Source of the DNA: an uncultured Bacteroidales bacterium
GTDB taxonomy: Bacteria > Bacteroidota > Bacteroidia > Bacteroidales > GCA-2748055
DNA length: 64,000 nt
Reading direction: 5' to 3'
Assembly (NCBI GenBank): GCA_963792395.1
Contig: CAWBWE010000006.1
Coordinates: forward strand, 14,973-78,972
Part shown: positions 1-64,000 of the stretch, piece by piece
Layout: every line of letters begins with the position of its first letter
How positions within the stretch are numbered: position 1 is the stretch's first letter
The notes under the pieces: model-generated
Told to the model about the DNA's origin: nothing
The model's input: only the letters and a program-made list of their open reading frames with translations
Databases searched by the model: none
Position numbers and translations under genes: made by a program

Positions 1-487
1 GGTATTCCGGTCACGGAAAAAAAATCAATTTTTGAAGACACCATTAAACTGGCCGACGGATGGGTTATATTTCCATGCGTGAGATAGTTGTTTCAACGGA
101 AGTGCAGCATCTGTTCGAAAGCGAGAATCTGGGGGAAGATTTAAACCAAAACCAAATACACGTGTTGACACCGGAGGAAGAAACATTCATGAATAAGTTC
201 ATGGAATTGATTGAAAAAGAGTGGCAAAACCCGAAGTGAAAGTGGAAGATTTCGAGAAAAACATGGGAATCAGCAAATCAAAACTCTACCGGGAGATGAT
301 TCGCTTAACCGGGAAATCACCACATGTTTTTTTACTCCATTACCGGCTTCGGAAATCACTGCACCTGCTGCAAAAGCAAAAAGGAAATATATCTGAAGTA
401 GCCTTCGATTCAGGATTTAACAGCCCTTCCTATTATGCAAAGTGCTTCCGCAAAAAATATGGAATTATGCCTTCCGCATTGATCTAA
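1..487 (+). CDS. AraC-family transcriptional regulator, 3' part only, with apparent frameshifts near 60-80 and 233
   Basis: C-terminal AraC HTH (ISEVAFDSGFNSPSYYAKCFRKKYG). Coding sequence continues upstream in other frames (GIPVTEKKSIFEDTIKLA; EIVVSTEVQHLFESEN...KEWQNP). Confidence 0.85.
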
Positions 488-537
488 AATTGCCTGCAGA
501 AGAACCAAATGTGCTATTGATTGATATTTGCTTGCCA

Positions 538-545
538 TAGATTTG
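538..545 (+). promoter_or_regulatory. Bacteroidota primary-sigma -7 element (TAGATTTG)
   Basis: Matches TAnnTTTG, 27 nt before the globin ATG. Confidence 0.45.
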
Positions 546-572
546 ACATCTAACATTTAAAAGTCAATTCTT

Positions 573-1022
573 ATGAAAAAGCAATTCACATTCCTATTCG
601 CACTATTATGCATCACGGGCATGATCAGTGCACAGTCGGCCCCACCGGAAACCAGTACACTTTTTGAACGATTGGGGGGAACAGCTGGAATTACCGCCAT
701 TGTGGACGATGTTATTGAAGCGCACATGAATAATCCGGCCATCAATGCACGTTTTATACCCTACCAGGACCAGCCGGAACGATTTGCAAAAATCAGGCAA
801 CATACCATCGATTTTTTCAGCGCCGGAAGCGGTGGTCCGGTGGAATACAAAGGCCGGGATATGCTCACCACCCACCAGGGGATGAATATCAGCGCTGCAG
901 AATACATGCATGTCATGGACGATATCATGGGTGTGCTGGAAAAACATCAGATCGATGAGGAGTCCAAAAAAGATGTGCTGGCCATTCTCTGGTCATTGAA
1001 AGAGACGGTGATGTCTAAATAA
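573..1022 (+). CDS. Group I truncated (2/2) hemoglobin with N-terminal signal peptide
   Basis: TLFERLGG, FF..GSGGP..Y.GRDM...H.GM.I motifs; hydrophobic leader ending ISA-Q. Confidence 0.88.
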   Translation: MKKQFTFLFALLCITGMISAQSAPPETSTLFERLGGTAGITAIVDDVIEAHMNNPAINARFIPYQDQPERFAKIRQHTIDFFSAGSGGPVEYKGRDMLTTHQGMNISAAEYMHVMDDIMGVLEKHQIDEESKKDVLAILWSLKETVMSK

Positions 1023-1040
1023 TTAAAAGGAGGATTAAAC

Positions 1041-1427
1041 ATGAAAATTGCAAAAGAAAACATCGAAGTAAAATTGAATATTCCCGGAGCTGTTATCCGT
1101 CAGAGAACAGATTTTGGGGAGGCCCCCGGAATGGGTAAAATAAGCGGGGAGTATTTCAGCCTTTCAGCAGGAGTAGATACCACCCCACTGTTTATGGGAC
1201 TTGAAGGAAACCTATGCCAGAGTCCGCACTGGGGCTATGTGCTGAGCGGTCAACTTACCACCACCGATGCGGATGGCATTCAGGAGACGGTAAACGCCAA
1301 TGATTTGTTTTACTGGCCGGCCGGGCATAATGTGAAGGTCAATGCTGATGCGGAGATCGTCATGTTCAGTCCCCAGCATGTACACAGTCAGGTAATTAAT
1401 CACATGATTGAGAAGACCAGGACATAG
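1041..1427 (+). CDS. Cupin-fold protein
   Basis: CQSPHWGYVLSG and FYWPAGHN cupin motifs. Confidence 0.8.
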   Translation: MKIAKENIEVKLNIPGAVIRQRTDFGEAPGMGKISGEYFSLSAGVDTTPLFMGLEGNLCQSPHWGYVLSGQLTTTDADGIQETVNANDLFYWPAGHNVKVNADAEIVMFSPQHVHSQVINHMIEKTRT

Positions 1428-1503
1428 CATCCCGGGGATAGCTTATTAACAGAAGATGCCCTGGTTTGCGGAACCAACCCCGCAGAATTCTGAAAAAAGG
1501 TTC

Positions 1504-1908
1504 TCAGCACTCAGAGCCTTTTTCCTCTTTCAGTTCGCCCGCATCACTCAGCACGAGTAAATGCCGTTTCAGTGACTCGTCCCTGAAGATCAGCTCATAC
1601 TCTAACATGTTTCCCAGGTTTTTCAAAACGGCATTCATAATCTCGCCTTTGGAGAGGGCCAGGTGTTTTATGGCCTCGGGAAGGTATTCCGGGGGCAGGT
1701 TTTTCCGGTATTCCATTAAGGTTCCGTTCAGGCTGAACAGGGCAATATGTTCCAGATTGTCTCTGTAAAAAACCGCCTCGTAGTATCCATCTTTCCTGAA
1801 CCATTCCACGTTGAGGGCATCTGTGAAATTCTCTGTAAATGATTGCAGGCAAACCGCCGATGGAGCTACTCCACTCCCTTCGATTACTTTTTTTAAGAAA
1901 TCCTTCAT
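1504..1908 (-). CDS. Hypothetical protein, PepSY/BLIP-like (DUF2874-like) repeats
   Basis: P.AV..SF...F.DA.NVEW...YEA.F and LPEAI patterns; preceded by the ECF motif. Confidence 0.6.
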   Translation of the reverse strand: MKDFLKKVIEGSGVAPSAVCLQSFTENFTDALNVEWFRKDGYYEAVFYRDNLEHIALFSLNGTLMEYRKNLPPEYLPEAIKHLALSKGEIMNAVLKNLGNMLEYELIFRDESLKRHLLVLSDAGELKEEKGSEC

Positions 1909-1925
1909 CTTTTTGGCTTATAACT

Positions 1926-1953
1926 TTTTGACGCAGAACCCGGCATAAGTAAC
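1926..1953 (-). promoter_or_regulatory. ECF-type promoter GTTACT-N15-GTCAAAA
   Basis: Reverse complement of ttttgac...agtaac, directly upstream of the ATG at 1908; one of 11 matching sites. Confidence 0.7.
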
Positions 1954-1957
1954 ACTT

Positions 1958-2524
1958 TTAGTCATGCATATATTTCTGCGTATATAAATACAATACCCTG
2001 GCCCGGGCTCTTTTCAGCCGCATCTTGGCGGCATCTTCGCTGATCCTTAAGGAATCCCCGATCTGCTTCATGGATAACTCTTCCCTGTATTTCATGAACA
2101 ATAAGGCCTTCTCCTCGGGGTGTATGTCTTCCAGGATCGTGAGCAGCTTTTCATAGTTCACCCCTTCAATCAACTCATCGCTTTCATCAATGATTTCCGG
2201 GATCTCATTTTCCCGGTCCCAGCTGGGGTAGTGCATTTTCTTTTTTTCACGCAAATAGTCAATGCAATGATTGTAGGTGACTGAAAATAACCAGGAGGAG
2301 AAGGAAGAAAGCTGCTTGAAGGAGGAAAGCTTCTCAAACACCTTGGAAAATATGTCTTCCGCCAGTTCTTCCGCTTCCTGCCTGTTCTTTACAAAGCTGT
2401 AGCAGTTGTCCAGCACTTTTGAATAATAACGCGCATAGAGAAGCTCAAAATATTTCGAAGAATCCTCGTTCCGGATTTTATAGATGAGTTCTTCATCTTT
2501 CAGGTGTTCCAGACCTTTTGCCAT
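1958..2524 (-). CDS. ECF sigma-70 factor (ECF-1)
   Basis: Region 2 (AEELAEDIFSKVFEKLSSF...FSSWLFSVTYNHCIDYLR) and region 4 (SMKQIG...KMRLKRAR). Confidence 0.93.
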   Translation of the reverse strand: MAKGLEHLKDEELIYKIRNEDSSKYFELLYARYYSKVLDNCYSFVKNRQEAEELAEDIFSKVFEKLSSFKQLSSFSSWLFSVTYNHCIDYLREKKKMHYPSWDRENEIPEIIDESDELIEGVNYEKLLTILEDIHPEEKALLFMKYREELSMKQIGDSLRISEDAAKMRLKRARARVLYLYTQKYMHD

Positions 2525-2590
2525 GGCTCCGCGTGCTTTGGGAATTAAAGGTAGGTGTATCGCCCCGGAAAAAAAAGTTTCAGTTATTTT

Positions 2591-2618
2591 GTTACCTGAA
2601 CAGCAAGTACCGTCCTAA
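2591..2618 (+). promoter_or_regulatory. ECF-type promoter GTTACC-N15-GTCCTAA
   Basis: Upstream of the lipoprotein/L,D-transpeptidase cluster; same spacing as the other sites. Confidence 0.75.
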
Positions 2619-2656
2619 TAGGGAATTAATAAAATAATACACTTATTGTTATTGAA

Positions 2657-3271
2657 ATGAAAAACAGAATTGTTGCAAGTATTGCATTTTTAGGAATGAC
2701 AGCCCTGATTTTAACTAGCTGTTCAAAAGTGCCCCAGGCTGAGATTGATGCTGCCAACGCTGCCATCGAGCAAGCAAGGTCTGCCGGAGCCGAAGTTTAT
2801 GTTCCTGAGGAGTTTGTAAGTCTGCAGGATTCCATGAACAGCGTTTTGGTAAGTATCGAATCGGAAGGTTCAAAATTTATCAAGACCTACGCGACAGCTA
2901 AAGAAGATCTGGCCAGTGTAACACAATTTGCCGGTGAAGTTCAACAGCAGGCAGAAACTCGCAAAGAGGAACTGAAAATGGAAATTCAGACCATGATTGC
3001 CGAGGTAAAAACGCTGATTGAATCCAACAGGCAACTGATCCTTGAAGCCCCCAGGGGCAAAGAGGGTACCTCCGCTCTTATTGCAATAAAAGGTGAGGTT
3101 GATGCAGTGGAAACTTCCATCAACGAAGCCAGCACTTTATTCGAGGCCGGTGATTATATGATCACCCTTGATAAAGCCAAAGCTGCAAAAGAGAAAGCCA
3201 CAGCGATCAATTCAGAATTGTCTGAAGTTATCGCTAAGTATAAGGCTAACGTACAGAGTAGAAGATCATAG
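2657..3271 (+). CDS. All-helical lipoprotein, DUF4398-like
   Basis: Lipobox LTSC; P.AEIDAANAAIEQARSAGAEVYVPE motif; Ala/Glu-rich helices. Confidence 0.75.
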   Translation: MKNRIVASIAFLGMTALILTSCSKVPQAEIDAANAAIEQARSAGAEVYVPEEFVSLQDSMNSVLVSIESEGSKFIKTYATAKEDLASVTQFAGEVQQQAETRKEELKMEIQTMIAEVKTLIESNRQLILEAPRGKEGTSALIAIKGEVDAVETSINEASTLFEAGDYMITLDKAKAAKEKATAINSELSEVIAKYKANVQSRRS

Positions 3272-3296
3272 ACGGGAAGAGAGATCCGTTAGACTT

Positions 3297-3330
3297 GCCC
3301 CGGTTCCGAGTCCTCGGAGCCGGGGTTTTG
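3297..3330 (+). terminator. Stem-loop / intrinsic terminator after the lipoprotein gene
   Basis: gccccggttccgag-tc-ctcggagccggggt hairpin followed by ttt. Confidence 0.7.
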
Positions 3331-3352
3331 TATATAATCATCCTTAAGGTTT

Positions 3353-4456
3353 ATGAGATCCAGAATTTGGCTCCCGGCATCCCTCCTTACGATGCTGCTC
3401 ACAGGCAGCCTGATCAGAATTTTAAGTAACAAAGCACCGGAAACCGAGGTGACGGAGGCTGGGAAAATGCTGGCAGAGGCTCAACTGGAGCGATCTCCGC
3501 GCTATGCCACCAGGACCTTCCTGCAGGCCGGCACGTATTACGATTCTGCCATGGTGGAGTGGAATACCCAGAATGACCGCTTCATCCTCTTCAGGAACTA
3601 CAATAAAGTGACCGAATTAGCCCGAAAGTCAGTAAATAGCAGCGAAGAAGCCATAAGCATTGCCCGCAGAACGATCTCAGAAACGGAAGATGCGCTTGGG
3701 ATCAGGCTTGAAAAATCAGAGGAAAAGATCCGGAATTTCCATGAGAATTTCAGCCGCTTCCCCATGGATAAGGAGCACCGGGACCGTTTTGCCAGGGGCA
3801 GATTGCTCTATTCAGAAAGCCAGCTTGCCTATAAAAACAAACAGTTCACCCTGTGTATGTCCAGGCTTGATTCCGTGGAAGCAATCACCAACGAGCTTTC
3901 ATCATTTTACCGGGACAGGCTGGAACAATATTTCGAGGAGTACCCCAAATGGGAGGCCGTGCTTGAACAAAGCATCACTTTCTCAAGAAAAAATCAAACC
4001 TTTGTCCTGGTGGTCGATAAAATGGCCAGGGAGCTTATCGTCTATAAAAATGGCAGGATCCTGAAGGAGTATCCTGTTGAACTGGGAGCCAACTGGGTGG
4101 GCGATAAAATGGAGCAGGGCGACAAATCCACCCCGGAAGGCCTGTACCGGATCCTGGATAAGAAGCAGAACGGGCAAACCAGGTATTACAAAGCCTTCCT
4201 GCTGGATTACCCCAATGCGGAAGATAAAAAAAGGTTCTCGCTAAATAAACAGAACGGGACCCTGAATCCGGATGCCCGGATCGGGAACCTCATTGAGATC
4301 CATGGAAGCGGAGGGAAGGGAATTGACTGGACCGACGGCTGTATTGCCTTGCAGGACAGGGATATGGATGAATTATTTGCCTTATGCCCGGTGCTTACCA
4401 GGGTCACTATTGTGGGATCAACAAAATCCTTAAACAGTCTAATATTCGATTTATAA
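3353..4456 (+). CDS. L,D-transpeptidase (YkuD) family protein, YafK/DpaA-like, with helical N-terminal domain
   Basis: K.EQGDKSTPEG.Y, YYKAFLLDYPN, IEIHG...WTDGCIAL with catalytic His/Cys. Confidence 0.88.
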   Translation: MRSRIWLPASLLTMLLTGSLIRILSNKAPETEVTEAGKMLAEAQLERSPRYATRTFLQAGTYYDSAMVEWNTQNDRFILFRNYNKVTELARKSVNSSEEAISIARRTISETEDALGIRLEKSEEKIRNFHENFSRFPMDKEHRDRFARGRLLYSESQLAYKNKQFTLCMSRLDSVEAITNELSSFYRDRLEQYFEEYPKWEAVLEQSITFSRKNQTFVLVVDKMARELIVYKNGRILKEYPVELGANWVGDKMEQGDKSTPEGLYRILDKKQNGQTRYYKAFLLDYPNAEDKKRFSLNKQNGTLNPDARIGNLIEIHGSGGKGIDWTDGCIALQDRDMDELFALCPVLTRVTIVGSTKSLNSLIFDL

Positions 4457-5217
4457 TGAGTCCTATTCGAGCAGATTTCCCCGTGGGAATTATCAGGAAA
4501 TCAGTCCTCAGATTGAAAAAATTTATCCCGAAGGCCGGTGAAAAGATCAGCCAGTGGATCCACAGGGTGCCTGAGCTCCTGAGGAAACATGCTGTTCTGC
4601 TGGCGGGAATGGCCCTGGTTGGGATCCTCCCCCTGCTGCTCAGAGCGGTGGTCTGGATGGTTCCGGTTTCATCACCTGCCCCGGTGCAAGTGGAAGAGCA
4701 GGAACTGGCTTCGCTCCGGCGCAAAATCAGCCAGGAAAATATCCTCCTGGACAGAAAGCTGAATGCCAGAAGGCCCGGATCCTATTACCTGGTCATTAAC
4801 AGCGCTTCCAATGAATTTGTGCTGTACCGGGGAACGGAAATCATCAAAAGGGATAAGTGCTCCACCGGAAGCTACATCCTGCTTAAAAACGGCGAGGAGC
4901 AGCAGTGGATGTTCAAAACCCCGAAAGGGGAATTCAGGATTCTGTATAAGACAGCCTCCCCGGTCTGGAAAAAGCCCGACTGGGCTTTTATAGAAGAGGG
5001 CCTGCCCGTTCCTTCTGCAAACCACCATACACGCTTTGAGTACAGTGTGCTGGGCGACTATGCCCTGAGCATCGGGGACGGATACCTGATCCACGGCACG
5101 CTCTACCAGCGTTTCCTCGGACTGCCCGTCACCCATGGCTGCGTCCGGCTGAATGATGAAAACCTGGAACTGGTATACAGGTCGCTTCAGCTCGGCTCGA
5201 AAGTTTATATTTATTAA
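4456..5217 (+). CDS. L,D-transpeptidase (YkuD), ErfK-like, membrane anchored
   Basis: TPKGEF.I..K...PVW..P, YLIHGT, VTHGCVRL; ATG overlaps the upstream stop (TAATG). Confidence 0.9.
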   Translation: MSPIRADFPVGIIRKSVLRLKKFIPKAGEKISQWIHRVPELLRKHAVLLAGMALVGILPLLLRAVVWMVPVSSPAPVQVEEQELASLRRKISQENILLDRKLNARRPGSYYLVINSASNEFVLYRGTEIIKRDKCSTGSYILLKNGEEQQWMFKTPKGEFRILYKTASPVWKKPDWAFIEEGLPVPSANHHTRFEYSVLGDYALSIGDGYLIHGTLYQRFLGLPVTHGCVRLNDENLELVYRSLQLGSKVYIY

Positions 5218-5226
5218 AAATTCGGA

Positions 5227-6030
5227 ATGCAGCTTAAAGACACGCCTGTAAAAACGGGTTCGAAAATAAAGTGGAAGACGGTCTGGACGATCTTTGCCCT
5301 GGCCGTTCTACTGGCCTTCTTCACCACGATCGCCCTGTCCCCGGTCCATAAATCCAGGGAGTTTCAGGAACTGGTCCAGGCTGATTCTGTGTTCATGGAA
5401 CAGTTTGACAGCAGGTACCATCATCCTGACCTGGACAGCCTGCTCCGGGAGCGGGCTTACAAAGAAGCGCTTTTGAAACTGGCAGAATCTGACTCCATCC
5501 AGCTGGTGGTGAACCTGTCAGACAGCACCGTTCTTCTGAATATTAAGGGAGTGCCCATACATGAGACCAGGATCCGTGAGTTCAGCAGGGATAAATTCCT
5601 GGAGAAGCTTCCCCTGATGCAGGAGATCAAACTCTTTTCCCTCCCCCTGACGGTTCTTTCCCAGTATGCCACCATTGTAAAAGAGCCGGTGGTGGTGCGC
5701 CATGCGCCCAGGGACGAAGAGGAAGCCGCAGAGAATGCCTGGCAACCGGACACCCTGGTGCAAAAGCCGGCTTTTGTGGCTTTTTCGGCTGAATATGGCA
5801 TCCAGATCATCTTCGAGCAGGACCGGGTGGAGAGCTTTCGCGAGCGCTGGAAGAAATTCGGTTTTTACAGCCATCTGCGCACCAGAAAGGCAACAAGTGC
5901 TGTTAAAAACTTCCTCCTGTTCTCCGGGCAGGAATACCAGCCTGCCATCACCATTGAGCTGCCTGTGGATGACCTGCGGGCCATCTACCGGGCCCTGCCG
6001 GACAGTACCCTGATCGTCCTGAAATTATAG
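5227..6030 (+). CDS. Membrane-anchored protein, probably a degenerate YkuD-like fold without catalytic His/Cys
   Basis: LVVNLSDSTV.L.IKG start and IEL..DDLRAIYRALP..T.IV end mirror the adjacent LDT, but there is no HG..C motif. Confidence 0.55.
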   Translation: MQLKDTPVKTGSKIKWKTVWTIFALAVLLAFFTTIALSPVHKSREFQELVQADSVFMEQFDSRYHHPDLDSLLRERAYKEALLKLAESDSIQLVVNLSDSTVLLNIKGVPIHETRIREFSRDKFLEKLPLMQEIKLFSLPLTVLSQYATIVKEPVVVRHAPRDEEEAAENAWQPDTLVQKPAFVAFSAEYGIQIIFEQDRVESFRERWKKFGFYSHLRTRKATSAVKNFLLFSGQEYQPAITIELPVDDLRAIYRALPDSTLIVLKL

Positions 6031-6067
6031 ACTGCTCCCTGCCTGGAATAAAAAGGGGACCTGCGCG

Positions 6068-6095
6068 GTTACCCTTTGGGCTTTTACCGTCATAA
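6068..6095 (+). promoter_or_regulatory. ECF-type promoter GTTACC-N15-GTCATAA
   Basis: 22 nt upstream of the ATG at 6118. Confidence 0.7.
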
Positions 6096-6117
6096 TTACA
6101 GATAAAGTACAAATACC

Positions 6118-6363
6118 ATGAAAACACAAACAGGCTACCTCAGGAAAATTGGCGGTTTCATTGCCAGAATGAGCACTGCCATCGTCTCCGGGATACCCCG
6201 GGAAAAGGCCGTGTTGAAACCCAGGAACTATACCATCCAGCACAACGGGAAGCCCTATGTTAAACCCGGAAGCGAAAAGTATTATCACCGGCCACCGGGT
6301 AAACCCGTCGTGGAGAAACAGACCCTGCTGAAAGAAAAGAAAAAAGCAAAGGCTGGGGATTAG
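6118..6363 (+). CDS. Small basic hypothetical protein (81 aa)
   Basis: A-rich leader, its own ECF motif, Lys/Arg-rich sequence. Confidence 0.55.
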   Translation: MKTQTGYLRKIGGFIARMSTAIVSGIPREKAVLKPRNYTIQHNGKPYVKPGSEKYYHRPPGKPVVEKQTLLKEKKKAKAGD

Positions 6364-7310
6364 TAATATTCCAATCTTACGGAGATCCTTTCCCAAAAAT
6401 TTGGTGCGTAAACAAAAATATCATCAGAGGTATATGGAATATTATCCTGACCTGCATAGATTTGTATCAAATCGCTTGTGTTAAAGCTCATGGTGCCATG
6501 TATGGTTTTTGTTTCACCTTCGGCAATGGCAGAAACTGAAACTGGTGTATAATTGTTACTTCTTACTATATATCCAGCCTGCCCCATCGGATCGTCGTTT
6601 GTTCTTTGATCTGGTACATCAGTTTTAAAAATGAAAGTGGTATCGGTATTGCCAAAGACATATGAGTGACTGCTAACAGGATAATTCCCCTCGAAACCTG
6701 TCCAGACCGGATTGAAAATTGGAGCAAGAAAATCTTCATGACTTGCTTTTAAAAACCGACCAATTTTCTCTACACCAATGGTTGGTCCATCGAAATTATC
6801 TCCAATACCACCATCAAAATTTAAATATTGCAGGCTGTTTCCATAAAAATCTTCATATGGTTCGGGTAATTCGAGTTCCTGGTAAAAGAATAAACAAATA
6901 GCAATAAAGTATATTAATTCAGCATTCTCACTTACTTCTACCTCATCAGGCTCAAAAATTACAACACTATTATTACTGAAATCTGCCAGACGTAAGGGAT
7001 TCGCTATATCTAAGTTATTGTCAAAAAAATCAATGTTGAGTTCCTCCCCGGCTGCTTGATTTTCATGCCAGTTGGAGAGTCTTAAATGCAAAAATTTTCC
7101 GATAAACCTGCTTGGAGTAATACTAGTTATATAATCACCAAATTGGGTATATTGAACAGTAGAAGTTTTATAGTCTGACTTTAATCCCTGGGTAGATTTC
7201 AGGTTGTCAGACTCTGTATAATAAGTCATGATTAGATCTAGTTTACCTCCTCTTTTCTCACACCCGGCGAAAAGGGTAATTATGGCGATCATTGCTATTA
7301 ATTTGTTCAT
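6360..7310 (-). CDS. Hypothetical lipoprotein (AT-rich gene)
   Basis: Lipobox FAGC; 316-aa ORF. Confidence 0.75.
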   Translation of the reverse strand: MNKLIAMIAIITLFAGCEKRGGKLDLIMTYYTESDNLKSTQGLKSDYKTSTVQYTQFGDYITSITPSRFIGKFLHLRLSNWHENQAAGEELNIDFFDNNLDIANPLRLADFSNNSVVIFEPDEVEVSENAELIYFIAICLFFYQELELPEPYEDFYGNSLQYLNFDGGIGDNFDGPTIGVEKIGRFLKASHEDFLAPIFNPVWTGFEGNYPVSSHSYVFGNTDTTFIFKTDVPDQRTNDDPMGQAGYIVRSNNYTPVSVSAIAEGETKTIHGTMSFNTSDLIQIYAGQDNIPYTSDDIFVYAPNFWERISVRLEYY

Positions 7311-7566
7311 ATTCGTTTTTTAAAATTATTACTAAGAGTGATATACACTGTCCATATCCGTAACTTCACCGATTACTTTCAAACAGCGGATCGCTTCGGC
7401 TTCACAACTCTCATGATTGCCATGGAATCAGGTTCTGCAAATCTCAGCTATAAAAACGAATCTGCAAAGAACTTGCTTACTATTATTGCTCCCCGGGTAA
7501 AAGAAAATATTTCCAGGATTGTATATTTTAAAGTAGTTTATATTATAAACCATATGAGCAAAAAAA

Positions 7567-7854
7567 TTATTTGGGATGAATGTAATTTTTCAAATTGTTT
7601 ACATAATTCTCAAATGCTTCAACTCCCTTTCTGGTCATGGAAACAGAAGTATTCGGATAGTTGTTTATAAAGGATTTTTTGACCTGGATATATCCGGCTT
7701 CCTGGAGTTTTTTAATTTGAATACTCAGGTTTCCCGATGTAGCCTGGGTTTCATCCTTAATGAAGTTAAAACTGGCTTCATCCACCGACATTAAAATCGA
7801 TACAATGGATAAGCGCAGTTGCGAGTGTAATATGGGATCTAAATCTTTAAACAT
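7567..7854 (-). CDS. Winged-helix transcriptional regulator (HTH_34, MarR/ArsR-like)
   Basis: LDPILHSQLRLSIVSIL...ATSGNLSIQIKKLQEAGYI. Confidence 0.88.
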   Translation of the reverse strand: MFKDLDPILHSQLRLSIVSILMSVDEASFNFIKDETQATSGNLSIQIKKLQEAGYIQVKKSFINNYPNTSVSMTRKGVEAFENYVNNLKNYIHPK

Positions 7855-8434
7855 GATCTTTTCTCCGGGCTATATTAAGTAATAATCCTGGTATAATCAT
7901 ACCTACCACTGCTGCCACCATCAAACTAATTCCATGGTAGTCACTATCCAGCCAGAAAGAACCCAGTCCTATTAAATTTAGTAATGCTCCTCCGATGGTA
8001 AGAGGTCTGAATTTTATAGATAATCCACTAACAATAATCATCAGGGCCAGCATAATTATAAAAACCGGACCCATGGCTTCTCCAAGTTTATCCGAAAAGA
8101 GAAATCCCATGATCAGCAGGTTCATGCCAATGATCCAACCAATGTTTTGCAAAATGCTCCCGATAACTGTTTTCGGCCTGTTTTCCTTTTTATGGTCTCT
8201 CCAGGCCCAAAGAAGGGTAATAATACCTCCTATCGGAAATAAATAAACCGGAACTATGGTAAACTTATATAATTCCAGGAGTGAAAGAATAAGCTGGCTC
8301 CCAAATACAATAACTGTCAGGGTGCCCCAAAAGACAAAGACACTGCCGTATTCCTTGAATCGATCTTTAGCCTCTTCTATTGTCTTCGTAATTAACAATA
8401 GACTTTGTTCTGGTGTTAATTCAGATTTTTCCAT
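7847..8434 (-). CDS. Integral membrane protein, partner of the wHTH regulator
   Basis: About six hydrophobic segments; LTPEQSL.LI..TI N-terminus; overlaps the regulator start. Confidence 0.78.
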   Translation of the reverse strand: MEKSELTPEQSLLLITKTIEEAKDRFKEYGSVFVFWGTLTVIVFGSQLILSLLELYKFTIVPVYLFPIGGIITLLWAWRDHKKENRPKTVIGSILQNIGWIIGMNLLIMGFLFSDKLGEAMGPVFIIMLALMIIVSGLSIKFRPLTIGGALLNLIGLGSFWLDSDYHGISLMVAAVVGMIIPGLLLNIARRKDHV

Positions 8435-8468
8435 TTAGTTCATTTTATGTTATAAATTAAGATGAGTT

Positions 8469-8496
8469 CAAATATAAACTAGTTTACATTATAAAC
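8469..8496 (-). promoter_or_regulatory. Primary-sigma -7 element (TATATTTG) with adjacent palindrome GTTTA-CATTA-TAAAC, a candidate wHTH operator
   Basis: Inverted repeat at 8482-8496 next to TAnnTTTG, upstream of the membrane protein/wHTH pair. Confidence 0.45.
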
Positions 8497-8555
8497 CTAA
8501 TTAAATCAATAAATAATTCTTAAGGTCCATGAAAGAAATATAAACTCCCTCAACC

Positions 8556-9176
8556 TTAAGCAGTAAGCTTCTTTCCGAGGAATCGTTTAAATCTATTTGC
8601 TTTCGGATATACAATGACGTTTGCCACCGGCCTGGAGATGGGTGTATTCTGAGATTCCCTTACCTGTACAGGAACTCTCCAGTCCCAACGGGCGCTTAGC
8701 TGGGTGCTGACCAGCCCGGCCCATTTCTGAGCCAGTTGCAATTCGCCCCTCAGGGTTAAGCAGTCATAATCGTTGTTATAGAATTCCAGAATGAGCTCCG
8801 GTCTGTGATCATGAAAAGAGAAGTTCAGGCTAATTCTTTCAATAAGGCTTACATCTTCCTTATTATAGCGGACATGGCTCTCTGATTTAGAGATTCTGCA
8901 CCCGGAAACTTCCGCCAGGTTTATTTTCTCACGAGTTTCCCCGCCCGGTGTTCTTCGGATGAAGAACAGGGTGTTCGCTTCGTTGCTGCCCATACCGATA
9001 AGGGTATTCTCCCAGGAGTCGTAATCCGCTATTTCAGTGCTGTATTCAGCTGCAAATTCTTTCAGCGGAGCCAGGGTCCTGTTTCGCCTTTTTTTATTCC
9101 TCTGCCACGCATAAACAAGCACTCCGGCCATGGAGGCCAGGATAATTGACCAGTCCATCATACTATTTAAGTTCAT
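8556..9176 (-). CDS. Hypothetical protein with N-terminal transmembrane helix
   Basis: 206-aa ORF; LEFYN...L.GELQLAQKW motif. Confidence 0.7.
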   Translation of the reverse strand: MNLNSMMDWSIILASMAGVLVYAWQRNKKRRNRTLAPLKEFAAEYSTEIADYDSWENTLIGMGSNEANTLFFIRRTPGGETREKINLAEVSGCRISKSESHVRYNKEDVSLIERISLNFSFHDHRPELILEFYNNDYDCLTLRGELQLAQKWAGLVSTQLSARWDWRVPVQVRESQNTPISRPVANVIVYPKANRFKRFLGKKLTA

Positions 9177-9393
9177 AATTCAAGGGTTTAAAAATAATTG
9201 TTCCTTACCGGCTAAAACCGGACACGACAAGTGCAGGGCTTCCGGAAAGAAAAACCGCTTCATACTGTTTTTCAATTTTGACGGGGAATTCCTTAAAAGT
9301 AACTTCTTGCCTTAAGCCCACCCTCACAATTTCATTAAATCACTTGACTGGCAATTCCTCATTGTTGTAACTTACCCTTACTCAATTCCCGGA

Positions 9394-10629
9394 ATGAATG
9401 CTACTTTAAGGATATTAATGCTTGCAGGCCTTTGCCTTGTTCTCTTCAACCGGTGCGACAAAGAGCCAGAACCTGAAATTGAATTTGTTGTCTTCTCTGA
9501 CCATGCCTTCCGGAGTGCACTGATTGAATTGGGAGTGGATAGCAATGCAGATGGGGAGATCAGTACCATCGAAGCGGCCCGGATTCAAACCCTGGATGTC
9601 TCTAATCGTGATATTTCGGATATGAATGGCATTGAGGCCTTTGTTCACTTGGATACCCTGGATTGCAGCGGCAACCTCTTAAGCACGCTGGATCTATCTA
9701 CCAATAGTGAATTAGAACATTTCAATTGCAGCAATAACCAGCTAAGCTCCCTGGATCTTACAAATTGCACGGAATTAGCGTATTTCTATTGCTCCGGGAA
9801 TCAGCTAACTTCCCTGGATCTCTCAGGCTGTACCAAGCTGTATTATTTTGTTTGTCACAGCAACCTCTTAAGCTCCCTCGACCTGTCAGACAACCACCAC
9901 CTGTTTGAGGTGTACTGCGGGGATAACCAGTTGTCCAGTCTGCACCTTTCAAGCAGCACCTACTTTTGGACCATTTCCTGTACCGGCAATCAATTAAACA
10001 CCCTGGATGTATCCAAGGTATCAGTTGTCAACCTCTTGTGCGGAAATAATCCGCTGGCCAGTCTGGACATCTCCCAGAACTCGAACCTGATAACGCTCTC
10101 CTGCGACCATACGCAAATAAGCTCCCTGGATATTTCAAACAATATTTATTTAAGGAGTCTGGCCTGCAACTATCTTCTCTTAAGCAGTCTGGACATCTCA
10201 AATAACAATGACTTATGGCGTTTGAGTTGCGACGGCAACCGTCTAAGCTCCCTGGATGTTTCAGATAAAGCAGAATTGGAAATTCTGTATTGTGGAAACA
10301 ACATGCTGACCGGCCTGGATGTTTCCCATAACCCCTTGTTACGGCATTTTAGCTGCAGAAATAACCAGCTGAGCAGCCTGGATCTCTCAAACAATACGGA
10401 ATTAACAGATATTGACCTTGGGGGAAATCATTTTACCAGCCTGGACATCTCCCGGAATACAAAGCTGGGGACCAATCTTGTTTGGGAATCCATCCCGGAT
10501 ATTATACTCGACAGCATCCCCAGCCTGTTCGAGGTCTGCGTCTGGGAAATGCCCTTCCCTCCGGAAGGAGTTGAAATAGAGACTTCGGGCAGCCCCAACC
10601 TCTATTTCACCACCGAGTGCAGTCGGTAA
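9394..10629 (+). CDS. Leucine-rich-repeat lipoprotein (paralog 1)
   Basis: Lipobox FNRC; D.N.DGEIS..EA cap; about 21-aa L..L.C..N.L..LD repeats; CVWEMPFPP...GSPNLYFTTEC C-cap. Confidence 0.9.
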   Translation: MNATLRILMLAGLCLVLFNRCDKEPEPEIEFVVFSDHAFRSALIELGVDSNADGEISTIEAARIQTLDVSNRDISDMNGIEAFVHLDTLDCSGNLLSTLDLSTNSELEHFNCSNNQLSSLDLTNCTELAYFYCSGNQLTSLDLSGCTKLYYFVCHSNLLSSLDLSDNHHLFEVYCGDNQLSSLHLSSSTYFWTISCTGNQLNTLDVSKVSVVNLLCGNNPLASLDISQNSNLITLSCDHTQISSLDISNNIYLRSLACNYLLLSSLDISNNNDLWRLSCDGNRLSSLDVSDKAELEILYCGNNMLTGLDVSHNPLLRHFSCRNNQLSSLDLSNNTELTDIDLGGNHFTSLDISRNTKLGTNLVWESIPDIILDSIPSLFEVCVWEMPFPPEGVEIETSGSPNLYFTTECSR

Positions 10630-10670
10630 GACCTTTGGTTTATATGCTGCTGGCCATGCCTGGGCCAGGA

Positions 10671-11360
10671 TTATAAATTGGAGAAATACAACACGGCATC
10701 CAGCAGGTCCTCCTCGCGGGAAAGTTTGTACTTGTTGTCCTTCAGGTAGCTCCTGACCACTTTGTCATCGATCTGGAAAATCTCTGCCAGGGACTTGTTT
10801 CCTTTTACAATCCAATGCTCCATGCCCCTGAAGACATAGTATTCGGGTGGCTGGATTTTGTATTCAGCAGGCTTGGCTGTGTGGTAAAGATCGGTGTCCG
10901 TGACGGCTTCCGTTACTGTGATGCTGTATTGTTTATACAGTTCATAGCCATGCTGCTTTCCCAGCAAGGACAAGTATGCCACCACCAAATCTTTACCCAC
11001 TGTAAGATACTTTTTCACAAATACCTCTTCCCCGTATTTTATGGTATCGATGTTGTTCTTGAGGGGATCAATCACGATGGGCCCGCTCTCGAGTCTGGCT
11101 TCGAAACTACCCTGGTTGATGTTGTATCTGAGATCGATTCCTTCGTTCCACATGCCGTTCCAGTGAATCATGCCCGGGCTGAATTCTTCGTTGAGATAAG
11201 GGGATCCTTCGACTTCGCTGAAGCCCGCAGACCATCTGTAATATTCCCCCGAGGCTTTCAGGTTTTTTTCCAGGGCCTGGGTGGAGGTCACCGGGTTTTG
11301 AGCCATAGTTCCCATGGAAAGCAAAGCAAGAAACAGGAATACAGGAAGTGTTTTTCTCAT
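10671..11360 (-). CDS. Secreted hypothetical protein typical of Bacteroidota
   Basis: Signal peptide; VEGSPYLNEEF..G, LRYN, YLKDNK.KLSREEDL; TATCTTTG at 11388-11395 on the minus strand. Confidence 0.75.
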   Translation of the reverse strand: MRKTLPVFLFLALLSMGTMAQNPVTSTQALEKNLKASGEYYRWSAGFSEVEGSPYLNEEFSPGMIHWNGMWNEGIDLRYNINQGSFEARLESGPIVIDPLKNNIDTIKYGEEVFVKKYLTVGKDLVVAYLSLLGKQHGYELYKQYSITVTEAVTDTDLYHTAKPAEYKIQPPEYYVFRGMEHWIVKGNKSLAEIFQIDDKVVRSYLKDNKYKLSREEDLLDAVLYFSNL

Positions 11361-11545
11361 CAGGAAATAGCATTAGTATTTATTTCCCAAAGATACGGTT
11401 CTTTCTGTAATCAGCAGGCGAGGTGCCCTGGTGCAGCAGCTCGCAGGCTTCAAAAGGAGACACTCCGGGCATCTACGCAACCCGGAAAGGGCCCTTTGCA
11501 TCTTCAGGACAAAGAAGTTCTTGTATATTTACCAAGGCCCCTGCC

Positions 11546-12801
11546 ATGAAAACAAAAAAATCACATAAGACCCCGGCCCTCCTTTTGGCCCTGATACTTA
11601 CGGCCCTGTTCCTCCTGCCTTCCTGTGAGAAAGCGGACCCGGTTCAGAAGGAGCCCAAGAAAGTGGTGCTGAACAAGAAGGCCGCCGAGATCCTGCAGGC
11701 GGACCGGCAGTTTGCCTTCGAACTGTTCAGGGAGGTTCAAAGCCTCAGTGATGCGGAGAACCTGATGATCTCCCCCCTCAGCACCTCCTATGCCCTGGGG
11801 ATGACCCTGAACGGGGCCAACGGGGACACTAAAGAGGCCTTCCGCCAGGTGCTCCACTTCGAGGATCTGAGCGATCAGGAGGTGAATGAGAGTTACCAGG
11901 ATCTGATGTCACAGCTGGTGACCCTGGATGAGAAGGTGCAGTTCAGCATCGCCAACAGCATCTGGTACAGGCTGGGGTATCAATGTGCTGGAAGACTTTA
12001 TTAGCCTCAACCGGGAGTATTTCGATGCCGCGGTGGAGGAGCTGGATTTTTCGGATCCGGGAGCAGTGGATATTATCAACGGATGGATCGAGGAGAAGAC
12101 CAACGATAAGATCCAGGACATGCTCGATTACATCCCCGGGGATGCGGTCATGTACCTGATCAATGCCATCTACTTTAATGCCACCTGGAAGTACCAGTTT
12201 GATCCGGAGGATACCTTTGAGGACGATTTCACCCTGGAGGGAGGAGCGATTGCACCGCTGCGATTTCATGCAGGTGGAAGGCAGCTACCACTATACCAGC
12301 CAGGAGAAATTCACGGCCGTGGAACTGCCTTACGGCGACAGTGCCTTCAGCATGGTGGTCCTGTTGCCCAAAGCTGGAGTAAGTACCACGGAGCTCATGG
12401 AGGAGCTGGATGCGGAAAGCTGGGATTCCTGGTTGAACGCTGCCTACCCCGCCAAGGTGCTGATCCAGCTTCCCAGGTTCAAATACGAGTTCAAATCGCT
12501 GCTGAATGATCCGCTGACCAACCTGGGACTGGGGATTGCCTTTACCGAAAGTGCCGATTTCAGCAACATCACCCCCGGGGGCGGCATCTATATCTCGCGG
12601 GTGATCCACCAGACCTTCATCGATGTGAACGAAGAGGGGACCGAAGCGGCGGCAGCCACCATCGTGGAGATGATCGAGACCTCCGCACCCCAGGTCCTCC
12701 AGTTCCGGGCCGATAAGCCCTTCCTCTATGTGATTAAGGAAAACTCCACCGGGGCCTTTCTGTTCATGGGGAAAGTTGGCAAACCGGAGCACGGGGATTA
12801 A
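11546..12801 (+). CDS. Serpin lipoprotein, split by two apparent frameshifts (~11980, ~12245)
   Basis: NLMISPLS, LINAIYFNATW, EEGTEAAAAT hinge and FRADKPF spread over three frames; lipobox LPSC. Confidence 0.9.
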
Positions 12802-12898
12802 ACAGTTATCCGAAGATTTTTACCGGGACGGACTGCGCTTGTTGCTTGTTAGATTAAAGACTACCTTTAACTTACGCTAATCCTTAAAGCAACAATCA

Positions 12899-14909
12899 AT
12901 GAAAACATTAGTCTGGTTTTTTGCGGCTGCCCTGTTTATGACGGCCTGTACCCTTGGTGACTCACCTGAATTTTCCGGCGACCTGGCCGTGGGAGAGGTG
13001 GTGGAAGGAGTGCTGGAGCTGGAGAGTCCCGATACCTTCCATTTCGAGTTCGGTGCCGACACCTACCTCTACGGGGTGTGCCAGCAGCTTAGCGTCGATG
13101 TAGTGGTCTCCCTGTACGATTCTACGGGTAAATCGCTGGGGAGGTTTGACGGCCCGGCACTGGGTCCGGAGCCCTTCAATTTCGTCATTACGGATCCGGG
13201 CAGCTACCTGCTCGAAGTGGCCCCCTTTGAAAAGAAGACAGGGAACTACAGCCTGGAGCTGAAAGTGGTGGAGCCGGTGGCCACGGAGCCAGGTAAACGG
13301 GCCGACCAGCTTTTCTATCCCTATCAGCGAAGAGGGAGTGCCCGGGGGCGTTGTGGGCGTGATTAAAAATGGGGAGCTTGTCTTTTCCAGGGCATACGGG
13401 ATGGCCAACCTGACCCATGGAATTCCTTACGAAGTCAACACTCCGACCAATATAGGATCGGTATCCAAGCAATTTACCGCCATGGCCATCCTGCTCCTGG
13501 AGCAGCAGGGAAAACTGTCGCTGGAGGACGATGTACGAAAACACATTCCCGAACTGCCGGATCTGGGACAGGTGGTCACCCTGAAAAATATGCTGAACCA
13601 TACCAACGGATTCCGGGAGGTATACAACCTGATGCCCATGACCGGCTGGAAAGGGGAAGATGCACTGCGCCGCGAAGAGGTCATTGAGATTGCTGAAACG
13701 CCAGGAGGAACTGCAGGCAGCTCCCGGAGAGGAATACAACTACAATAACTCGGCCTTTATCCTGCTGGCCGAAATTGTGGAGCGGATCAGCGGAAAAAGC
13801 TTCCCGGAGTTTATGAAAGAGAATGTATTTACTCCCCTGGAGATGAACTCCACCCGGGTAAGACCCAATCCGGCGGTGATCATTCCGGGGGCGTCCCAGG
13901 GCTATGCAGCTGATTCCATGGGGTATAACGAAGCAGGCGATCTCTATGCCGCATACGGCGCAGGGGGGATCTATACCACCCTGGAGGACTTCAGTAAATG
14001 GATGGGGAACTTCGGCACTCCGGTCCTGGGCGGAGAAAGAGCTGGTGAAGCGGCTGGTGACCGTGGATACCCTGAATAACGGGGATACCATGAGCTATGC
14101 ACTGGGAATCGGGGTGGATAAGTTCAGGGGCTTGCAAAGTTACAGTCATGGAGGGGCCGATATTGCCCACCGGGCTTTCCTGGTCTACTTTCCCGGAGAT
14201 CAATGGGGGCGTGGTGGCCATGAGCAACAACGCGGGGTTTAATTCCGGGGGGATCGCCTACGAAATGGCCGAACTGTATTTTGGAGAGGAGATGGAACCC
14301 GAAGAGGGGGAAGAAGCGAAGACGGGAGAGGAGGCGGAAGAGGCGGCGGAATCCAGGGAGGTCATGGTACCCGGTGAGCTGCTGGAAGCCTATGCCGGGG
14401 AGTATTTGTTAACGGGGATGGGAGTGGAACTGAGCTATGAAGTGGTGGACGGACGACTGAAAATGAGCATGGAGGGACAACCCGAGGTCTATCTGACCCC
14501 GCTCTCCGAAACGGAATTTAAGTATGAAGATGTGGAAGCCACCATAGAATTTAAAAGCAATGAAGAGGGAGAGGTGACCACCGCGGTGCATTCACAGGGG
14601 GGACAGAAATTCGAACTGCAAAGGGTGGCCCCTTATGCCCCTACGGTGGAGGAGCTCCAGGCCCTTACCGGGAAGTTCTTCTCCAGGGAACTGGAGACTT
14701 TCTATACCCTGGAAGTCCGCGATACCACCCTGGTGCTCCTGATCCGGAACACCAAGGAGATAGAGCTTTCGGCGGTGAAGGAGGACCTCTACAAGGGAGA
14801 TATCTTCTTTATCGGCGAGCTGGAGTTCCAGCGGGATCAGACCGGACAGGTGACCGGGTTTACGGCAGCCAACGGGCGGACCCGGGGCATCGGGTTTGTC
14901 AGGCAATAA
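12899..14909 (+). CDS. Serine hydrolase (beta-lactamase/PBP4*-like) lipoprotein with PPC-like N-domain and C-terminal repeats; about four apparent frameshifts
   Basis: GSVSKQF (SxxK), YNYNN, AYGAGGIY and HGG motifs across consecutive overlapping ORFs. Confidence 0.85.
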
Positions 14910-14971
14910 ATATATCCCTCACGGGGTTTTTCTTGCAATATCTTGATCCATAGGTGATTTAGGGTGCTTAA

Positions 14972-14999
14972 GTGACCAATGCTTCGAAAAGCGTCACAA
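14972..14999 (+). promoter_or_regulatory. ECF-type promoter GTGACC-N15-GTCACAA
   Basis: 24 nt upstream of the ATG at 15024. Confidence 0.75.
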
Positions 15000-15023
15000 T
15001 ACTAAATCACAAAAATTCTATAG

Positions 15024-15827
15024 ATGAAGAAAGCAAGCGCAAGGATCCAAAGAGCATTAATCATAAGCGTCCTGGTTTTTGCATCGCAGGTACTGCACGG
15101 CCAATACAATGAAAGCATACGGACCGGCAGACCGGGTCAGGCGATTGGTGCGTTTACCGTGGGAAAAAATATCCTGCAATTTCAACAGGGGATTGATTTC
15201 GTTTCTTTTACGAACCCCCTGTACACTCCACTGGGAGTAACCAGCAACAATGTTGTACGCTTTGGGATTCTTGAAGCCTTTGAAATAAGTGCTCTTGTAG
15301 ATTATCAGTATGACCGGCAAAGCTATGAGACTGAAACAGAGATTCAGTCCGGGCTGAGTAACCTGCATCTGGGATTCAGGGCCCACATTAACGATCAGAA
15401 TGGATGGATTCCATCCACAGCCGTTCAACTCAGGCTTAAAATGACCTGCCTTTCAGAGGAGTACCAGATCAATCATATGGCTCCCGCAATGGTTCTTGTT
15501 GCAGGGTGGGGGCTCCCTCAAGATCTGAGCATAACGACCAACTGGATCTTAACCTACAGTGGGAATGACCCGGTGCCAACAGGAAAGTATGTGCTTAACT
15601 TTGCATTCCCGGTGTATAAAAAGTTAAGCGGGTTTATCGAAAATTACGGCCAGGTCAGGGGATCTGTCTTTCAAACCAGGTTTGACGGCGGTCTTGCCTA
15701 CCTGGTAAATAACAATTTCCAGCTGGATTTAGCCGCAGGCTTTGGCAGCAACCAGGAGGTTCGGGATTATTTTGTAAGCACCGGTATTTCCTGGAGAATT
15801 GCCAGCTTCAGAAAAACCGGTTCCTAG
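15024..15827 (+). CDS. Outer-membrane beta-barrel 'transporter' (Phenol_MetA_deg/SphA-like family)
   Basis: Signal peptide; IRTGRPG...TVGK..LQ.QQG; amphipathic strands; C-terminal FVSTGISWRI. Confidence 0.72.
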   Translation: MKKASARIQRALIISVLVFASQVLHGQYNESIRTGRPGQAIGAFTVGKNILQFQQGIDFVSFTNPLYTPLGVTSNNVVRFGILEAFEISALVDYQYDRQSYETETEIQSGLSNLHLGFRAHINDQNGWIPSTAVQLRLKMTCLSEEYQINHMAPAMVLVAGWGLPQDLSITTNWILTYSGNDPVPTGKYVLNFAFPVYKKLSGFIENYGQVRGSVFQTRFDGGLAYLVNNNFQLDLAAGFGSNQEVRDYFVSTGISWRIASFRKTGS

Positions 15828-18295
15828 GCTCCTTTCGTGGCATCGGAACGGATATGCAGATCGCGCTGCGGGAAGGGGATCTCAATTCCGGCCTCGGCCA
15901 GTTTCCGGTTGATCAGCACATTGATCTCACTTTCCGTTTCCAGGCGGTACTCCAGGTCGGTCCAGGCCAGCAGGCGGAAGTTCAGGGAGCTGTCGCCAAA
16001 CTCAATAAAAAGGGCCCTGGGAGCGGGGTCCTGATCCACCCGCGGGTGTTCACGCGCGATCTCCAACATAATTGCAAGCACCTTTTCCGGATCGGTTCCG
16101 TAAGCAACCCCCGCCCGGATATCCATCCGGCGGTTGGTATCGGAAAGGGTCCAGTTGATCAGCTCGTTGGAGATCAGGTTGCCATTGGGGACAATGACCT
16201 CGGACCCGTCAAAACTCTTTACCGTACTGGAGCGCAGGCCGATGGACTTCACGGTACCCATCAAGGCTCCCACCTGCACCACATCGCCCACTTTGATGGG
16301 CCGTTCGAAGGACAGGATCAGCCCGGACACCATGTTATTGAAAATGTTCTGCAATCCAAAACCGATGCCTACGGAAAAGGCCCCCAGTACGATGGACAGA
16401 TTGGTCAGCTGCATGCCCGAGGCTGCCGCCGCCAGCAAAAATCCAGCAGAGATCAGCACAATTTTCACCATCAGGGTGATGGTGGCAGGGACCCCCTTGG
16501 CGGCCTGCACCCGGGTAAACACATCCTTTTCCAGGATACGGCTGATGATCCTGGAAATCATAATGGAAAGCCAGATCACAAAAATAAAGATCGCGATGCT
16601 GCCCAGGGTAATTTCAATAGCCCCGATTTTCATTCCGTCCGACAGGACCCTCCTGCCCCATTCATTGAAAGCATCCCCGACATTCAGGATTTTAAGGGCC
16701 AGGCTGACGAACACCAGCAGCAGGAAAAAGTCCACCAGCCAGGTGGCTTTCTGGAGGATAGCCCGGAACTCGTCCCGGATCACATTCAGTTTCTGAAGGT
16801 AATTGCTGGCAAGGACCAGGTACAGTACCGTGTCGGACAACTTGCTGGCCAGCTGGATGGCAATGGCTGTTATGGTGATCTGCAGCGGTACCAGGGCAAA
16901 AAATTCGGCCAGACGGAAGGTCCCCGCCAGGTTGGCAATGATGGAGAGGACCTGCATGGCAAGGAAGACCGCCACCAACACCCGGAAGGAACGGTTGATG
17001 AAGCCGGTCTTGATATAGGGATCGAAAGGTCGCTTCCGGTATATCCAGGCAAAAAGCCAGATGCTGGCAAAGCAAAGGCCCAGCAGCAGTAGCCGGAGCA
17101 AGACCCCCGGATGATAGGCCAGCTCGTAAAACAGGGTCAATGTGGTCAGAATAACCAGCACCAGGATCCAGGTACGGAGGGACGGTCCAAAGAATTTGAT
17201 GATCAGGATGAGCATGGGGATCATCAGCAGGAAAAGGTTGATTGCGAAAAAGGTGGGGGGAAGATCCGGAATCAGGAAGCGGATCATCAGGGTGAGGAAA
17301 AACAGGACTGAAGCCAGCGGGTTGTCAATAAATACCAGGTGCAGCCTGGTTACTTCCAGCTTCTTCTCTGCAATCAGACTGGCATGGTTTTGCTTGAAGC
17401 GGACGGCGAAAAATAGCAGGACCACAAACAGGACCAGCGAAATGATCATGCTTCGCCGGTACCCCGACTTCAAAAGCACCAGGTCGGTTCTGAAGGAGTT
17501 TACTACTTCCTCCAGGTGCGTGGCCAGAAGGGGCCTTTTCTCCAGATTGGACAGGTCCTTGAAAAAACCGGGAACATCTTTCTTAAACAGCGTTTCGCCC
17601 AGAGCGATCTGCTGTTCCCTGACCTTTGCATGTAATTCACTCAGGTCCGTTTTAAATTCACTCAGCTCATCCTGGGCCTCCAGCAAAAAGACCAGGCCTT
17701 CCTGAAGTTCTTTCCGTACTTCGTCGATCCGCTGCATGGCGCTCTCTATCCGCTCGGCCCTGGCTTCCAGGGTCACATCCGTCCTTTCCTGTTCCAGGGT
17801 AAGTTTCCACCGGTTCCGGTTCACCTGGAGCTGCAGCATCTGCTTTTCCAGCCCGCCGGCACTCGCTGACAGGCGTCCGATCAGCTCGTCCAGCTGATCC
17901 CTGTAGAGTTTTTCCTCCAGCTCGATTTGGTCCAGCTCCCTGCTGCTCAAGCTTTTAATCGAATACTGAAGTGTATCCCCCAGGAACTTGTCCAACCGTG
18001 CCACCAGACTGTCTTTTTCCCGTGTAAATTCTTCAAGGGCTCCCTCGCTCAACTCCAGGTCCTCGGATTCTCTGAGCAAGCGTTCGGTGGCGCCAAGTTC
18101 CCGGGTGATGCTTACGAGCGCAAAGGGCTGCCGGGAGATGCTATCCGCTTCCACCCGGGTACCCGGCTCCCGGGAACTCTGCCCCTGGATGGCCTGCGGG
18201 AATACGTTCTGGGCAGTGACCGGGGCGGGAAGAAAACATAGAATAAGGAAAAATAACAGCAATAACAGGGAATAAGACCTCGAATTTATTCTCAT
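15824..18295 (-). CDS. Large MscS/MscK-family mechanosensitive channel
   Basis: GIGFGLQNIFNNMVSG..ERPIKVGD, IVPNG, GVAYG, IPFPQRD; periplasmic coiled coil; TAGTTTTG at 18316-18323 on the minus strand. Confidence 0.92.
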   Translation of the reverse strand: MRINSRSYSLLLLLFFLILCFLPAPVTAQNVFPQAIQGQSSREPGTRVEADSISRQPFALVSITRELGATERLLRESEDLELSEGALEEFTREKDSLVARLDKFLGDTLQYSIKSLSSRELDQIELEEKLYRDQLDELIGRLSASAGGLEKQMLQLQVNRNRWKLTLEQERTDVTLEARAERIESAMQRIDEVRKELQEGLVFLLEAQDELSEFKTDLSELHAKVREQQIALGETLFKKDVPGFFKDLSNLEKRPLLATHLEEVVNSFRTDLVLLKSGYRRSMIISLVLFVVLLFFAVRFKQNHASLIAEKKLEVTRLHLVFIDNPLASVLFFLTLMIRFLIPDLPPTFFAINLFLLMIPMLILIIKFFGPSLRTWILVLVILTTLTLFYELAYHPGVLLRLLLLGLCFASIWLFAWIYRKRPFDPYIKTGFINRSFRVLVAVFLAMQVLSIIANLAGTFRLAEFFALVPLQITITAIAIQLASKLSDTVLYLVLASNYLQKLNVIRDEFRAILQKATWLVDFFLLLVFVSLALKILNVGDAFNEWGRRVLSDGMKIGAIEITLGSIAIFIFVIWLSIMISRIISRILEKDVFTRVQAAKGVPATITLMVKIVLISAGFLLAAAASGMQLTNLSIVLGAFSVGIGFGLQNIFNNMVSGLILSFERPIKVGDVVQVGALMGTVKSIGLRSSTVKSFDGSEVIVPNGNLISNELINWTLSDTNRRMDIRAGVAYGTDPEKVLAIMLEIAREHPRVDQDPAPRALFIEFGDSSLNFRLLAWTDLEYRLETESEINVLINRKLAEAGIEIPFPQRDLHIRSDATKGA

Positions 18296-18435
18296 GGTTT
18301 GGCGGCTTAGAGTACCAAAACTACAAAAATGTATCATTAGGGCTGCGCTTCACCCCGCGAAAGTTTATCTGGCACACCGCCCTTTGAGAAAATGCAAGCT
18401 TTTTTAAGATTTTTTCCTCAGGTACAAATAAGGAT

Positions 18436-18463
18436 GTGACCAAATTATCAGGGCTAGTCAAAA
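18436..18463 (+). promoter_or_regulatory. ECF-type promoter GTGACC-N15-GTCAAAA
   Basis: Upstream of the DUF2934 gene. Confidence 0.78.
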
Positions 18464-18484
18464 GGCATATATAAGCTAAACAAA

Positions 18485-18721
18485 ATGACAAAAAAAATGG
18501 CAAAAAAACCTGCACCTAAAACGGCAACAAAAGCTGCACCTAAAACGGCAACAAAAGCTGCACCAAAAAGCAAAGCCGCAGCCGGCAAAAAAAAGATAAG
18601 TGATACCGCTATCCGGAAACGCGCAGAGGAAATTTATCAGAGGCGGACCGAGAATGGTATTCCCGGAGATGCTGATTCTGACTGGCGTCAGGCAGAACAG
18701 GAGCTGATGAAATCCAAATAA
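18485..18721 (+). CDS. DUF2934-domain protein with Lys/Ala/Pro-rich histone-H1-like N-tail
   Basis: IRKRAEEIYQRR...G.ADSDWRQAEQEL signature; KAAPKTAT repeats. Confidence 0.82.
   Translation: MTKKMAKKPAPKTATKAAPKTATKAAPKSKAAAGKKKISDTAIRKRAEEIYQRRTENGIPGDADSDWRQAEQELMKSK
18510..18564 (+). repeat. 24-bp tandem repeat (ctgcacctaaaacggcaacaaaag x2.3)
   Basis: Exact copies at 18510-18533 and 18534-18557 plus a partial third. Confidence 0.9.
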
Positions 18722-18758
18722 GTCCCATCCTTAAAAGTGGAACCGCGGGAGCCATTGA

Positions 18759-19700
18759 TTAAGAATCAATCTCCTTCCCTGTATACAGCTTTACCTGGGC
18801 CAGCAGATCCTGGAAATCCTCTATGGTACACAGGGCTGGTCCGGGACGCAGGGTGGTGGCTGTGCCTGCCGCAACAGCGCAGGCCAGGGATTCGGAAAGT
18901 GATTTTCCACTTACCTTCCCGAATACAAATCCGCCGATGGCTGAATCCCCGGCACCAATGGTATTCACTACATTTACCTGGGGGGGCACAGCCAGATATT
19001 GTTCCTGCTCACTTACCAGCAGAATTCCCCTGGCACCCATGGAGACCAGTACAATGCCGGTACCCTGCTTACAGATCTCCTGAGCCGCCTCGATGATCTC
19101 CCGGATATTTTTCAGCTCCGTGCCAGTCAGACGACTAAGTTCATGAACATTGGGTTTAATCAGATCCGGGTGATTCTGGATGCCCGCTTTTAGAGCAGCA
19201 CCATCCGTATCAAGGATAATCTTCGCGCCTTTGCTTTTTACAATCTCCATGATTTTGACATAGATTTCGGGATGGACCCCCGGAGGGAGACTGCCACTGA
19301 TAATGACATATTCGGGACGTTCAATTTGCTGGACCTGCTGAATGATTCTCATCAGTTCAATGGGTTTAATTTCCGGACCCCTGGCACTGAAAATGGTCTG
19401 ACTGCTTTCCTCCACGTCATGGATCACGATATTGGTGCGTGTTTCTCCGGCTATTTTGGTGAAGCTGCAGTGGACACCCTCATTGAGCAGCCTGCCTTCC
19501 ATTTCTTCTCCGTCAAAGCCCCCCACAAAACCCAGGGCAGTGTTCGCAATACCCAGGGTTTCCAATACCCGTGAGACATCAATGCCTTTTCCGGCTGCAT
19601 ACCGCTCCTCCCTGCTGATACGGTTGGAATCATCCCTTTTTACTTGCTCTACCCAAAGATTTCGGTCCAGGGCCGGATTTAACGTGATGGTATATATCAT
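18759..19700 (-). CDS. pfkB: 1-phosphofructokinase family hexose kinase
   Basis: TITLNPALD, AGKGIDVS, ETRTN, IKPNVHEL, NTIGAGDS; TAAATTTG at 19734-19741 on the minus strand. Confidence 0.9.
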   Translation of the reverse strand: MIYTITLNPALDRNLWVEQVKRDDSNRISREERYAAGKGIDVSRVLETLGIANTALGFVGGFDGEEMEGRLLNEGVHCSFTKIAGETRTNIVIHDVEESSQTIFSARGPEIKPIELMRIIQQVQQIERPEYVIISGSLPPGVHPEIYVKIMEIVKSKGAKIILDTDGAALKAGIQNHPDLIKPNVHELSRLTGTELKNIREIIEAAQEICKQGTGIVLVSMGARGILLVSEQEQYLAVPPQVNVVNTIGAGDSAIGGFVFGKVSGKSLSESLACAVAAGTATTLRPGPALCTIEDFQDLLAQVKLYTGKEIDS

Positions 19701-19772
19701 GGTATAGAATTATTTCGACTAAATTAAACTTTTCAAATTTATCAAGCTTATATTTACCGGCAATCCGCGCGT

Positions 19773-19800
19773 GTGACCAACTTTGGTTCAGGAGTCCTAA
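19773..19800 (+). promoter_or_regulatory. ECF-type promoter GTGACC-N15-GTCCTAA
   Basis: 18 nt upstream of the DUF502 ATG. Confidence 0.78.
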
Positions 19801-19818
19801 TCTTAATTGTTCTAATCA

Positions 19819-20412
19819 ATGAAGAAACTGTTTAACTATTTCCTGCAGGGCATCCTGTATATAGCCCCCATCGGGGTCACCGTCTACATCCTTTACCTTG
19901 TATTCATCTTTGTGGACAGCCTGCTGAAAGATACCCTGAAGGAGCTCCTGGGTATTTATATCCCGGGACTCGGACTCCTGATCGTCATTGTGGTGCTGAT
20001 CCTGACAGGTATGATCGGTCAAACCATCATCGCACGTCCATTCAAGTTATTATTCAAACGTGTTCTGGCAAGAATCCCCCTGCTAAAAGTTTTGTTTTCT
20101 GCTTTCAGGGATCTTTTCTCTGCCTTTGTGGGAAAGGAACGCAAGTTCAACAGGCCCGTCCTGGTGCTGGTGAATCCCATCTCAAACCTGGAGAAACTGG
20201 GGTTCCTGACGGAGGAGGACCTTTCCATCATCGATGAGAAAGAAAAAGTTTCGGTTTACTTTCCCCACTCCTATAATTTTTCCGGGGAGCTGTTTATTGT
20301 CCCAAAAGAGAACGTCCGGCCCATTGACATGAATCCGGCCGAGGTAATGAAATTTATTGTGTCTGCAGGAGTGGCAGGCTGGGACCAGGAAGGCAATACT
20401 CAGAAAACATGA
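19819..20412 (+). CDS. DUF502 membrane protein
   Basis: RIPLLK....A.RDL, LGFLT, VYFPHSYNFSG, MKFIVSAG. Confidence 0.88.
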   Translation: MKKLFNYFLQGILYIAPIGVTVYILYLVFIFVDSLLKDTLKELLGIYIPGLGLLIVIVVLILTGMIGQTIIARPFKLLFKRVLARIPLLKVLFSAFRDLFSAFVGKERKFNRPVLVLVNPISNLEKLGFLTEEDLSIIDEKEKVSVYFPHSYNFSGELFIVPKENVRPIDMNPAEVMKFIVSAGVAGWDQEGNTQKT

Positions 20413-20437
20413 TTGTTTATCGATTACACTAATCCAT

Positions 20438-21475
20438 ATGGAAGAAAATACACTGATTCTGGTTCTTTTTATTATTGGTATCCTGGGGGTATTGATGTTT
20501 GACCTGCTGGTCGTTGGAAGAAAAAGTCACATCGTATCCCTTAAAGAAGCAGGCCTGTGGACGGGCATTTGGGTATCGCTTGCCCTGGGTTTTGCCCTCT
20601 TTCTGAGGTTTTTTGGAGAACATATTCATGGGATCAGCACCCCGGAGGAGCTGGACCAGGTACTGCTCAGGTATTATCCCTACCTTATAATAGATGCGGA
20701 TAGCTTTGCAGGCAGCCTGGAGATCTTCCGGAAAAGCATAGCCACCAATTATTTAACGGGATACCTGATCGAGGAGTCTCTTTCGGTGGACAATCTTTTT
20801 GTGATGATGGCCATTCTGAGTGCGTTCTCGGTAAATAAACAGGCCTATAAGAAAGTGCTTTTCTGGGGAATCCTGGGAGCTATCGTTTTGCGTTTTGTAT
20901 TTATTTTCGTGGGCGCGGCTCTGATTATCAGGTTTGAATGGTTGCTTTATATCTTTGGCGCCTACCTGATTTATGCAGGGGCCAAAATGTTCCTGAACCG
21001 GAATAAGGAGGTCCGGATCCAACCCCAGGATCATCGCCTGGTGAAATTTCTTTCCAGGAGATTCAAGGTTTTTCCCAGGTATGTTGGCGACCGGTTTTTT
21101 ATCCGGAAAAATGGAATCCTGTATCTGACTCCCCTGTTTATTGTGGTGATGCTCATCGAGGGCTCCGATCTGGTATTCGCGCTGGATTCCATTCCTGCGG
21201 TTTTCGCCATCACCCTGGATCCCTACATCGTCTTCTTCTCCAACGTTTTTGCCATTCTGGGCCTGCGCTCCCTCTTTTTCCTGCTGGTTCATGTGGTGGA
21301 CCGCTTTTACCTTTTGAAGGTGGGAGTGTCCCTCCTGCTCCTGTTTGTGGGGGTGAAACTCATCGCCCATGACTGGTTGCATCACCTGGGATATAAACCG
21401 GTATTCTCCCTCTATATCATCCTGGGGATCCTGGTCCTGAGTATCACGCTATCCATTGTCTTTCCAAAGAAGTGA
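20438..21475 (+). CDS. TerC/Alx family metal-homeostasis membrane protein
   Basis: GYLIEESLSVDNLFV, VLFWGILGAIVLR, DLVFALDSIPA, SNVFAILGLRSL. Confidence 0.92.
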   Translation: MEENTLILVLFIIGILGVLMFDLLVVGRKSHIVSLKEAGLWTGIWVSLALGFALFLRFFGEHIHGISTPEELDQVLLRYYPYLIIDADSFAGSLEIFRKSIATNYLTGYLIEESLSVDNLFVMMAILSAFSVNKQAYKKVLFWGILGAIVLRFVFIFVGAALIIRFEWLLYIFGAYLIYAGAKMFLNRNKEVRIQPQDHRLVKFLSRRFKVFPRYVGDRFFIRKNGILYLTPLFIVVMLIEGSDLVFALDSIPAVFAITLDPYIVFFSNVFAILGLRSLFFLLVHVVDRFYLLKVGVSLLLLFVGVKLIAHDWLHHLGYKPVFSLYIILGILVLSITLSIVFPKK

Positions 21476-21500
21476 CCAAGTCACCGCGCGGCTGTCTAAA
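21472..21500 (+). promoter_or_regulatory. ECF-type promoter GTGACC-N16-GTCTAAA
   Basis: Overlaps the TerC stop, upstream of the USP ATG at 21519; spacer is one base longer than at other sites. Confidence 0.65.
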
Positions 21501-21518
21501 CAAAAAACGCAACTGACC

Positions 21519-22379
21519 ATGAGAAAGATCTTGTTTCCCTTCGAACTGGAAAGTCCGGTGTATAAGGAAGCTTATTTCTATGCGGTAAGAATTGCCCGGC
21601 AGATCTATGCAGAACTGATCGTTCTGAATGTGTATCAAGTGGAAGTTGATAATGATATCACCGAAGAAAGATATGGCAAACTGAAGCGGGATAACTGGTT
21701 CAAAGCTTACAATGAAATTAGCCGCTTCAACCGCTCTTATCTGGAGGAGCATGCCACCGTGGAAACTGACCTGAAGATCCGGTTCAATTACCGTTTTGTG
21801 AACGGGATTCTTCAGGATGAGATAAAAAGCATAGCCAAGGAAGAGGACGTCGATCTGATTATCCTGCCCCTCTCCGATAAGAGAGATTTCAACAGAAGAC
21901 AGTTGAAAATTATCCGGGACAATATTTTTGAGAAAAACAGGGCGTCCCTGCTGGTTTTTCCCCATGAGTGCGAATTCCGGCCCATCAGGAATATTGTATT
22001 TGCCACGGATCTGAAACGGCTGTTTAACTACCAGAGTTACATAAGCGATGTGGTCAGATATGCCCGGTCCTTTGATTCCGCGATTCATTTTATACACGTC
22101 TCCAACAAGAATAAAGCGGAAGAGTGGGAACATTCTGAGATCTATAAACTGATCCGGCAGGTCCTGGAAAAGGATAAAGCACACAGCTTTAAGAGCCTCC
22201 ATGGAAAAAGTATTCTGGAGTCCGTAAATCTATATGTGAAAGAAAGCCAGGCGGATCTCCTGGTGGTGGTGAAGCACCAGCAGAATTTCATGGAATCCAT
22301 CTTTAATGAAAGTGTAAGTAAGGAGATTTCCCTGAACTCCAGAATCCCGGTGCTGGTCATGCGGGAAAAGAGGGGCTAA
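21519..22379 (+). CDS. Universal stress protein (tandem USP domains)
   Basis: MRKILFP, NIVFATD, ADLLVV, SVSKEI...IPVLV. Confidence 0.85.
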   Translation: MRKILFPFELESPVYKEAYFYAVRIARQIYAELIVLNVYQVEVDNDITEERYGKLKRDNWFKAYNEISRFNRSYLEEHATVETDLKIRFNYRFVNGILQDEIKSIAKEEDVDLIILPLSDKRDFNRRQLKIIRDNIFEKNRASLLVFPHECEFRPIRNIVFATDLKRLFNYQSYISDVVRYARSFDSAIHFIHVSNKNKAEEWEHSEIYKLIRQVLEKDKAHSFKSLHGKSILESVNLYVKESQADLLVVVKHQQNFMESIFNESVSKEISLNSRIPVLVMREKRG

Positions 22380-22381
22380 AT

Positions 22382-22409
22382 GTGACCATTGCAGCTAAGA
22401 GGGTCTAAA
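22382..22409 (+). promoter_or_regulatory. ECF-type promoter GTGACC-N15-GTCTAAA
   Basis: Ends only 5 nt before the ATG at 22415. Confidence 0.78.
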
Positions 22410-22414
22410 AAGAA

Positions 22415-23197
22415 ATGAATGAATTTTGCTTTATAGAACTGGACAGTCCGAGTCCCATTGTCACAGCGGCGATACATAACGGGCATAAACTAAGTGAATC
22501 CCTTTCTCGAATCAGTGCCCTGTCTGAAAAAGAGAGGTTCAGAGAAGAAGATCCATACACCGGGATCTGGGGAAATATATCGGAGAATCACATTGTTTCT
22601 CAACGGTCCCGCTTTGAATTTGATCTCAACCGCGCTCCTGAAAAGGCCATTTACCTCCTTCCTTCAGATGCCTGGGGACTGACCCTGTGGAAGCGGGAAC
22701 CCTCCAGGCGTTTGATTGCTCAAAGCCTGAACCGGTATCATAGCATTTACCAGGAGATCCGGGATGGACTGGAAACCCTGATTGGGCGCTATGGAAAGAT
22801 CGTCATCCTGGACCTGCACAGTTATAACCATCGCCGGGGGGGACCGGAAGCTCCACCGGACGATCCGGAATTAAATCCGGAAATCAATATTGGGACCGGG
22901 ACCATGGACCGGGATTACTGGGCTCCGGTGGTGGACCGGTTTTTAGAGGATCTGAGGGCTTTTGAATTTCAGGGGAAGAAATGGGATATCCGGGAAAATA
23001 TCAAGTTCCGGGGCGGATACTTCCCCTCCTGGATCCACAGCACATTCGGGGAATCTGCCTGTTGCATTTCCGTGGAGATGAAAAAATTTTTTATGGATGA
23101 ATGGTCGGGCCAGCCCGACTGGGATATGATTGATGCCGTCACCGGGGCCCTGTTTGATACCTTACCCGGCCTACAGGAGGAGATCACCAAAAAATGA
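22415..23197 (+). CDS. N-formylglutamate amidohydrolase family protein
   Basis: AIHNGH, REEDPYT, SRFEFDLNR, DLHSYN, NIGTG, EN.KF.GG, SVEMKKFFMDE. Confidence 0.88.
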   Translation: MNEFCFIELDSPSPIVTAAIHNGHKLSESLSRISALSEKERFREEDPYTGIWGNISENHIVSQRSRFEFDLNRAPEKAIYLLPSDAWGLTLWKREPSRRLIAQSLNRYHSIYQEIRDGLETLIGRYGKIVILDLHSYNHRRGGPEAPPDDPELNPEINIGTGTMDRDYWAPVVDRFLEDLRAFEFQGKKWDIRENIKFRGGYFPSWIHSTFGESACCISVEMKKFFMDEWSGQPDWDMIDAVTGALFDTLPGLQEEITKK

Positions 23198-25101
23198 GCC
23201 AGGGAATGACAAAGCCGGTAAGTGTACTCACAGAAAGTTTCCTGGAGGATATCAGCAGCAGGCTGGCAGAAAATAAGGTGGTCCGGCGGACCCTGCCGGC
23301 TCATGGCCGGTTGCATATGGACCGGAAACTACCTTTCATATGCATCTACCGTCGCCCGCTTCGGCGCAATGACAATGGAACGGATCAACTGGTCAAAGGG
23401 GAAGCGTCCTACCTGGTCGCCTCTGCAGCACCCAGGTATAAAGCCGGGATCTCTGCCCTGCTTCGATCAGTCCTGGAGATTCGTTCGACGGGTCCCGGTG
23501 CCTTCCTGATGATCGAGCTCTGGTCCAGGAAATCTCCGGAGTACATTATAGATCCTGAGGTGGGCCGGGTAGCTCCCTCCTTTCGCATCCATGTCCCGTC
23601 TTCACGACTCCCGGTAGAAGCCATCGAGTCCATAGAAAAAGCCTTAAAACAAATCACTGTATCCAGAAAACGGAGCAGGGTTTCAACCCTTATTACCAGC
23701 AAGCCCTGGCCTGAACAGCTGCCCCCCTTGCTGAGCTCGGCGGAATTGAAGAAATACAATTGTTACCTGGTGGGCATCGAGGTCTCCCCCATATACCGGA
23801 ACCCCGAAACAGGGGAGCTCTATCCGCTGGTGCTGAAGAAGATCCACCGGGGAGTATCCATAGCCCTGAAAAAAGGGGCCTTCGAATTCTCCCGGAAGCG
23901 CAATTCCACCTCTCCGGTAAGTTATAAATCCCTGGGCAGGCGGGCTGTGGTCAAGTCCGTCTGGGAGGTGGATCAGAAGCTGGCCGAGATCGGCAGCGCC
24001 ATGGATTTCCTCATGCATGTAACTCCGGTGAATATGGAGCAGTCCTGGCGGAAATTCAAGGAAAATGGATTCCGGCGCGACCCGGTATTCTTTTACAGGC
24101 CCGTATCCTTTGATCCCTCCCTGCTTAAAAGAAAACTCTACCAGATCCCCTTTGACCGGATCGAGGACCCGGCACTGGCTTCCCTGTTCCACGACAAGAT
24201 GGTGGAACTGGAGAGGAAGTTCTCCATGGTAAGGGACCGGAACACCAGGAATTTTTTCTTTGGGAGCATGCAGCTTTACGGAGAGATGGACCGGGAACTT
24301 CTGGAACTGGCCAGGTCCATCCTGATACATATTTCACCCCGCAGCCGCGAAAAAAACGGGAAACGGATGATTGGTGCCCAGGGCTTTGCCGCGCGCGCCA
24401 GGGAGGAAATAGAGCTGTATCGCAGGGCCTATCCCGAAATTAAATCCCAGGTCTTTATCCGGGAGGATATCGCCGGTCTGCTGGTCTCACACGGGAACCT
24501 GCTTGTAGGCGCAGGATTGCGTATTCATGAATCGAGGCTGGAAGCTCTGATCCAGCACGAGGTGGGCACCCATGTACTTACCTATGCCAATGGCTTAACC
24601 CAGCCTTTTAAACAACTGTGCTCCGGGCTTTCCGGAAACGATGAACTGCAGGAAGGACTGGCCGTGCTTGCCGAATACCTCGTGGGCGGCCTGAGTCCAC
24701 CCCGGTTCCGCCTGCTGGCCGGACGGGTGGTGGCCGCACAGCTGCTCATTGAGGGCTCAGACTTCCGGAATACCTTCAGGGAGTTGAATCAAACCTATGG
24801 ATTTGCCCAGAGAACCGCCTACATGATAACTGCCAGGATCTACCGGAGCGGGGGCCTGACCAAAGATGCCGTGTATCTGAGGGGTCTGGTTCAACTGTTA
24901 AAACACCTCCGGAACGGAGGGAAGCTGCAGCCCCTTCTGGTAGGCAAATTCTCCCTGGACGACGTATCTATCATCACAGAACTGCAACTGAGAAAAGTAT
25001 TGCATCCTGCCCTGCTCTTACCCCGATATCTCTCCAATCCCCAATCCCTGTTATTGCTGGAAGATTTAAAAAAAGGAAAACTTATTTTTAATTTAATATA
25101 A
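23194..25101 (+). CDS. DUF1704 / QEGLA-motif zinc metallopeptidase (MATCAP-like carboxypeptidase domain)
   Basis: HEVGTH (HExxxH), LQEGLAVLAEY, R.YRSGGLTKDAVYLRG. Confidence 0.88.
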   Translation: MSQGMTKPVSVLTESFLEDISSRLAENKVVRRTLPAHGRLHMDRKLPFICIYRRPLRRNDNGTDQLVKGEASYLVASAAPRYKAGISALLRSVLEIRSTGPGAFLMIELWSRKSPEYIIDPEVGRVAPSFRIHVPSSRLPVEAIESIEKALKQITVSRKRSRVSTLITSKPWPEQLPPLLSSAELKKYNCYLVGIEVSPIYRNPETGELYPLVLKKIHRGVSIALKKGAFEFSRKRNSTSPVSYKSLGRRAVVKSVWEVDQKLAEIGSAMDFLMHVTPVNMEQSWRKFKENGFRRDPVFFYRPVSFDPSLLKRKLYQIPFDRIEDPALASLFHDKMVELERKFSMVRDRNTRNFFFGSMQLYGEMDRELLELARSILIHISPRSREKNGKRMIGAQGFAARAREEIELYRRAYPEIKSQVFIREDIAGLLVSHGNLLVGAGLRIHESRLEALIQHEVGTHVLTYANGLTQPFKQLCSGLSGNDELQEGLAVLAEYLVGGLSPPRFRLLAGRVVAAQLLIEGSDFRNTFRELNQTYGFAQRTAYMITARIYRSGGLTKDAVYLRGLVQLLKHLRNGGKLQPLLVGKFSLDDVSIITELQLRKVLHPALLLPRYLSNPQSLLLLEDLKKGKLIFNLI

Positions 25102-25111
25102 ACTAAAGAAT

Positions 25112-26155
25112 ATGAAAATTGGATTTGTAGTAAATGATATTCAAACAGAACAAGCCGGTTATACCACAACTCGTCTTGGGATGTGGGCCACCAACCGCGG
25201 ACACGAAGTCTGGGTCATCGGTCTCGGTGACTTTGCCTATGATCCGGATGAAAACATCCGGGCCAGGGCATATTCGGTTCCCAAGAAAACCTATAAGAAT
25301 ACGGAAACCTATTTAAAAGTGCTGCAGAGTAAAACCCGGGTCATGAACCGCATTACGGTGGATGACCTGGATATCCTGATGCTCCGCAGTGATCCTGCCA
25401 ATGAAACTAACCGGCCCTGGGCCGTTACGGCAGGCATCAATTTTGGCCGGATTGCCATGCGGCATGGAGTCATCGTGCTGAACGATCCCAATGGCCTGGC
25501 CAAGGCACTGAATAAAAGCTATTTTCAACTATTCCCCGAAGAGGTGCGGCCGCAGACCATGATTACCCGCGACCCGGGAGATATCAAACACTTTGCCAAC
25601 GAGCACGGAGGTCACATAGTCCTGAAACCCCTGCAGGGATCCGGCGGGTCCGGAGTTTTCCTGGTCAGGCCCGAGGATAAATCAAACCTGAACCAGATTG
25701 TGGAAGCGCTGCAGAGAGACGGTTATATCATTGCACAGGAATACCTGCCTGCGGCCATTGAAGGCGACACCCGCCTGTTTATGATGAACGGGGCCCCTTT
25801 GCGGTACAAAGGCAAATACGCGGCTTTCAGAAGAGTCAGATCGGGCGATGATATGAGAAGCAACATCCATGCCGGGGGCAAACTGAGACAGGCCGAGATC
25901 ACCGACCAGCACCTGCAGCTGGCTGAAATAGTCCGTCCAAAACTCGTCCAGGACGGGATGTTCCTGGTGGGACTGGATATCGTGGGAAACAAACTGATGG
26001 AGATCAATGTGTTCAGTCCGGGCGGACTGGGCAGTGCCCAGAATTTTGAAAAGGTGAACTTCAGCAATGCCGTGCTTGATGCCCTGGAACGCAAAGTGGA
26101 ATACATGGGATTCTACCGCCGGAATTTCGACAACGACGAAATGGCCACGCTCTAG
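25112..26155 (+). CDS. Glutathione-synthetase-like ATP-grasp peptide ligase
   Basis: LMLRSDP, NDPNGL, VLKPLQGSGGSGVF, QEYLP...GD.R, RSNIHAGG, GLDIVG..LMEINVFSPGG. Confidence 0.88.
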   Translation: MKIGFVVNDIQTEQAGYTTTRLGMWATNRGHEVWVIGLGDFAYDPDENIRARAYSVPKKTYKNTETYLKVLQSKTRVMNRITVDDLDILMLRSDPANETNRPWAVTAGINFGRIAMRHGVIVLNDPNGLAKALNKSYFQLFPEEVRPQTMITRDPGDIKHFANEHGGHIVLKPLQGSGGSGVFLVRPEDKSNLNQIVEALQRDGYIIAQEYLPAAIEGDTRLFMMNGAPLRYKGKYAAFRRVRSGDDMRSNIHAGGKLRQAEITDQHLQLAEIVRPKLVQDGMFLVGLDIVGNKLMEINVFSPGGLGSAQNFEKVNFSNAVLDALERKVEYMGFYRRNFDNDEMATL

Positions 26156-26160
26156 GTCCG

Positions 26161-26997
26161 CTACTCCTGTTTTGTTTTGATATGCACATCCCTTTGAGGA
26201 AAGGGGATGTGTATGCCGTTGGCCCTGAAGGCAGCATCGATCTTATAGCGGATCTCACTCTTGATATATTCCACCTGGAAAGTCTCGGTGGTCCAGAAAT
26301 ACAGCTGAAAATCCAGGGAGGAATTCCCAAAGTCATTAAAACGCACAAAGGGTTTTGGCATGGAGGAGACCTTTTCATCAACGTTGGCACACTGCAGCAG
26401 TACCCGGGTTACCTTCTCCACATCCGATCCATAAGCGACCCCCACGTCGATATGGAACCTGGTCCGCTTTTCAATATGGCTCCAGTTGATCACGATGTCG
26501 GTGACGAATTTTGAATTGGGCACCACCATCACAATGTTATCCCTGGTTTCCAGCTTGGAGGTCCTCAGTCCGATCTCGATCACCCGGCCCACCAGGTTGT
26601 CCTGAATTTCAACCACATCCCCTACTTTCAGGCTCCCCTCAAACAGAATGGCCACCCCGGACATGATATCCTGGAATATCTGTTGCAATCCCAGACCCAG
26701 TCCCACAAGCAGCGCGGCCGATCCGGCCAGAAGCAGGGTGAGTTTGATCCCTACGATCTCAAAGGAGATCATGAGGATGGCAATGTATACCACATATTTC
26801 AGGATTTGCAGGATGGCGTGGCTGCGGCCCGGATCAAACTCATTGTTTTTTACACGGGCCCGGAACACCCTTTTTACCAGGCGCATGACCAGCAGGGTGG
26901 CAAGGAACAGAATAAGGATGGTCAGGATCTCATAAACAGTGACATCAAAGACCTCTGTTTCAAGAAGCTTATATTCCAGGAATTCACCGAAGTTCAT
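26161..26997 (-). CDS. MscS-family small-conductance mechanosensitive channel
   Basis: GLGLGLQQIF.D..SG, VVPNSKF, GVAYGSD, IPFPQRD. Confidence 0.92.
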   Translation of the reverse strand: MNFGEFLEYKLLETEVFDVTVYEILTILILFLATLLVMRLVKRVFRARVKNNEFDPGRSHAILQILKYVVYIAILMISFEIVGIKLTLLLAGSAALLVGLGLGLQQIFQDIMSGVAILFEGSLKVGDVVEIQDNLVGRVIEIGLRTSKLETRDNIVMVVPNSKFVTDIVINWSHIEKRTRFHIDVGVAYGSDVEKVTRVLLQCANVDEKVSSMPKPFVRFNDFGNSSLDFQLYFWTTETFQVEYIKSEIRYKIDAAFRANGIHIPFPQRDVHIKTKQE

Positions 26998-27021
26998 TAC
27001 TTTTCACTCTTGACGGTTAAC

Positions 27022-27081
27022 AAAAAAAATGCCCGGTAAGTTCATACGGGTAATACTTTCCGCATTTCAAACTACCGGGCA
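27022..27081 (-). terminator. Long imperfect hairpin plus T8 tract (intrinsic terminator)
   Basis: tgcccggta...taccgggca arms, followed on the minus strand by eight T. Confidence 0.65.
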
Positions 27082-27100
27082 AAATACAATCTTAAAGCGA

Positions 27101-27778
27101 TTATTTCGCTTCTTTCTTGGTTTTAATATTCTTCAGGACCTCTGCAGCAGACTCTTTGCCTCCCAGCCCAAAGGCCAGGCCAAAGGCCAGACAGATGGCT
27201 CCAAATACAAGGATAAAGGCATTGGTGATGATATCCTGGGCAATTTTCAGCTGCCCCAACACCAGGAATACCGTAAAGACAAGCACAGCAATATAGGCGA
27301 CCTTTTCGATCACTTCTGCTGTTTGATCATTCATGTTCTTCAACGAGGAGGAAAGTACGTTGGCAATAAACCTGGCAGCGTACAGACCAAACAATAAAAT
27401 GACCAGGGCCACAATAATGTTAGGTATGAACAATATGATGCTGTTAAATAAGTCCTGGGCACTGGTTAGCTCCAGCGAATTAAACACAGCCAGGATAACT
27501 GTCAGCATGATGATCCAGTAAAACAGGCTGCCAACCAGGTCTACGGCTGTACTTTTCATTCCACCCTGTTTCAGGAATTTTTCAATTCCCACCTTCTCGG
27601 AGAGGGTATTCAGCCGTACAAGAAGCAATAACTTGACAATGGCTTTTTTAAGGAGCTTGGCTATAATCCATCCAATCAATAAAATAAGCAGTGCTCCAAT
27701 AATTTTGGGCAGTGCCGTGGCAACTTCATTCAGAAATTGCTGTGAACTTTCAAGGAAAATTCGTACCTGTTCTTTCAT
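27101..27778 (-). CDS. Conserved-TM-helix repeat membrane protein (CmpX/MscS-associated)
   Basis: LPKIIGALLILLIGWIIAK and IPNIIVALVILLFG repeats; LAFGLAFGLGGKE.A. Confidence 0.85.
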   Translation of the reverse strand: MKEQVRIFLESSQQFLNEVATALPKIIGALLILLIGWIIAKLLKKAIVKLLLLVRLNTLSEKVGIEKFLKQGGMKSTAVDLVGSLFYWIIMLTVILAVFNSLELTSAQDLFNSIILFIPNIIVALVILLFGLYAARFIANVLSSSLKNMNDQTAEVIEKVAYIAVLVFTVFLVLGQLKIAQDIITNAFILVFGAICLAFGLAFGLGGKESAAEVLKNIKTKKEAK

Positions 27779-27819
27779 TTTTTCTTGTTTTAGATTCGAT
27801 ATAAAGGTGTTAGTTTCTA

Positions 27820-27847
27820 TTTAGACAGGCGAATAAGAAAAAGTCAC
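27820..27847 (-). promoter_or_regulatory. ECF-type promoter GTGACT-N15-GTCTAAA
   Basis: Reverse complement of tttagac...agtcac, upstream of the ATG at 27778. Confidence 0.72.
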
Positions 27848-27896
27848 ATTTTTTTAGAGTTCCCTGTCCATATTTGTGTTGCCGGTCCGGCTTGCT

Positions 27897-27913
27897 CTAG
27901 GTAAAATACCTAG
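27897..27913. promoter_or_regulatory. Perfect inverted repeat CTAGGTA-AAA-TACCTAG, candidate response-regulator box
   Basis: 7-3-7 palindrome about 105 nt upstream of the ECF-2 gene. Confidence 0.55.
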
Positions 27914-28017
27914 GACCCATTCCTGCTGGAATTACCTTCTTTTCATGGAAATATACCGCTTTGAAAATACGCTTTAAGGCTCTGGATTCATGCGTTTTCT
28001 GTTCCTATTTTTAACTC

Positions 28018-28617
28018 ATGAAACAAAGTATAAGTAACAAGATGGAAAGTGTAATGCACTCCGGATTTAGTGATGACCAGTTGATCAGCCAGTTCCTGAA
28101 AGGGGATATGGACTGCTTCGGAGTTTTATACAGCAGATATTATCCCAAAGTTTATGCCAGGTGCTATTCCTTTTCAAGGAATGGGGACGATGCCTTTGAC
28201 ATGACTCAGGAAATACTGCTGAAGGCCATATCCAACCTGGGTTCATTCGGGGGCAACTCCAAATTCTCCACCTGGTTATATTCCATAGCGACCAACTATT
28301 GTATTACGCAGGCCGGTAAGAAAAGCCGCAAATACCATGAAGATGTAAAAGCAGCTTATGAGCTCCTGGATGAGCGGATGGATGAGGAAGATTATAGAGA
28401 AAGGCTGAAATGGGAGGCCCTGGAATCAAATCTGGATGAATACCTCGATTTGCTGCCCGAAGAGGAACGACAGCTACTGGAACTGAAATACCGGAAAAAC
28501 TTCTCGGTGAAAGACCTGCAGAAAGAATTTGACCTCTCTGCCAGTGCAGTAAAAATGCGTTTACACCGGGCAAGGATGAAGGTGAGCCTGCTGATCAGTA
28601 TCGAGGAAGCTGCTTAA
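28018..28617 (+). CDS. ECF sigma-70 factor (ECF-2), paralog of ECF-1
   Basis: LYSRYYPKVY..CYSF, SF.GNSKFSTWLYSIATNYC, SASAVKMRLHRAR. Confidence 0.93.
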   Translation: MKQSISNKMESVMHSGFSDDQLISQFLKGDMDCFGVLYSRYYPKVYARCYSFSRNGDDAFDMTQEILLKAISNLGSFGGNSKFSTWLYSIATNYCITQAGKKSRKYHEDVKAAYELLDERMDEEDYRERLKWEALESNLDEYLDLLPEEERQLLELKYRKNFSVKDLQKEFDLSASAVKMRLHRARMKVSLLISIEEAA

Positions 28618-28623
28618 CCAGAT

Positions 28624-29277
28624 TCAGGCCTCATCCAGAAACCCTTTCTGGATGGCAAATTTTACCAATCCGGCAGTGTTTTTCACGCCGAGTTTCTCCA
28701 GAAGATTTCTCCGGTGCGTATCCACGGTGCGGATACTGATAAACAGCTTGTCTGCGATCTCGGAATTGGAAAATTCCTGAGCGATCAATTTAAGCACCTC
28801 GATTTCTCTGGAGGATATGGGGATCTCAGCACTCTTTTTTCTCGAAGAGGCCGGTTTGTGCAGCTGCTCAATTAATATCGCGGAGACTTCTCTGCTGAAA
28901 TAACTGTCACCTTTGGACACAGATCGAATTGCCGTGAGCACTTCATCCTTTCCGGTATTTTTCAGCAGGAATCCAATGGCCCCCTTCTCCAGCGCCTGGA
29001 TTACAAAATCGTGCAATCCCATCATGGACAATATCAGAACTTTTGTCCCGGGGTGTTTCTGAGAAACCAGCTCCGTGATCTCAATCCCGTTTGGTTTCCC
29101 GATATCAATGTCCAGAACCAGAACATCTACCTCCAGACGGTCCATTTTTTCAATGACTTCAAGTCCGTTGGCAGCTTCATCCACGACCACCATGTCCTTC
29201 TCTTTTTCCAGAATGGACCGGACCCCTTCCCTGAAGATCTTATGATCATCCGCTAACAGAACTCTGATTTTATCCAT
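28624..29277 (-). CDS. NarL/LuxR-family response regulator
   Basis: LADDH, VLVLDI, GFLLK receiver; ISSREIEVLKLIAQ...TVDTHRRNLLEKLG HTH. Confidence 0.95.
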   Translation of the reverse strand: MDKIRVLLADDHKIFREGVRSILEKEKDMVVVDEAANGLEVIEKMDRLEVDVLVLDIDIGKPNGIEITELVSQKHPGTKVLILSMMGLHDFVIQALEKGAIGFLLKNTGKDEVLTAIRSVSKGDSYFSREVSAILIEQLHKPASSRKKSAEIPISSREIEVLKLIAQEFSNSEIADKLFISIRTVDTHRRNLLEKLGVKNTAGLVKFAIQKGFLDEA

Positions 29278-29302
29278 GACCGTTCATTTGTATGATTAGT
29301 GA

Positions 29303-30313
29303 TTAGAGAGGGATCTCAATACTTGCGGTGGTCCCCATTTTTTCGTGCGAATCGAGGATGAAGGCACCGTTTAAGGTCCTGACTCTGGTCTCAATGTTCG
29401 TTAATCCGATTCCAAAATCCTCCAGCCTGTTTTTATTATGTTGGAAGCCCCTGCCATCATCTTCCACCATCAGTACAATGCTTTTATCATGCTTAATTAA
29501 CTGGACCAGTATTTCTGAGGCTGCGGCGTGTTTCACGGAATTGTTTATCAGTTCCTGCCCGCACCGGTAAAGATTAAGCTCCAGATCGTTCTCAAACCTG
29601 ATCTCAGGTCCAATATTGCTATAAAACTCCACTTTGGTCTTAATGGAATTATTCAGCTTGGTAATCAGGTTATTAAAGGCGGAATACATTCCAAATTCCT
29701 CCAGGAGCCTCGGAATTAAATAGTGAGAGAGGTTACGAAGATCATTGGTGATGGAATCCAGAGTCTGACGGATATTCACCAGTTTTTCTTCGTCCATATG
29801 TTGGCTCCGGTTCATAGGATCATCCATAAATGCATCCAGCTCAAGCTTGGAATAGGAGAGTAAGGGCCCGATACCATCGTGGATTTCCATGGCTATTCTT
29901 CTGCGCTCAATTTCCTGTCCAGCGATGATGGATTGAATGGACTCGGTCTCCATCTCTTTCAGCCTGGTAACCTCGTTAATGATACAAATAAAGCCATCCT
30001 GAATGCTGACCCCCTTGACGACAATAAAGCGGTCCTTAAGGTTAAGCACCTCTGTATTGAATGACTTTCTTTTCTTTTCCTGAAAAATACTCAGTTTGTC
30101 AAGCAGGATGGGGATGTGAGTAATGCACTCTGAAAAATTCCGGCCGGTAATTTTTTTGTTCAGCGGGCTTATCTGCAACAATAACTTTGCCAGATGGTTG
30201 GCACGGGTCACACGGCCCGATCCATCCACCGAGATAATTCCAAGGGGTGCAAACTTCATCAGAGAAGCAAGAAAGTCTTCCGCATCAAACGAATTTGATT
30301 GTTCCAATTCCAA
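29303..30313 (-). CDS. Cytoplasmic PAS + HisKA_3 sensor histidine kinase
   Basis: ERRRIAMEIHDGIG H-box, QELINNSVKHA, EDDGRGF, GIGLTNI; no TM segment; TTG start. Confidence 0.92.
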   Translation of the reverse strand: MELEQSNSFDAEDFLASLMKFAPLGIISVDGSGRVTRANHLAKLLLQISPLNKKITGRNFSECITHIPILLDKLSIFQEKKRKSFNTEVLNLKDRFIVVKGVSIQDGFICIINEVTRLKEMETESIQSIIAGQEIERRRIAMEIHDGIGPLLSYSKLELDAFMDDPMNRSQHMDEEKLVNIRQTLDSITNDLRNLSHYLIPRLLEEFGMYSAFNNLITKLNNSIKTKVEFYSNIGPEIRFENDLELNLYRCGQELINNSVKHAAASEILVQLIKHDKSIVLMVEDDGRGFQHNKNRLEDFGIGLTNIETRVRTLNGAFILDSHEKMGTTASIEIPL

Positions 30314-30397
30314 CTGTTTTTGTTGCCTGCTGTAAAAGTAGGCAGCAAATCATTCTGCGCCAAATAAAAAAAGAGCGGAAAATTTCGATCCCAACAT

Positions 30398-30425
30398 GTG
30401 ACCAAGGCTAACTATCGTGTCCCAA
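30398..30425 (+). promoter_or_regulatory. ECF-type promoter GTGACC-N15-GTCCCAA
   Basis: 17 nt upstream of the ATG at 30443; heads the USP-to-epimerase operon. Confidence 0.78.
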
Positions 30426-30442
30426 CAAAAAACCTTATCCTG

Positions 30443-31387
30443 ATGAGCAGACAAAGAATTCTGGTGCCTGTGGACGTAGATGCTCAATCTGATGCCGCAT
30501 TGGACTTTGCCCGGACCATAGCCACCCGTTTGAATGCAATGATTTCTTGTTTGTATGTGATTGATGAGAAAAAACTTCACACAAGCAAGCAAACAAGCAA
30601 GGAAGCCAGGCTAAAACAAAGACGGGAGGCAGAGAACAAACTTTCCGAAAAAGTGCATTCCGCTCTGAGTGATTCGAAAACACCTTTTGAGCTCATTGTC
30701 ACTTCGGGAAAAGTTCACGAAAAGATCCTGGAAAAGTCTGTAGAGCTGAATGCCCAGCTTATTATACTGAGTAAATCCAACTCCGGAGATCATCGAAAGA
30801 AACGAATAGGACCAGGCACAAAATACATTCTTTCAAACGCTCAGATTCCGGTAATATACCTGGGGAGAAACAGACTGGTGAACAGGGAAAATATTATTGT
30901 CCCGCTGGATCTGTTTAAGCCCATTGGGAGCCAGGTGGTATGTGCCATCGATACCGCCATGCTTCTGGGCGCTGCAGTTACCGTGATCTCCGTGATTGAA
31001 AAAGAGAAACTTAGCCTGCGGCCAGTATATCTGAAAAGACTGAAAGAAATCAGGCTGGTCCTGAGAGATATTAAAATCGACTGCACCTCGCTTCTTCTTA
31101 CTGCACAGGAATCTGTCGCGGACGAAATATTGTCCTTTTCAACAAAACCAGACTCCGCCATACTCCTGTTGCAAACAAATAACAGCATGAAAGCAAAAGA
31201 TCCGGCCATCGGATCTGTAGCCGCCGAGCTGATCCTGAAATCCGGGATCCCTGTTCAATGCATCAATTCGAATTTCGAATGCAGGAAGTTGGTGGATGAG
31301 TCCGGAGATTTTGTAAAAGCCAGTTCCCTGTCCTGGTTCTCCTTAAAGGATCATCTCATTAACAATCAACAAGAATTAGAAGTATGA
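30443..31387 (+). CDS. Universal stress protein (tandem USP domains)
   Basis: RILVPVD...S.AAL, IGPGTKYIL....IPV, IIVPLD, IGSVAAELI...IPV. Confidence 0.85.
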   Translation: MSRQRILVPVDVDAQSDAALDFARTIATRLNAMISCLYVIDEKKLHTSKQTSKEARLKQRREAENKLSEKVHSALSDSKTPFELIVTSGKVHEKILEKSVELNAQLIILSKSNSGDHRKKRIGPGTKYILSNAQIPVIYLGRNRLVNRENIIVPLDLFKPIGSQVVCAIDTAMLLGAAVTVISVIEKEKLSLRPVYLKRLKEIRLVLRDIKIDCTSLLLTAQESVADEILSFSTKPDSAILLLQTNNSMKAKDPAIGSVAAELILKSGIPVQCINSNFECRKLVDESGDFVKASSLSWFSLKDHLINNQQELEV

Positions 31388-32457
31388 ATAACCTCATAAA
31401 TATGCTCGATGGAGCAAACCCTGAAATTCCCGGTGTATCCAAAGAAACGCTTTTGCTCAGCGATGATGTGGGGAATAGAACACTCTCTCTGAGCGACCGG
31501 ATCGTATCCTTCGAAGATATCATGAATCTGGAGGTGGGAGATACCTCCTTCACCCGGGCCAGAAACCTGGAGCGGGAATCCGGGATCAGGCAGTTATTCC
31601 TGAAATTTGAGGGCAATAATCCCACGGGGACCCAGAAGGACCGCATCGCTTTCAGCCAGTGCCACGATGCCCTGAGAAGGGGATTTGACACCATCACTGT
31701 TGCCTCGTGCGGCAATTACGGAGCCGCCATAGCGCTGGCAGCCAAGCTGGCGGGTCTTGAATGCAGGATCTTTATCCCGGAAAATTATCATACCACCAGA
31801 ATTCAGGAAATGGAGGCCTATGGGGCCCGCGTGGAACGATTCCAGGGAAGCTATGAAGAATCGGTTATTCATTCCATTGAGCAGGCCAGCTCTTCGGAAT
31901 GGTATGATGCCAACCCGGGAGGCGCCAATACCCCCCTGCAGATCATGTCCTATGCTGAAATTGCCAATGAAATATACGATGTGCTGCGTGATGCTCCGAA
32001 AATGGTGGCGGTTCCGGTCTCCAACGGAACCCTTCTCACCGGGGTGTACCGGGGATTTGTAAATCTGTATAAGCGGGGAAAAACCTCCAGGATCCCTAAA
32101 ATGATTGCAGCCTCCTCCACGCATAAGAATCCCATTGTTTTCGCCTATAAGAAAAACCTGGATCGCTGCATTGATCTGACTCCGGAAAGCATCAAGGAAA
32201 CAAAGATAAATGAACCCCTGATAAACTGGCATAGTTTCGATGGAAACGAGGCCCTCTATTCCATCAGGGCATCCCATGGAGCCGCCTATGATATCAGTGA
32301 TGATAAAATGCTTCGCCTTACCAGGATTCTGAAGGAAAAGGAGGGCTTACATGTGCTCCCTGCTTCAACGGCCGGACTGGCAGCCCTGTTTGGGGTTCAT
32401 GCCATGGAAGAGCTGGAAGCAGACAGATATGTGGTCTTACTTACAGGAAAAAAATAA
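31384..32457 (+). CDS. Threonine-synthase-like fold-type II PLP enzyme
   Basis: LKFEGNNPTGTQKDR (PLP Lys), ASCGNYGAA, VPVSNGT, PASTAGLA, LLTG. Confidence 0.88.
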   Translation: MNNLINMLDGANPEIPGVSKETLLLSDDVGNRTLSLSDRIVSFEDIMNLEVGDTSFTRARNLERESGIRQLFLKFEGNNPTGTQKDRIAFSQCHDALRRGFDTITVASCGNYGAAIALAAKLAGLECRIFIPENYHTTRIQEMEAYGARVERFQGSYEESVIHSIEQASSSEWYDANPGGANTPLQIMSYAEIANEIYDVLRDAPKMVAVPVSNGTLLTGVYRGFVNLYKRGKTSRIPKMIAASSTHKNPIVFAYKKNLDRCIDLTPESIKETKINEPLINWHSFDGNEALYSIRASHGAAYDISDDKMLRLTRILKEKEGLHVLPASTAGLAALFGVHAMEELEADRYVVLLTGKK

Positions 32458-32465
32458 GATAGAGA

Positions 32466-33539
32466 ATGCTTACGCAAAAAGAAAACGCGGTCGTGTATTG
32501 CGAGGGTGCGTTCAATACCCCCAATGGCAAAACCGCTCATGGGCTGGTCCGTTTTACAGAACGCTACAAGATATGTTCGGTCATCGACTCCAGGTACCAG
32601 GGTTCTGATTCCGGGATGATCCTGGATGGACGGCCCAATGGCATTCCCGTAGTTCAGAACTTTAATGAAGCACTGATTGCCGCTACAAAAAGCAGGGACA
32701 TGATCAGGTACTTCATTATGGGAATTGCGCCGGATGGAGGAAGGATTCCGGAGAATGCCCTTCTGCCCATTGTCTCAGCCATAAAAGCAAGGATCAGCAT
32801 TGTAAGCGGACTCCATGATTTTCTTACAGAGGATGAAACCCTGGTGGAGCTGGCAAACAGTCATAATTGCGAGCTTCTGGATATCCGGAAACCTCCCAGA
32901 CGGAGTGAGTTGCATTTTTTTTCCGGGAAAATTGAAAAAGTAAGCAGTCCGAAAATAGCCATTCTGGGCACCGATTCGGCTATCGGGAAGCGGACCACTG
33001 CCTGGCTTCTGGTCCATGCGTTCCGGGCGGCGGGAAAAAAGGTTGAAATGATCGGGACCGGTCAGACGGCCTGGCTACAGGGGGCCAGATATTCCATTGT
33101 GCTTGATTCACTGGTCAATGATTTTGTTTCGGGCGAAATAGAGCATGTCATACATACAGCCTGGAAACAGGTAAAACCGGAGTTTATCATCCTGGAGGGC
33201 CAGGGCAGCCTGCTGAATCCAGCCTACCCCGGGGGATATGAGTTGATCGCCGCCGGAAGGCCCGACTTCATCGTACTCCAGCATGCCCCCAGAAGAAAGG
33301 AATATGACGGCTTTCCCGGTTACCCCATCCACGATCTGAAACGACAGCTGGAAGCGGTACAGATCATCTCGGGAAAGGAGGTGGTGGCCATCACCGTGAA
33401 TCACGAAGGAATGGCAAAGGAGGAAATCGTCGGGGAGTGTCAGAAGATCACGGAAGAAACGGGATTACCGGCATTTGATGTCCTGGAATATGGTGCAGAT
33501 GGATTAATGGAAGTGATCTTAACAAAAATAAACAGATAA
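32466..33539 (+). CDS. DUF1611 family protein (DgcN-like D-amino-acid N-acetyltransferase family)
   Basis: GKTAHGLVR, GIAPDGG, GLHDFL, GTDSAIGKRTT, TGQT, EGQGSL. Confidence 0.88.
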   Translation: MLTQKENAVVYCEGAFNTPNGKTAHGLVRFTERYKICSVIDSRYQGSDSGMILDGRPNGIPVVQNFNEALIAATKSRDMIRYFIMGIAPDGGRIPENALLPIVSAIKARISIVSGLHDFLTEDETLVELANSHNCELLDIRKPPRRSELHFFSGKIEKVSSPKIAILGTDSAIGKRTTAWLLVHAFRAAGKKVEMIGTGQTAWLQGARYSIVLDSLVNDFVSGEIEHVIHTAWKQVKPEFIILEGQGSLLNPAYPGGYELIAAGRPDFIVLQHAPRRKEYDGFPGYPIHDLKRQLEAVQIISGKEVVAITVNHEGMAKEEIVGECQKITEETGLPAFDVLEYGADGLMEVILTKINR

Positions 33540-35859
33540 TGTCGGAGGGAATTCGCTCTTTAGTATTTTTTGACAGGCTGAGCGTCAGCGAAATCGTCGT
33601 GGAGCCAAAACGGGTAAAAGCCAGAATTAGCCTGGCACTGAAATCCGGCGGGGAGGTTCACAATGAATTGATCTATTCCTATTCCGAACAGGTATTTGAG
33701 CAGAAAGCTTCTTCCTTTAATCTGGCGTCCATGATGGTCAGTCAGCTGGCCATAAACTATGGCCTGTTCTGTGAGGAAATGATCTTTGACGGCTTATTCG
33801 ATGATACGGACAAACGGTTTATCCTGGATGCACTTGAAAACACCTCCAGGGAAATTTATGTGAACAAATTTCTTGCAAAGAACGTGTTTCTGGTGGCTCC
33901 CTATGACCAGCTCTCCCTGGAAAAACAGAAGCGTTATACCGCGGCCAGGGTCAGTTTTCTGAATACCCGCTTTCCGGTGGAGGAAATGCACTGGGAACAC
34001 AGCGATACCCTGAGCAACAGCTACCTGGTTATGAGCAGCGGAGGAAAGGACAGCCTCCTGAGTTACGGATTACTGAAGGAACTGGGCCATGAGGTCCACC
34101 CCGTGTTCATCAATGAATCGGGCCGCCACTGGTACACGGCCACCAACGCCTTTACCTACCTGAGCGAAAACGAAGCAAATACGGCCAAGGTCTGGTCCAA
34201 CAGCGACCGCATTTTTAACTGGGTAATCCGCCAGATGCCCTGTATCCGGAAGGACTATAAATCGGTTCGCGCCGATATTTACCCCATCCGCCTGTGGACC
34301 GTGGCGGTCTTCCTGTTTGGCATTCTTCCCCTGGCTCAAAAAAGAAAGATCCGGAACATTGTCATCGGGAACGAATATGACACCACGATGAAGACCAACT
34401 TCAAGGGCATCACCCATTATGATTCCCTCTTCGATCAGAGCAAGTACTTTGACAATGCCCTGGCCCGCTACTATACAAAAAAAGGCTGGAGCCAGTTCCA
34501 GTTCTCCCTCTTAAGGAGCCTGTCCGAGTTACTGATCCAAAAGATCCTGGTGAAAAGATATCCCCATCTTCAGGCGCACCAGATCTCCTGTCATGCAGCG
34601 CATATAAAGGACAAACGGGCCTATCCCTGCGGGAAATGTGAGAAATGCAGGAGAATCGTAGCCATGCTGAAGGCCCTGGACGAAGATCCCGCGCATTGTG
34701 GTTATACCCAGGAACAGATGGATCATGCCCTTAAAACCATCACAGCCAAGGGAGTGAAGCAAATTGGTTCAGATGCCGCCCATCTCTTTCATCTCTTGCT
34801 TGAAAAGGAGCTTATTCAGAAAGATTCCCTCTCTGCAGGTCAGGCCGCGAATAATCCCGAGATCCTGAAGCTGAGGTTTGACAATGAAAGAAGCAGCCTG
34901 AATGATATGCCCCTGAAGCTTTATAAAGAGCTGCTTGGAATCTATCTCACCTATGCGGATGGTGCCGTTCAGAAACAGAAGAGGAAGTGGATAGAGTTTA
35001 ATGCCCTGGATGAGCTGGATCATTCTACCGCTTATCCCTTCGAACTGGGCAGCGGACATCTCAAGGGATATAACTCCAAATCGGAGTATCACTGGGCGAC
35101 CTTTACCTGGAAAGAAATTGAGAAAAAGCTGGAACAGGTGGATACCGCCATCCTGCCCTGCGGGTCCATTGAGCAGCACGGGCCTCACCTGCCGGTGGAT
35201 GTAGATTATTTCGACAGCGTATACCTGGCCGATAAGGTGGCCGAGGCCTGCAGTACCCCGAAACCCTTCGTTCTCCCCCCCTGCCCTATGGGGTGGCCTA
35301 CCATCACGAAGATTTCAAGGGAACCATCAGCATCTCCAACCATACCCTGTCGGCCCTGGTATTTGATATCGGGAAAAGCCTGGCTCACAATGGAATCAAA
35401 AAACTGATCATCCTGAATGGCCATGGAGACAATGCCCCCACGCTTTTGTATGCTGCCCAGATGATTAACAGGGAAACGGGAATATTTGTCTGTGTCGAAA
35501 CGGGAGAAACCAGTGATATGGATCTGTATGAACTGGTGGATACTCCAAATGATATCCATGCCGGGGAAATAGAAACAAGTACCTGCCTGGCCATACGTCC
35601 GGAGCTGGTTAAAATGGAGCTGGCGGTAAATGAGACCATGAACTTCGGCAGTTCCTATCTGGACTATACCTCTGAAAGAGGGGTGGCCTGGTATGTCCGG
35701 ACCAAGATCATTTCAGAATCCGGGGTGATGGGCAATCCCACCCTGGCTACCAGGGAGAAAGGCAAAAAACTATGGGAGATCATGATTGCGCATCTGGTCC
35801 GCTTTGTGGAAGAGGTCAAGAAAAGCAAACTGGAGGATCTCTACCAGCGCAAATACTAA
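33539..35859 (+). CDS. Fusion of a PP-loop adenine-nucleotide alpha-hydrolase domain (QueC/MurL-like) and a creatininase-family amidohydrolase; one-base frameshift in a C run at 35275-35281
   Basis: SSGGKDS and SC..CGKCEKC, then GSIEQHGPHLP, NGHGDN, HAGEIETS; adding one C gives LPPLPYGVAYHH and a single 773-aa ORF. Confidence 0.82.
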
Positions 35860-35866
35860 GAGAACC

Positions 35867-36949
35867 ATGAAAATAAAAGGAACGCTCTGTCAGGTCCGGA
35901 AGATGAAGCTGACAGAACCCTATTCTATTGCCTATGAATCCATAGATACCTGTGAAGGCGTTTTTATTCGTATCCACACTGAAACGGGTAACACCGGGCT
36001 TGGGTTTGCTGCTCCGGATCCGGAGGTGACGGGGGAGACTGCTGCGGAAGTCCTGGAATGCTTCCATTCCACCATGGAACCCTTGCTGAAAGGAAACGAT
36101 GTGTTTGCCTACGCCAGGATCATGGAATCTCTGAAGGAGAGTCTTCCCAAAAACCCCTCTGCCCGGGCCCTGGTGGACCTGGCCCTGTACGATCTGCTTG
36201 GACAGAAAGCAGGGCTTCCCCTTTACAAACTCCTGGGAGGGTTTCGAACGAAGATGGCCACCAGTATAACCATTGGTATTATGCCGCTGGAAAGGACCCT
36301 GGAACTTGCCGGGGAACATCTCAAAAAGGGGTTCAGAATCCTGAAGATCAAAGGGGGTATAAATTTGGACGAAGACATTGAGCGGATCATCCGGGTAAGA
36401 GAACTGGCCGGGCCTGAGATCAGGATCCGCTTTGATGCCAACCAGGGATATAGCCTGGAGGATTCCGTTCGCTTCGTAAAAGAAACCGAAGATTCTGACG
36501 TGGAATTGCTGGAACAGCCCACCCATAAAAATGACCTGGAGCTTCTTAAGAAAGTGACCCTGAAATCCTCCATTCCGGTGATGGCCGATGAAAGTCTGCT
36601 GTCCCTTTCGGATGTATTTCAGCTCTCGAAACATGGAAGCTCCGATCTGATCAACATTAAACTGATGAAGACCGGAGGCATCATGGAGGCCATGCATATT
36701 AACTCCGTGGCCCGGGCAGCAGGCATCAAGGCCATGGTGGGATGTATGGATGAATCGGCCCTGGGGATTTCTGCCGCCCTGCATTTTGCCCTCAGCAGGC
36801 CCAATGTGGAGTATGCCGACCTGGACGGGCACCTGGATGTGGAGGAAGATCCCTTCGGCGGCTTGCTCCAGATCAGGGATGGATTTATCCTGCCCCCGGA
36901 GGCCCCCGGACTGGGTTGGATTGGCAGGAAAGCGGATCCTTTTGAGTGA
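35867..36949 (+). CDS. Dipeptide epimerase (L-Ala-D/L-Glu epimerase / DgcA-like, enolase superfamily)
   Basis: KIKG, DANQG, EQP, ADES, NIKLMKTGG, GCM.ES, DLD. Confidence 0.9.
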   Translation: MKIKGTLCQVRKMKLTEPYSIAYESIDTCEGVFIRIHTETGNTGLGFAAPDPEVTGETAAEVLECFHSTMEPLLKGNDVFAYARIMESLKESLPKNPSARALVDLALYDLLGQKAGLPLYKLLGGFRTKMATSITIGIMPLERTLELAGEHLKKGFRILKIKGGINLDEDIERIIRVRELAGPEIRIRFDANQGYSLEDSVRFVKETEDSDVELLEQPTHKNDLELLKKVTLKSSIPVMADESLLSLSDVFQLSKHGSSDLINIKLMKTGGIMEAMHINSVARAAGIKAMVGCMDESALGISAALHFALSRPNVEYADLDGHLDVEEDPFGGLLQIRDGFILPPEAPGLGWIGRKADPFE

Positions 36950-36973
36950 CCACTGATGAAAACGCGGTCTAAT
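36946..36973 (+). promoter_or_regulatory. ECF-type promoter GTGACC-N15-GTCTAAT
   Basis: Overlaps the epimerase stop, upstream of the ATG at 37000. Confidence 0.72.
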
Positions 36974-36999
36974 TATTGGGACCTCTTTAAAAAACAGCT

Positions 37000-37821
37000 A
37001 TGAAATACACGCAACTGGTTGAAGAATTGAAACTCATGGTCAGCAATCTCTGGGAGTTTCTCCTTCAATTGCTTCCCAAGCTGATCTTAGGGCTTTTTGT
37101 ACTGTTTATCGGATATCTTGTTGCCAGGCTTGTCCGATACCTGGTAAGCCGCTTCATTGGCTATCTTGACCGGGTCATCAATAAGAATCTGAGCGGACAG
37201 CAGGTGCAGGTGAACCTGAGCAGCTCCAAAACTTTCATCGCCAAAGCATTTTTCTGGATCATTTTCTTTTTTACTATTACCCTGTTTACAGAGATCCTGG
37301 GCCTTCCGGTGATTACCTCCTGGCTGGCCGGGCTGGGTGATTACCTGCCCCGCTTACTGGCAGGACTGGTGGTTGTTTTTTTCGGGATCATATTCGGCCG
37401 GCTGGCTTCCGACCTGGTGAAAAGCAGGACCTTCAAATCAGGCATCTACAGCACGGCGATGCTGGGGAGGATCCTCAATTACACCATTCTGGTGATTTCC
37501 ATTATTATTGCCATTAACCAGGTGGGAATTGATATATCCTTTCTCACTTCCCTGACCTATATCCTGGTGGGGGCCCTCCTGTTTGGGGCTGCCCTGGCAT
37601 TCGGAATAGGGGCTAAAGCCTCTGTAAACAACATCCTGGCCTCCTATTACATTACCCGCAACTATGCCGAAGGGAACCTGATCCGGATCGGAGAACATGA
37701 AGGGAGAATTATTAAAATAAGCTCCACCTCTGTATTCCTGGAGACAGATTCCGGACAGGTCATCATTCCTGCAAAAGAGTTTAGTGAGCAAAAATCCATT
37801 CTAATTAAGAAGAAGCTTTAA
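37000..37821 (+). CDS. Conserved-TM-helix / truncated MscS-family protein
   Basis: LPKLILGL, YLPRLLAGL, ALAFGIGAK..VNNILA and the beta domain G..IRIGEHEGRI. Confidence 0.8.
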   Translation: MKYTQLVEELKLMVSNLWEFLLQLLPKLILGLFVLFIGYLVARLVRYLVSRFIGYLDRVINKNLSGQQVQVNLSSSKTFIAKAFFWIIFFFTITLFTEILGLPVITSWLAGLGDYLPRLLAGLVVVFFGIIFGRLASDLVKSRTFKSGIYSTAMLGRILNYTILVISIIIAINQVGIDISFLTSLTYILVGALLFGAALAFGIGAKASVNNILASYYITRNYAEGNLIRIGEHEGRIIKISSTSVFLETDSGQVIIPAKEFSEQKSILIKKKL

Positions 37822-38630
37822 TGAAATCAGATTTGATCCTTATCAAAGAGTTTATGCTGGAGAATAGCAAAGCGGCAGCCCGGGCGCTGGAGGAAGTGGA
37901 ACCGGAGAAACTGGCAGGCTTTTTTGATGACACTCCCGTTAAATGGCTGCTGGGAGTTTTTCCGCATATGAATCCTCATGTGGTCCTGAAGGTATTTGAA
38001 GGGATGGACCAGCAAAAGCTTGTTCAGCTTCTGGAATCCATGCAGATGAACCATCTGGTGGTCTCCATCCGGATGATGAATGAGGACCTGGCGGAAAAAA
38101 TGCTGAATGCACTTTCAGCTGAGAAGTCAGCCGCCGTCAAAGGATTGCTCCACTACTTCGATGACACCCTGGGTGCCCACATGGATGTTGGGGTGCTGAC
38201 CCTGCAGGAGAATCTGAGCGTGAAAGAGGCGCTGGAGCTCATTAAAAAACAGAAGGATGAGGTGCCGCCAGAGCTCTACATCGTCCGTGAGGACCGCAGA
38301 CTGCTGGGACTTATCTCCCTTTCGGCCCTGATTGTGGCTGATAAGGGCCAGGAGATCAATTCCCTGATGCGGACCGACTATCATACCCTGTCCCCGGAAA
38401 CACCCCTCCAGGCAGTCTTAACTCATCAGGACTGGAAAAAATATTACACCCTGCCTGTGGTCGACAAAAATTCTTTACTGCTGGGGGTGATCAAGCTGGA
38501 AACCATACGTTCCATCCTGCTCCATTCCGGCAGCAGGGCTGAAGAGACGGGGGAGCTGACTATCAATGCCCTGGGGGAACTGTATCGCCTTGGCCTGGCA
38601 GGCCTGTTAAGAACTGCCGCCGATCTGTAG
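37821..38630 (+). CDS. MgtE intracellular N-domain + CBS-pair protein, no membrane domain
   Basis: AARALE helical repeats, Y.DDTLGAHMD, LYIV....RLLG, LPVVD....LLGVI. Confidence 0.8.
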   Translation: MKSDLILIKEFMLENSKAAARALEEVEPEKLAGFFDDTPVKWLLGVFPHMNPHVVLKVFEGMDQQKLVQLLESMQMNHLVVSIRMMNEDLAEKMLNALSAEKSAAVKGLLHYFDDTLGAHMDVGVLTLQENLSVKEALELIKKQKDEVPPELYIVREDRRLLGLISLSALIVADKGQEINSLMRTDYHTLSPETPLQAVLTHQDWKKYYTLPVVDKNSLLLGVIKLETIRSILLHSGSRAEETGELTINALGELYRLGLAGLLRTAADL

Positions 38631-38652
38631 CATAAAATCCAGGTATAAAAAC

Positions 38653-39969
38653 GTGAACATGGACCATCGTGAAGTAGAACAACAGTTGATTAATCAATAT
38701 TTTAAAAGCAGTCCGGCCGAAGCAGCCCGGATCCTGTCTTCCTTTGAAACCGAAGAGGCTCTGGAATATATAAACACTCAGCCGGCCCGGATTGCCAGTG
38801 AGCTTCTTTCCAGAATGAACCCTGAAAATGCAGCTGCTGTTCTGGAGCGTTTGGATGCGCTGAAATTCAAGGAACTCCTGGACCAACAGAATATATTTCT
38901 GTCAGCCCGCCTGATCTCCAGGTTCCGGAAAGAGAGCCTCAACACCCACCTGGAAAATCTGCCGGCCGCAAAAGCCAGGGAGCTACGGGAGCTGATCACT
39001 TACCCGCCCGATTGTGCCGCCTTCATGATGGATACGCAGGTCACCGTATTTACACACCAGACAACAGTAAAAGACGCACTTAAGACCTTTCGCGGCTTAA
39101 AAAACCGGAAGCTGTACCAGGTGTTCCTGATCGATGAGGAAGGTCGCCTGACCCATGCGGTCCCCGTTCAGGACATCGCTGTATCCGCTCCGGGGGTCTT
39201 ATTAAAAGATCTGACAGAAGGTTCGCCCATCTGCATTACTGCCCTGTCGCCCTCCCAGGAAGTGGTGGAATTACTGGATGAAAAGAAGCTGCTCAACCTG
39301 CCCGTGGTCGATATTAATAATCGCTTGCTGGGGGTGATCCGCAACAATGTGCTCATGGATGCTGCCCGGGAGGATGTCTCTCAGGATGTTCAGGCGATCT
39401 TTGGTGCCGGCCGGGAGGAGCGGGCCCTTTCCAAGGTCTCCCTCGCGGTCCGCAAACGCCTTCCCTGGCTGCAAATAAATCTCGTTACCGCATTCCTGGC
39501 AGCCTCCGTGGTAGCAATTTTCGAGGATACCATAGCAAGGATCACGGTACTGGCGGTATTTCTTCCCGTAGTGGCGGGCCAGTCCGGGAATACGGGATCC
39601 CAGGCACTGGCTGTTACCATGAGAGGACTGGCGCTGAGGGAAATCGGCATAAGTCAATGGTTTGTGGTGGCCCGCAAGGAAATACTCGTGGGTGCCATCA
39701 ACGGAGTGGCGGTGGCCATTACCACCGCCCTGATTGTATTCATCTGGGCTTCCTCCCTTGGACTGGCCCTGATTATAGGAGTTTCCATGGTCTTTTCAAT
39801 GGCCATTGCAGGTCTTTCGGGTGCCCTGATCCCGATGATCCTTCAATCCCTGGGACAGGACCCGGCTTCCTCCTCCTCCATTATTTTAACCACGGTCACC
39901 GATATTGTGGGCTTCGTGAGTTTCCTGGGACTGGCCACGGCGCTTGCCTCGGTTCTGGGCCTTGGTTAA
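38653..39969 (+). CDS. mgtE: Magnesium transporter MgtE
   Basis: YPPDCAAFMM, LPVVD, KRLPWLQINL, AGQSGNTGSQ, DPASSS.IILTTVTD. Confidence 0.93.
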   Translation: MNMDHREVEQQLINQYFKSSPAEAARILSSFETEEALEYINTQPARIASELLSRMNPENAAAVLERLDALKFKELLDQQNIFLSARLISRFRKESLNTHLENLPAAKARELRELITYPPDCAAFMMDTQVTVFTHQTTVKDALKTFRGLKNRKLYQVFLIDEEGRLTHAVPVQDIAVSAPGVLLKDLTEGSPICITALSPSQEVVELLDEKKLLNLPVVDINNRLLGVIRNNVLMDAAREDVSQDVQAIFGAGREERALSKVSLAVRKRLPWLQINLVTAFLAASVVAIFEDTIARITVLAVFLPVVAGQSGNTGSQALAVTMRGLALREIGISQWFVVARKEILVGAINGVAVAITTALIVFIWASSLGLALIIGVSMVFSMAIAGLSGALIPMILQSLGQDPASSSSIILTTVTDIVGFVSFLGLATALASVLGLG

Positions 39970-39996
39970 TCTGCGTAAATACTGAGTAAAACAAAC

Positions 39997-40458
39997 TTGA
40001 ACATGATGAAAAAAATAATTGTTATACTGATCCTGTCTCTCGCTTTTATCACTTTAAAAGCGCAGACAAGCCACGAAGAAATTGATTATGTCCAGGCCAT
40101 TTTTGGCATGGAAAAGCGAACTGCAGTAAAAGAGTTTATCGCACTTTCGCCTGGCGAAGCAAGCACTTTCTGGGAGAATTATGATGCCTATGAAGTTGTA
40201 CGTAAGGAAATGGGCAAGGAACGGATAGTGCTGCTGGAAAAGTTTATTTCGGAGTATGCGCTGATGAGTGACCAGGAGAGTATCGACTGGATGAAATCGG
40301 TGACCTCCCTGAGAAAAAGAAATGAGAAGCTGATAGAAAAGTATTACAAGCGTATCCTGAAAGAGTGCTCTCCGGTGGCTGCCATGCAGTTTTACCAGAT
40401 CGAGAGCTATGTGCTGGCCGGAATCCGGTTCCAGATTCTCGAAAATGTGCCATTTTAA
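39997..40458 (+). CDS. Secreted helical hypothetical protein
   Basis: Signal peptide (likely ATG at 40003); FGMEK, FW..YDAYE..RK..GKER, FYQIE. Confidence 0.75.
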   Translation: MNMMKKIIVILILSLAFITLKAQTSHEEIDYVQAIFGMEKRTAVKEFIALSPGEASTFWENYDAYEVVRKEMGKERIVLLEKFISEYALMSDQESIDWMKSVTSLRKRNEKLIEKYYKRILKECSPVAAMQFYQIESYVLAGIRFQILENVPF

Positions 40459-40460
40459 GG

Positions 40461-41468
40461 ATGAATGAAATTTTTGTATGGATCGGGATCGGCTTCTGCC
40501 TGACTCAGTCTGCCATGTTTTCGGGCCTCAACCTGGCCTTTTTCAGCCTCACCAGGCTGCGGCTTGAGATTGAAGCAGAGAGCGCTCCTTCCAATGGAGC
40601 CAAAAGAGTTCTGGCCATGAGGGAAGATTCCAATTTTCTCCTGACAACCATTCTGTGGGGCAATGTGGGGATCAATGTCCTGCTGACCCTTCTCTCCGAT
40701 TCAGTCATGGCCGGGGTCCTTTCTTTTGCATTCTCCACCGGAGTCATCACGCTGTTTGGGGAAATTGTCCCCCAGGCCTACTTTTCCAGGAACGCCCTGC
40801 GCATGGCCTCCATGCTGGCACCGGTATTACAGTTCTACAAGGTCCTTCTCTTCCCGGTGGCCAAACCCAGTGCCCTCCTGCTGGATTCCTGGCTTGGAAA
40901 GGAGTCGGTCCAGTTTTTTGCTGAAAAAAACATCAAGCTGTTTATCAAAAAGCATATGGAAGACTTTGATAGTGAGATTGATCATATCGAGGGAACCGGG
41001 GCCATCAACTTTTTTTCCATGGACGATATGAAAATCACCCAGGAGGGTGAGGAATTGAATGCCGATAGCATCCTGAGCCTGGAAAGTTCGGATGGAAAAC
41101 TCATTTTTCCCGAATTTGAGAAGCACCTGGAGGATCCCTTTATTAAACGGATAAACAAATCGGGAGAAAAGTGGATCCTGCTTTGCGATGAAACGAAGGA
41201 GCCGAAACTGGCCCTGGATGCGGATGGTTTTTTGCGTTCGGAATTAATCTGCGAAAAGGATGCCTGTATCGAAGACTTTTGCCATGTTCCCATCGTGCTG
41301 AAGGATGAAAACACAAATCTGGGCATGCTCATAAAGGAGCTCAGGGGAAGTAATGAGGTAAACTCGGATGCTCCCATCGAAAAAGATGTGGGTTTTGTGT
41401 GGACCGCAGCTCATAAACGCATCATCACCGGGGCCGATATCCTGGGACGATTGTTCAAGGGGATTTAA
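40461..41468 (+). CDS. DUF21/CNNM-domain membrane protein
   Basis: SAMFSGLNLAFFSL, LLTTILWGNVG.N, FGEIVPQA. Confidence 0.85.
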   Translation: MNEIFVWIGIGFCLTQSAMFSGLNLAFFSLTRLRLEIEAESAPSNGAKRVLAMREDSNFLLTTILWGNVGINVLLTLLSDSVMAGVLSFAFSTGVITLFGEIVPQAYFSRNALRMASMLAPVLQFYKVLLFPVAKPSALLLDSWLGKESVQFFAEKNIKLFIKKHMEDFDSEIDHIEGTGAINFFSMDDMKITQEGEELNADSILSLESSDGKLIFPEFEKHLEDPFIKRINKSGEKWILLCDETKEPKLALDADGFLRSELICEKDACIEDFCHVPIVLKDENTNLGMLIKELRGSNEVNSDAPIEKDVGFVWTAAHKRIITGADILGRLFKGI

Positions 41469-41485
41469 GGACCGGTGATTTGGCC

Positions 41486-41857
41486 TCAGCCATTATAGAA
41501 CCACTGGATGGCATCCTCATAATTGCTGAAGGTCCGCAGCTCTGTTCCTTTGATTTCTGCGGAGAGTTCCTGGAACTGGCTTCGGTCAAAATTCACCCCC
41601 GGAAGCACCAGAAGAGCCAGCTTATCCCGGAATGAATCCGGAGCCTGGATAAGGGATAATGCAAAAGCGTAAATCTCCTCCGTACTAAGGATCCACTGGG
41701 TGCGCCTGAAATCCAGGAGGATTTCATAATCGGCCGGGGGACGTTTTGGTTCGGCCAGGGCGGCAAGTTTCGTTTTACTTTCCGCGAAATTTATAGTCCC
41801 CTCATCGGTCACTGAGAGGTAGTCCACAGAGCGAATTATTTTAATCTTGATTGCCAT
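41486..41857 (-). CDS. Hypothetical protein, SpoIIAA/STAS-like fold suspected
   Basis: ILLDFR, KLALLV, RTF.NYEDAIQWF pattern. Confidence 0.6.
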   Translation of the reverse strand: MAIKIKIIRSVDYLSVTDEGTINFAESKTKLAALAEPKRPPADYEILLDFRRTQWILSTEEIYAFALSLIQAPDSFRDKLALLVLPGVNFDRSQFQELSAEIKGTELRTFSNYEDAIQWFYNG

Positions 41858-41890
41858 TTTATTAAGTTTTAAGGATGAATTGAGATTTAT

Positions 41891-42823
41891 TTATATGCTG
41901 CTTTTATTTATGATTCCGAAAGGAATATGCACCAGTGGTATATGATCAATATGATCAAAATTCTGTTGCTGATCATCAAAGTAAATATGCGGTTTCATGA
42001 TTTCAAGGACCCGTTTCTTCTCAATCCCACCCAGGAAGAAGGTTTCATCGATGGCCACTCCCCAGCCTTTTAATGTGCGGATCATTCTTTCGTGCGAAGG
42101 CGCATTTCTGGCCGTGATGATGGATATTTTCAGGAGCTTCTTATAATTCTTATCACCGGCCATCTTCTTCTGTTCCAGCTTTTGAAAAAAAGAAATTCTT
42201 GTGAATAGGTCCTTTAAGGGTCCGGGATTGTGAGGCACCAGGGCTAACTGGGTCTCCGACTCGTAGAACTTATGAAGGTCATCCGTGGATTTATATAAGT
42301 TCCCGGCGGCATCATCAGCCAGAACTCCGTCAAAATCAAAAGCAATTCTCAGTTCCATATCTTCCTCGTCATCCTCCACCCTCGTTTTAAGAACCCTGCC
42401 GGCCGGAATGCCTGACCTTATGGCCTGCTTAACATCCTCCTCATTGGCAGACAGAAAGAGGGAGGTGTTAAAGGCGGGGATATACCGGTAAGGGGATTCT
42501 CCTGAAAAAAAACCTGCCCTGGTAATATTCAGACCATACTCCCGGATCGATCGAAATACCCGCATGCCTGTTTCCGGGCTGTTTCTTGAAAGCAAGATGA
42601 CCTCCACGGGTTGTCTTCTCGGGAAGCTCTGGTTAATATGGAGAATTCTTCGAATAAATGGGAATGCCACCCCTTTGTCCAGAACTTTATCTATATGCTT
42701 CTCCTGAAACTTTTTATAGGCCGCAACTCCCTTTTCCCGAAATATCCTGTCAGATTCAGATAAATCAAATAAAGCACTGGAAGCGATGGCAATAACGAGC
42801 TTTCTGTCAATGGGATATGGCAT
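41891..42823 (-). CDS. 5'-nucleotidase (HAD, cN-I-like family)
   Basis: LVIAIASSALFDL, LRIAFDFDGVLADD, TARNAPSHER, FFLGG, PHIYFDDQ. Confidence 0.9.
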   Translation of the reverse strand: MPYPIDRKLVIAIASSALFDLSESDRIFREKGVAAYKKFQEKHIDKVLDKGVAFPFIRRILHINQSFPRRQPVEVILLSRNSPETGMRVFRSIREYGLNITRAGFFSGESPYRYIPAFNTSLFLSANEEDVKQAIRSGIPAGRVLKTRVEDDEEDMELRIAFDFDGVLADDAAGNLYKSTDDLHKFYESETQLALVPHNPGPLKDLFTRISFFQKLEQKKMAGDKNYKKLLKISIITARNAPSHERMIRTLKGWGVAIDETFFLGGIEKKRVLEIMKPHIYFDDQQQNFDHIDHIPLVHIPFGIINKSSI

Positions 42824-42937
42824 TAAGCGATCTGTTTGGTAGTTTGGAGGATCATGTTAATCTGCTGCAAATTAGCCAAAATAGGGCTTTCAGAGGGCCC
42901 TTCAGTACAAAATTATAAATTTATATATTTACCGCCT

Positions 42938-44110
42938 GTGAAGGCGACACCTACGATACCACTTCTCTCCCTGATTACCTTCCTGTTTTTCTCTCAATGT
43001 GATCAGGGACCGTTTCCGGACGATCCCGTAAACATACCCGACCAAAGCTTCATGGCTGCGCTTCTGGAGCCCGGCCTGGACGAACACGGGGAGCTGCAGA
43101 TCATTGATTCCAATGGAGACGGCCTAATTTCCTACGCCGAGGCGGAAGCCATCACCTACCTGGATGTCAGTGAGCTGGGTATTATTGATATGACCGGGAT
43201 CGCAAAATTCATCCACCTGGAAGTTCTTCTCTGTAACGACAATTTGATCACTAAACTGAATGTCTCCAGGCTCCCGGCCCTGGAAATTCTGAATAGCTCC
43301 AACAACAAACTGATTGCCCTGGATCTTTCCCGGAATCCGGAGCTGAGAAAACTGGAGTGCAGTCACAACCTGTTATTTGGCCTGGATGTAAGTTCGAATG
43401 ACTTTATTAACGATCTGGATGTGAGTTACAACCTGCTATCCTTTCTGGATGTGTCCCGGAATGATTCCCTCCGGGGATTTATCTGCGCGGGAAATCAGCT
43501 GTCGGACCTGGATGTTTCCGCAAACGCAGCATTGAGAAGCCTGGATTGTTCCCAGAACAGGCTCTCCTCTATGGATATTACCGGCAATACGGCCCTGACC
43601 AGCTTCGATTGCAGTTTTAATCCCATCACCTCGCTGGATCTTTCCCAGAATGCTTTCCTGGAGGAGTTTGCCTGCGACAGCTGCCGCTTGAGCGAGCTGG
43701 ATCTTTCCAATAACAGCTCTCTGAGCACCCTGAGTTGCGCACTCAACCAGCTGACAAGTCTGGATCTTACCGACAATACGGCCCTGCGCTACCTCTCTTG
43801 TTTCAGGAACCAGTTAACGAGCCTGGAGATTACCCCCAACAGCCGTTTGGTGGATCTCTATTGCTCCGACAACCAGCTAAGTTCCCTTCACCTGGTAAAT
43901 AAACAATACCTCCGGCATCTTTACTGTGGCTACAACCAGATCAGCAGCCTGAACATTTCCAATAATTTTAACCTCTGGATTGTGGATGTGACCGGGATGC
44001 CCACCCTGGGAGAAATCTGTGTCTGGGAACTGCCCTTCCCCCCGGAATACATCCTGGTTAACACGGGGGGCAGCCTCAACATTTATTTCACTACCACCTG
44101 CAGTCCCTGA
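42938..44110 (+). CDS. Leucine-rich-repeat lipoprotein (paralog 2)
   Basis: Probable GTG start; FSQC lipobox; DSNGDGLISYAEA; LRRs; ICVWELPFPP...NIYFTTTC. Confidence 0.88.
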   Translation: MKATPTIPLLSLITFLFFSQCDQGPFPDDPVNIPDQSFMAALLEPGLDEHGELQIIDSNGDGLISYAEAEAITYLDVSELGIIDMTGIAKFIHLEVLLCNDNLITKLNVSRLPALEILNSSNNKLIALDLSRNPELRKLECSHNLLFGLDVSSNDFINDLDVSYNLLSFLDVSRNDSLRGFICAGNQLSDLDVSANAALRSLDCSQNRLSSMDITGNTALTSFDCSFNPITSLDLSQNAFLEEFACDSCRLSELDLSNNSSLSTLSCALNQLTSLDLTDNTALRYLSCFRNQLTSLEITPNSRLVDLYCSDNQLSSLHLVNKQYLRHLYCGYNQISSLNISNNFNLWIVDVTGMPTLGEICVWELPFPPEYILVNTGGSLNIYFTTTCSP

Positions 44111-44234
44111 AATCCGCCTTACCTATCTTTCCAGGACCTCCAGACAAAGGAAGGGGCCCCACTATCTTAACTTCCGCCTCCTTTTAAGACAAAGCCCTTT
44201 TATTTTCCTTGTGCAATAGGTAACTTGTCTCTTC

Positions 44235-46163
44235 ATGTTCCCATCCCGGCAATTAAGCTCCAGGATCGTCCTGGCTTGTCTTCTGTTTATGAATTCCTGC
44301 TCGGAGGATTTCCTGGAAGTGACTCCCCATGGCGTGCTGGATAATTCGGTGCTGGCCACCTACGAAGGGGTGGATGCCCTGCTTATCGGGGCCTACTCCA
44401 TGCTGGACGGGGTAACGTCCACATTTGGATGGGAAGCGGCCACCTCCGGCTGGGTTTTTTCGACCATCCGGGGAATAGAGTCCAATAAAGGGACCGACTC
44501 GGGGGACGCCCCGACCTTCAATGCCCTCATGACATTTTCTGAAACAGCCGAAGGCTGGTCCGGAACCTACCTCCATGTAAAATGGCGCGCCCTCTATGAA
44601 TCCATCTCCCGCTGCAACTCCACCCTGGTTTCCGCCCATATGGCATTTGAAAAGGGGACTATTACCGGGGATCAGTACCTCTGGTTTACCAGGCAGGCCA
44701 GGGCTCTGCGCGGGTTTTATCACTTTGAGGCCTGGAGGCTCTGGGCCGACCGGACCTACATGCGCTTTGTTCCCTATGTGGATGAATATACCGATTTTGC
44801 CACCCTGACCAATGTGGAGGATATCCGTGACCGGATTGTGGATGACTTTAGTGAAGGGACCCTCCTTCCCCTGAATATGCAACAGGTGGGCCGCTTTAAT
44901 AAAACTGTTTCCCAGGTGTTCCTGGCCAAGGCACTGATGCAGATGTATGGCGATTATGAAACAGCGCTGACCCTGCTCGGCGAAGTGGAAGAGAGCGGTA
45001 CCAACCCCGCCGGACAGAAAGCCGGACTGGAAGCCCGCTACGGGGACGTATTTGATATAGAGTTCCGGAACGGGGTGGAATCCGTTTACACGGTTCAGTA
45101 TTCGGTAAACGATGGTTCCGGGGGGCGCAATGGAGGATATGCCGAGGTGCTGAACTTTCCCTACAAGACGGGAGAGTCTCCCGGGGGGATGCTGTGGATT
45201 TTTTCAGCCCACCCAGGACTTTGTAAATTCCTTCCGGACCGATCCCGACGGTCTGCCGTACCTGGATACCTATAACGAACGAGTTGGTAAGCAGCGACCT
45301 GGGGCTGCCCGCCTTCGAGGCCCTGGGATGCTGACGCGGAATTACCTGCCGAATGAGCTGGTTACTATATATGATCCGGCCGATCCCTATACGGATCGGC
45401 AGTACCACTCGCTCTCAGGCACCCTGGAAGCCCCCAACCGGGGGAATCATCCCCTGACCAGTCCGGCCAACTGGGTCTTTGATTCGCTCGCTTTTACACA
45501 TTATGCAGGTCAGCTGGATCCACGTGTTGACTGGTCGGTGGGACGCCGCGGGATTCCTTACTGGGACTGGGGCCGACATACCGGCCAGGACTGGATCAGG
45601 GACCAGACCTATTCCGGACCTTACAGCCCGAAGAAGCAGGTATATCAGCAATCACAGGAAGGCACCTACACCGAAGTGGGTAACTGGACCTCCGGGTATA
45701 CGGCCAATGGATACCGGATGTCACGTTATTGCCGATGCGCTCCTGCTGTAGGCTGAGTGCAAGGCGATGACCGGCACGGGTGACCTTGGACTGGCAGAAG
45801 TGAACCTGGTTCGTGCCAGGGCAGCCAATCCGGCTGGCTTTGTGAGGAGGAGGACGGAGTCACTCCTGCTGCCAACTATGTGATCGGGCTCTACGACAGT
45901 TTTCCCGATCTGCTTTTTGCCCTGAAGGCCATTAAGTTTGAGCGCAGGCTGGAACTGGGACAGGAGGGGCATCGTTACTACGACCTGCAACGCTGGGGCG
46001 AGGTGGTGTCAGCGAACTCAGCCGGATCCTGGAATATGAAAAAACCATGCCCTGGGGACAGGCCCACTATGGCAATGCAGTGGTGGGACCGGAAGATGTC
46101 AACTATCCCATCCACCACCGCATCCTGGACGAACATCAGGGCAGGTTTATCCAGAATCGCTAG
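44235..46163 (+). CDS. RagB/SusD family lipoprotein, several frameshifts and an in-frame TAG at 45749
   Basis: SCSEDFL, GAYSML, ARALRGFYHF, LDPRVDWSVGRRGIPY, FERRLELGQEGHRYYDLQRW. Confidence 0.88.
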
Positions 46164-46259
46164 ATTTCAACAAATTACACCTTCCATACGTCCTATTTGT
46201 ATCCTCTGAAGATTTTATATCTGCAATTCACGATTAGTTTATTCCAAATTTCAAGTACC

Positions 46260-46692
46260 ATGAGAAAGTTTCTTGCAGCGGCAGCAGCAGCCATGCTCCT
46301 GTTCGCTGGCGTCGTCTTTGGACAAACCCTGAAACAAGGGGAAGTCATTGCTTTACATCGCTATCAGTTTACTCTCAACACCGGTGTCACCATTGATCAG
46401 TATTTTGATTTCATGACTGACAAGCTGTTGCCGGAAATGCAACAAGTCTTTCAGTCAAAAGTCCCGTTCTGAAGATTTTAAAAGGAATTGGCGAGAACAA
46501 TCAACATGAATATGCCGTGCTGAGCTTCTGGGGAACTCTGGAAGCCTTCCGCAGCTTACTGGAACGATGACGGCACCCCGACCGAAAAAGGAGCCGCAGC
46601 CATGGCAAAGGTAAGCGCCGCTCATTGAACAACTGAATGCCATGGGAACCTATACCATGGTACCGGGCGACTGGTTGATTATGGACAGGTAA
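46260..46692 (+). CDS. Secreted hypothetical protein, frameshifted
   Basis: MRKFLAAAAA signal peptide; coding sequence continues in shifted frames to ...GDWLIMDR*. Confidence 0.55.
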
Positions 46693-46732
46693 TCCGGACC
46701 TGGGAATTACAGGCCCAGTTCTGAAGTAAAGG

Positions 46733-46767
46733 AAGAGCCCCCGGCCGAACGACCGGGGGCTCTTTTT
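46733..46767. terminator. Intrinsic terminator between convergent genes
   Basis: aagagcccccgg...ccgggggctctttt 12-bp stem. Confidence 0.85.
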
Positions 46768-46783
46768 CGAATAAGCTGTGCTT

Positions 46784-47141
46784 CTATTCCGTAACAATCA
46801 CTTCGCCTTCATCGTCCTGCTTTCGTTTCCCTTCCACCTTGCCATTCATCTTGGCTTCATACTTCTGCCTCCACTTGCTTTTGGGATAATCCTCCTCGCA
46901 ATCGTATCGTCGGGAGTGGCTTGATTTAGCCCTTTTGCTGCCGCCCCCACCGATCCCTGAAAAGAGGATCTTGGAGAGGACCAGCAGTCCCAAGGGTCTG
47001 CCAGTAGCCCAGTACCGGTCCGTTAAACATTTCCGGCACCAGCCAGTTCCAGAGCCACATCACCACAAAGGTGAATCCGAATACGGCAGCTACTCCCAGC
47101 ACGCCAAATCCTGCATATTTAAATCCTGTTCTTGCTCTCAT
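46784..47141 (-). CDS. Small membrane protein downstream of ECF-3, one frameshift near 46990
   Basis: VMWLWNWLVPEMF..P..GYWQ.LGLLVLSKILF motif across two ORFs. Confidence 0.75.
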
Positions 47142-47159
47142 GATTTCCTGTTTTTATGT

Positions 47160-47728
47160 TTATTTTTCTATTATCTGTGTATATAATTCTCTGAGCTGTT
47201 CCCTCAGGTATGTCACCGCATACCGCTTTCGGGACAGCAGTGTATTGATCCCCTCGCCGGTGAGTCTCCGAGATCTCTTTAAAGCTCATAGTCTTCAAAT
47301 TCGTTCATAACAAATACTTCCCGCTGTGCTTCCGGCAGACGTTCCAGGCAGGCCTCGATGGTCTCCCAGATCACTCCCCGCATATATTCATCTTCCGGGG
47401 ACCCGGGTCAGGGAAGGAAGGATATCTTCCAGCATCAGCGGGCCTTTCTTCCCCACCTTCCTGCACTACCTTGTCGGAAAGACGCTCCGGCTTTGCTCTT
47501 CCTGGAAATAGTCCGTGATCCGGTTGCGAGCCACCGTAAAGAGCCAGGAGGTGAGAGAAGTAACCGATCGTATATCATCAAAACCCGACCGTAAGCTGGA
47601 AGTATACATCCTGGGCGATATCCCGGACATCCTCTTCGTGGTCCACCCGTTTGCGGATAAAGCCCAGCAGCCTTCCCTGCTCCTCGTTTACCAGTTTTTC
47701 AATATGTATTTTATCCTGCGGCGGTCAT
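47160..47728 (-). CDS. ECF sigma-70 factor (ECF-3), multiply frameshifted and absent from the ORF track
   Basis: Manual translation: RLLGFIRKRV..EEDVRDIAQDVYFQL, SWLFTVARNRITDYF, GINTLLSRKRYAV..LR. Confidence 0.8.
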
Positions 47729-47845
47729 CTTTCTGTAACTTGCTTCTATATTCTGTAGACGAATGAGAGGCAACAATATTTTAAATCCTTGTGATTTCGT
47801 GGTAAATTACAGATTCAAATACAGAATCTACATAAATAATCAGAT

Positions 47846-50291
47846 ATGAAACACGCTCGCCACAGCTTTCTTTGTGCATTAGCCTGCCTGCTATGCACGT
47901 CAGCTGCCTATGCGCAGGAAAACAACATTGCCGTCAACACCGGCTGGGACCAGGAACGGTTCTCCTGGGAGGCGCAATGGATCACGCACCCCACGGCATC
48001 TACGCTGGAATACGGGGTCTTTCTTTTCCGCAATGAGTTCCGGCTGGAGCGGGCTCCGGAATCGCTGGTGGTGCACCTCTCGGCCGACAATCGCTATAAG
48101 CTCTGGGTGAACGGAGAGCTGGTCACCACCGGTCCGGCCAAGGGTAGTTTTAACTACTGGCGCTACGAAACCATCGATCTGGGCCCCTGGCTGGCTGGAG
48201 GGCGAGAATGTGCTGGCCGTGCAGGTCTTTAACCTGGGCGAAGAGCGGCCGGCGGCCATGTTCTCCAGGCAGACCGCCTTTATTTTTCAGTCGGATAAAA
48301 AGCTGACAGGGGATCAGGAACTGAACACCCCGGGTACCTGGAGGGTGATGCAGGACGAGGCCTTCTCCCCCATTCCGGTATCCGATGAAGAGGTGGGAGG
48401 CTACTATGTGGCCGGGCCCACGGACCGTTTTGAGGCGGCGGGCCATCCCTGGGGCTGGCTGGAGGCCGGCTTCGATGCCGCGGCCTGGAGTGATCCGCGA
48501 AGCCTGGGCAAAGGGGTGGGAAGGGGCTATATGCACGGGGTCAACTGGATGCTGGTACCGCGTCCTATTCCGCTGATGGAATCGGGAGAGCTCCGCTTCC
48601 AGGGCCTGGCCCGGAGCAGTGGCATGGAAATTCCCGAAGGATTCATCAGGGGCGATAAGGAATTTGTGGTTTCGGCAGGGGATACGGTGAGCCTGCTGCT
48701 GGACCAGGGGGAACTGACGGTGGGTTACCCGGTCCTGGAATTTACCGGGGGACCAGGCAGTCAGATCAAGCTGACCTACGCCGAGTCGCTGCGCCATCCC
48801 GACGGTTCCAAAGGCAACCGCAATCAGACCGAGGGCAAGCAGATCCTGGGCTACTCTGATCTGATCCTCCCGGACGGGGGGGCTCATCGCAGCTTTCAGC
48901 CCCTGTGGCTGCGCACCTGGCGCTATGTGCAAGTGGATATCATCTGCGCGGAGGATCCCCTGGTCATCCACGATATTTACGGCGATTTCTGCGCTTATCC
49001 CTTCCAGGAAAAGGGCTCCTTCTCCAGCAACAATCCCCTGCATGACCGGATCTGGGATGCAGGCTGGCGGACCGCGCGGCTCTGTGCCGGGGAGACCTAC
49101 ATGGACTGTCCCTACTACGAGCAGCTGCAATACCTGGGCGATACCCGTATCCAGGCACTGATCTCGCTTTCCGTGGCAGGCGATGACCGCCTGATGCGGA
49201 ATGCCCTGAAACTGGCCGATGAGTCTCGTATCCCCGAAGGACTTACCTTATCCCGGGGCCCCTCCTTCATCCCCCAGGTGATCCCTGCCTTCTCCCTCTA
49301 CTGGGTGGATATGGTTCACGACTATTACCTCCACCGGCAGGACGATCAGTTCCTCCGGCAATTCCTTCCGGGCATCGAAGGAGTCCTGGGATGGTTTGAA
49401 AAGCGCATTGACTTTACCGGGACGCTGGGACCCCTGGAGTGGTTCAACTTTGCAGACTGGACCGAGGGCTTTCTGGTGGGAGTTCCTCCCGGCGCGGACC
49501 TGGGACACTCGGCCCTGATCAGCCTCAACTATGTCTATGCCCTGGAACGGGCCGCAGAACTGTTCAACTGGTTTGCTCAACTGGAAGCTTCCCCGGAGTT
49601 GGCCGGCAGGGCCCAGGAATACCTTTTGCAGGCGGAACGTACCCGAAAAGCGGTGTACAACCTGTGTTACGATCGGTCACGCGGCTTACTGAGCGATATC
49701 CCGGTGGATGATCCCACCAGGGATAAGCTGTATAATCAGAGGGTCTACTCCCAGCACACCAACATCTGGGGCATTCTCACCGGGGTCTTCCCGGAAGATG
49801 ATGTGCCTGAGGTCATGGAGCGAATCCTGGCCGATACCACGCTGATCCCCACCACCATCTATTTTCGCTTTTACCTTTTCGAGGCCATGAAGAAGGCCGG
49901 AATGGCCGATTTATATCCCGGTATGCTGAATTCGTGGGAGCGGATGCTGGAGAATGGACTCAGCACCTTCCAGGAGGGCGATACCATGGACCGCTCGGAT
50001 TGCCATGCCTGGTCGGCCAGTCCCCTCTACCACTTCCTCTCGCTGGTAAGCGGAATTACCCCGGCCGAACCGGGTTTCCGGTCGGTGCATATCGCTCCGG
50101 CCCTGGGCTCCCTGAAGAATATCGAGGCCAAAATGCCCCACCCCAAAGGAATGATCCTGATACAGCTGGAGAGAAAAGGAAAAGGGGGAATCAAAGGCAG
50201 CGTTACGCTTCCTGAAGGGCTGCATGGAACTTTCACCTGGGGGAAGCAAACCCTTACACTGTCGCCAGGATTCCAGCAGATCAGACTATGA
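47846..50291 (+). CDS. Alpha-L-rhamnosidase (GH78), one frameshift near 48205
   Basis: SADNRYKLWVNG, ETYMDCPYYEQLQYLGD, RSDCHAWSASP; signal peptide. Confidence 0.9.
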
Positions 50292-50938
50292 GACCTGCGG
50301 GCCAGTTGAAATACACCAATCACCAACAATTCGCGATACTTGCGGTTTGTATCACTGCCGTGCTTAAGTTTATTTTTATGGACTGGCTGAACTGGAGTGT
50401 ATTCTATATCACCGGAATTGTCCTGTTCTGGTTAGCTTTTATTCTTTACCGGGTAAAATCAAACAGTGAAATAATAATTCTCTGGGGCTTTAAAAAAGAG
50501 TATTTTAAGCAGAGCATGCTTTACCTGTCACCCCTGATCATTCTTACGGGTATCGTATCCGTTCTTTACAGTGGCATAAATGAAAGTCTGACTTTTTCCT
50601 GGTATTTTATTCTGGTCCTGCTTCTGTATCCATTCTGGGGTCTTATTCAACAATTTATGATGCTGGGTATCATATCGCAGAGCCTGCTCAGTGTAACGAA
50701 GGGTAAAATGAACAGGGTTCTCATTATTTTCCTGGTATCCGCTCTGTTCAGCATGGTTCATTATCCGAGTCCTTTCCTGATGATTTTCACATTTTTCCTG
50801 GAAGTGGTATTTACCATGGTCTATTTGAAATGGAGAAATTTATGGGCTATCGGCTTCGCCCATGGTTGGATTGGCACATTTATCTTATACTATGTGCTGG
50901 ATCGAAATCTTTGGTCTGAACTCTTTAGCATCTTCTAG
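50288..50938 (+). CDS. CPBP/Abi (CAAX protease-like) membrane protein
   Basis: WGLIQQF, LFSMVHYP, RNLWAIGFAHGW; QQ stands in place of the canonical EE. Confidence 0.75.
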   Translation: MRPAGQLKYTNHQQFAILAVCITAVLKFIFMDWLNWSVFYITGIVLFWLAFILYRVKSNSEIIILWGFKKEYFKQSMLYLSPLIILTGIVSVLYSGINESLTFSWYFILVLLLYPFWGLIQQFMMLGIISQSLLSVTKGKMNRVLIIFLVSALFSMVHYPSPFLMIFTFFLEVVFTMVYLKWRNLWAIGFAHGWIGTFILYYVLDRNLWSELFSIF

Positions 50939-51657
50939 ATATGAAAGAATCTGCGCAACTCGATTCCAGACTTGAGCCTGAAGTGTACAAGTAACAAAAA
51001 AGCCGATATGGGGATCATGGATGATGCTGCGATGAGACTCCAGCTAAGCGTAATCTGATGACTAAAATAGAGCGATACAAAAACCTCTATGCAGATAAGG
51101 AACAGGCCCATTGCGATAAAAATCAAAGCTAAAATATTGAATCCATGCCGGTTTGAGATACGAAAATGCCACAGTAATAGAAGAATCAATGCATATAAAG
51201 ATATAAGAATGGGGATCCCCAGCTTGGTGCCCCACCCGATATTTGAACTTAGCAGATCCAGCAGCAAAAGCAAAGCTGCATTTGAAATAAAGCTCCCCAG
51301 AACCATCATAAAGACTCTGTTACGTAGAAGCGTGAAAAAACTTATGCTGGCCAGTACGCACAGAGAAGCAACTAAAATATACTTTGACCAGGATATATTC
51401 TTGCTTACAATTAAATTGATAATGAGGGTTATAAGAATTCCTGAGACCAATATGATCCCTGATATGGCCCAAAATAACTTCCGTTTCTGAACCGCAGTCA
51501 TATTCTCAATTTCGCTTATTATCTCTTCTTTAAACACAGGCTGTTTGAATTTCCATTCTTGTGTTACAACCCGCTTTTCGCCGACAGTTAGCCCACATAA
51601 GGGACAAAAGCTCATCGTCTTGTCCAATTCAACCCCACAGTAATTGCAATAGCTCAT
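50935..51657 (-). CDS. Zinc-ribbon membrane protein (DUF6320-like)
   Basis: YCNYCGVEL....FCPLC, several TM helices, C-terminal ELRRFFHI. Confidence 0.78.
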   Translation of the reverse strand: MSYCNYCGVELDKTMSFCPLCGLTVGEKRVVTQEWKFKQPVFKEEIISEIENMTAVQKRKLFWAISGIILVSGILITLIINLIVSKNISWSKYILVASLCVLASISFFTLLRNRVFMMVLGSFISNAALLLLLDLLSSNIGWGTKLGIPILISLYALILLLLWHFRISNRHGFNILALIFIAMGLFLICIEVFVSLYFSHQITLSWSLIAASSMIPISAFLLLVHFRLKSGIELRRFFHI

Positions 51658-51658
51658 T

Positions 51659-52942
51659 TTAAATCATATTTACCAGGTTCACATGGATTCCTTGCCGGGT
51701 AAGAAAATGGAGGAATTTTTGCTCAAAATCCTTTGACCGGGATATATTACCAAAACTCAAAACAAGTTTGTTGCCATAGCCGATAACTCCACAGTTTAAC
51801 TTAAGTTTTCTATTGGGGGGCGGAGGGGTAAGGGCAAAATACTCGACTCTATCACAAATTGATTCCGGCAAGTCAATTTTTCCAAGGTTCGTTACGACTC
51901 CACTGTATTGATTAGCACCTTCCGAATAGTACTTGAAATAGAGCACCAGGCTTTTTAGCCAGATGGGGATTCCTCTGACAAACCGGTTTTTTTCGCCACC
52001 CACATTTCGAGAGATAATCTTACTGATAAGTTTTTCATCTGTTTCCAGCTGCATCTTGTGGTAGACAATTTTTAGAATTTCATCGAAGGAATACTTGCCC
52101 AGACGAAAATCAATTTCAGGGATAACAAAAAGTGAAAAATTTCGCATTGTTTTGCTTGGGTAAATGTTCCTTAAATTGACTGGAACCTCGATCCGGGCAT
52201 ACTTGTTTGGAGTGGGGATGCCCTTATTTTTGCACTCATAAAATATATCCTGCAGAATCCACAAATAAACAGCGATCAAGTATTCGGTGATACTCACACC
52301 TTTTTCCTTTGCTTTTTGTTTCAATTCAAGTAATGATATAATCGCATATACTACATCAAAACGAGGCTTCTTTCTTAAGGGGTAAGGTAAATGAAATGCC
52401 TTTGGCTGGCTAAGGACCGTGGGAATATTTTCCTTGAAATATCGGTTGTAGGCATCTGTAAACTCTTCTTCGTCAGCATCCCTGATAAAAAAATCATCTA
52501 TTTGATTATTTTGGACGATCCCTTTCTCTTTAAAATAATAGAGGAGAATTGACTTCAGGAAAGTCATTATGCCGTGACCATCGGTCAGAATATGGGATAG
52601 CTCAACGCTCAGCCGGTTTTTATGGACCAGAATTCTTATAAGCAGTCTGTTTTCTTTGTTTATGCCAAAAGCCCTGCAGGGCATCTGGTCATCAGGCCGG
52701 ATCATGATCGGATCCTGAACCTGTTCCAGATAATACCAGAAAAAGCCACGACGTAAGCGCACGATATAATAAGGAAACCTCTTTTCAGCCCGTTCTACCG
52801 CCTTAAAAAGACAGCTTATTGTAAGGGGTTCGCTTAATACTGCTGTTAATCGCATAACGGTTGTATTCTCCTTACTTCGAATAGCAGGGAATATTTTAGC
52901 AGCATTATCTAAAGGACTCCAGAAACTTTCCTTATGTTCCAT
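51659..52942 (-). CDS. Alcohol acetyltransferase / condensation-like CoA-dependent acyltransferase
   Basis: W.PLDNAAKIFPA, LRRGFFWYYLE, HILTDGHG (HxxxDG), PVNLR..PS.TMRNF, TNLG. Confidence 0.85.
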   Translation of the reverse strand: MEHKESFWSPLDNAAKIFPAIRSKENTTVMRLTAVLSEPLTISCLFKAVERAEKRFPYYIVRLRRGFFWYYLEQVQDPIMIRPDDQMPCRAFGINKENRLLIRILVHKNRLSVELSHILTDGHGIMTFLKSILLYYFKEKGIVQNNQIDDFFIRDADEEEFTDAYNRYFKENIPTVLSQPKAFHLPYPLRKKPRFDVVYAIISLLELKQKAKEKGVSITEYLIAVYLWILQDIFYECKNKGIPTPNKYARIEVPVNLRNIYPSKTMRNFSLFVIPEIDFRLGKYSFDEILKIVYHKMQLETDEKLISKIISRNVGGEKNRFVRGIPIWLKSLVLYFKYYSEGANQYSGVVTNLGKIDLPESICDRVEYFALTPPPPNRKLKLNCGVIGYGNKLVLSFGNISRSKDFEQKFLHFLTRQGIHVNLVNMI

Positions 52943-53125
52943 CAAATTAGGTATCTTATAGGAAACCCCAGACCTACCTGTCAAAGTTACCAATAATAAG
53001 ATACATCGGATTGTCCTTACCCTTTTACCTTAAAACCTGACCCAATAGTCAATAAATCTACAGCGATCCCCTAACACCCGGAGAACTATTTGCGATCCCG
53101 GTAGTTAATAGTAGTAAACAAAGCT

Positions 53126-54067
53126 ATGCAAACGATTTTGGGATCAGGAGGCTCCATTGGCACGGAGCTGGCAAAAGCACTCAAACAGTATACCGGCGAT
53201 ATTAAACTGGTCAGCCGTAATCCGCTAAAGGTAAATGACACGGACACTCTTCATGCAGCGGATCTTACGGATGCCATGCAGGTGGAGGAAGCAGTGGAAG
53301 GAAGCGAAATTTGCTATGTAACCCTGGGATTTGAATACAAGACCAGAGTCTGGGAAGAAAGATGGCTCCCATTTATGACCAGTGTGGTGGAAGCCTGCAT
53401 CAGACACAGGTCCAAGCTGGTATTCTTTGACAATGTGTATGCCATCGGGGGCAATCACGTCACTCATATCACCGAGGATTCGCCCATTAGTCCAAGCAGC
53501 AAAAAGGGGGAAGTTCGTGCAGCCGTGGACAGGCTGATCCTGGATCGGATGGAGCATGAGGGCTTGCAGGCCATTATTGCCAGAGCACCCGATTTTTTCG
53601 GCCCCGTAAAAAAGCAGAACAGCCTGCTGCTGAATTTAGTCTATGATAATCTGGCAAAGGGTAAGGCCGCTCAGTGGTTCTGCAATGCAGATGTGCCCCA
53701 TACCATAGGGTTTACCCCCGATCTTGCCAGGGGAACGGCCATGCTTGGGAATGCGGAGGATGCCTACAACCAGGTGTGGAATCTCCCGGTGGATATGAAT
53801 TCCATGACCGGAAGGGAATGGGCCGGACTGTTTGCAGAAGAAATGAACGCTCGTAACAAGCTCCAGGTTCTGCCCCTCTGGGCGCTCAGGCTTCTGGGCC
53901 TGTTTGTTCCTGTTTTAAGTGAAATGCCCGAAATGATGTACCAGTTTGACAGACCCTATCACTTTGACTGTACCAAGTTCAATAGCAAGTTTAATTATGC
54001 AGCAAGCTCCAACCAGAAGGCGGCCAGACAAACCATTAAACTGCTGGCAAATAATAACAATTCCTAA
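53126..54067 (+). CDS. NAD-dependent epimerase/dehydratase (atypical SDR)
   Basis: TILGSGGSIG, FFDNVY, P.SKKG.VRA, ARAPDFFGP. Confidence 0.88.
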   Translation: MQTILGSGGSIGTELAKALKQYTGDIKLVSRNPLKVNDTDTLHAADLTDAMQVEEAVEGSEICYVTLGFEYKTRVWEERWLPFMTSVVEACIRHRSKLVFFDNVYAIGGNHVTHITEDSPISPSSKKGEVRAAVDRLILDRMEHEGLQAIIARAPDFFGPVKKQNSLLLNLVYDNLAKGKAAQWFCNADVPHTIGFTPDLARGTAMLGNAEDAYNQVWNLPVDMNSMTGREWAGLFAEEMNARNKLQVLPLWALRLLGLFVPVLSEMPEMMYQFDRPYHFDCTKFNSKFNYAASSNQKAARQTIKLLANNNNS

Positions 54068-54078
54068 AAACAAACCCT

Positions 54079-54588
54079 ATGAAAAGTATATTGATCGTAG
54101 CCTTTGCAGTTGTATTTACAGTTTCATCCTTCTCCCAATCCAGCGACACAGACTCCCTGTCCAAATCGAAAATAAGCCAGCTGGAATTTATGGTTGGGAA
54201 CTGGGAAGGAAGCGGCTGGATGATGGGCAGAGACGGCTCAAAGTCCGAGTTTGACCAAACGGAGAACATCCAGTTCAAACTGGATTCCACCATGGTCCTG
54301 ATCGAAGGCCTGGGCAAATCCCAGGGAAAGGTAGTTCACAACGCCCTGGCCCTTCTGACCTACAACAAAGCGGAGGATAAACTCTCGTTCAGATCCTATC
54401 TGCAAAATGGACTGGGCGGTGAATTTCCTGCGGAGCTGACGGAGGGCCGCCTGTACTGGTATCCAAACCAGAATGTTCGTTACATCATCTGGATAAATGA
54501 ACAGGGGCAATGGTTTGAAACTGGAGAATTTCTCAGGGGAGAAAACTGGATGCAGTTCTTTGAAATGACGCTGGACAAAGAACAGTAG
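54079..54588 (+). CDS. Secreted beta-barrel hypothetical protein (DUF1579-like)
   Basis: Signal peptide; FMVGNWEGSGW, F.QTE, W.ETGE, FFEMTL. Confidence 0.72.
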   Translation: MKSILIVAFAVVFTVSSFSQSSDTDSLSKSKISQLEFMVGNWEGSGWMMGRDGSKSEFDQTENIQFKLDSTMVLIEGLGKSQGKVVHNALALLTYNKAEDKLSFRSYLQNGLGGEFPAELTEGRLYWYPNQNVRYIIWINEQGQWFETGEFLRGENWMQFFEMTLDKEQ

Positions 54589-54634
54589 GACAAGCCCCTG
54601 TGGAGCCAGGATATGGAAAAGAAAACGCTTCCTT

Positions 54635-55240
54635 TTAGTCACCCAGACAACGGACCGACATGCCCGACTCTTTGGGACCGCTGCCGGTTTTAAACTGATC
54701 GCTGTCAATCTTCAGATATTTGAATTTGGCCTCTGACCTGGATATTTCTGTGGCCGACCAGAAAAAACCCATGTCTCCCATAAAGGGATAGGAAGTATCG
54801 GAGGGATCCTCCAGGTATCCACCGGGCATTCCGGAAAACCCACTGGAATTACTTGGTTCCTCAATCTTTGAACTCCAGTAGGTGCTGATCTTTTTCATGA
54901 TGGTTCCGGCCACCTTGGCCCCGCCCAGCTGATCGGCCAGTTGTTCCAGCTCCTCCTCGGAAGGCAGGTGCCAGCCGTCCGGACAAACCTCCAGAGCTAC
55001 CTCCCAGCAATACAGTCTCCCGAATACCTCCACCATCGGAGAGTCGTTCGGATATATGGCACGGGAACTTTCAGCAGCATACTTTAAGTTCTCAGCCATC
55101 CAGAGCTGCTGGCCGATCCGGACGGTCTGGTATGCCGTACCATCCCGCGGGTCCATAAAAACATCATAATCCTGTGCGGTAAGTGTGACACCCCACAGGA
55201 GGAACAGACAGACGGTCATATAGGGATTCATCGTGGACAC
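54635..55240 (-). CDS. Fibrobacter succinogenes major paralogous (FISUMP) domain protein
   Basis: DPRDG..Y.TV.IG.Q.WMAENL, GRLY.W, CPDGWHLPS, GFS..PGG, FWSAT, SVRC. Confidence 0.9.
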   Translation of the reverse strand: MSTMNPYMTVCLFLLWGVTLTAQDYDVFMDPRDGTAYQTVRIGQQLWMAENLKYAAESSRAIYPNDSPMVEVFGRLYCWEVALEVCPDGWHLPSEEELEQLADQLGGAKVAGTIMKKISTYWSSKIEEPSNSSGFSGMPGGYLEDPSDTSYPFMGDMGFFWSATEISRSEAKFKYLKIDSDQFKTGSGPKESGMSVRCLGD

Positions 55241-55305
55241 AATTAGTCAATCCTTGCGTGTCGCAAAATATGAATAAAATCCAATATAATACCCAGGCCT
55301 CCGGC

Positions 55306-58300
55306 TTACTTCCTCACCCGGATGGGATAGGGGGGCCGCACCGGTTCCCGGGGCGGATTCTGCTTCAGTTGCTCCAGAACCACTTCAATGGCTTTTTCCA
55401 GCTGGGGATCACGCACCGGCGATCACATCGGCCGGAGTTTGTTCCACCTCGATATCCGGGGCAACCCCCACATTCTCCACGATAAACCCGTCCTCGGTCC
55501 AGATGGCCACATTGGGTGCCGTCACATAGCCTCCGTCCACCAGCTCGGGAAATCCAAGCACTCCCACCAGTCCGCCCCAGGTGCGTTTTCCCACCAGGGT
55601 GCCCACATCGAATTTACGGAACATCTAGGGGAGCATATCGCCTCCCGACCCGGCGTTCTCATCGATGATCATCACCTTGGGCCCCTGGATGGAGGCACTG
55701 GGCGATTTAAAATCGCTGGTATAACGCATGTTCCAGTGCGCCTGGTAGGGCCTCATCAGGATGTCGATGTAGTAGTCGGCCAGGGAACCGCCCCCGTTGT
55801 AGCGCTCATCGACGATGATCGCCTTCTTGTTGGCCTGGGGAAAGAAGTAGCGTTTGAAATACTCGTGTCCTGCTCCGGCTGTATTGGGAACATAAACATA
55901 GGCCACCTGTCCGTCGGTGGCTTCGTTCACCTTCTTCAGGTTGCCTTCCACCCAGTCGCGGTTCCGCAGGGCAATACTCACTTTCCACTGGGAACCACCT
56001 GGATCTCCCTGGATACCGCTGCCATCGGGATTCGGCCCCACCGTGAGGTCGACAATTTTTCCTGAGCTGTTTTCAAAGGGCTGGTAGAGATTGGTACCGC
56101 TGGTCAGATCCCTGCCATTTACCTGCAAGCAGGTATTCGCCCGCTTTGACATTCAGTCCCGGTTCGGTAAGGGGGAACGCAGTTTCGGGATTCCAGTTCA
56201 GTCCTTCAAACACCTTGGTTATCCGGTAGCGATTGTTCTCCACGGCGAAATCCGCCCCCAGCAGTCCGCCCGGCACACTTTCGGTTTCACCCAGCCGGTC
56301 GCCTCCTCCCAGGCGGTGATGACCCACGCCCAGTTCGCTGCACATCCACATCATCACCTTGTTCAGGTCGCTCCTGCAGCTCAGGTGTTCCAGGAAGGGG
56401 GCATACTTTTCTTTCATGGCGGGCCAGTCGGCACCGTGCATGCCCGGATCGTAAAAGTAATCCCGGTTGATACGCCAGGCCTCATCAAATATCTGCGGCC
56501 ATTCGGACAGGGGATCTATTTTCACCTCCATACTTCCGGTCTTCAGGTTCCCCTTCTCCGGATCGGGCTTGGCGCCTGCATCGGCAATGCCCCATTGCGG
56601 ACCCTTCAGGTAGAGCATCTTTTTTCCATCGGCACTGAGCAGGATAGTAGTCGATCTCGGCCACCTCTTTGTCTTCACGCTTCTCCAGATCATACACATG
56701 CATGCTCCGCTTGCCGTCACTCCGAAGCAGGTAGATCAGCTGGTTCTCCTTGTCTGATCCCAGATCCGGCCAGATCCCCCCCATCCAGGGGCAGATCAAT
56801 GATCCTGTTCTGGATCCCCTCCAGGTCGATCTTCACCTCCTCTTACCTCCTCCACGGGTTTGTCTTCTTCTGCCTCCTTCTTTTTCTTCTTTCCTTTGCT
56901 ATCTGCAGCTTCTCCTTCCTTCTCTTCCTCAGCCTGCTCCTCGTCACTCTCTTTGGCAAAAGGAGAAAGGGTCTCTTTCTGAAGGGTGGCCAGGTAGATG
57001 TTGCTGGTCATTTGCATATCGGCATTGGATTGATCAAACCAGTTGACCACCGGACCTGCATCGGTGGAGGCAAGGAAATAGAGGTACTTGCCCCCCCGGT
57101 CAAAAACCGGCTCCACCGCATTGCTCAGTCCATCAGATCACCGCAAAGGATTTTTGTTGCTCCACGGAATACAGGTGAATCTGTTCAAAATTAGTCTCGG
57201 TAAGCCTGGTATAGGCGATCCACCTGGAGTCGGCGGACCAGTCACCATGGGCCGGCCGGAACGTACCGGGCCTGTATAACTCATCCGAATCGATTTTAAT
57301 GACCACTCCGGAGGCCAGGTCCATCAGGTAGAAGTTCCTTCCGTTATCCACATAGGTAATCTTTTTGCTATCGGGCGACCAGCGAATATCGCTGTAAAAT
57401 CCGGTCCCTGTGAGGGGAAGGATCCTGGCTGTTCCCCTGCCATCCTGCGGCTTTATATGCAGCTGATATTCACCGGAAGCATCGGAGAAGTAGGCCACTT
57501 CTTTGCCATCGGGCGACCAGGCCGGGTATTTCTCATGGGCATCGGTGGTCCGGGTCAGGTTGCGGGGATCGCCCTTATCGGCCGGAACGGTAATGATCTC
57601 TCCCCTGAAATCGAATACCGCCCGTGCACCGGATGGCGAGATATGGGCCCACCGTATATACCGGTCACCCGATACAAAGCGGGGGCGGAGTTCCAGGAGG
57701 TCGGCAGCAATACCGATGGTCAGTTTTTTTGAACTGGTAGCCTGCGAATCAAAGGTGTGCAGAAATCCCTCCTGCTCGTATATAATCTGATCCTTAAAAA
57801 AGGAAGCGCTGATGATCGGGAAATCCTCGTACTGGGTCAGCTGCTCTATTTCCCCGGTTTCCGTGTGAAAGGTGAACAGGTTGAACTCCCCGTTCCGGTC
57901 GCTGAGGAAGTAGATCAGATCTCCGATCCACATGGGATTTATATCGTTGCTGCCCCCTTCGGGTTTGGGGATTTCCGTCTTGGAATGGTCCTCGAAGGAA
58001 AAGATCCAGAGGGTGGACATGGTGCCCCCCCGGTAGTTCTTCCACTGCCTGAACCGGTCGCCTATCGGGGTGTAGACCATGGAGCTGCCATCCGGAGAGT
58101 AGCAGGCATGGTAGGCATTGGGGATCTCCAGCTTCTCGGGGAACCCACCCTCCAGGGGCACGGTAAACAATTGCATAAACCGTCCTGTGTGAACCGTGCG
58201 CATGGAAAGGAAAAGGACCCTGGAGCCATCGGGAGTGAATCCTGCAACCAGGTCCTCCATGGGATGCCAGGTAAGCCGCCGGGGGATCCCCCCTTCCACC

Positions 58301-58593
58301 GGGAGCAGGAATACATCCGTATTTCCATCATACTCCCCGCTGAAGGCGATATGCCTGCCATCGGGTGAAAATTGGGGCCGTGATTCAACTCCTTCACTCA
58401 CCGTCAGGCGCCTGGCCTGCGTTCCGTCCGGATTGGCCACCCAGAGATCATTGGCGTAGATAAAGGCGATATGATCCTGGCTGATGGCGGGTTGCTCCAT
58501 CAGCCTGGTATCCTTTGGATCGATCCCTGAAAGGACCAATGTAGACATAGCAAGCAGCAGTGAGAGTGCCGCGCTTATTCCTGCTTTCTTCAT
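55306..58593 (-). CDS. Tricorn-like S41 protease (beta-propellers, PDZ, catalytic domain), multiple frameshifts and an in-frame TAG at 55625
   Basis: IAFIYANDLW, PD40 repeats, EWPQIFDEAWR..RDYFYDP, IVDERYNGGG, AGSGGD, GKRTWGGLVG, ENVGVAPDI. Confidence 0.92.
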
Positions 58594-58667
58594 AATAAAT
58601 GATTTGATTTGGATATTTTCCAGAAACGAGGATTCAATTTAGTAATTAGTTTTCACTCTGCAGGTAA

Positions 58668-59132
58668 ATGCGCAACCAATTTGCCGACCGGATCGTCCTG
58701 TTAAAAAAAGCACTGATTGTGAAATACAAAATTCTGCATAAGTCCGCTCTGGCTCTGTGTTTGATTCTCCTTAGCTCCGGCATGATGAATTGTGAGAACC
58801 AGGCAGATGAATTTTTGCCGGACTTATATGATGATTCCCATAAACTTTTGATCCTGCCGGATTATCCGGATAGTCAGGATGAGATTTTAGCCATTGAAAC
58901 CATCTGCGGCAATGAATCTGATGTTATTCTGGAGTTCCGGGATAAACAGATCCTCTACAAGCGGTATTTCAACAGCCTGATGATGATGCCCTGCAGTCCC
59001 AGGGCCGATACCACAGTAATCGGGCAACTGAGTGCGGGTCAATATCAGTTAATACACTGTTTGATTGATAAGAACCATCTCCTTTCGGATAGCATATTTT
59101 TGCTTGATACCATTCCCCTTCTCGTCAAATAA
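58668..59132 (+). CDS. Hypothetical protein, possible lipoprotein
   Basis: Hydrophobic leader ending MMNC; true start may be the GTG near 58719. Confidence 0.55.
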   Translation: MRNQFADRIVLLKKALIVKYKILHKSALALCLILLSSGMMNCENQADEFLPDLYDDSHKLLILPDYPDSQDEILAIETICGNESDVILEFRDKQILYKRYFNSLMMMPCSPRADTTVIGQLSAGQYQLIHCLIDKNHLLSDSIFLLDTIPLLVK

Positions 59133-59158
59133 GAATAGCTATCTTTAGCTATTGGATC

Positions 59159-59605
59159 ATGAAAGTCTATCGTATCAGCAAATGGACCTTTGGGGGAATT
59201 TGCGCCCTGATTCTTCTGCTTCCGGTCTCCCGGCACTGGCAGGTATTAACCATGGGCGAACGGACCACGGGGACGGTGACTCAGATGGTGCGGCGAGTCA
59301 TGGAGAACCGGGCGGGTGAGCGATACCCGGTACAGGCCAGCGAGATTGAGTTTATGGTGAGTGACAGTCTCTACCTTACCTACGGGCCCTCTAACTATGA
59401 ATACAACAAGGGACGCCGGCTTACCATCCTCTATATGCGGAAAGATCCCTCGGAGAACTGTGTTTTCACCTTCACCGGATTCTACCTGAACAACTATGTG
59501 GTCTTACCCATTATCCTGCTCACGGTCTGGTATGCCTTCTACCTTTCTTTTAACCACTACTACAGGCGCTTAAAGATACCGAACAAGCGGATCCCTAAGA
59601 TATGA
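59159..59605 (+). CDS. DUF3592-like membrane protein
   Basis: TM - GERTTGTV...IEF...Y.KG..LTILY...DP - TM architecture. Confidence 0.65.
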   Translation: MKVYRISKWTFGGICALILLLPVSRHWQVLTMGERTTGTVTQMVRRVMENRAGERYPVQASEIEFMVSDSLYLTYGPSNYEYNKGRRLTILYMRKDPSENCVFTFTGFYLNNYVVLPIILLTVWYAFYLSFNHYYRRLKIPNKRIPKI

Positions 59606-59624
59606 TCGGGGTTAAGGATCTGGC

Positions 59625-60038
59625 TCAGGCCTTTCTTTTCAGTATCCATTCCTTGTAATAGGAATAGAACAGCAGCAATAGTCCGGAGAATAGTAAAGGA
59701 CTGTGAAACCATATAATGTTAATAGACTCCTTTGCCCAGATGACACAGATGAGTGTGGTAAAGAAAAGAATCAGGATGGGACCCAGCCTTTTTCTTTTCC
59801 AGGAGATCACAAAGGAATTCACTACCAGGAGTTCCAACAGGAAGATTGCAAAGACCATATAATCTTTCCGGACATCCAGTACCTTTTCTATTAGCTCGCT
59901 CACAATGCTCCCTCCGATAAAAAGTATCAGGAATACAACGGTGGTGATTCCCAAAATCTGTGCAAACCAGAATAAGAATCGGCCCAGGCGATAATGTTCG
60001 TCTAAATTCATCAAGCTGCTTTTTGAGTATACCAACAA
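59625..60038 (-). CDS. Small four-TM hypothetical membrane protein
   Basis: Hydrophobic ORF; likely ATG at 60011. Confidence 0.6.
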   Translation of the reverse strand: MLVYSKSSLMNLDEHYRLGRFLFWFAQILGITTVVFLILFIGGSIVSELIEKVLDVRKDYMVFAIFLLELLVVNSFVISWKRKRLGPILILFFTTLICVIWAKESINIIWFHSPLLFSGLLLLFYSYYKEWILKRKA

Positions 60039-60080
60039 GTTAGCATATTTCCAAATTTAACCAAACAGTTAAAATATATC

Positions 60081-60109
60081 GAAAAGCCCCCTGAATAAGG
60101 AGGCTTTTC
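60081..60109 (-). terminator. Intrinsic terminator
   Basis: gaaaagcc...ggcttttc hairpin downstream of the minus-strand lipoprotein. Confidence 0.7.
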
Positions 60110-60135
60110 TTATCACTGGATCATCTATTAAACGA

Positions 60136-60783
60136 TTAATACTTTATCCTACCGGTTACGGTAACTTCACCTGTACCAAACTCGGTTCCCGGTGGTGGCA
60201 TACCGGGAACCGTTTTAACAAATAACCCATCCCATAGAAAAGTTCCGCTTACTTCCGCGAATCTTCCCGTACCTCCGGTAAATATACCATGAGTTAATAT
60301 TTCTGTTGGAGGATCATCCTGGTGATCAGCTGTCCCATAATAGGTTGCAGTCAATTTATCCCCATTGGCGGCTGTAAAGGTTATTTCACCCTGTCCATAA
60401 CTATCTGGATCAATAAGACCAGGATAAGGATAAAACTTAGTCCACCATTGGAAAATTTCAAATTCCGTCCTGCCAAGATGTGTGGCATTTCCGCTTCCCT
60501 GAATTTCGACCCACATCCCACCAGCCGGCGCTGTTAACATCCAATCAGTCTGGTAGTCCAATTGCATCACCGGACCATAGTGATCTACAACAGCAGCTAA
60601 TTCAAATGTGGCTTTAAAAGGCACATAGTGATCTCCTTTGCACTTCTGTTTACTAGCTTTCGCACTTTTTAGAGAAACGTTGTCAGCAGCGTTTAGAGTT
60701 TCGGGTTTTATTTCCTCCTTGGAACAACCCGCGATGAGCAATAGCACTAGGCCAAACATTAAAACACATTTGAGTTTTCTCAT
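60136..60783 (-). CDS. Hypothetical lipoprotein, dirigent/allene-oxide-cyclase-like beta barrel suspected
   Basis: IAGC lipobox; G.GNATHLG, TFTAANGDKL, FTGGTGRFA..SG. Confidence 0.7.
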   Translation of the reverse strand: MRKLKCVLMFGLVLLLIAGCSKEEIKPETLNAADNVSLKSAKASKQKCKGDHYVPFKATFELAAVVDHYGPVMQLDYQTDWMLTAPAGGMWVEIQGSGNATHLGRTEFEIFQWWTKFYPYPGLIDPDSYGQGEITFTAANGDKLTATYYGTADHQDDPPTEILTHGIFTGGTGRFAEVSGTFLWDGLFVKTVPGMPPPGTEFGTGEVTVTGRIKY

Positions 60784-61126
60784 TACTTAAGTAATTTTTG
60801 GTTAAAACCATATAAGTTATTGATAATTAGAGTTTCTATCAAATAAAACTCATCAGTATTTGAGTGTTTGACAACATCTGCATCTCAAGGATTGAAAATG
60901 CTGCCCTTAGTCCCTTTAACCAGATCTTATGGCGGAACAGGCTGTCAGTTTCTGCGGATCATTTTATTCATCCCTTCCTCCAGAATGTGGTTCTTTTAGA
61001 CCTGCTTCGCAGGGTGATAATAACAGACTCCGGAAAACGATGGTATTGTTCTGCATTCAATATATGGATTTGTTCACCTGCTTTGCTTATCTTCAATGCT
61101 CCTTAACTTTATCTAAACACGCCACT

Positions 61127-62302
61127 ATGAAACGCTCAAGCCTCAGTTTTATAACATGCATCGCCTTAGTCTTCTTTCTTGGTCTCGGCTCTGTTAAGGC
61201 CCAGGAATCCATGCTCTGCGTGGGTGGACACTGGACCGAGGATGAAGCAAATCTGATGATGAAAGAATTCCGCTCCAGCTGGAACGATCTGGAGTCCTGG
61301 GAGGCCCGGGCGGAGACGATCCGGGAAGGGATCATAGATGGAATGCAATTGGAAAAAATGCCGGTGATCGAAGGGCAGTTCCATCCGGTGATCCATCACC
61401 GCCGGGAGATGGACGGCTATGTGGTGGAAAACATAGCCATTGAGAGCTTCCCCGGATTCTGGATCACCGGGAATCTCTATACCCCTCTTCAAGCTCAGGA
61501 TAAAAATCCAGCCGTGCTTTGTCCCCACGGACATGCTGCAGACAAGCGCTTCACCCCAGATGTTCAGATCCGGAGTGCTGCCCTGGCCCGAATGGGCGCC
61601 ATTGTTTTTGCCTACGATATGGTCGGTTACGGGGAGTCGCAGCAGGTCACGCACCGGATGCCCATTGCCCTTTTGCTGCAGACCTACAACAGCAGGCGTG
61701 TGCTGGAGTATCTTTTGTCCAGGCCGGATGTGGACCCGGAACGGATCGGGATGACCGGGGGATCGGGTGGCGGGACCCAGACCTTTATGCTGACGGCCAT
61801 CGATAAGCGGATCACTGTCTCGGCACCCGTGGTACAGGTATCGGCACATTTTTTCGGTGGGTGCGTCTGCGAAAGCGGAATGCCGGTTCACAAGAGCGAC
61901 CACCACCAGACCAATAACGTGGAGATCGCTGCGCTCTGTGCCCCCCGTCCCCTGCTGCTGGTCTCCAACGGAGGCGACTGGACCCGCAATACCCCGCGCA
62001 TTGAGTTCCCCTACATCCAGCAGGTCTATGCCCTGTATGATAAGGAAAACAGGGTGGAGAATGTGCACCTGCCCCTGGAGAAACACGACTACGGACCCTC
62101 TAAACGGGCTGCCGCCTATAACTTCCTGGGGCATCACCTGGGCCTCCGAATGGGAGCCCTCCCCTATGACAAGGGATACCGGGAGGACTTCGTGACTATC
62201 CTGGACCGGAACCAGCTTCAGGTCCTGGATAAGGAACATACCCTGCCCGCAGATGCCCTCCAGGGCGACGAGGCGGTGATGGAATACCTTGGAATCCGCT
62301 AG
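61127..62302 (+). CDS. Acetylxylan-esterase-like alpha/beta hydrolase
   Basis: ESFPG...GNLY.P, LCPHGH, IGMTGGSGGGTQT nucleophile elbow, APRPLL, HDYG. Confidence 0.85.
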   Translation: MKRSSLSFITCIALVFFLGLGSVKAQESMLCVGGHWTEDEANLMMKEFRSSWNDLESWEARAETIREGIIDGMQLEKMPVIEGQFHPVIHHRREMDGYVVENIAIESFPGFWITGNLYTPLQAQDKNPAVLCPHGHAADKRFTPDVQIRSAALARMGAIVFAYDMVGYGESQQVTHRMPIALLLQTYNSRRVLEYLLSRPDVDPERIGMTGGSGGGTQTFMLTAIDKRITVSAPVVQVSAHFFGGCVCESGMPVHKSDHHQTNNVEIAALCAPRPLLLVSNGGDWTRNTPRIEFPYIQQVYALYDKENRVENVHLPLEKHDYGPSKRAAAYNFLGHHLGLRMGALPYDKGYREDFVTILDRNQLQVLDKEHTLPADALQGDEAVMEYLGIR

Positions 62303-62381
62303 TCAGCTCCACAATCCTTGAGTTTTCTTGACTTTCCACCTCCTTTTCGGTAACTTTAATGATTATCTATATCCTCTACTT

Positions 62382-63332
62382 ATGAAACCGATTTGGAAGT
62401 TACCCCTGTTGCTGCTACTGGCGGCATCTTTTCTTACCAGCTGTTTTAAAGAAGACCCGCCGGTGATCATAGACATTCCGGATCAGCTGTTCCTGGACGC
62501 ACTCATTGAACTGGGGCTGGACACGGACGGGGATGGCAAAATCAGCACAGAGGAAGCGGAAGTGGTCACCTATTTAAATGTGGGAGAGCGAGACCTTACC
62601 GATTTAACAGGAATAGAGAAATTTATCAACCTGGAAAGGCTGATCTGCTACGATAACGAGTTAAATAGCCTGGATCTAACAAAAAATACTGCCCTGGAGG
62701 CACTCATTTGCGATCGCAATAATCTTACCAGTTTATATCTGGGCTTTCAAATAGGACTTACGGAGCTTGCCTGCTCGAACAATGAGCTAAGCACCCTGGA
62801 TTTAACAGGAAATCCTGCGTTGGAGGTCCTCAGTTGCAGTAGCAACGAGATTACAAGTCTGAACATCTCCAATTGTTTTTCTCTGGAGAGTTTGCACTGT
62901 GAAAATAATCAATTAAGCAGCCTGGACCTGACTAAGAATGCACGCCTGGTCGAACTGGGTTGCGGAGGGAACCTGCTGACCAGTCTGGATCTTTCCAGTA
63001 ATACATTCCTGGACGAACTGAACTGCATTACGAACCAGCTGGCCACCCTGGATCTGTCCAACAATCCAAATCTGGAAACACTCAATTGTTTCGGAAACCT
63101 TCTGACCACCCTGGATCTCTCGGAGAATCCACTATTGGAAGAAGTGCGCTGTCATGCAAATTATCTGTTTGATCTGGATATTTCCATGAACACCGCTCTG
63201 GAGTATATAAATATGCGATCCATGCCCTCCCTGGTTACCGTATGTGTATGGGTCCTTCCTTTCCCCCCGGAAAGTGTGGAGGTGGATATGCACGGAAGCC
63301 CCAATATTATCTTTACCACCGAGTGTAATTAG
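62382..63332 (+). CDS. Leucine-rich-repeat lipoprotein (paralog 3)
   Basis: LTSC lipobox; DTDGDGKISTEEA; LRRs; VCVWVLPFPP...GSPNIIFTTEC. Confidence 0.9.
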   Translation: MKPIWKLPLLLLLAASFLTSCFKEDPPVIIDIPDQLFLDALIELGLDTDGDGKISTEEAEVVTYLNVGERDLTDLTGIEKFINLERLICYDNELNSLDLTKNTALEALICDRNNLTSLYLGFQIGLTELACSNNELSTLDLTGNPALEVLSCSSNEITSLNISNCFSLESLHCENNQLSSLDLTKNARLVELGCGGNLLTSLDLSSNTFLDELNCITNQLATLDLSNNPNLETLNCFGNLLTTLDLSENPLLEEVRCHANYLFDLDISMNTALEYINMRSMPSLVTVCVWVLPFPPESVEVDMHGSPNIIFTTECN

Positions 63333-63347
63333 CAGTATTTTTTGATC

Positions 63348-64000
63348 CTAGGAATCGATCCGGTAGACCTTTCTGAAGTGATACCCGTAGATGCTGTACG
63401 TAACCGCCAGCGGAAATATATCCGGCCGCCTGCTCAGGCTCCAGAAAAGGAGTCTCCAGTAATACCTCCTGCTGCGGTCCAGAATGCCCAGATAAAAGAC
63501 CGAACGCAGAAAGGCCAGCATATTTTCTCTGTTGACACGTGCGCGGTTCACTGTCCCTGGCTTGAAGTGTTTCAGGAATCCCTTCAGCCGTTCATGGTAA
63601 GCTTTGCTGGAGTAGATACTATCCAGTATTTTCTGGTAGCCAACAAGCAGTACTTCCTTCTTCATTTTTGGAACAAAATTCATGGTGTAGTTGGTATTGT
63701 CACCCTGATGTGTCCAGAGGATCCTCCCTTCGTTCTTCAGACGCTGGTAAAGTTTGGTACGACTGGGTGCATTCAGCAAACCCACCATGGCAGTGATAAT
63801 CCCGCTTCGCTGGATAAAATCGATTTGCCGCTGGAAAATACTGGAGTTATCGTTGTCGAATCCCACAATAAATCCCGCTGAAACTTCGATACCGGCTGCC
63901 TGGATGGCGCTTACGCTCTCCAGTAAATCACGCCCTGTATTCAGTTTTTTGTTGCACTCTTTCAAACTCTCTTCATCGGGAGTTTCAATTCCCACAAAAA
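63348..64000 (-). CDS. B12-binding radical SAM protein with DUF4070 C-terminus, 3' part only
   Basis: FVGIETP.EESL.EC.K..N, GFIVGFDND, AMVGLLNAP..T.LYQRL..EGR, GYHFRK. Confidence 0.85.
   Translation of the reverse strand, partial: FVGIETPDEESLKECNKKLNTGRDLLESVSAIQAAGIEVSAGFIVGFDNDNSSIFQRQIDFIQRSGIITAMVGLLNAPSRTKLYQRLKNEGRILWTHQGDNTNYTMNFVPKMKKEVLLVGYQKILDSIYSSKAYHERLKGFLKHFKPGTVNRARVNRENMLAFLRSVFYLGILDRSRRYYWRLLFWSLSRRPDIFPLAVTYSIYGYHFRKVYRIDS

Follow-up and report, generated by a model that had tools for sequence, protein, structure and literature searches.

A conserved four-enzyme operon that may process a small amino acid or dipeptide, preceded by a universal stress protein gene in an uncultured Bacteroidales bacterium

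What does a tight run of genes for a universal stress protein (USP), a threonine-synthase-like PLP enzyme, a DUF1611 protein, a PP-loop/creatininase protein and a dipeptide epimerase do in a 64,000-nucleotide stretch of DNA (the window) from an uncultured Bacteroidales bacterium? The initial annotation proposed a five-gene operon for an amino-acid pathway, an interpretation that is partly supported. Five co-directional ORFs lie where they had been placed and in the order just given, and their family assignments agree with profile searches (Table 1). The genes themselves are real, and their translation is coupled. The USP stop and PLP enzyme start codons share an ATGA (overlap 31384-31387), an 8-nt spacer (32458-32465) leads from the PLP gene to the DUF1611 gene, the DUF1611 and PP-loop genes overlap in a TAATG (33537-33541), and 7 nt (35860-35866) lie between the hydrolase end of gene 4 and the epimerase start. 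Coordinates, families and tight junctions therefore stand, but the GTG start assigned to the USP gene, an overlooked frameshift and the place of the USP gene, which lies outside the conserved core, call for revision.

Table 1. Features of the operon and its surroundings, in window coordinates
Feature	Position	Strand	Basis or remark
ECF sigma factor	28018-28617	+	Pfam; context
LuxR-type response regulator	28624-29277	-	Pfam; context
HisKA_3 histidine kinase	29303-30313	-	Pfam; context
Bipartite ECF-type promoter-like motif GTGACC-N15-GTC	30398..30421	+	22 nt upstream of USP ATG
Tandem universal stress protein	30443..31387	+	314 aa from ATG 30443
ThrC-like fold-type-II PLP enzyme, PALP / NF004996 'PRK06381'	31384..32457	+	Profile searches
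DUF1611 protein, DgcN paralogue	32466..33539	+	DUF1611_N (Rossmann-like) + DUF1611_C (P-loop)
MurL/QueC-like PP-loop ATPase part of gene 4, ~515 aa	33539..35083	+	Structure and profile matches
Creatininase/MftE-type amidohydrolase domain of gene 4	35099..35859	+	PF02633, split over two frames
Frameshift site GTTCT-C7-TG	35270..35283	+	One base short relative to intact relatives
Enolase-superfamily (MR_MLE) dipeptide epimerase	35867..36949	+	Homology to solved structures
Second motif copy	36946..36969	+	Overlaps epimerase stop codon; 31 nt upstream of MscS-like gene (37000)

Relatives of the PP-loop gene were found in 547 of 593 candidate stretches from species-representative genomes, and 80 loci were kept. 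The ThrC-like and DUF1611 genes lie directly upstream of it in 64 of 70 loci, and the creatininase and epimerase genes directly downstream in 67 of 71. Because all four enzymes keep the same order in 56 of the 65 loci having room on both sides, the arrangement is far beyond chance. The core loci span several Bacteroidota families, Calditrichia and Desulfobacterota; its distribution is patchy, and in a sample of 400 other genomes from the phylum 6 have it. A single gene encodes both the PP-loop and the creatininase part in 20 of the 80 loci and two overlapping genes do so in 48, and an 855-aa database protein joins DUF1611 to the PP-loop domain. The USP gene is the exception to this joint conservation. 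It directly adjoins the core only in loci L013, L057 and L066; 11 more loci have USP ORFs in the vicinity. The gene is a lineage-specific addition at the operon's front.

Gene 4 as read encodes 622 aa (33539-35407), with the creatininase domain beginning at its end. The PF02633 match is divided between the frame of 33539 (positions 2-66, 63.7 bits) and an ORF at 35293-35859 (positions 67-238, 149.9 bits), and a 1-nt deletion at 35274-35281 breaks the gene within this domain. The PP-loop/creatininase fusion initially described exists in an intact homologue of 773 aa (P0003; PF02633, 233 bits), which reads PFVLPPLPYGVAYHH across the site, but is interrupted in the window. The hydrolase is out of frame here and, if this is true, the operon is inactive in this genome. 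It is possible, although unlikely, that the deletion is genuine and the operon a decaying pseudogene cluster, as the frame break itself would suggest; moreover, no sequencing run turned out to contain the exact sequence, the highest share of words being 0.52. However, this is a single break in ~6.5 kb, the remaining genes are unbroken and keep their conserved catalytic residues, and the break adjoins a C7 run. A 98% identical homologue of the gene 4 product is intact and in frame, and in a related contig (run X6) one extra T behind 35273 restores the frame. The housekeeping thrC of the same assembly (contig C22) is likewise split into two frames, which indicates indel errors in the assembly. 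The one-base deletion is most likely a sequence error.

The ORF finder starts the USP gene at GTG 30398, the first base of the repeated motif, whereas the Usp domain (PF00582, 70 bits in two stretches) lies after an in-frame ATG at 30443. Translation probably starts at this ATG, with the GTG belonging to the promoter-like motif. That the operon stands behind an ECF-type motif is confirmed: GTGACC-N14-16-GTC has eight matches in the window, all on the + strand, against 0.80 expected, and none of 100 shuffles reaches eight. Sites with one mismatch occur at about chance frequency (18 versus 12.6 ± 3.9 in shuffles). The motif heads units encoding the USP, DUF502/TerC, MscS-like plus MgtE, and a small Lys/Ala-rich protein. 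Since the copy at 36946 sits before the MscS-like gene, it marks the next transcription unit; the genes downstream of the operon are MscS-like, MgtE_N/CBS and MgtE by Pfam. The same motif precedes the USP gene in L013 (6903) and L057 (6857). Homologues of the ECF sigma/LuxR/HisKA_3 trio adjoin the operon in L013, L015, L017, L040, L057, L075 and L092, and ECF sigma ORFs are found in 12 of the 80 loci. In 11 of 63 loci, the 300 nt before the ThrC-like gene contain the motif with no more than one mismatch, compared with 1 of 63 control segments. As part of our best explanation, the operon would be driven by an ECF-type promoter common to other stress genes in the window. Given that 52 of the 63 loci lack the motif at this tolerance, the stress link may hold for part of the operon family only. 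The proposed co-regulation with the LDT genes fares less well. These genes lie 25 kb from the operon, the sole exact motif near them (3608) has 14-nt spacing and falls inside an LDT ORF, past its signal-peptide-like start, and the site at 2591, upstream of the gene preceding the LDT gene, carries one mismatch.

The PLP enzyme scores well above the cut-off of NF004996 (416.6 bits versus 266) and below that of the threonine synthase model TIGR00260 (94.7 versus 167.1). It retains the PLP lysine, K85, but has CGNYG where ThrC has TGNTS, and a different sequence takes the place of the ThrC segment NPxRxEGQKT, an invariant Gln (Q186) standing at ThrC's Arg. This ThrC-like active-site signature is invariant and subfamily-specific. 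As first noted, neither thrA nor thrB is present among the 16 neighbouring ORFs scanned; thrB lies together with a ThrC-type gene on contig C22. This thrB-thrC pair, the TIGR00260 score and the altered ThrC segment rule out the PLP enzyme as the sole housekeeping ThrC. Since the genes are also conserved together, both objections that the initial annotation had raised against its own pathway fall away.

Pfam places no family on residues 1-515 of the gene 4 product. The PP-loop SSGGKDS occupies residues 166-172, and four Cys (C351, C364, C367 and C370) form a cluster that is invariant in family alignment A1. An AF2 model of the domain (pLDDT 89.8) aligns with QueC (3bl5_A) at Z 12.8 and rmsd 3.0 over 189 of 195 residues and with Cap9 (9nto_B) at Z 11.8, compared with Z of at most 8.9 for other PP-loop enzymes. 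The top Foldseek matches are likewise QatC, QueC and Cap9 (E-values 5e-5 to 7e-4). MurL is the sole non-creatininase NCBIfam match, found for 11 of 25 family members (best E 3e-7); the match is weak, at 28.5-29.3 bits against a cut-off of 700 with ~105 residues aligned. MurL is also the nearest named Atlas cluster (0.96). The domain is thus predicted to have a QueC-like fold, with MurL as its closest named family. With QueC, Cap9 (type IV CBASS) and QatC (QatABCD) it shares the PP-loop fold and the C-terminal four-Cys cluster, but it shows no significant sequence match to them and adds an N-terminal domain of ~150 residues and a C-terminal region of ~120. In PMC5808125 and PMC8788868, MurL is described as an AMP-forming enzyme that consumes ATP, acts on a peptide C-terminal carboxylate and inverts C-terminal L-Glu one way only. 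Unlike MurL, the operon's domain has no mur-gene context and comes joined, by fusion or by gene coupling, to a creatininase-type hydrolase. MurI was found in 3 of 5 carrier genomes tested, so the operon is not a substitute source of D-Glu. The attached hydrolase, a PF02633 member that is full-length in intact homologues, has MftE, the mycofactocin peptidyl-dipeptidase, as its best NCBIfam match (134.9 bits). It falls below both equivalog cut-offs (172 and 235), is joined to a PP-loop ATPase and stands in an operon without mycofactocin genes.

The PP-loop enzyme could alternatively help to make a compatible solute, namely a dipeptide or amino-acid amide that protects against stress, amidating or ligating an adenylated carboxylate (compare AsnO in NAGGN, and QueC) while DUF1611 or a GNAT protein N-acylates. 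We consider this quite unlikely, even though the QueC-like fold is that of a family converting carboxylates to amides. In 12 of the 80 loci a fusion of GNAT and CN-hydrolase domains comes after the epimerase, 10 times on its strand, and CN-hydrolase domains supply ammonia to PP-loop synthetases, as in NAD synthetase. MscS-type channels, USPs and Mg transporters lie behind the same motif in the window. In addition, an enolase-type and a MurL-like ATP-dependent epimerase working on one C-terminal centre would be redundant, which favours a ligase or amidating role of the PP-loop enzyme over inversion, and solute synthesis requires no such pair. Against this, the hydrolase and the epimerase are hard to place in a simple solute pathway, the osmotic context is limited to this lineage, and we know of no such dipeptide or amide solute from these bacteria.

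The best solved relatives of the epimerase are YkfB of B. subtilis (1jpm/1tkk, 257 bits), 3jva and 3rit. In 65-66 of 66 sequences the enzyme keeps K160/K162, K265, E216, D241 and D318-x-D320, and with them the acid/base pair of K-x-K and Lys, the ligands of the metal and the D-x-D motif, which presumably binds the free N-terminal ammonium. Position 24 is Glu in 65 of the 66 sequences and Asp in one, where YkfB has Arg24, which we take to act in substrate recognition. An acidic residue in place of this Arg argues against Ala-Glu or D-Glu substrates. Among the solved relatives, the M. capsulatus enzyme also has Arg at this position; therefore, position 24 alone does not fix specificity.

These features bear on DgcN/DgcA-type catabolism, in which the DUF1611 protein would N-acetylate an acidic D-amino acid (D-Glu or another), the enolase enzyme racemise the N-acetylated product and the hydrolase deacetylate it. 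The DUF1611 protein (PF07755, 205 bits; PF17396, 77.6 bits; PDB relatives 2g0t, 2obn and 7xrj) does match the DgcN model NF041892 (N-acetyltransferase), the epimerase matches the DgcA model NF042940 (N-acetyl-D-Glu racemase), and a hydrolase domain is present, giving the same three-part logic of acylation, inversion and deacylation. PMC12363236 describes the DgcN route as one that racemises acidic D-amino acids irreversibly. Such catabolism is nevertheless very unlikely here. Both matches are far below their cut-offs (148.9 versus 480 and 166.4 versus 400 bits), the epimerase is nearer to dipeptide epimerases and keeps D-x-D, and its position 24, acidic in 66 of 66 sequences, fits an acidic substrate poorly. 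The two further conserved enzymes, the ThrC-like PLP enzyme and the PP-loop ATPase, have no place in the route, and no conserved transporter occurs among the neighbours of the 80 loci. The earlier judgement that this is not plain D-Glu catabolism is upheld.

We find it similarly hard to believe that the epimerase converts L-Ala-D-Glu to L-Ala-L-Glu in peptidoglycan-peptide recycling, with the other enzymes trimming murein peptides. Its closest solved relative is YkfB, LDT genes lie in the same window, and PMC5808125 proposes a murein recycling role for YkfB and YcjG, naming YkfB K162 and K268. However, the L-Ala-D/L-Glu epimerase models are missed (257.4 bits versus 500 and 107.4 versus 343), YkfB's Arg24 is replaced, and the genomic partners are different, with no conserved endopeptidase or dipeptidase beside the epimerase among the neighbours of the 80 loci. 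The LDT genes are distant, and their motif link is weak.

That the PP-loop domain acts on 7-carboxy-7-deazaguanine in a queuosine-type pathway, as its top structural matches and QueC-like four-Cys cluster might suggest, is scarcely credible, as the Pfam QueC match (PF06508) spans only 27 residues and scores 15.8 bits, below the cut-off of 22, MurL is nearer by sequence and language-model features, and queD, queE, tgt and defence-system genes are absent from the conserved neighbours, all of which are amino-acid enzymes.

The reading that we favour, with about even confidence, is a conserved operon of four enzymes that act on a small amino acid or dipeptide, stress-linked in this lineage through the gain of a USP gene and through an ECF-type promoter. 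Its chemistry is probably an ATP-driven remodelling of an N-acyl amino acid or dipeptide, likely with inversion of handedness. The PLP enzyme would make or supply a non-phosphorylated amino acid, whose amino group the DUF1611 protein would acylate. The PP-loop enzyme would then adenylate the free alpha-carboxylate, converting ATP to AMP. Two outcomes could follow: inversion at C-alpha, the reaction proposed for MurL, or formation of an amide, which is the chemistry of QueC, Cap9 and QatC. The attached hydrolase might cut an amide, perhaps that of a cyclic intermediate or an acyl group. Finally, the epimerase would act on a dipeptide whose N-terminus is free and whose side chain is non-acidic and possibly basic, switching its C-terminal residue between L and D. 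The order of these steps is conjecture, as is the compatible-solute or peptidoglycan product suggested initially. The four-enzyme set is real, widely conserved and biochemically unstudied; overall, it would spend energy on making a D-configured amino acid or dipeptide under stress, as opposed to serving threonine synthesis or plain D-Glu catabolism.

Five open reading frames are arranged head to tail on the forward strand between positions 30398 and 36949, and encode a universal stress protein (USP), a ThrC-like PLP enzyme, a DUF1611 protein, a protein combining a PP-loop part with a creatininase domain (gene 4, ORF from 33539) and a dipeptide epimerase; the last four enzymes are referred to here as the core. 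From the first junction to the last, neighbouring genes overlap at ATGA, stand 8 nt apart, overlap at TAATG and stand 7 nt apart. The tightly coupled genes described in the initial annotation are present, with two corrections, to the start of the USP and to the fusion of PP-loop part and creatininase domain, which is broken. A promoter-like motif begins with the GTG at 30398, and the USP likely starts at an in-frame ATG at 30443.

We searched for related loci with a closer alignment of the PP-loop part and kept the best 80 loci for neighbourhood counts. Database relatives of the first 515 residues of gene 4 exceed 3,000 and are represented by 396 sequences at the 50% cluster level; most are fusions of 773-785 aa, but stand-alone proteins of about 500 aa also occur. 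A relative of the PP-loop gene is encoded in 547 of 593 candidate stretches from species-representative genomes. The best 80 loci come from Flavobacteriaceae, Cyclobacteriaceae, Saprospiraceae, Draconibacterium and other Bacteroidota, and also from Calditrichia and Desulfobacterota MAGs. Occurrence is patchy: when 400 other genomes from across the phylum were sampled, 6 carried the operon. Neighbours were counted by tblastn with the proteins of the window, using only loci with room on the relevant side. Of the 70 loci with room, 64 have the ThrC-like and DUF1611 genes immediately upstream in the same orientation, the creatininase and epimerase genes lie directly downstream in 67 of 71, and all four core enzymes occur in 56 of the 65 loci with room on both sides. 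The genes grouped into one pathway by the initial annotation are, as far as the four-enzyme core is concerned, kept together. Exceptions to the core order are four Muriicola-type loci with an insertion of about 8 kb between the DUF1611 and PP-loop genes, one locus in which the epimerase gene is 4.6 kb further away, and one locus (L030) that lacks the upstream ThrC-like/DUF1611 pair. The insertion in the Muriicola-type Flavobacteriaceae (loci L036, L052, L069 and L072) is found at around 1.8-10 kb in each locus and encodes a PPDK_N-like protein of 966 aa, an MFS/TLC transporter with HEAT repeats (939 aa) and a beta-lactamase-family protein.

The PP-loop part and creatininase are encoded by one gene in 20 of the 80 loci and by two overlapping genes in 48, the remainder being unclassified (8) or at contig ends (4). 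Other arrangements in the databases include an 855-aa protein in which DUF1611 is fused to the PP-loop domain, and a second protein in which the PP-loop domain is fused to a methyltransferase. A 1762-aa protein from the eukaryote proteome set (P0274) contains PALP, DUF1611_N/_C, PP-loop, creatininase and MR_MLE domains in operon order within one gene model, and its DUF1611_C domain is shortened to profile positions 2-134 of 201; an error of gene prediction across a bacterial-type operon seems likelier here than a genuine fusion. The USP is outside the conserved core, being directly upstream of it only in loci L013, L057 and L066, with other USP ORFs near the operon in 11 loci. Directly after the epimerase gene, 12 of the 80 loci carry a GNAT acetyltransferase fused to a carbon-nitrogen hydrolase (509 aa; same strand in 10; for example L022:13418-14947, forward strand), which may be an accessory pathway enzyme. 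Our literature search found no paper describing the operon and nothing combining DUF1611 with the epimerase, and the DUF1611 papers that it found appear, from their listings, to be unrelated.

The PLP enzyme, which is of fold-type II, passes model NF004996 'PRK06381' with 416.6 bits against a cut-off of 266, a model exceeded in none of 14 control genomes, and fails the threonine synthase model TIGR00260 thrC with 94.7 bits (95.8 in the genome search) against a cut-off of 167.1. NF004996 is named 'threonine synthase' by NCBI, and we know of no characterized member. The PLP lysine is retained in the operon enzyme (TQKDR), which has CGNYG versus TGNTS in ThrC. When the enzyme is aligned to ThrC (2zsj and 2d1f), the ThrC segment NPxRxEGQKT, whose Arg binds phosphate, is replaced by NTPLQIMSYAE, and the Gln186 that stands in place of this Arg is invariant in all 71 operon-linked sequences. 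A second ThrC-type gene lies in two pieces (137 and 134.6 bits) on the reverse strand of another contig of the same assembly (G000:C22:152030-153038), directly beside thrB (C22:153238-154143). Judged by these sequence features, the operon PLP enzyme is not the housekeeping ThrC; because a separate ThrC-type gene is found beside thrB, neither is it the sole ThrC, the case that the initial annotation had raised against its own proposal. The name 'threonine synthase' comes from the NCBI model despite the absence of the ThrC signature from the operon enzyme.

The DUF1611 protein has both the DUF1611_N and DUF1611_C Pfam domains and fails the DgcN model NF041892 (148.9 bits against a cut-off of 480). 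Because this score is so far below the cut-off, dgcN assignments may be wrong for the DUF1611 subfamily of the operon. A metagenomic survey of D-amino-acid cycling places Bacteroidia among dgcN carriers (PMC12363236), and the operon's DUF1611 gene is likely counted as 'dgcN' in surveys of this kind. A complex prediction for the DUF1611 protein with the PP-loop domain returned scores of 0.00 and 0.00.

The gene 4 ORF encodes 622 aa; no Pfam family covers its first 515 residues, and the creatininase domain starts at its end. In the family alignment, a PP-loop SSGGK[DE]S occupies residues 166-172 (SSGGKDS here) and four cysteines are invariant (C351, C364, C367 and C370). The AlphaFold model of this part has a pLDDT of 89.8 and a pTM of 0.89, and its top Foldseek ranks are QatC, QueC and Cap9 (E values of 5e-5 to 7e-4). 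A structural search against representatives gave Z scores of 12.8 for QueC (rmsd 3.0, 189 residues aligned) and 11.8 for Cap9, with the remaining PP-loop enzymes at 8.9 or below. The model and the conserved motifs point to an N-type ATP pyrophosphatase with a QueC-like fold and a Cys4 cluster. The QueC family PF06508 itself is not passed (15.8 bits against a gathering threshold of 22, E 0.0099, over a 27-residue stretch), and a search of PDB sequences with the profile of a diverse alignment of the PP-loop part produced only weak PP-loop matches (E of about 0.05-0.07). Residues 1-155 folded alone give a pLDDT of 90.9; when these were compared with 48,161 chains, none stood out, the best Z score being 5.8 for RNase-H-like parts of reverse transcriptases.

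The sole non-creatininase NCBIfam match of the PP-loop family is MurL, found for 11 of 25 members with a best E value of 3e-7, and MurL is also the nearest named language-model cluster (0.96). The match to MurL NF041275 is below the cut-off of 700, at 28.5-29.3 bits. MurL depends on ATP and Mg and liberates AMP; it turns a C-terminal L-Glu into D-Glu but not the reverse, and its authors proposed a mechanism of carboxylate adenylation (PMC5808125, PMC8788868). The operon PP-loop protein is a distant relative of MurL, and the similarity covers residues 270-374 only.

The creatininase domain is not contiguous in the window. Profile positions 2-66 of PF02633 (63.7 bits; cut-off 31.3) are in the frame of 33539, and positions 67-238 (149.9 bits) are in another frame, in the ORF at 35293-35859; the frame switches at GTTCT-C7-TG (35270-35283). 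The domain is contiguous (233 bits) in P0003, a 773-aa database homologue with 98% identity over 585 residues, which reads through the frameshift site as PFVLPPLPYGVAYHH. A contig of a related strain from a sequencing run carries an additional T after 35273, and this brings the two parts back into frame. None of the sequencing runs searched contains the exact window sequence (best word share 0.52), no RNA run was listed as containing it, and the assembled contigs come from relatives only. In this assembly the housekeeping thrC, too, is divided between two frames, at profile position ~147-150, and because of this we consider an assembly indel in gene 4 considerably more probable than a real inactivating mutation. 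The split thrC is the second broken conserved gene in this assembly, which hints at indel errors. A programmed -1 frameshift at C_CCC_CCC was rejected as unlikely, since the gene is normally unbroken: 20 of the 80 loci have a fused, full-length gene, and so does P0003. Three other database homologues of gene 4 (P0124, P0033 and P0023) are also cut or frame-shifted within about 30 residues after this same site, P[KR]P[FW]VLP, with P0124 shifting right at it; these breaks are probably indel errors at homopolymer runs.

The nearest model to the epimerase is that of L-Ala-D/L-Glu epimerase, NF041118, with 257.4 bits against a cut-off of 500; it is likewise below cut-off for NF011708 (107.4 against 343) and DgcA NF042940 (166.4 against 400). 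Its best solved relatives are B. subtilis YkfB and the E. faecalis and M. capsulatus dipeptide epimerases. Position 24, an Arg in YkfB that binds the Glu side chain of the substrate, is Glu in 65 of the 66 sequences and Asp in the remaining one. D318-L-D320, which closes the eighth strand, aligns to D321-F-D323 of YkfB, with each Asp present in 65 of 66 operon-linked sequences, and the D-x-D of dipeptide epimerases binds the free N-terminal ammonium of the substrate. If these residue roles hold, the acidic position 24 and the D-x-D tentatively suggest a dipeptide substrate whose N-terminus is free and whose C-terminal residue is not acidic and perhaps basic. K160, K162, K265, E216 and D241 align to YkfB K160, K162, K268, E219 and D244, and the catalytic and metal-ligand residues are conserved in 65-66 of the 66 operon-linked sequences. 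In YkfB, K162 and K268 are the catalytic pair (PMC5808125). With its K-x-K/Lys acid/base catalysts, Asp/Glu/Asp metal ligands and D-x-D motif, the protein has the sequence characteristics of an enolase-superfamily dipeptide epimerase.

The ECF-type promoter-like motif GTGACC-N14-16-GTC occurs at 8 sites in the window, all of them on the forward strand, against 0.80 expected, a number reached in none of 100 shuffles, and an exact site stands at 30398, so that the motif placed before the operon by the initial annotation is confirmed. Six sites with 15-nt spacing lie 10-50 nt upstream of forward-strand ORFs, namely those for an outer-membrane-type protein, a 78-aa Lys/Ala-rich protein, DUF502 with TerC, an FGase/MATCAP/ATP-grasp trio, the operon, and an MscS-like/MgtE unit that begins directly after the epimerase gene. 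The site at 21472 (16-nt spacing) falls within a second USP ORF, close behind the annotated TTG start. The motif is also upstream of the USP in L013 and L057, and if one mismatch is allowed, 11 of 63 loci have it in the 300 nt that precede the ThrC-like gene, versus 1 of 63 control segments. Genes for an ECF sigma factor, a LuxR-type regulator and a HisKA_3 kinase lie beside the operon here and in several relatives. The repeated motif appears to define a stress-type regulon island, and the stress-type promoter is present in only part of the range of the operon.

Features on the forward strand of the window
Feature	Position	Strand	Detail
Tandem universal stress protein	from ATG 30443 (likely start; ORF from GTG 30398)	+	PF00582, 70 bits (gathering 24), two stretches
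Motif sites	3608, 14972, 18436, 19773, 21472, 22382, 30398, 36946	+
N-formylglutamate-amidohydrolase-family gene	22415-23197	+
MATCAP/DUF1704-type metallocarboxypeptidase-like gene	23194-25101	+
Glutathione-synthetase/RimK-type ATP-grasp gene	25112-26155	+
MgtE_N/CBS-only gene	37821-38630	+
Full MgtE gene	38653-39969	+

The co-regulation with LDT genes suggested in the initial annotation is weakly supported: the exact site near these genes is inside the first LDT ORF with atypical spacing, and the site at 2591, upstream of the LDT region, has one mismatch. A one-mismatch scan of the window gave 18 sites versus 12.6 ± 3.9 in shuffles, which is close to chance frequency, and single-mismatch sites, including the one near the LDT region, carry little weight. 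One such copy on the reverse strand (27847) precedes an MscS-type gene at 27778, and exact copies occur at the matching place in loci L075 and L085. A sigma-70 and terminator scan of 29800-37600 gave counts that did not depart from chance (7 with 8.1 expected, and 12 with 9.1 expected, respectively). The three co-directional genes at 22415-26155 follow one motif copy and may form a module that adds and removes a peptide tail. In the MscS-like/MgtE unit (37000-39969, forward strand), the 273-aa MscS-like ORF ends within the beta-domain (profile 13-62 of 68), and the genes of this unit may be shortened or split versions, or else genuine regulatory paralogues.

The operon is a conserved unit of four coupled enzyme genes whose catalytic signatures are intact, with a MurL/QueC-like adenylating enzyme at its centre. 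We propose that it remodels an N-acylated amino acid or dipeptide at the expense of ATP and that the end product would be D-configured. The strongest rival is that the PP-loop enzyme forms an amide, giving a product that resembles a stress solute. The view of the initial annotation that the operon is not plain D-Glu catabolism is supported by the DgcN (148.9 against 480) and DgcA (166.4 against 400) scores; the features tested speak against plain DgcN/DgcA catabolism, against murein Ala-Glu recycling and against deazapurine chemistry, and a D-Glu supply that replaces MurI was rejected, MurI being found in 3 of 5 carrier genomes.

A more specific form of the remodelling reading, which we regard as improbable, is that the DUF1611, PP-loop and creatininase proteins constitute an ATP-driven, one-way L-to-D inversion machine that makes a D-amino acid or D-dipeptide. 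An amino acid would be N-acylated and its carboxylate then adenylated, the activated N-acyl amino acid would cyclise with loss of its stereocentre, and a creatininase-type ring hydrolase would open the ring stereoselectively. With the PLP enzyme and the dipeptide epimerase, the product would be a non-canonical, probably basic, D-amino acid or a D-containing dipeptide, and would be part of an ECF-sigma stress regulon of marine sediment Bacteroidota.

The ECF-type promoter link provides a testable expression condition for the operon. As a distant relative of MurL, the PP-loop enzyme offers a second, soluble and easily expressed model of ATP-dependent peptide-carboxylate chemistry. If the inversion reading were true, the operon would represent a second, racemase-independent bacterial route to signalling or cell-wall-editing D-amino acids.
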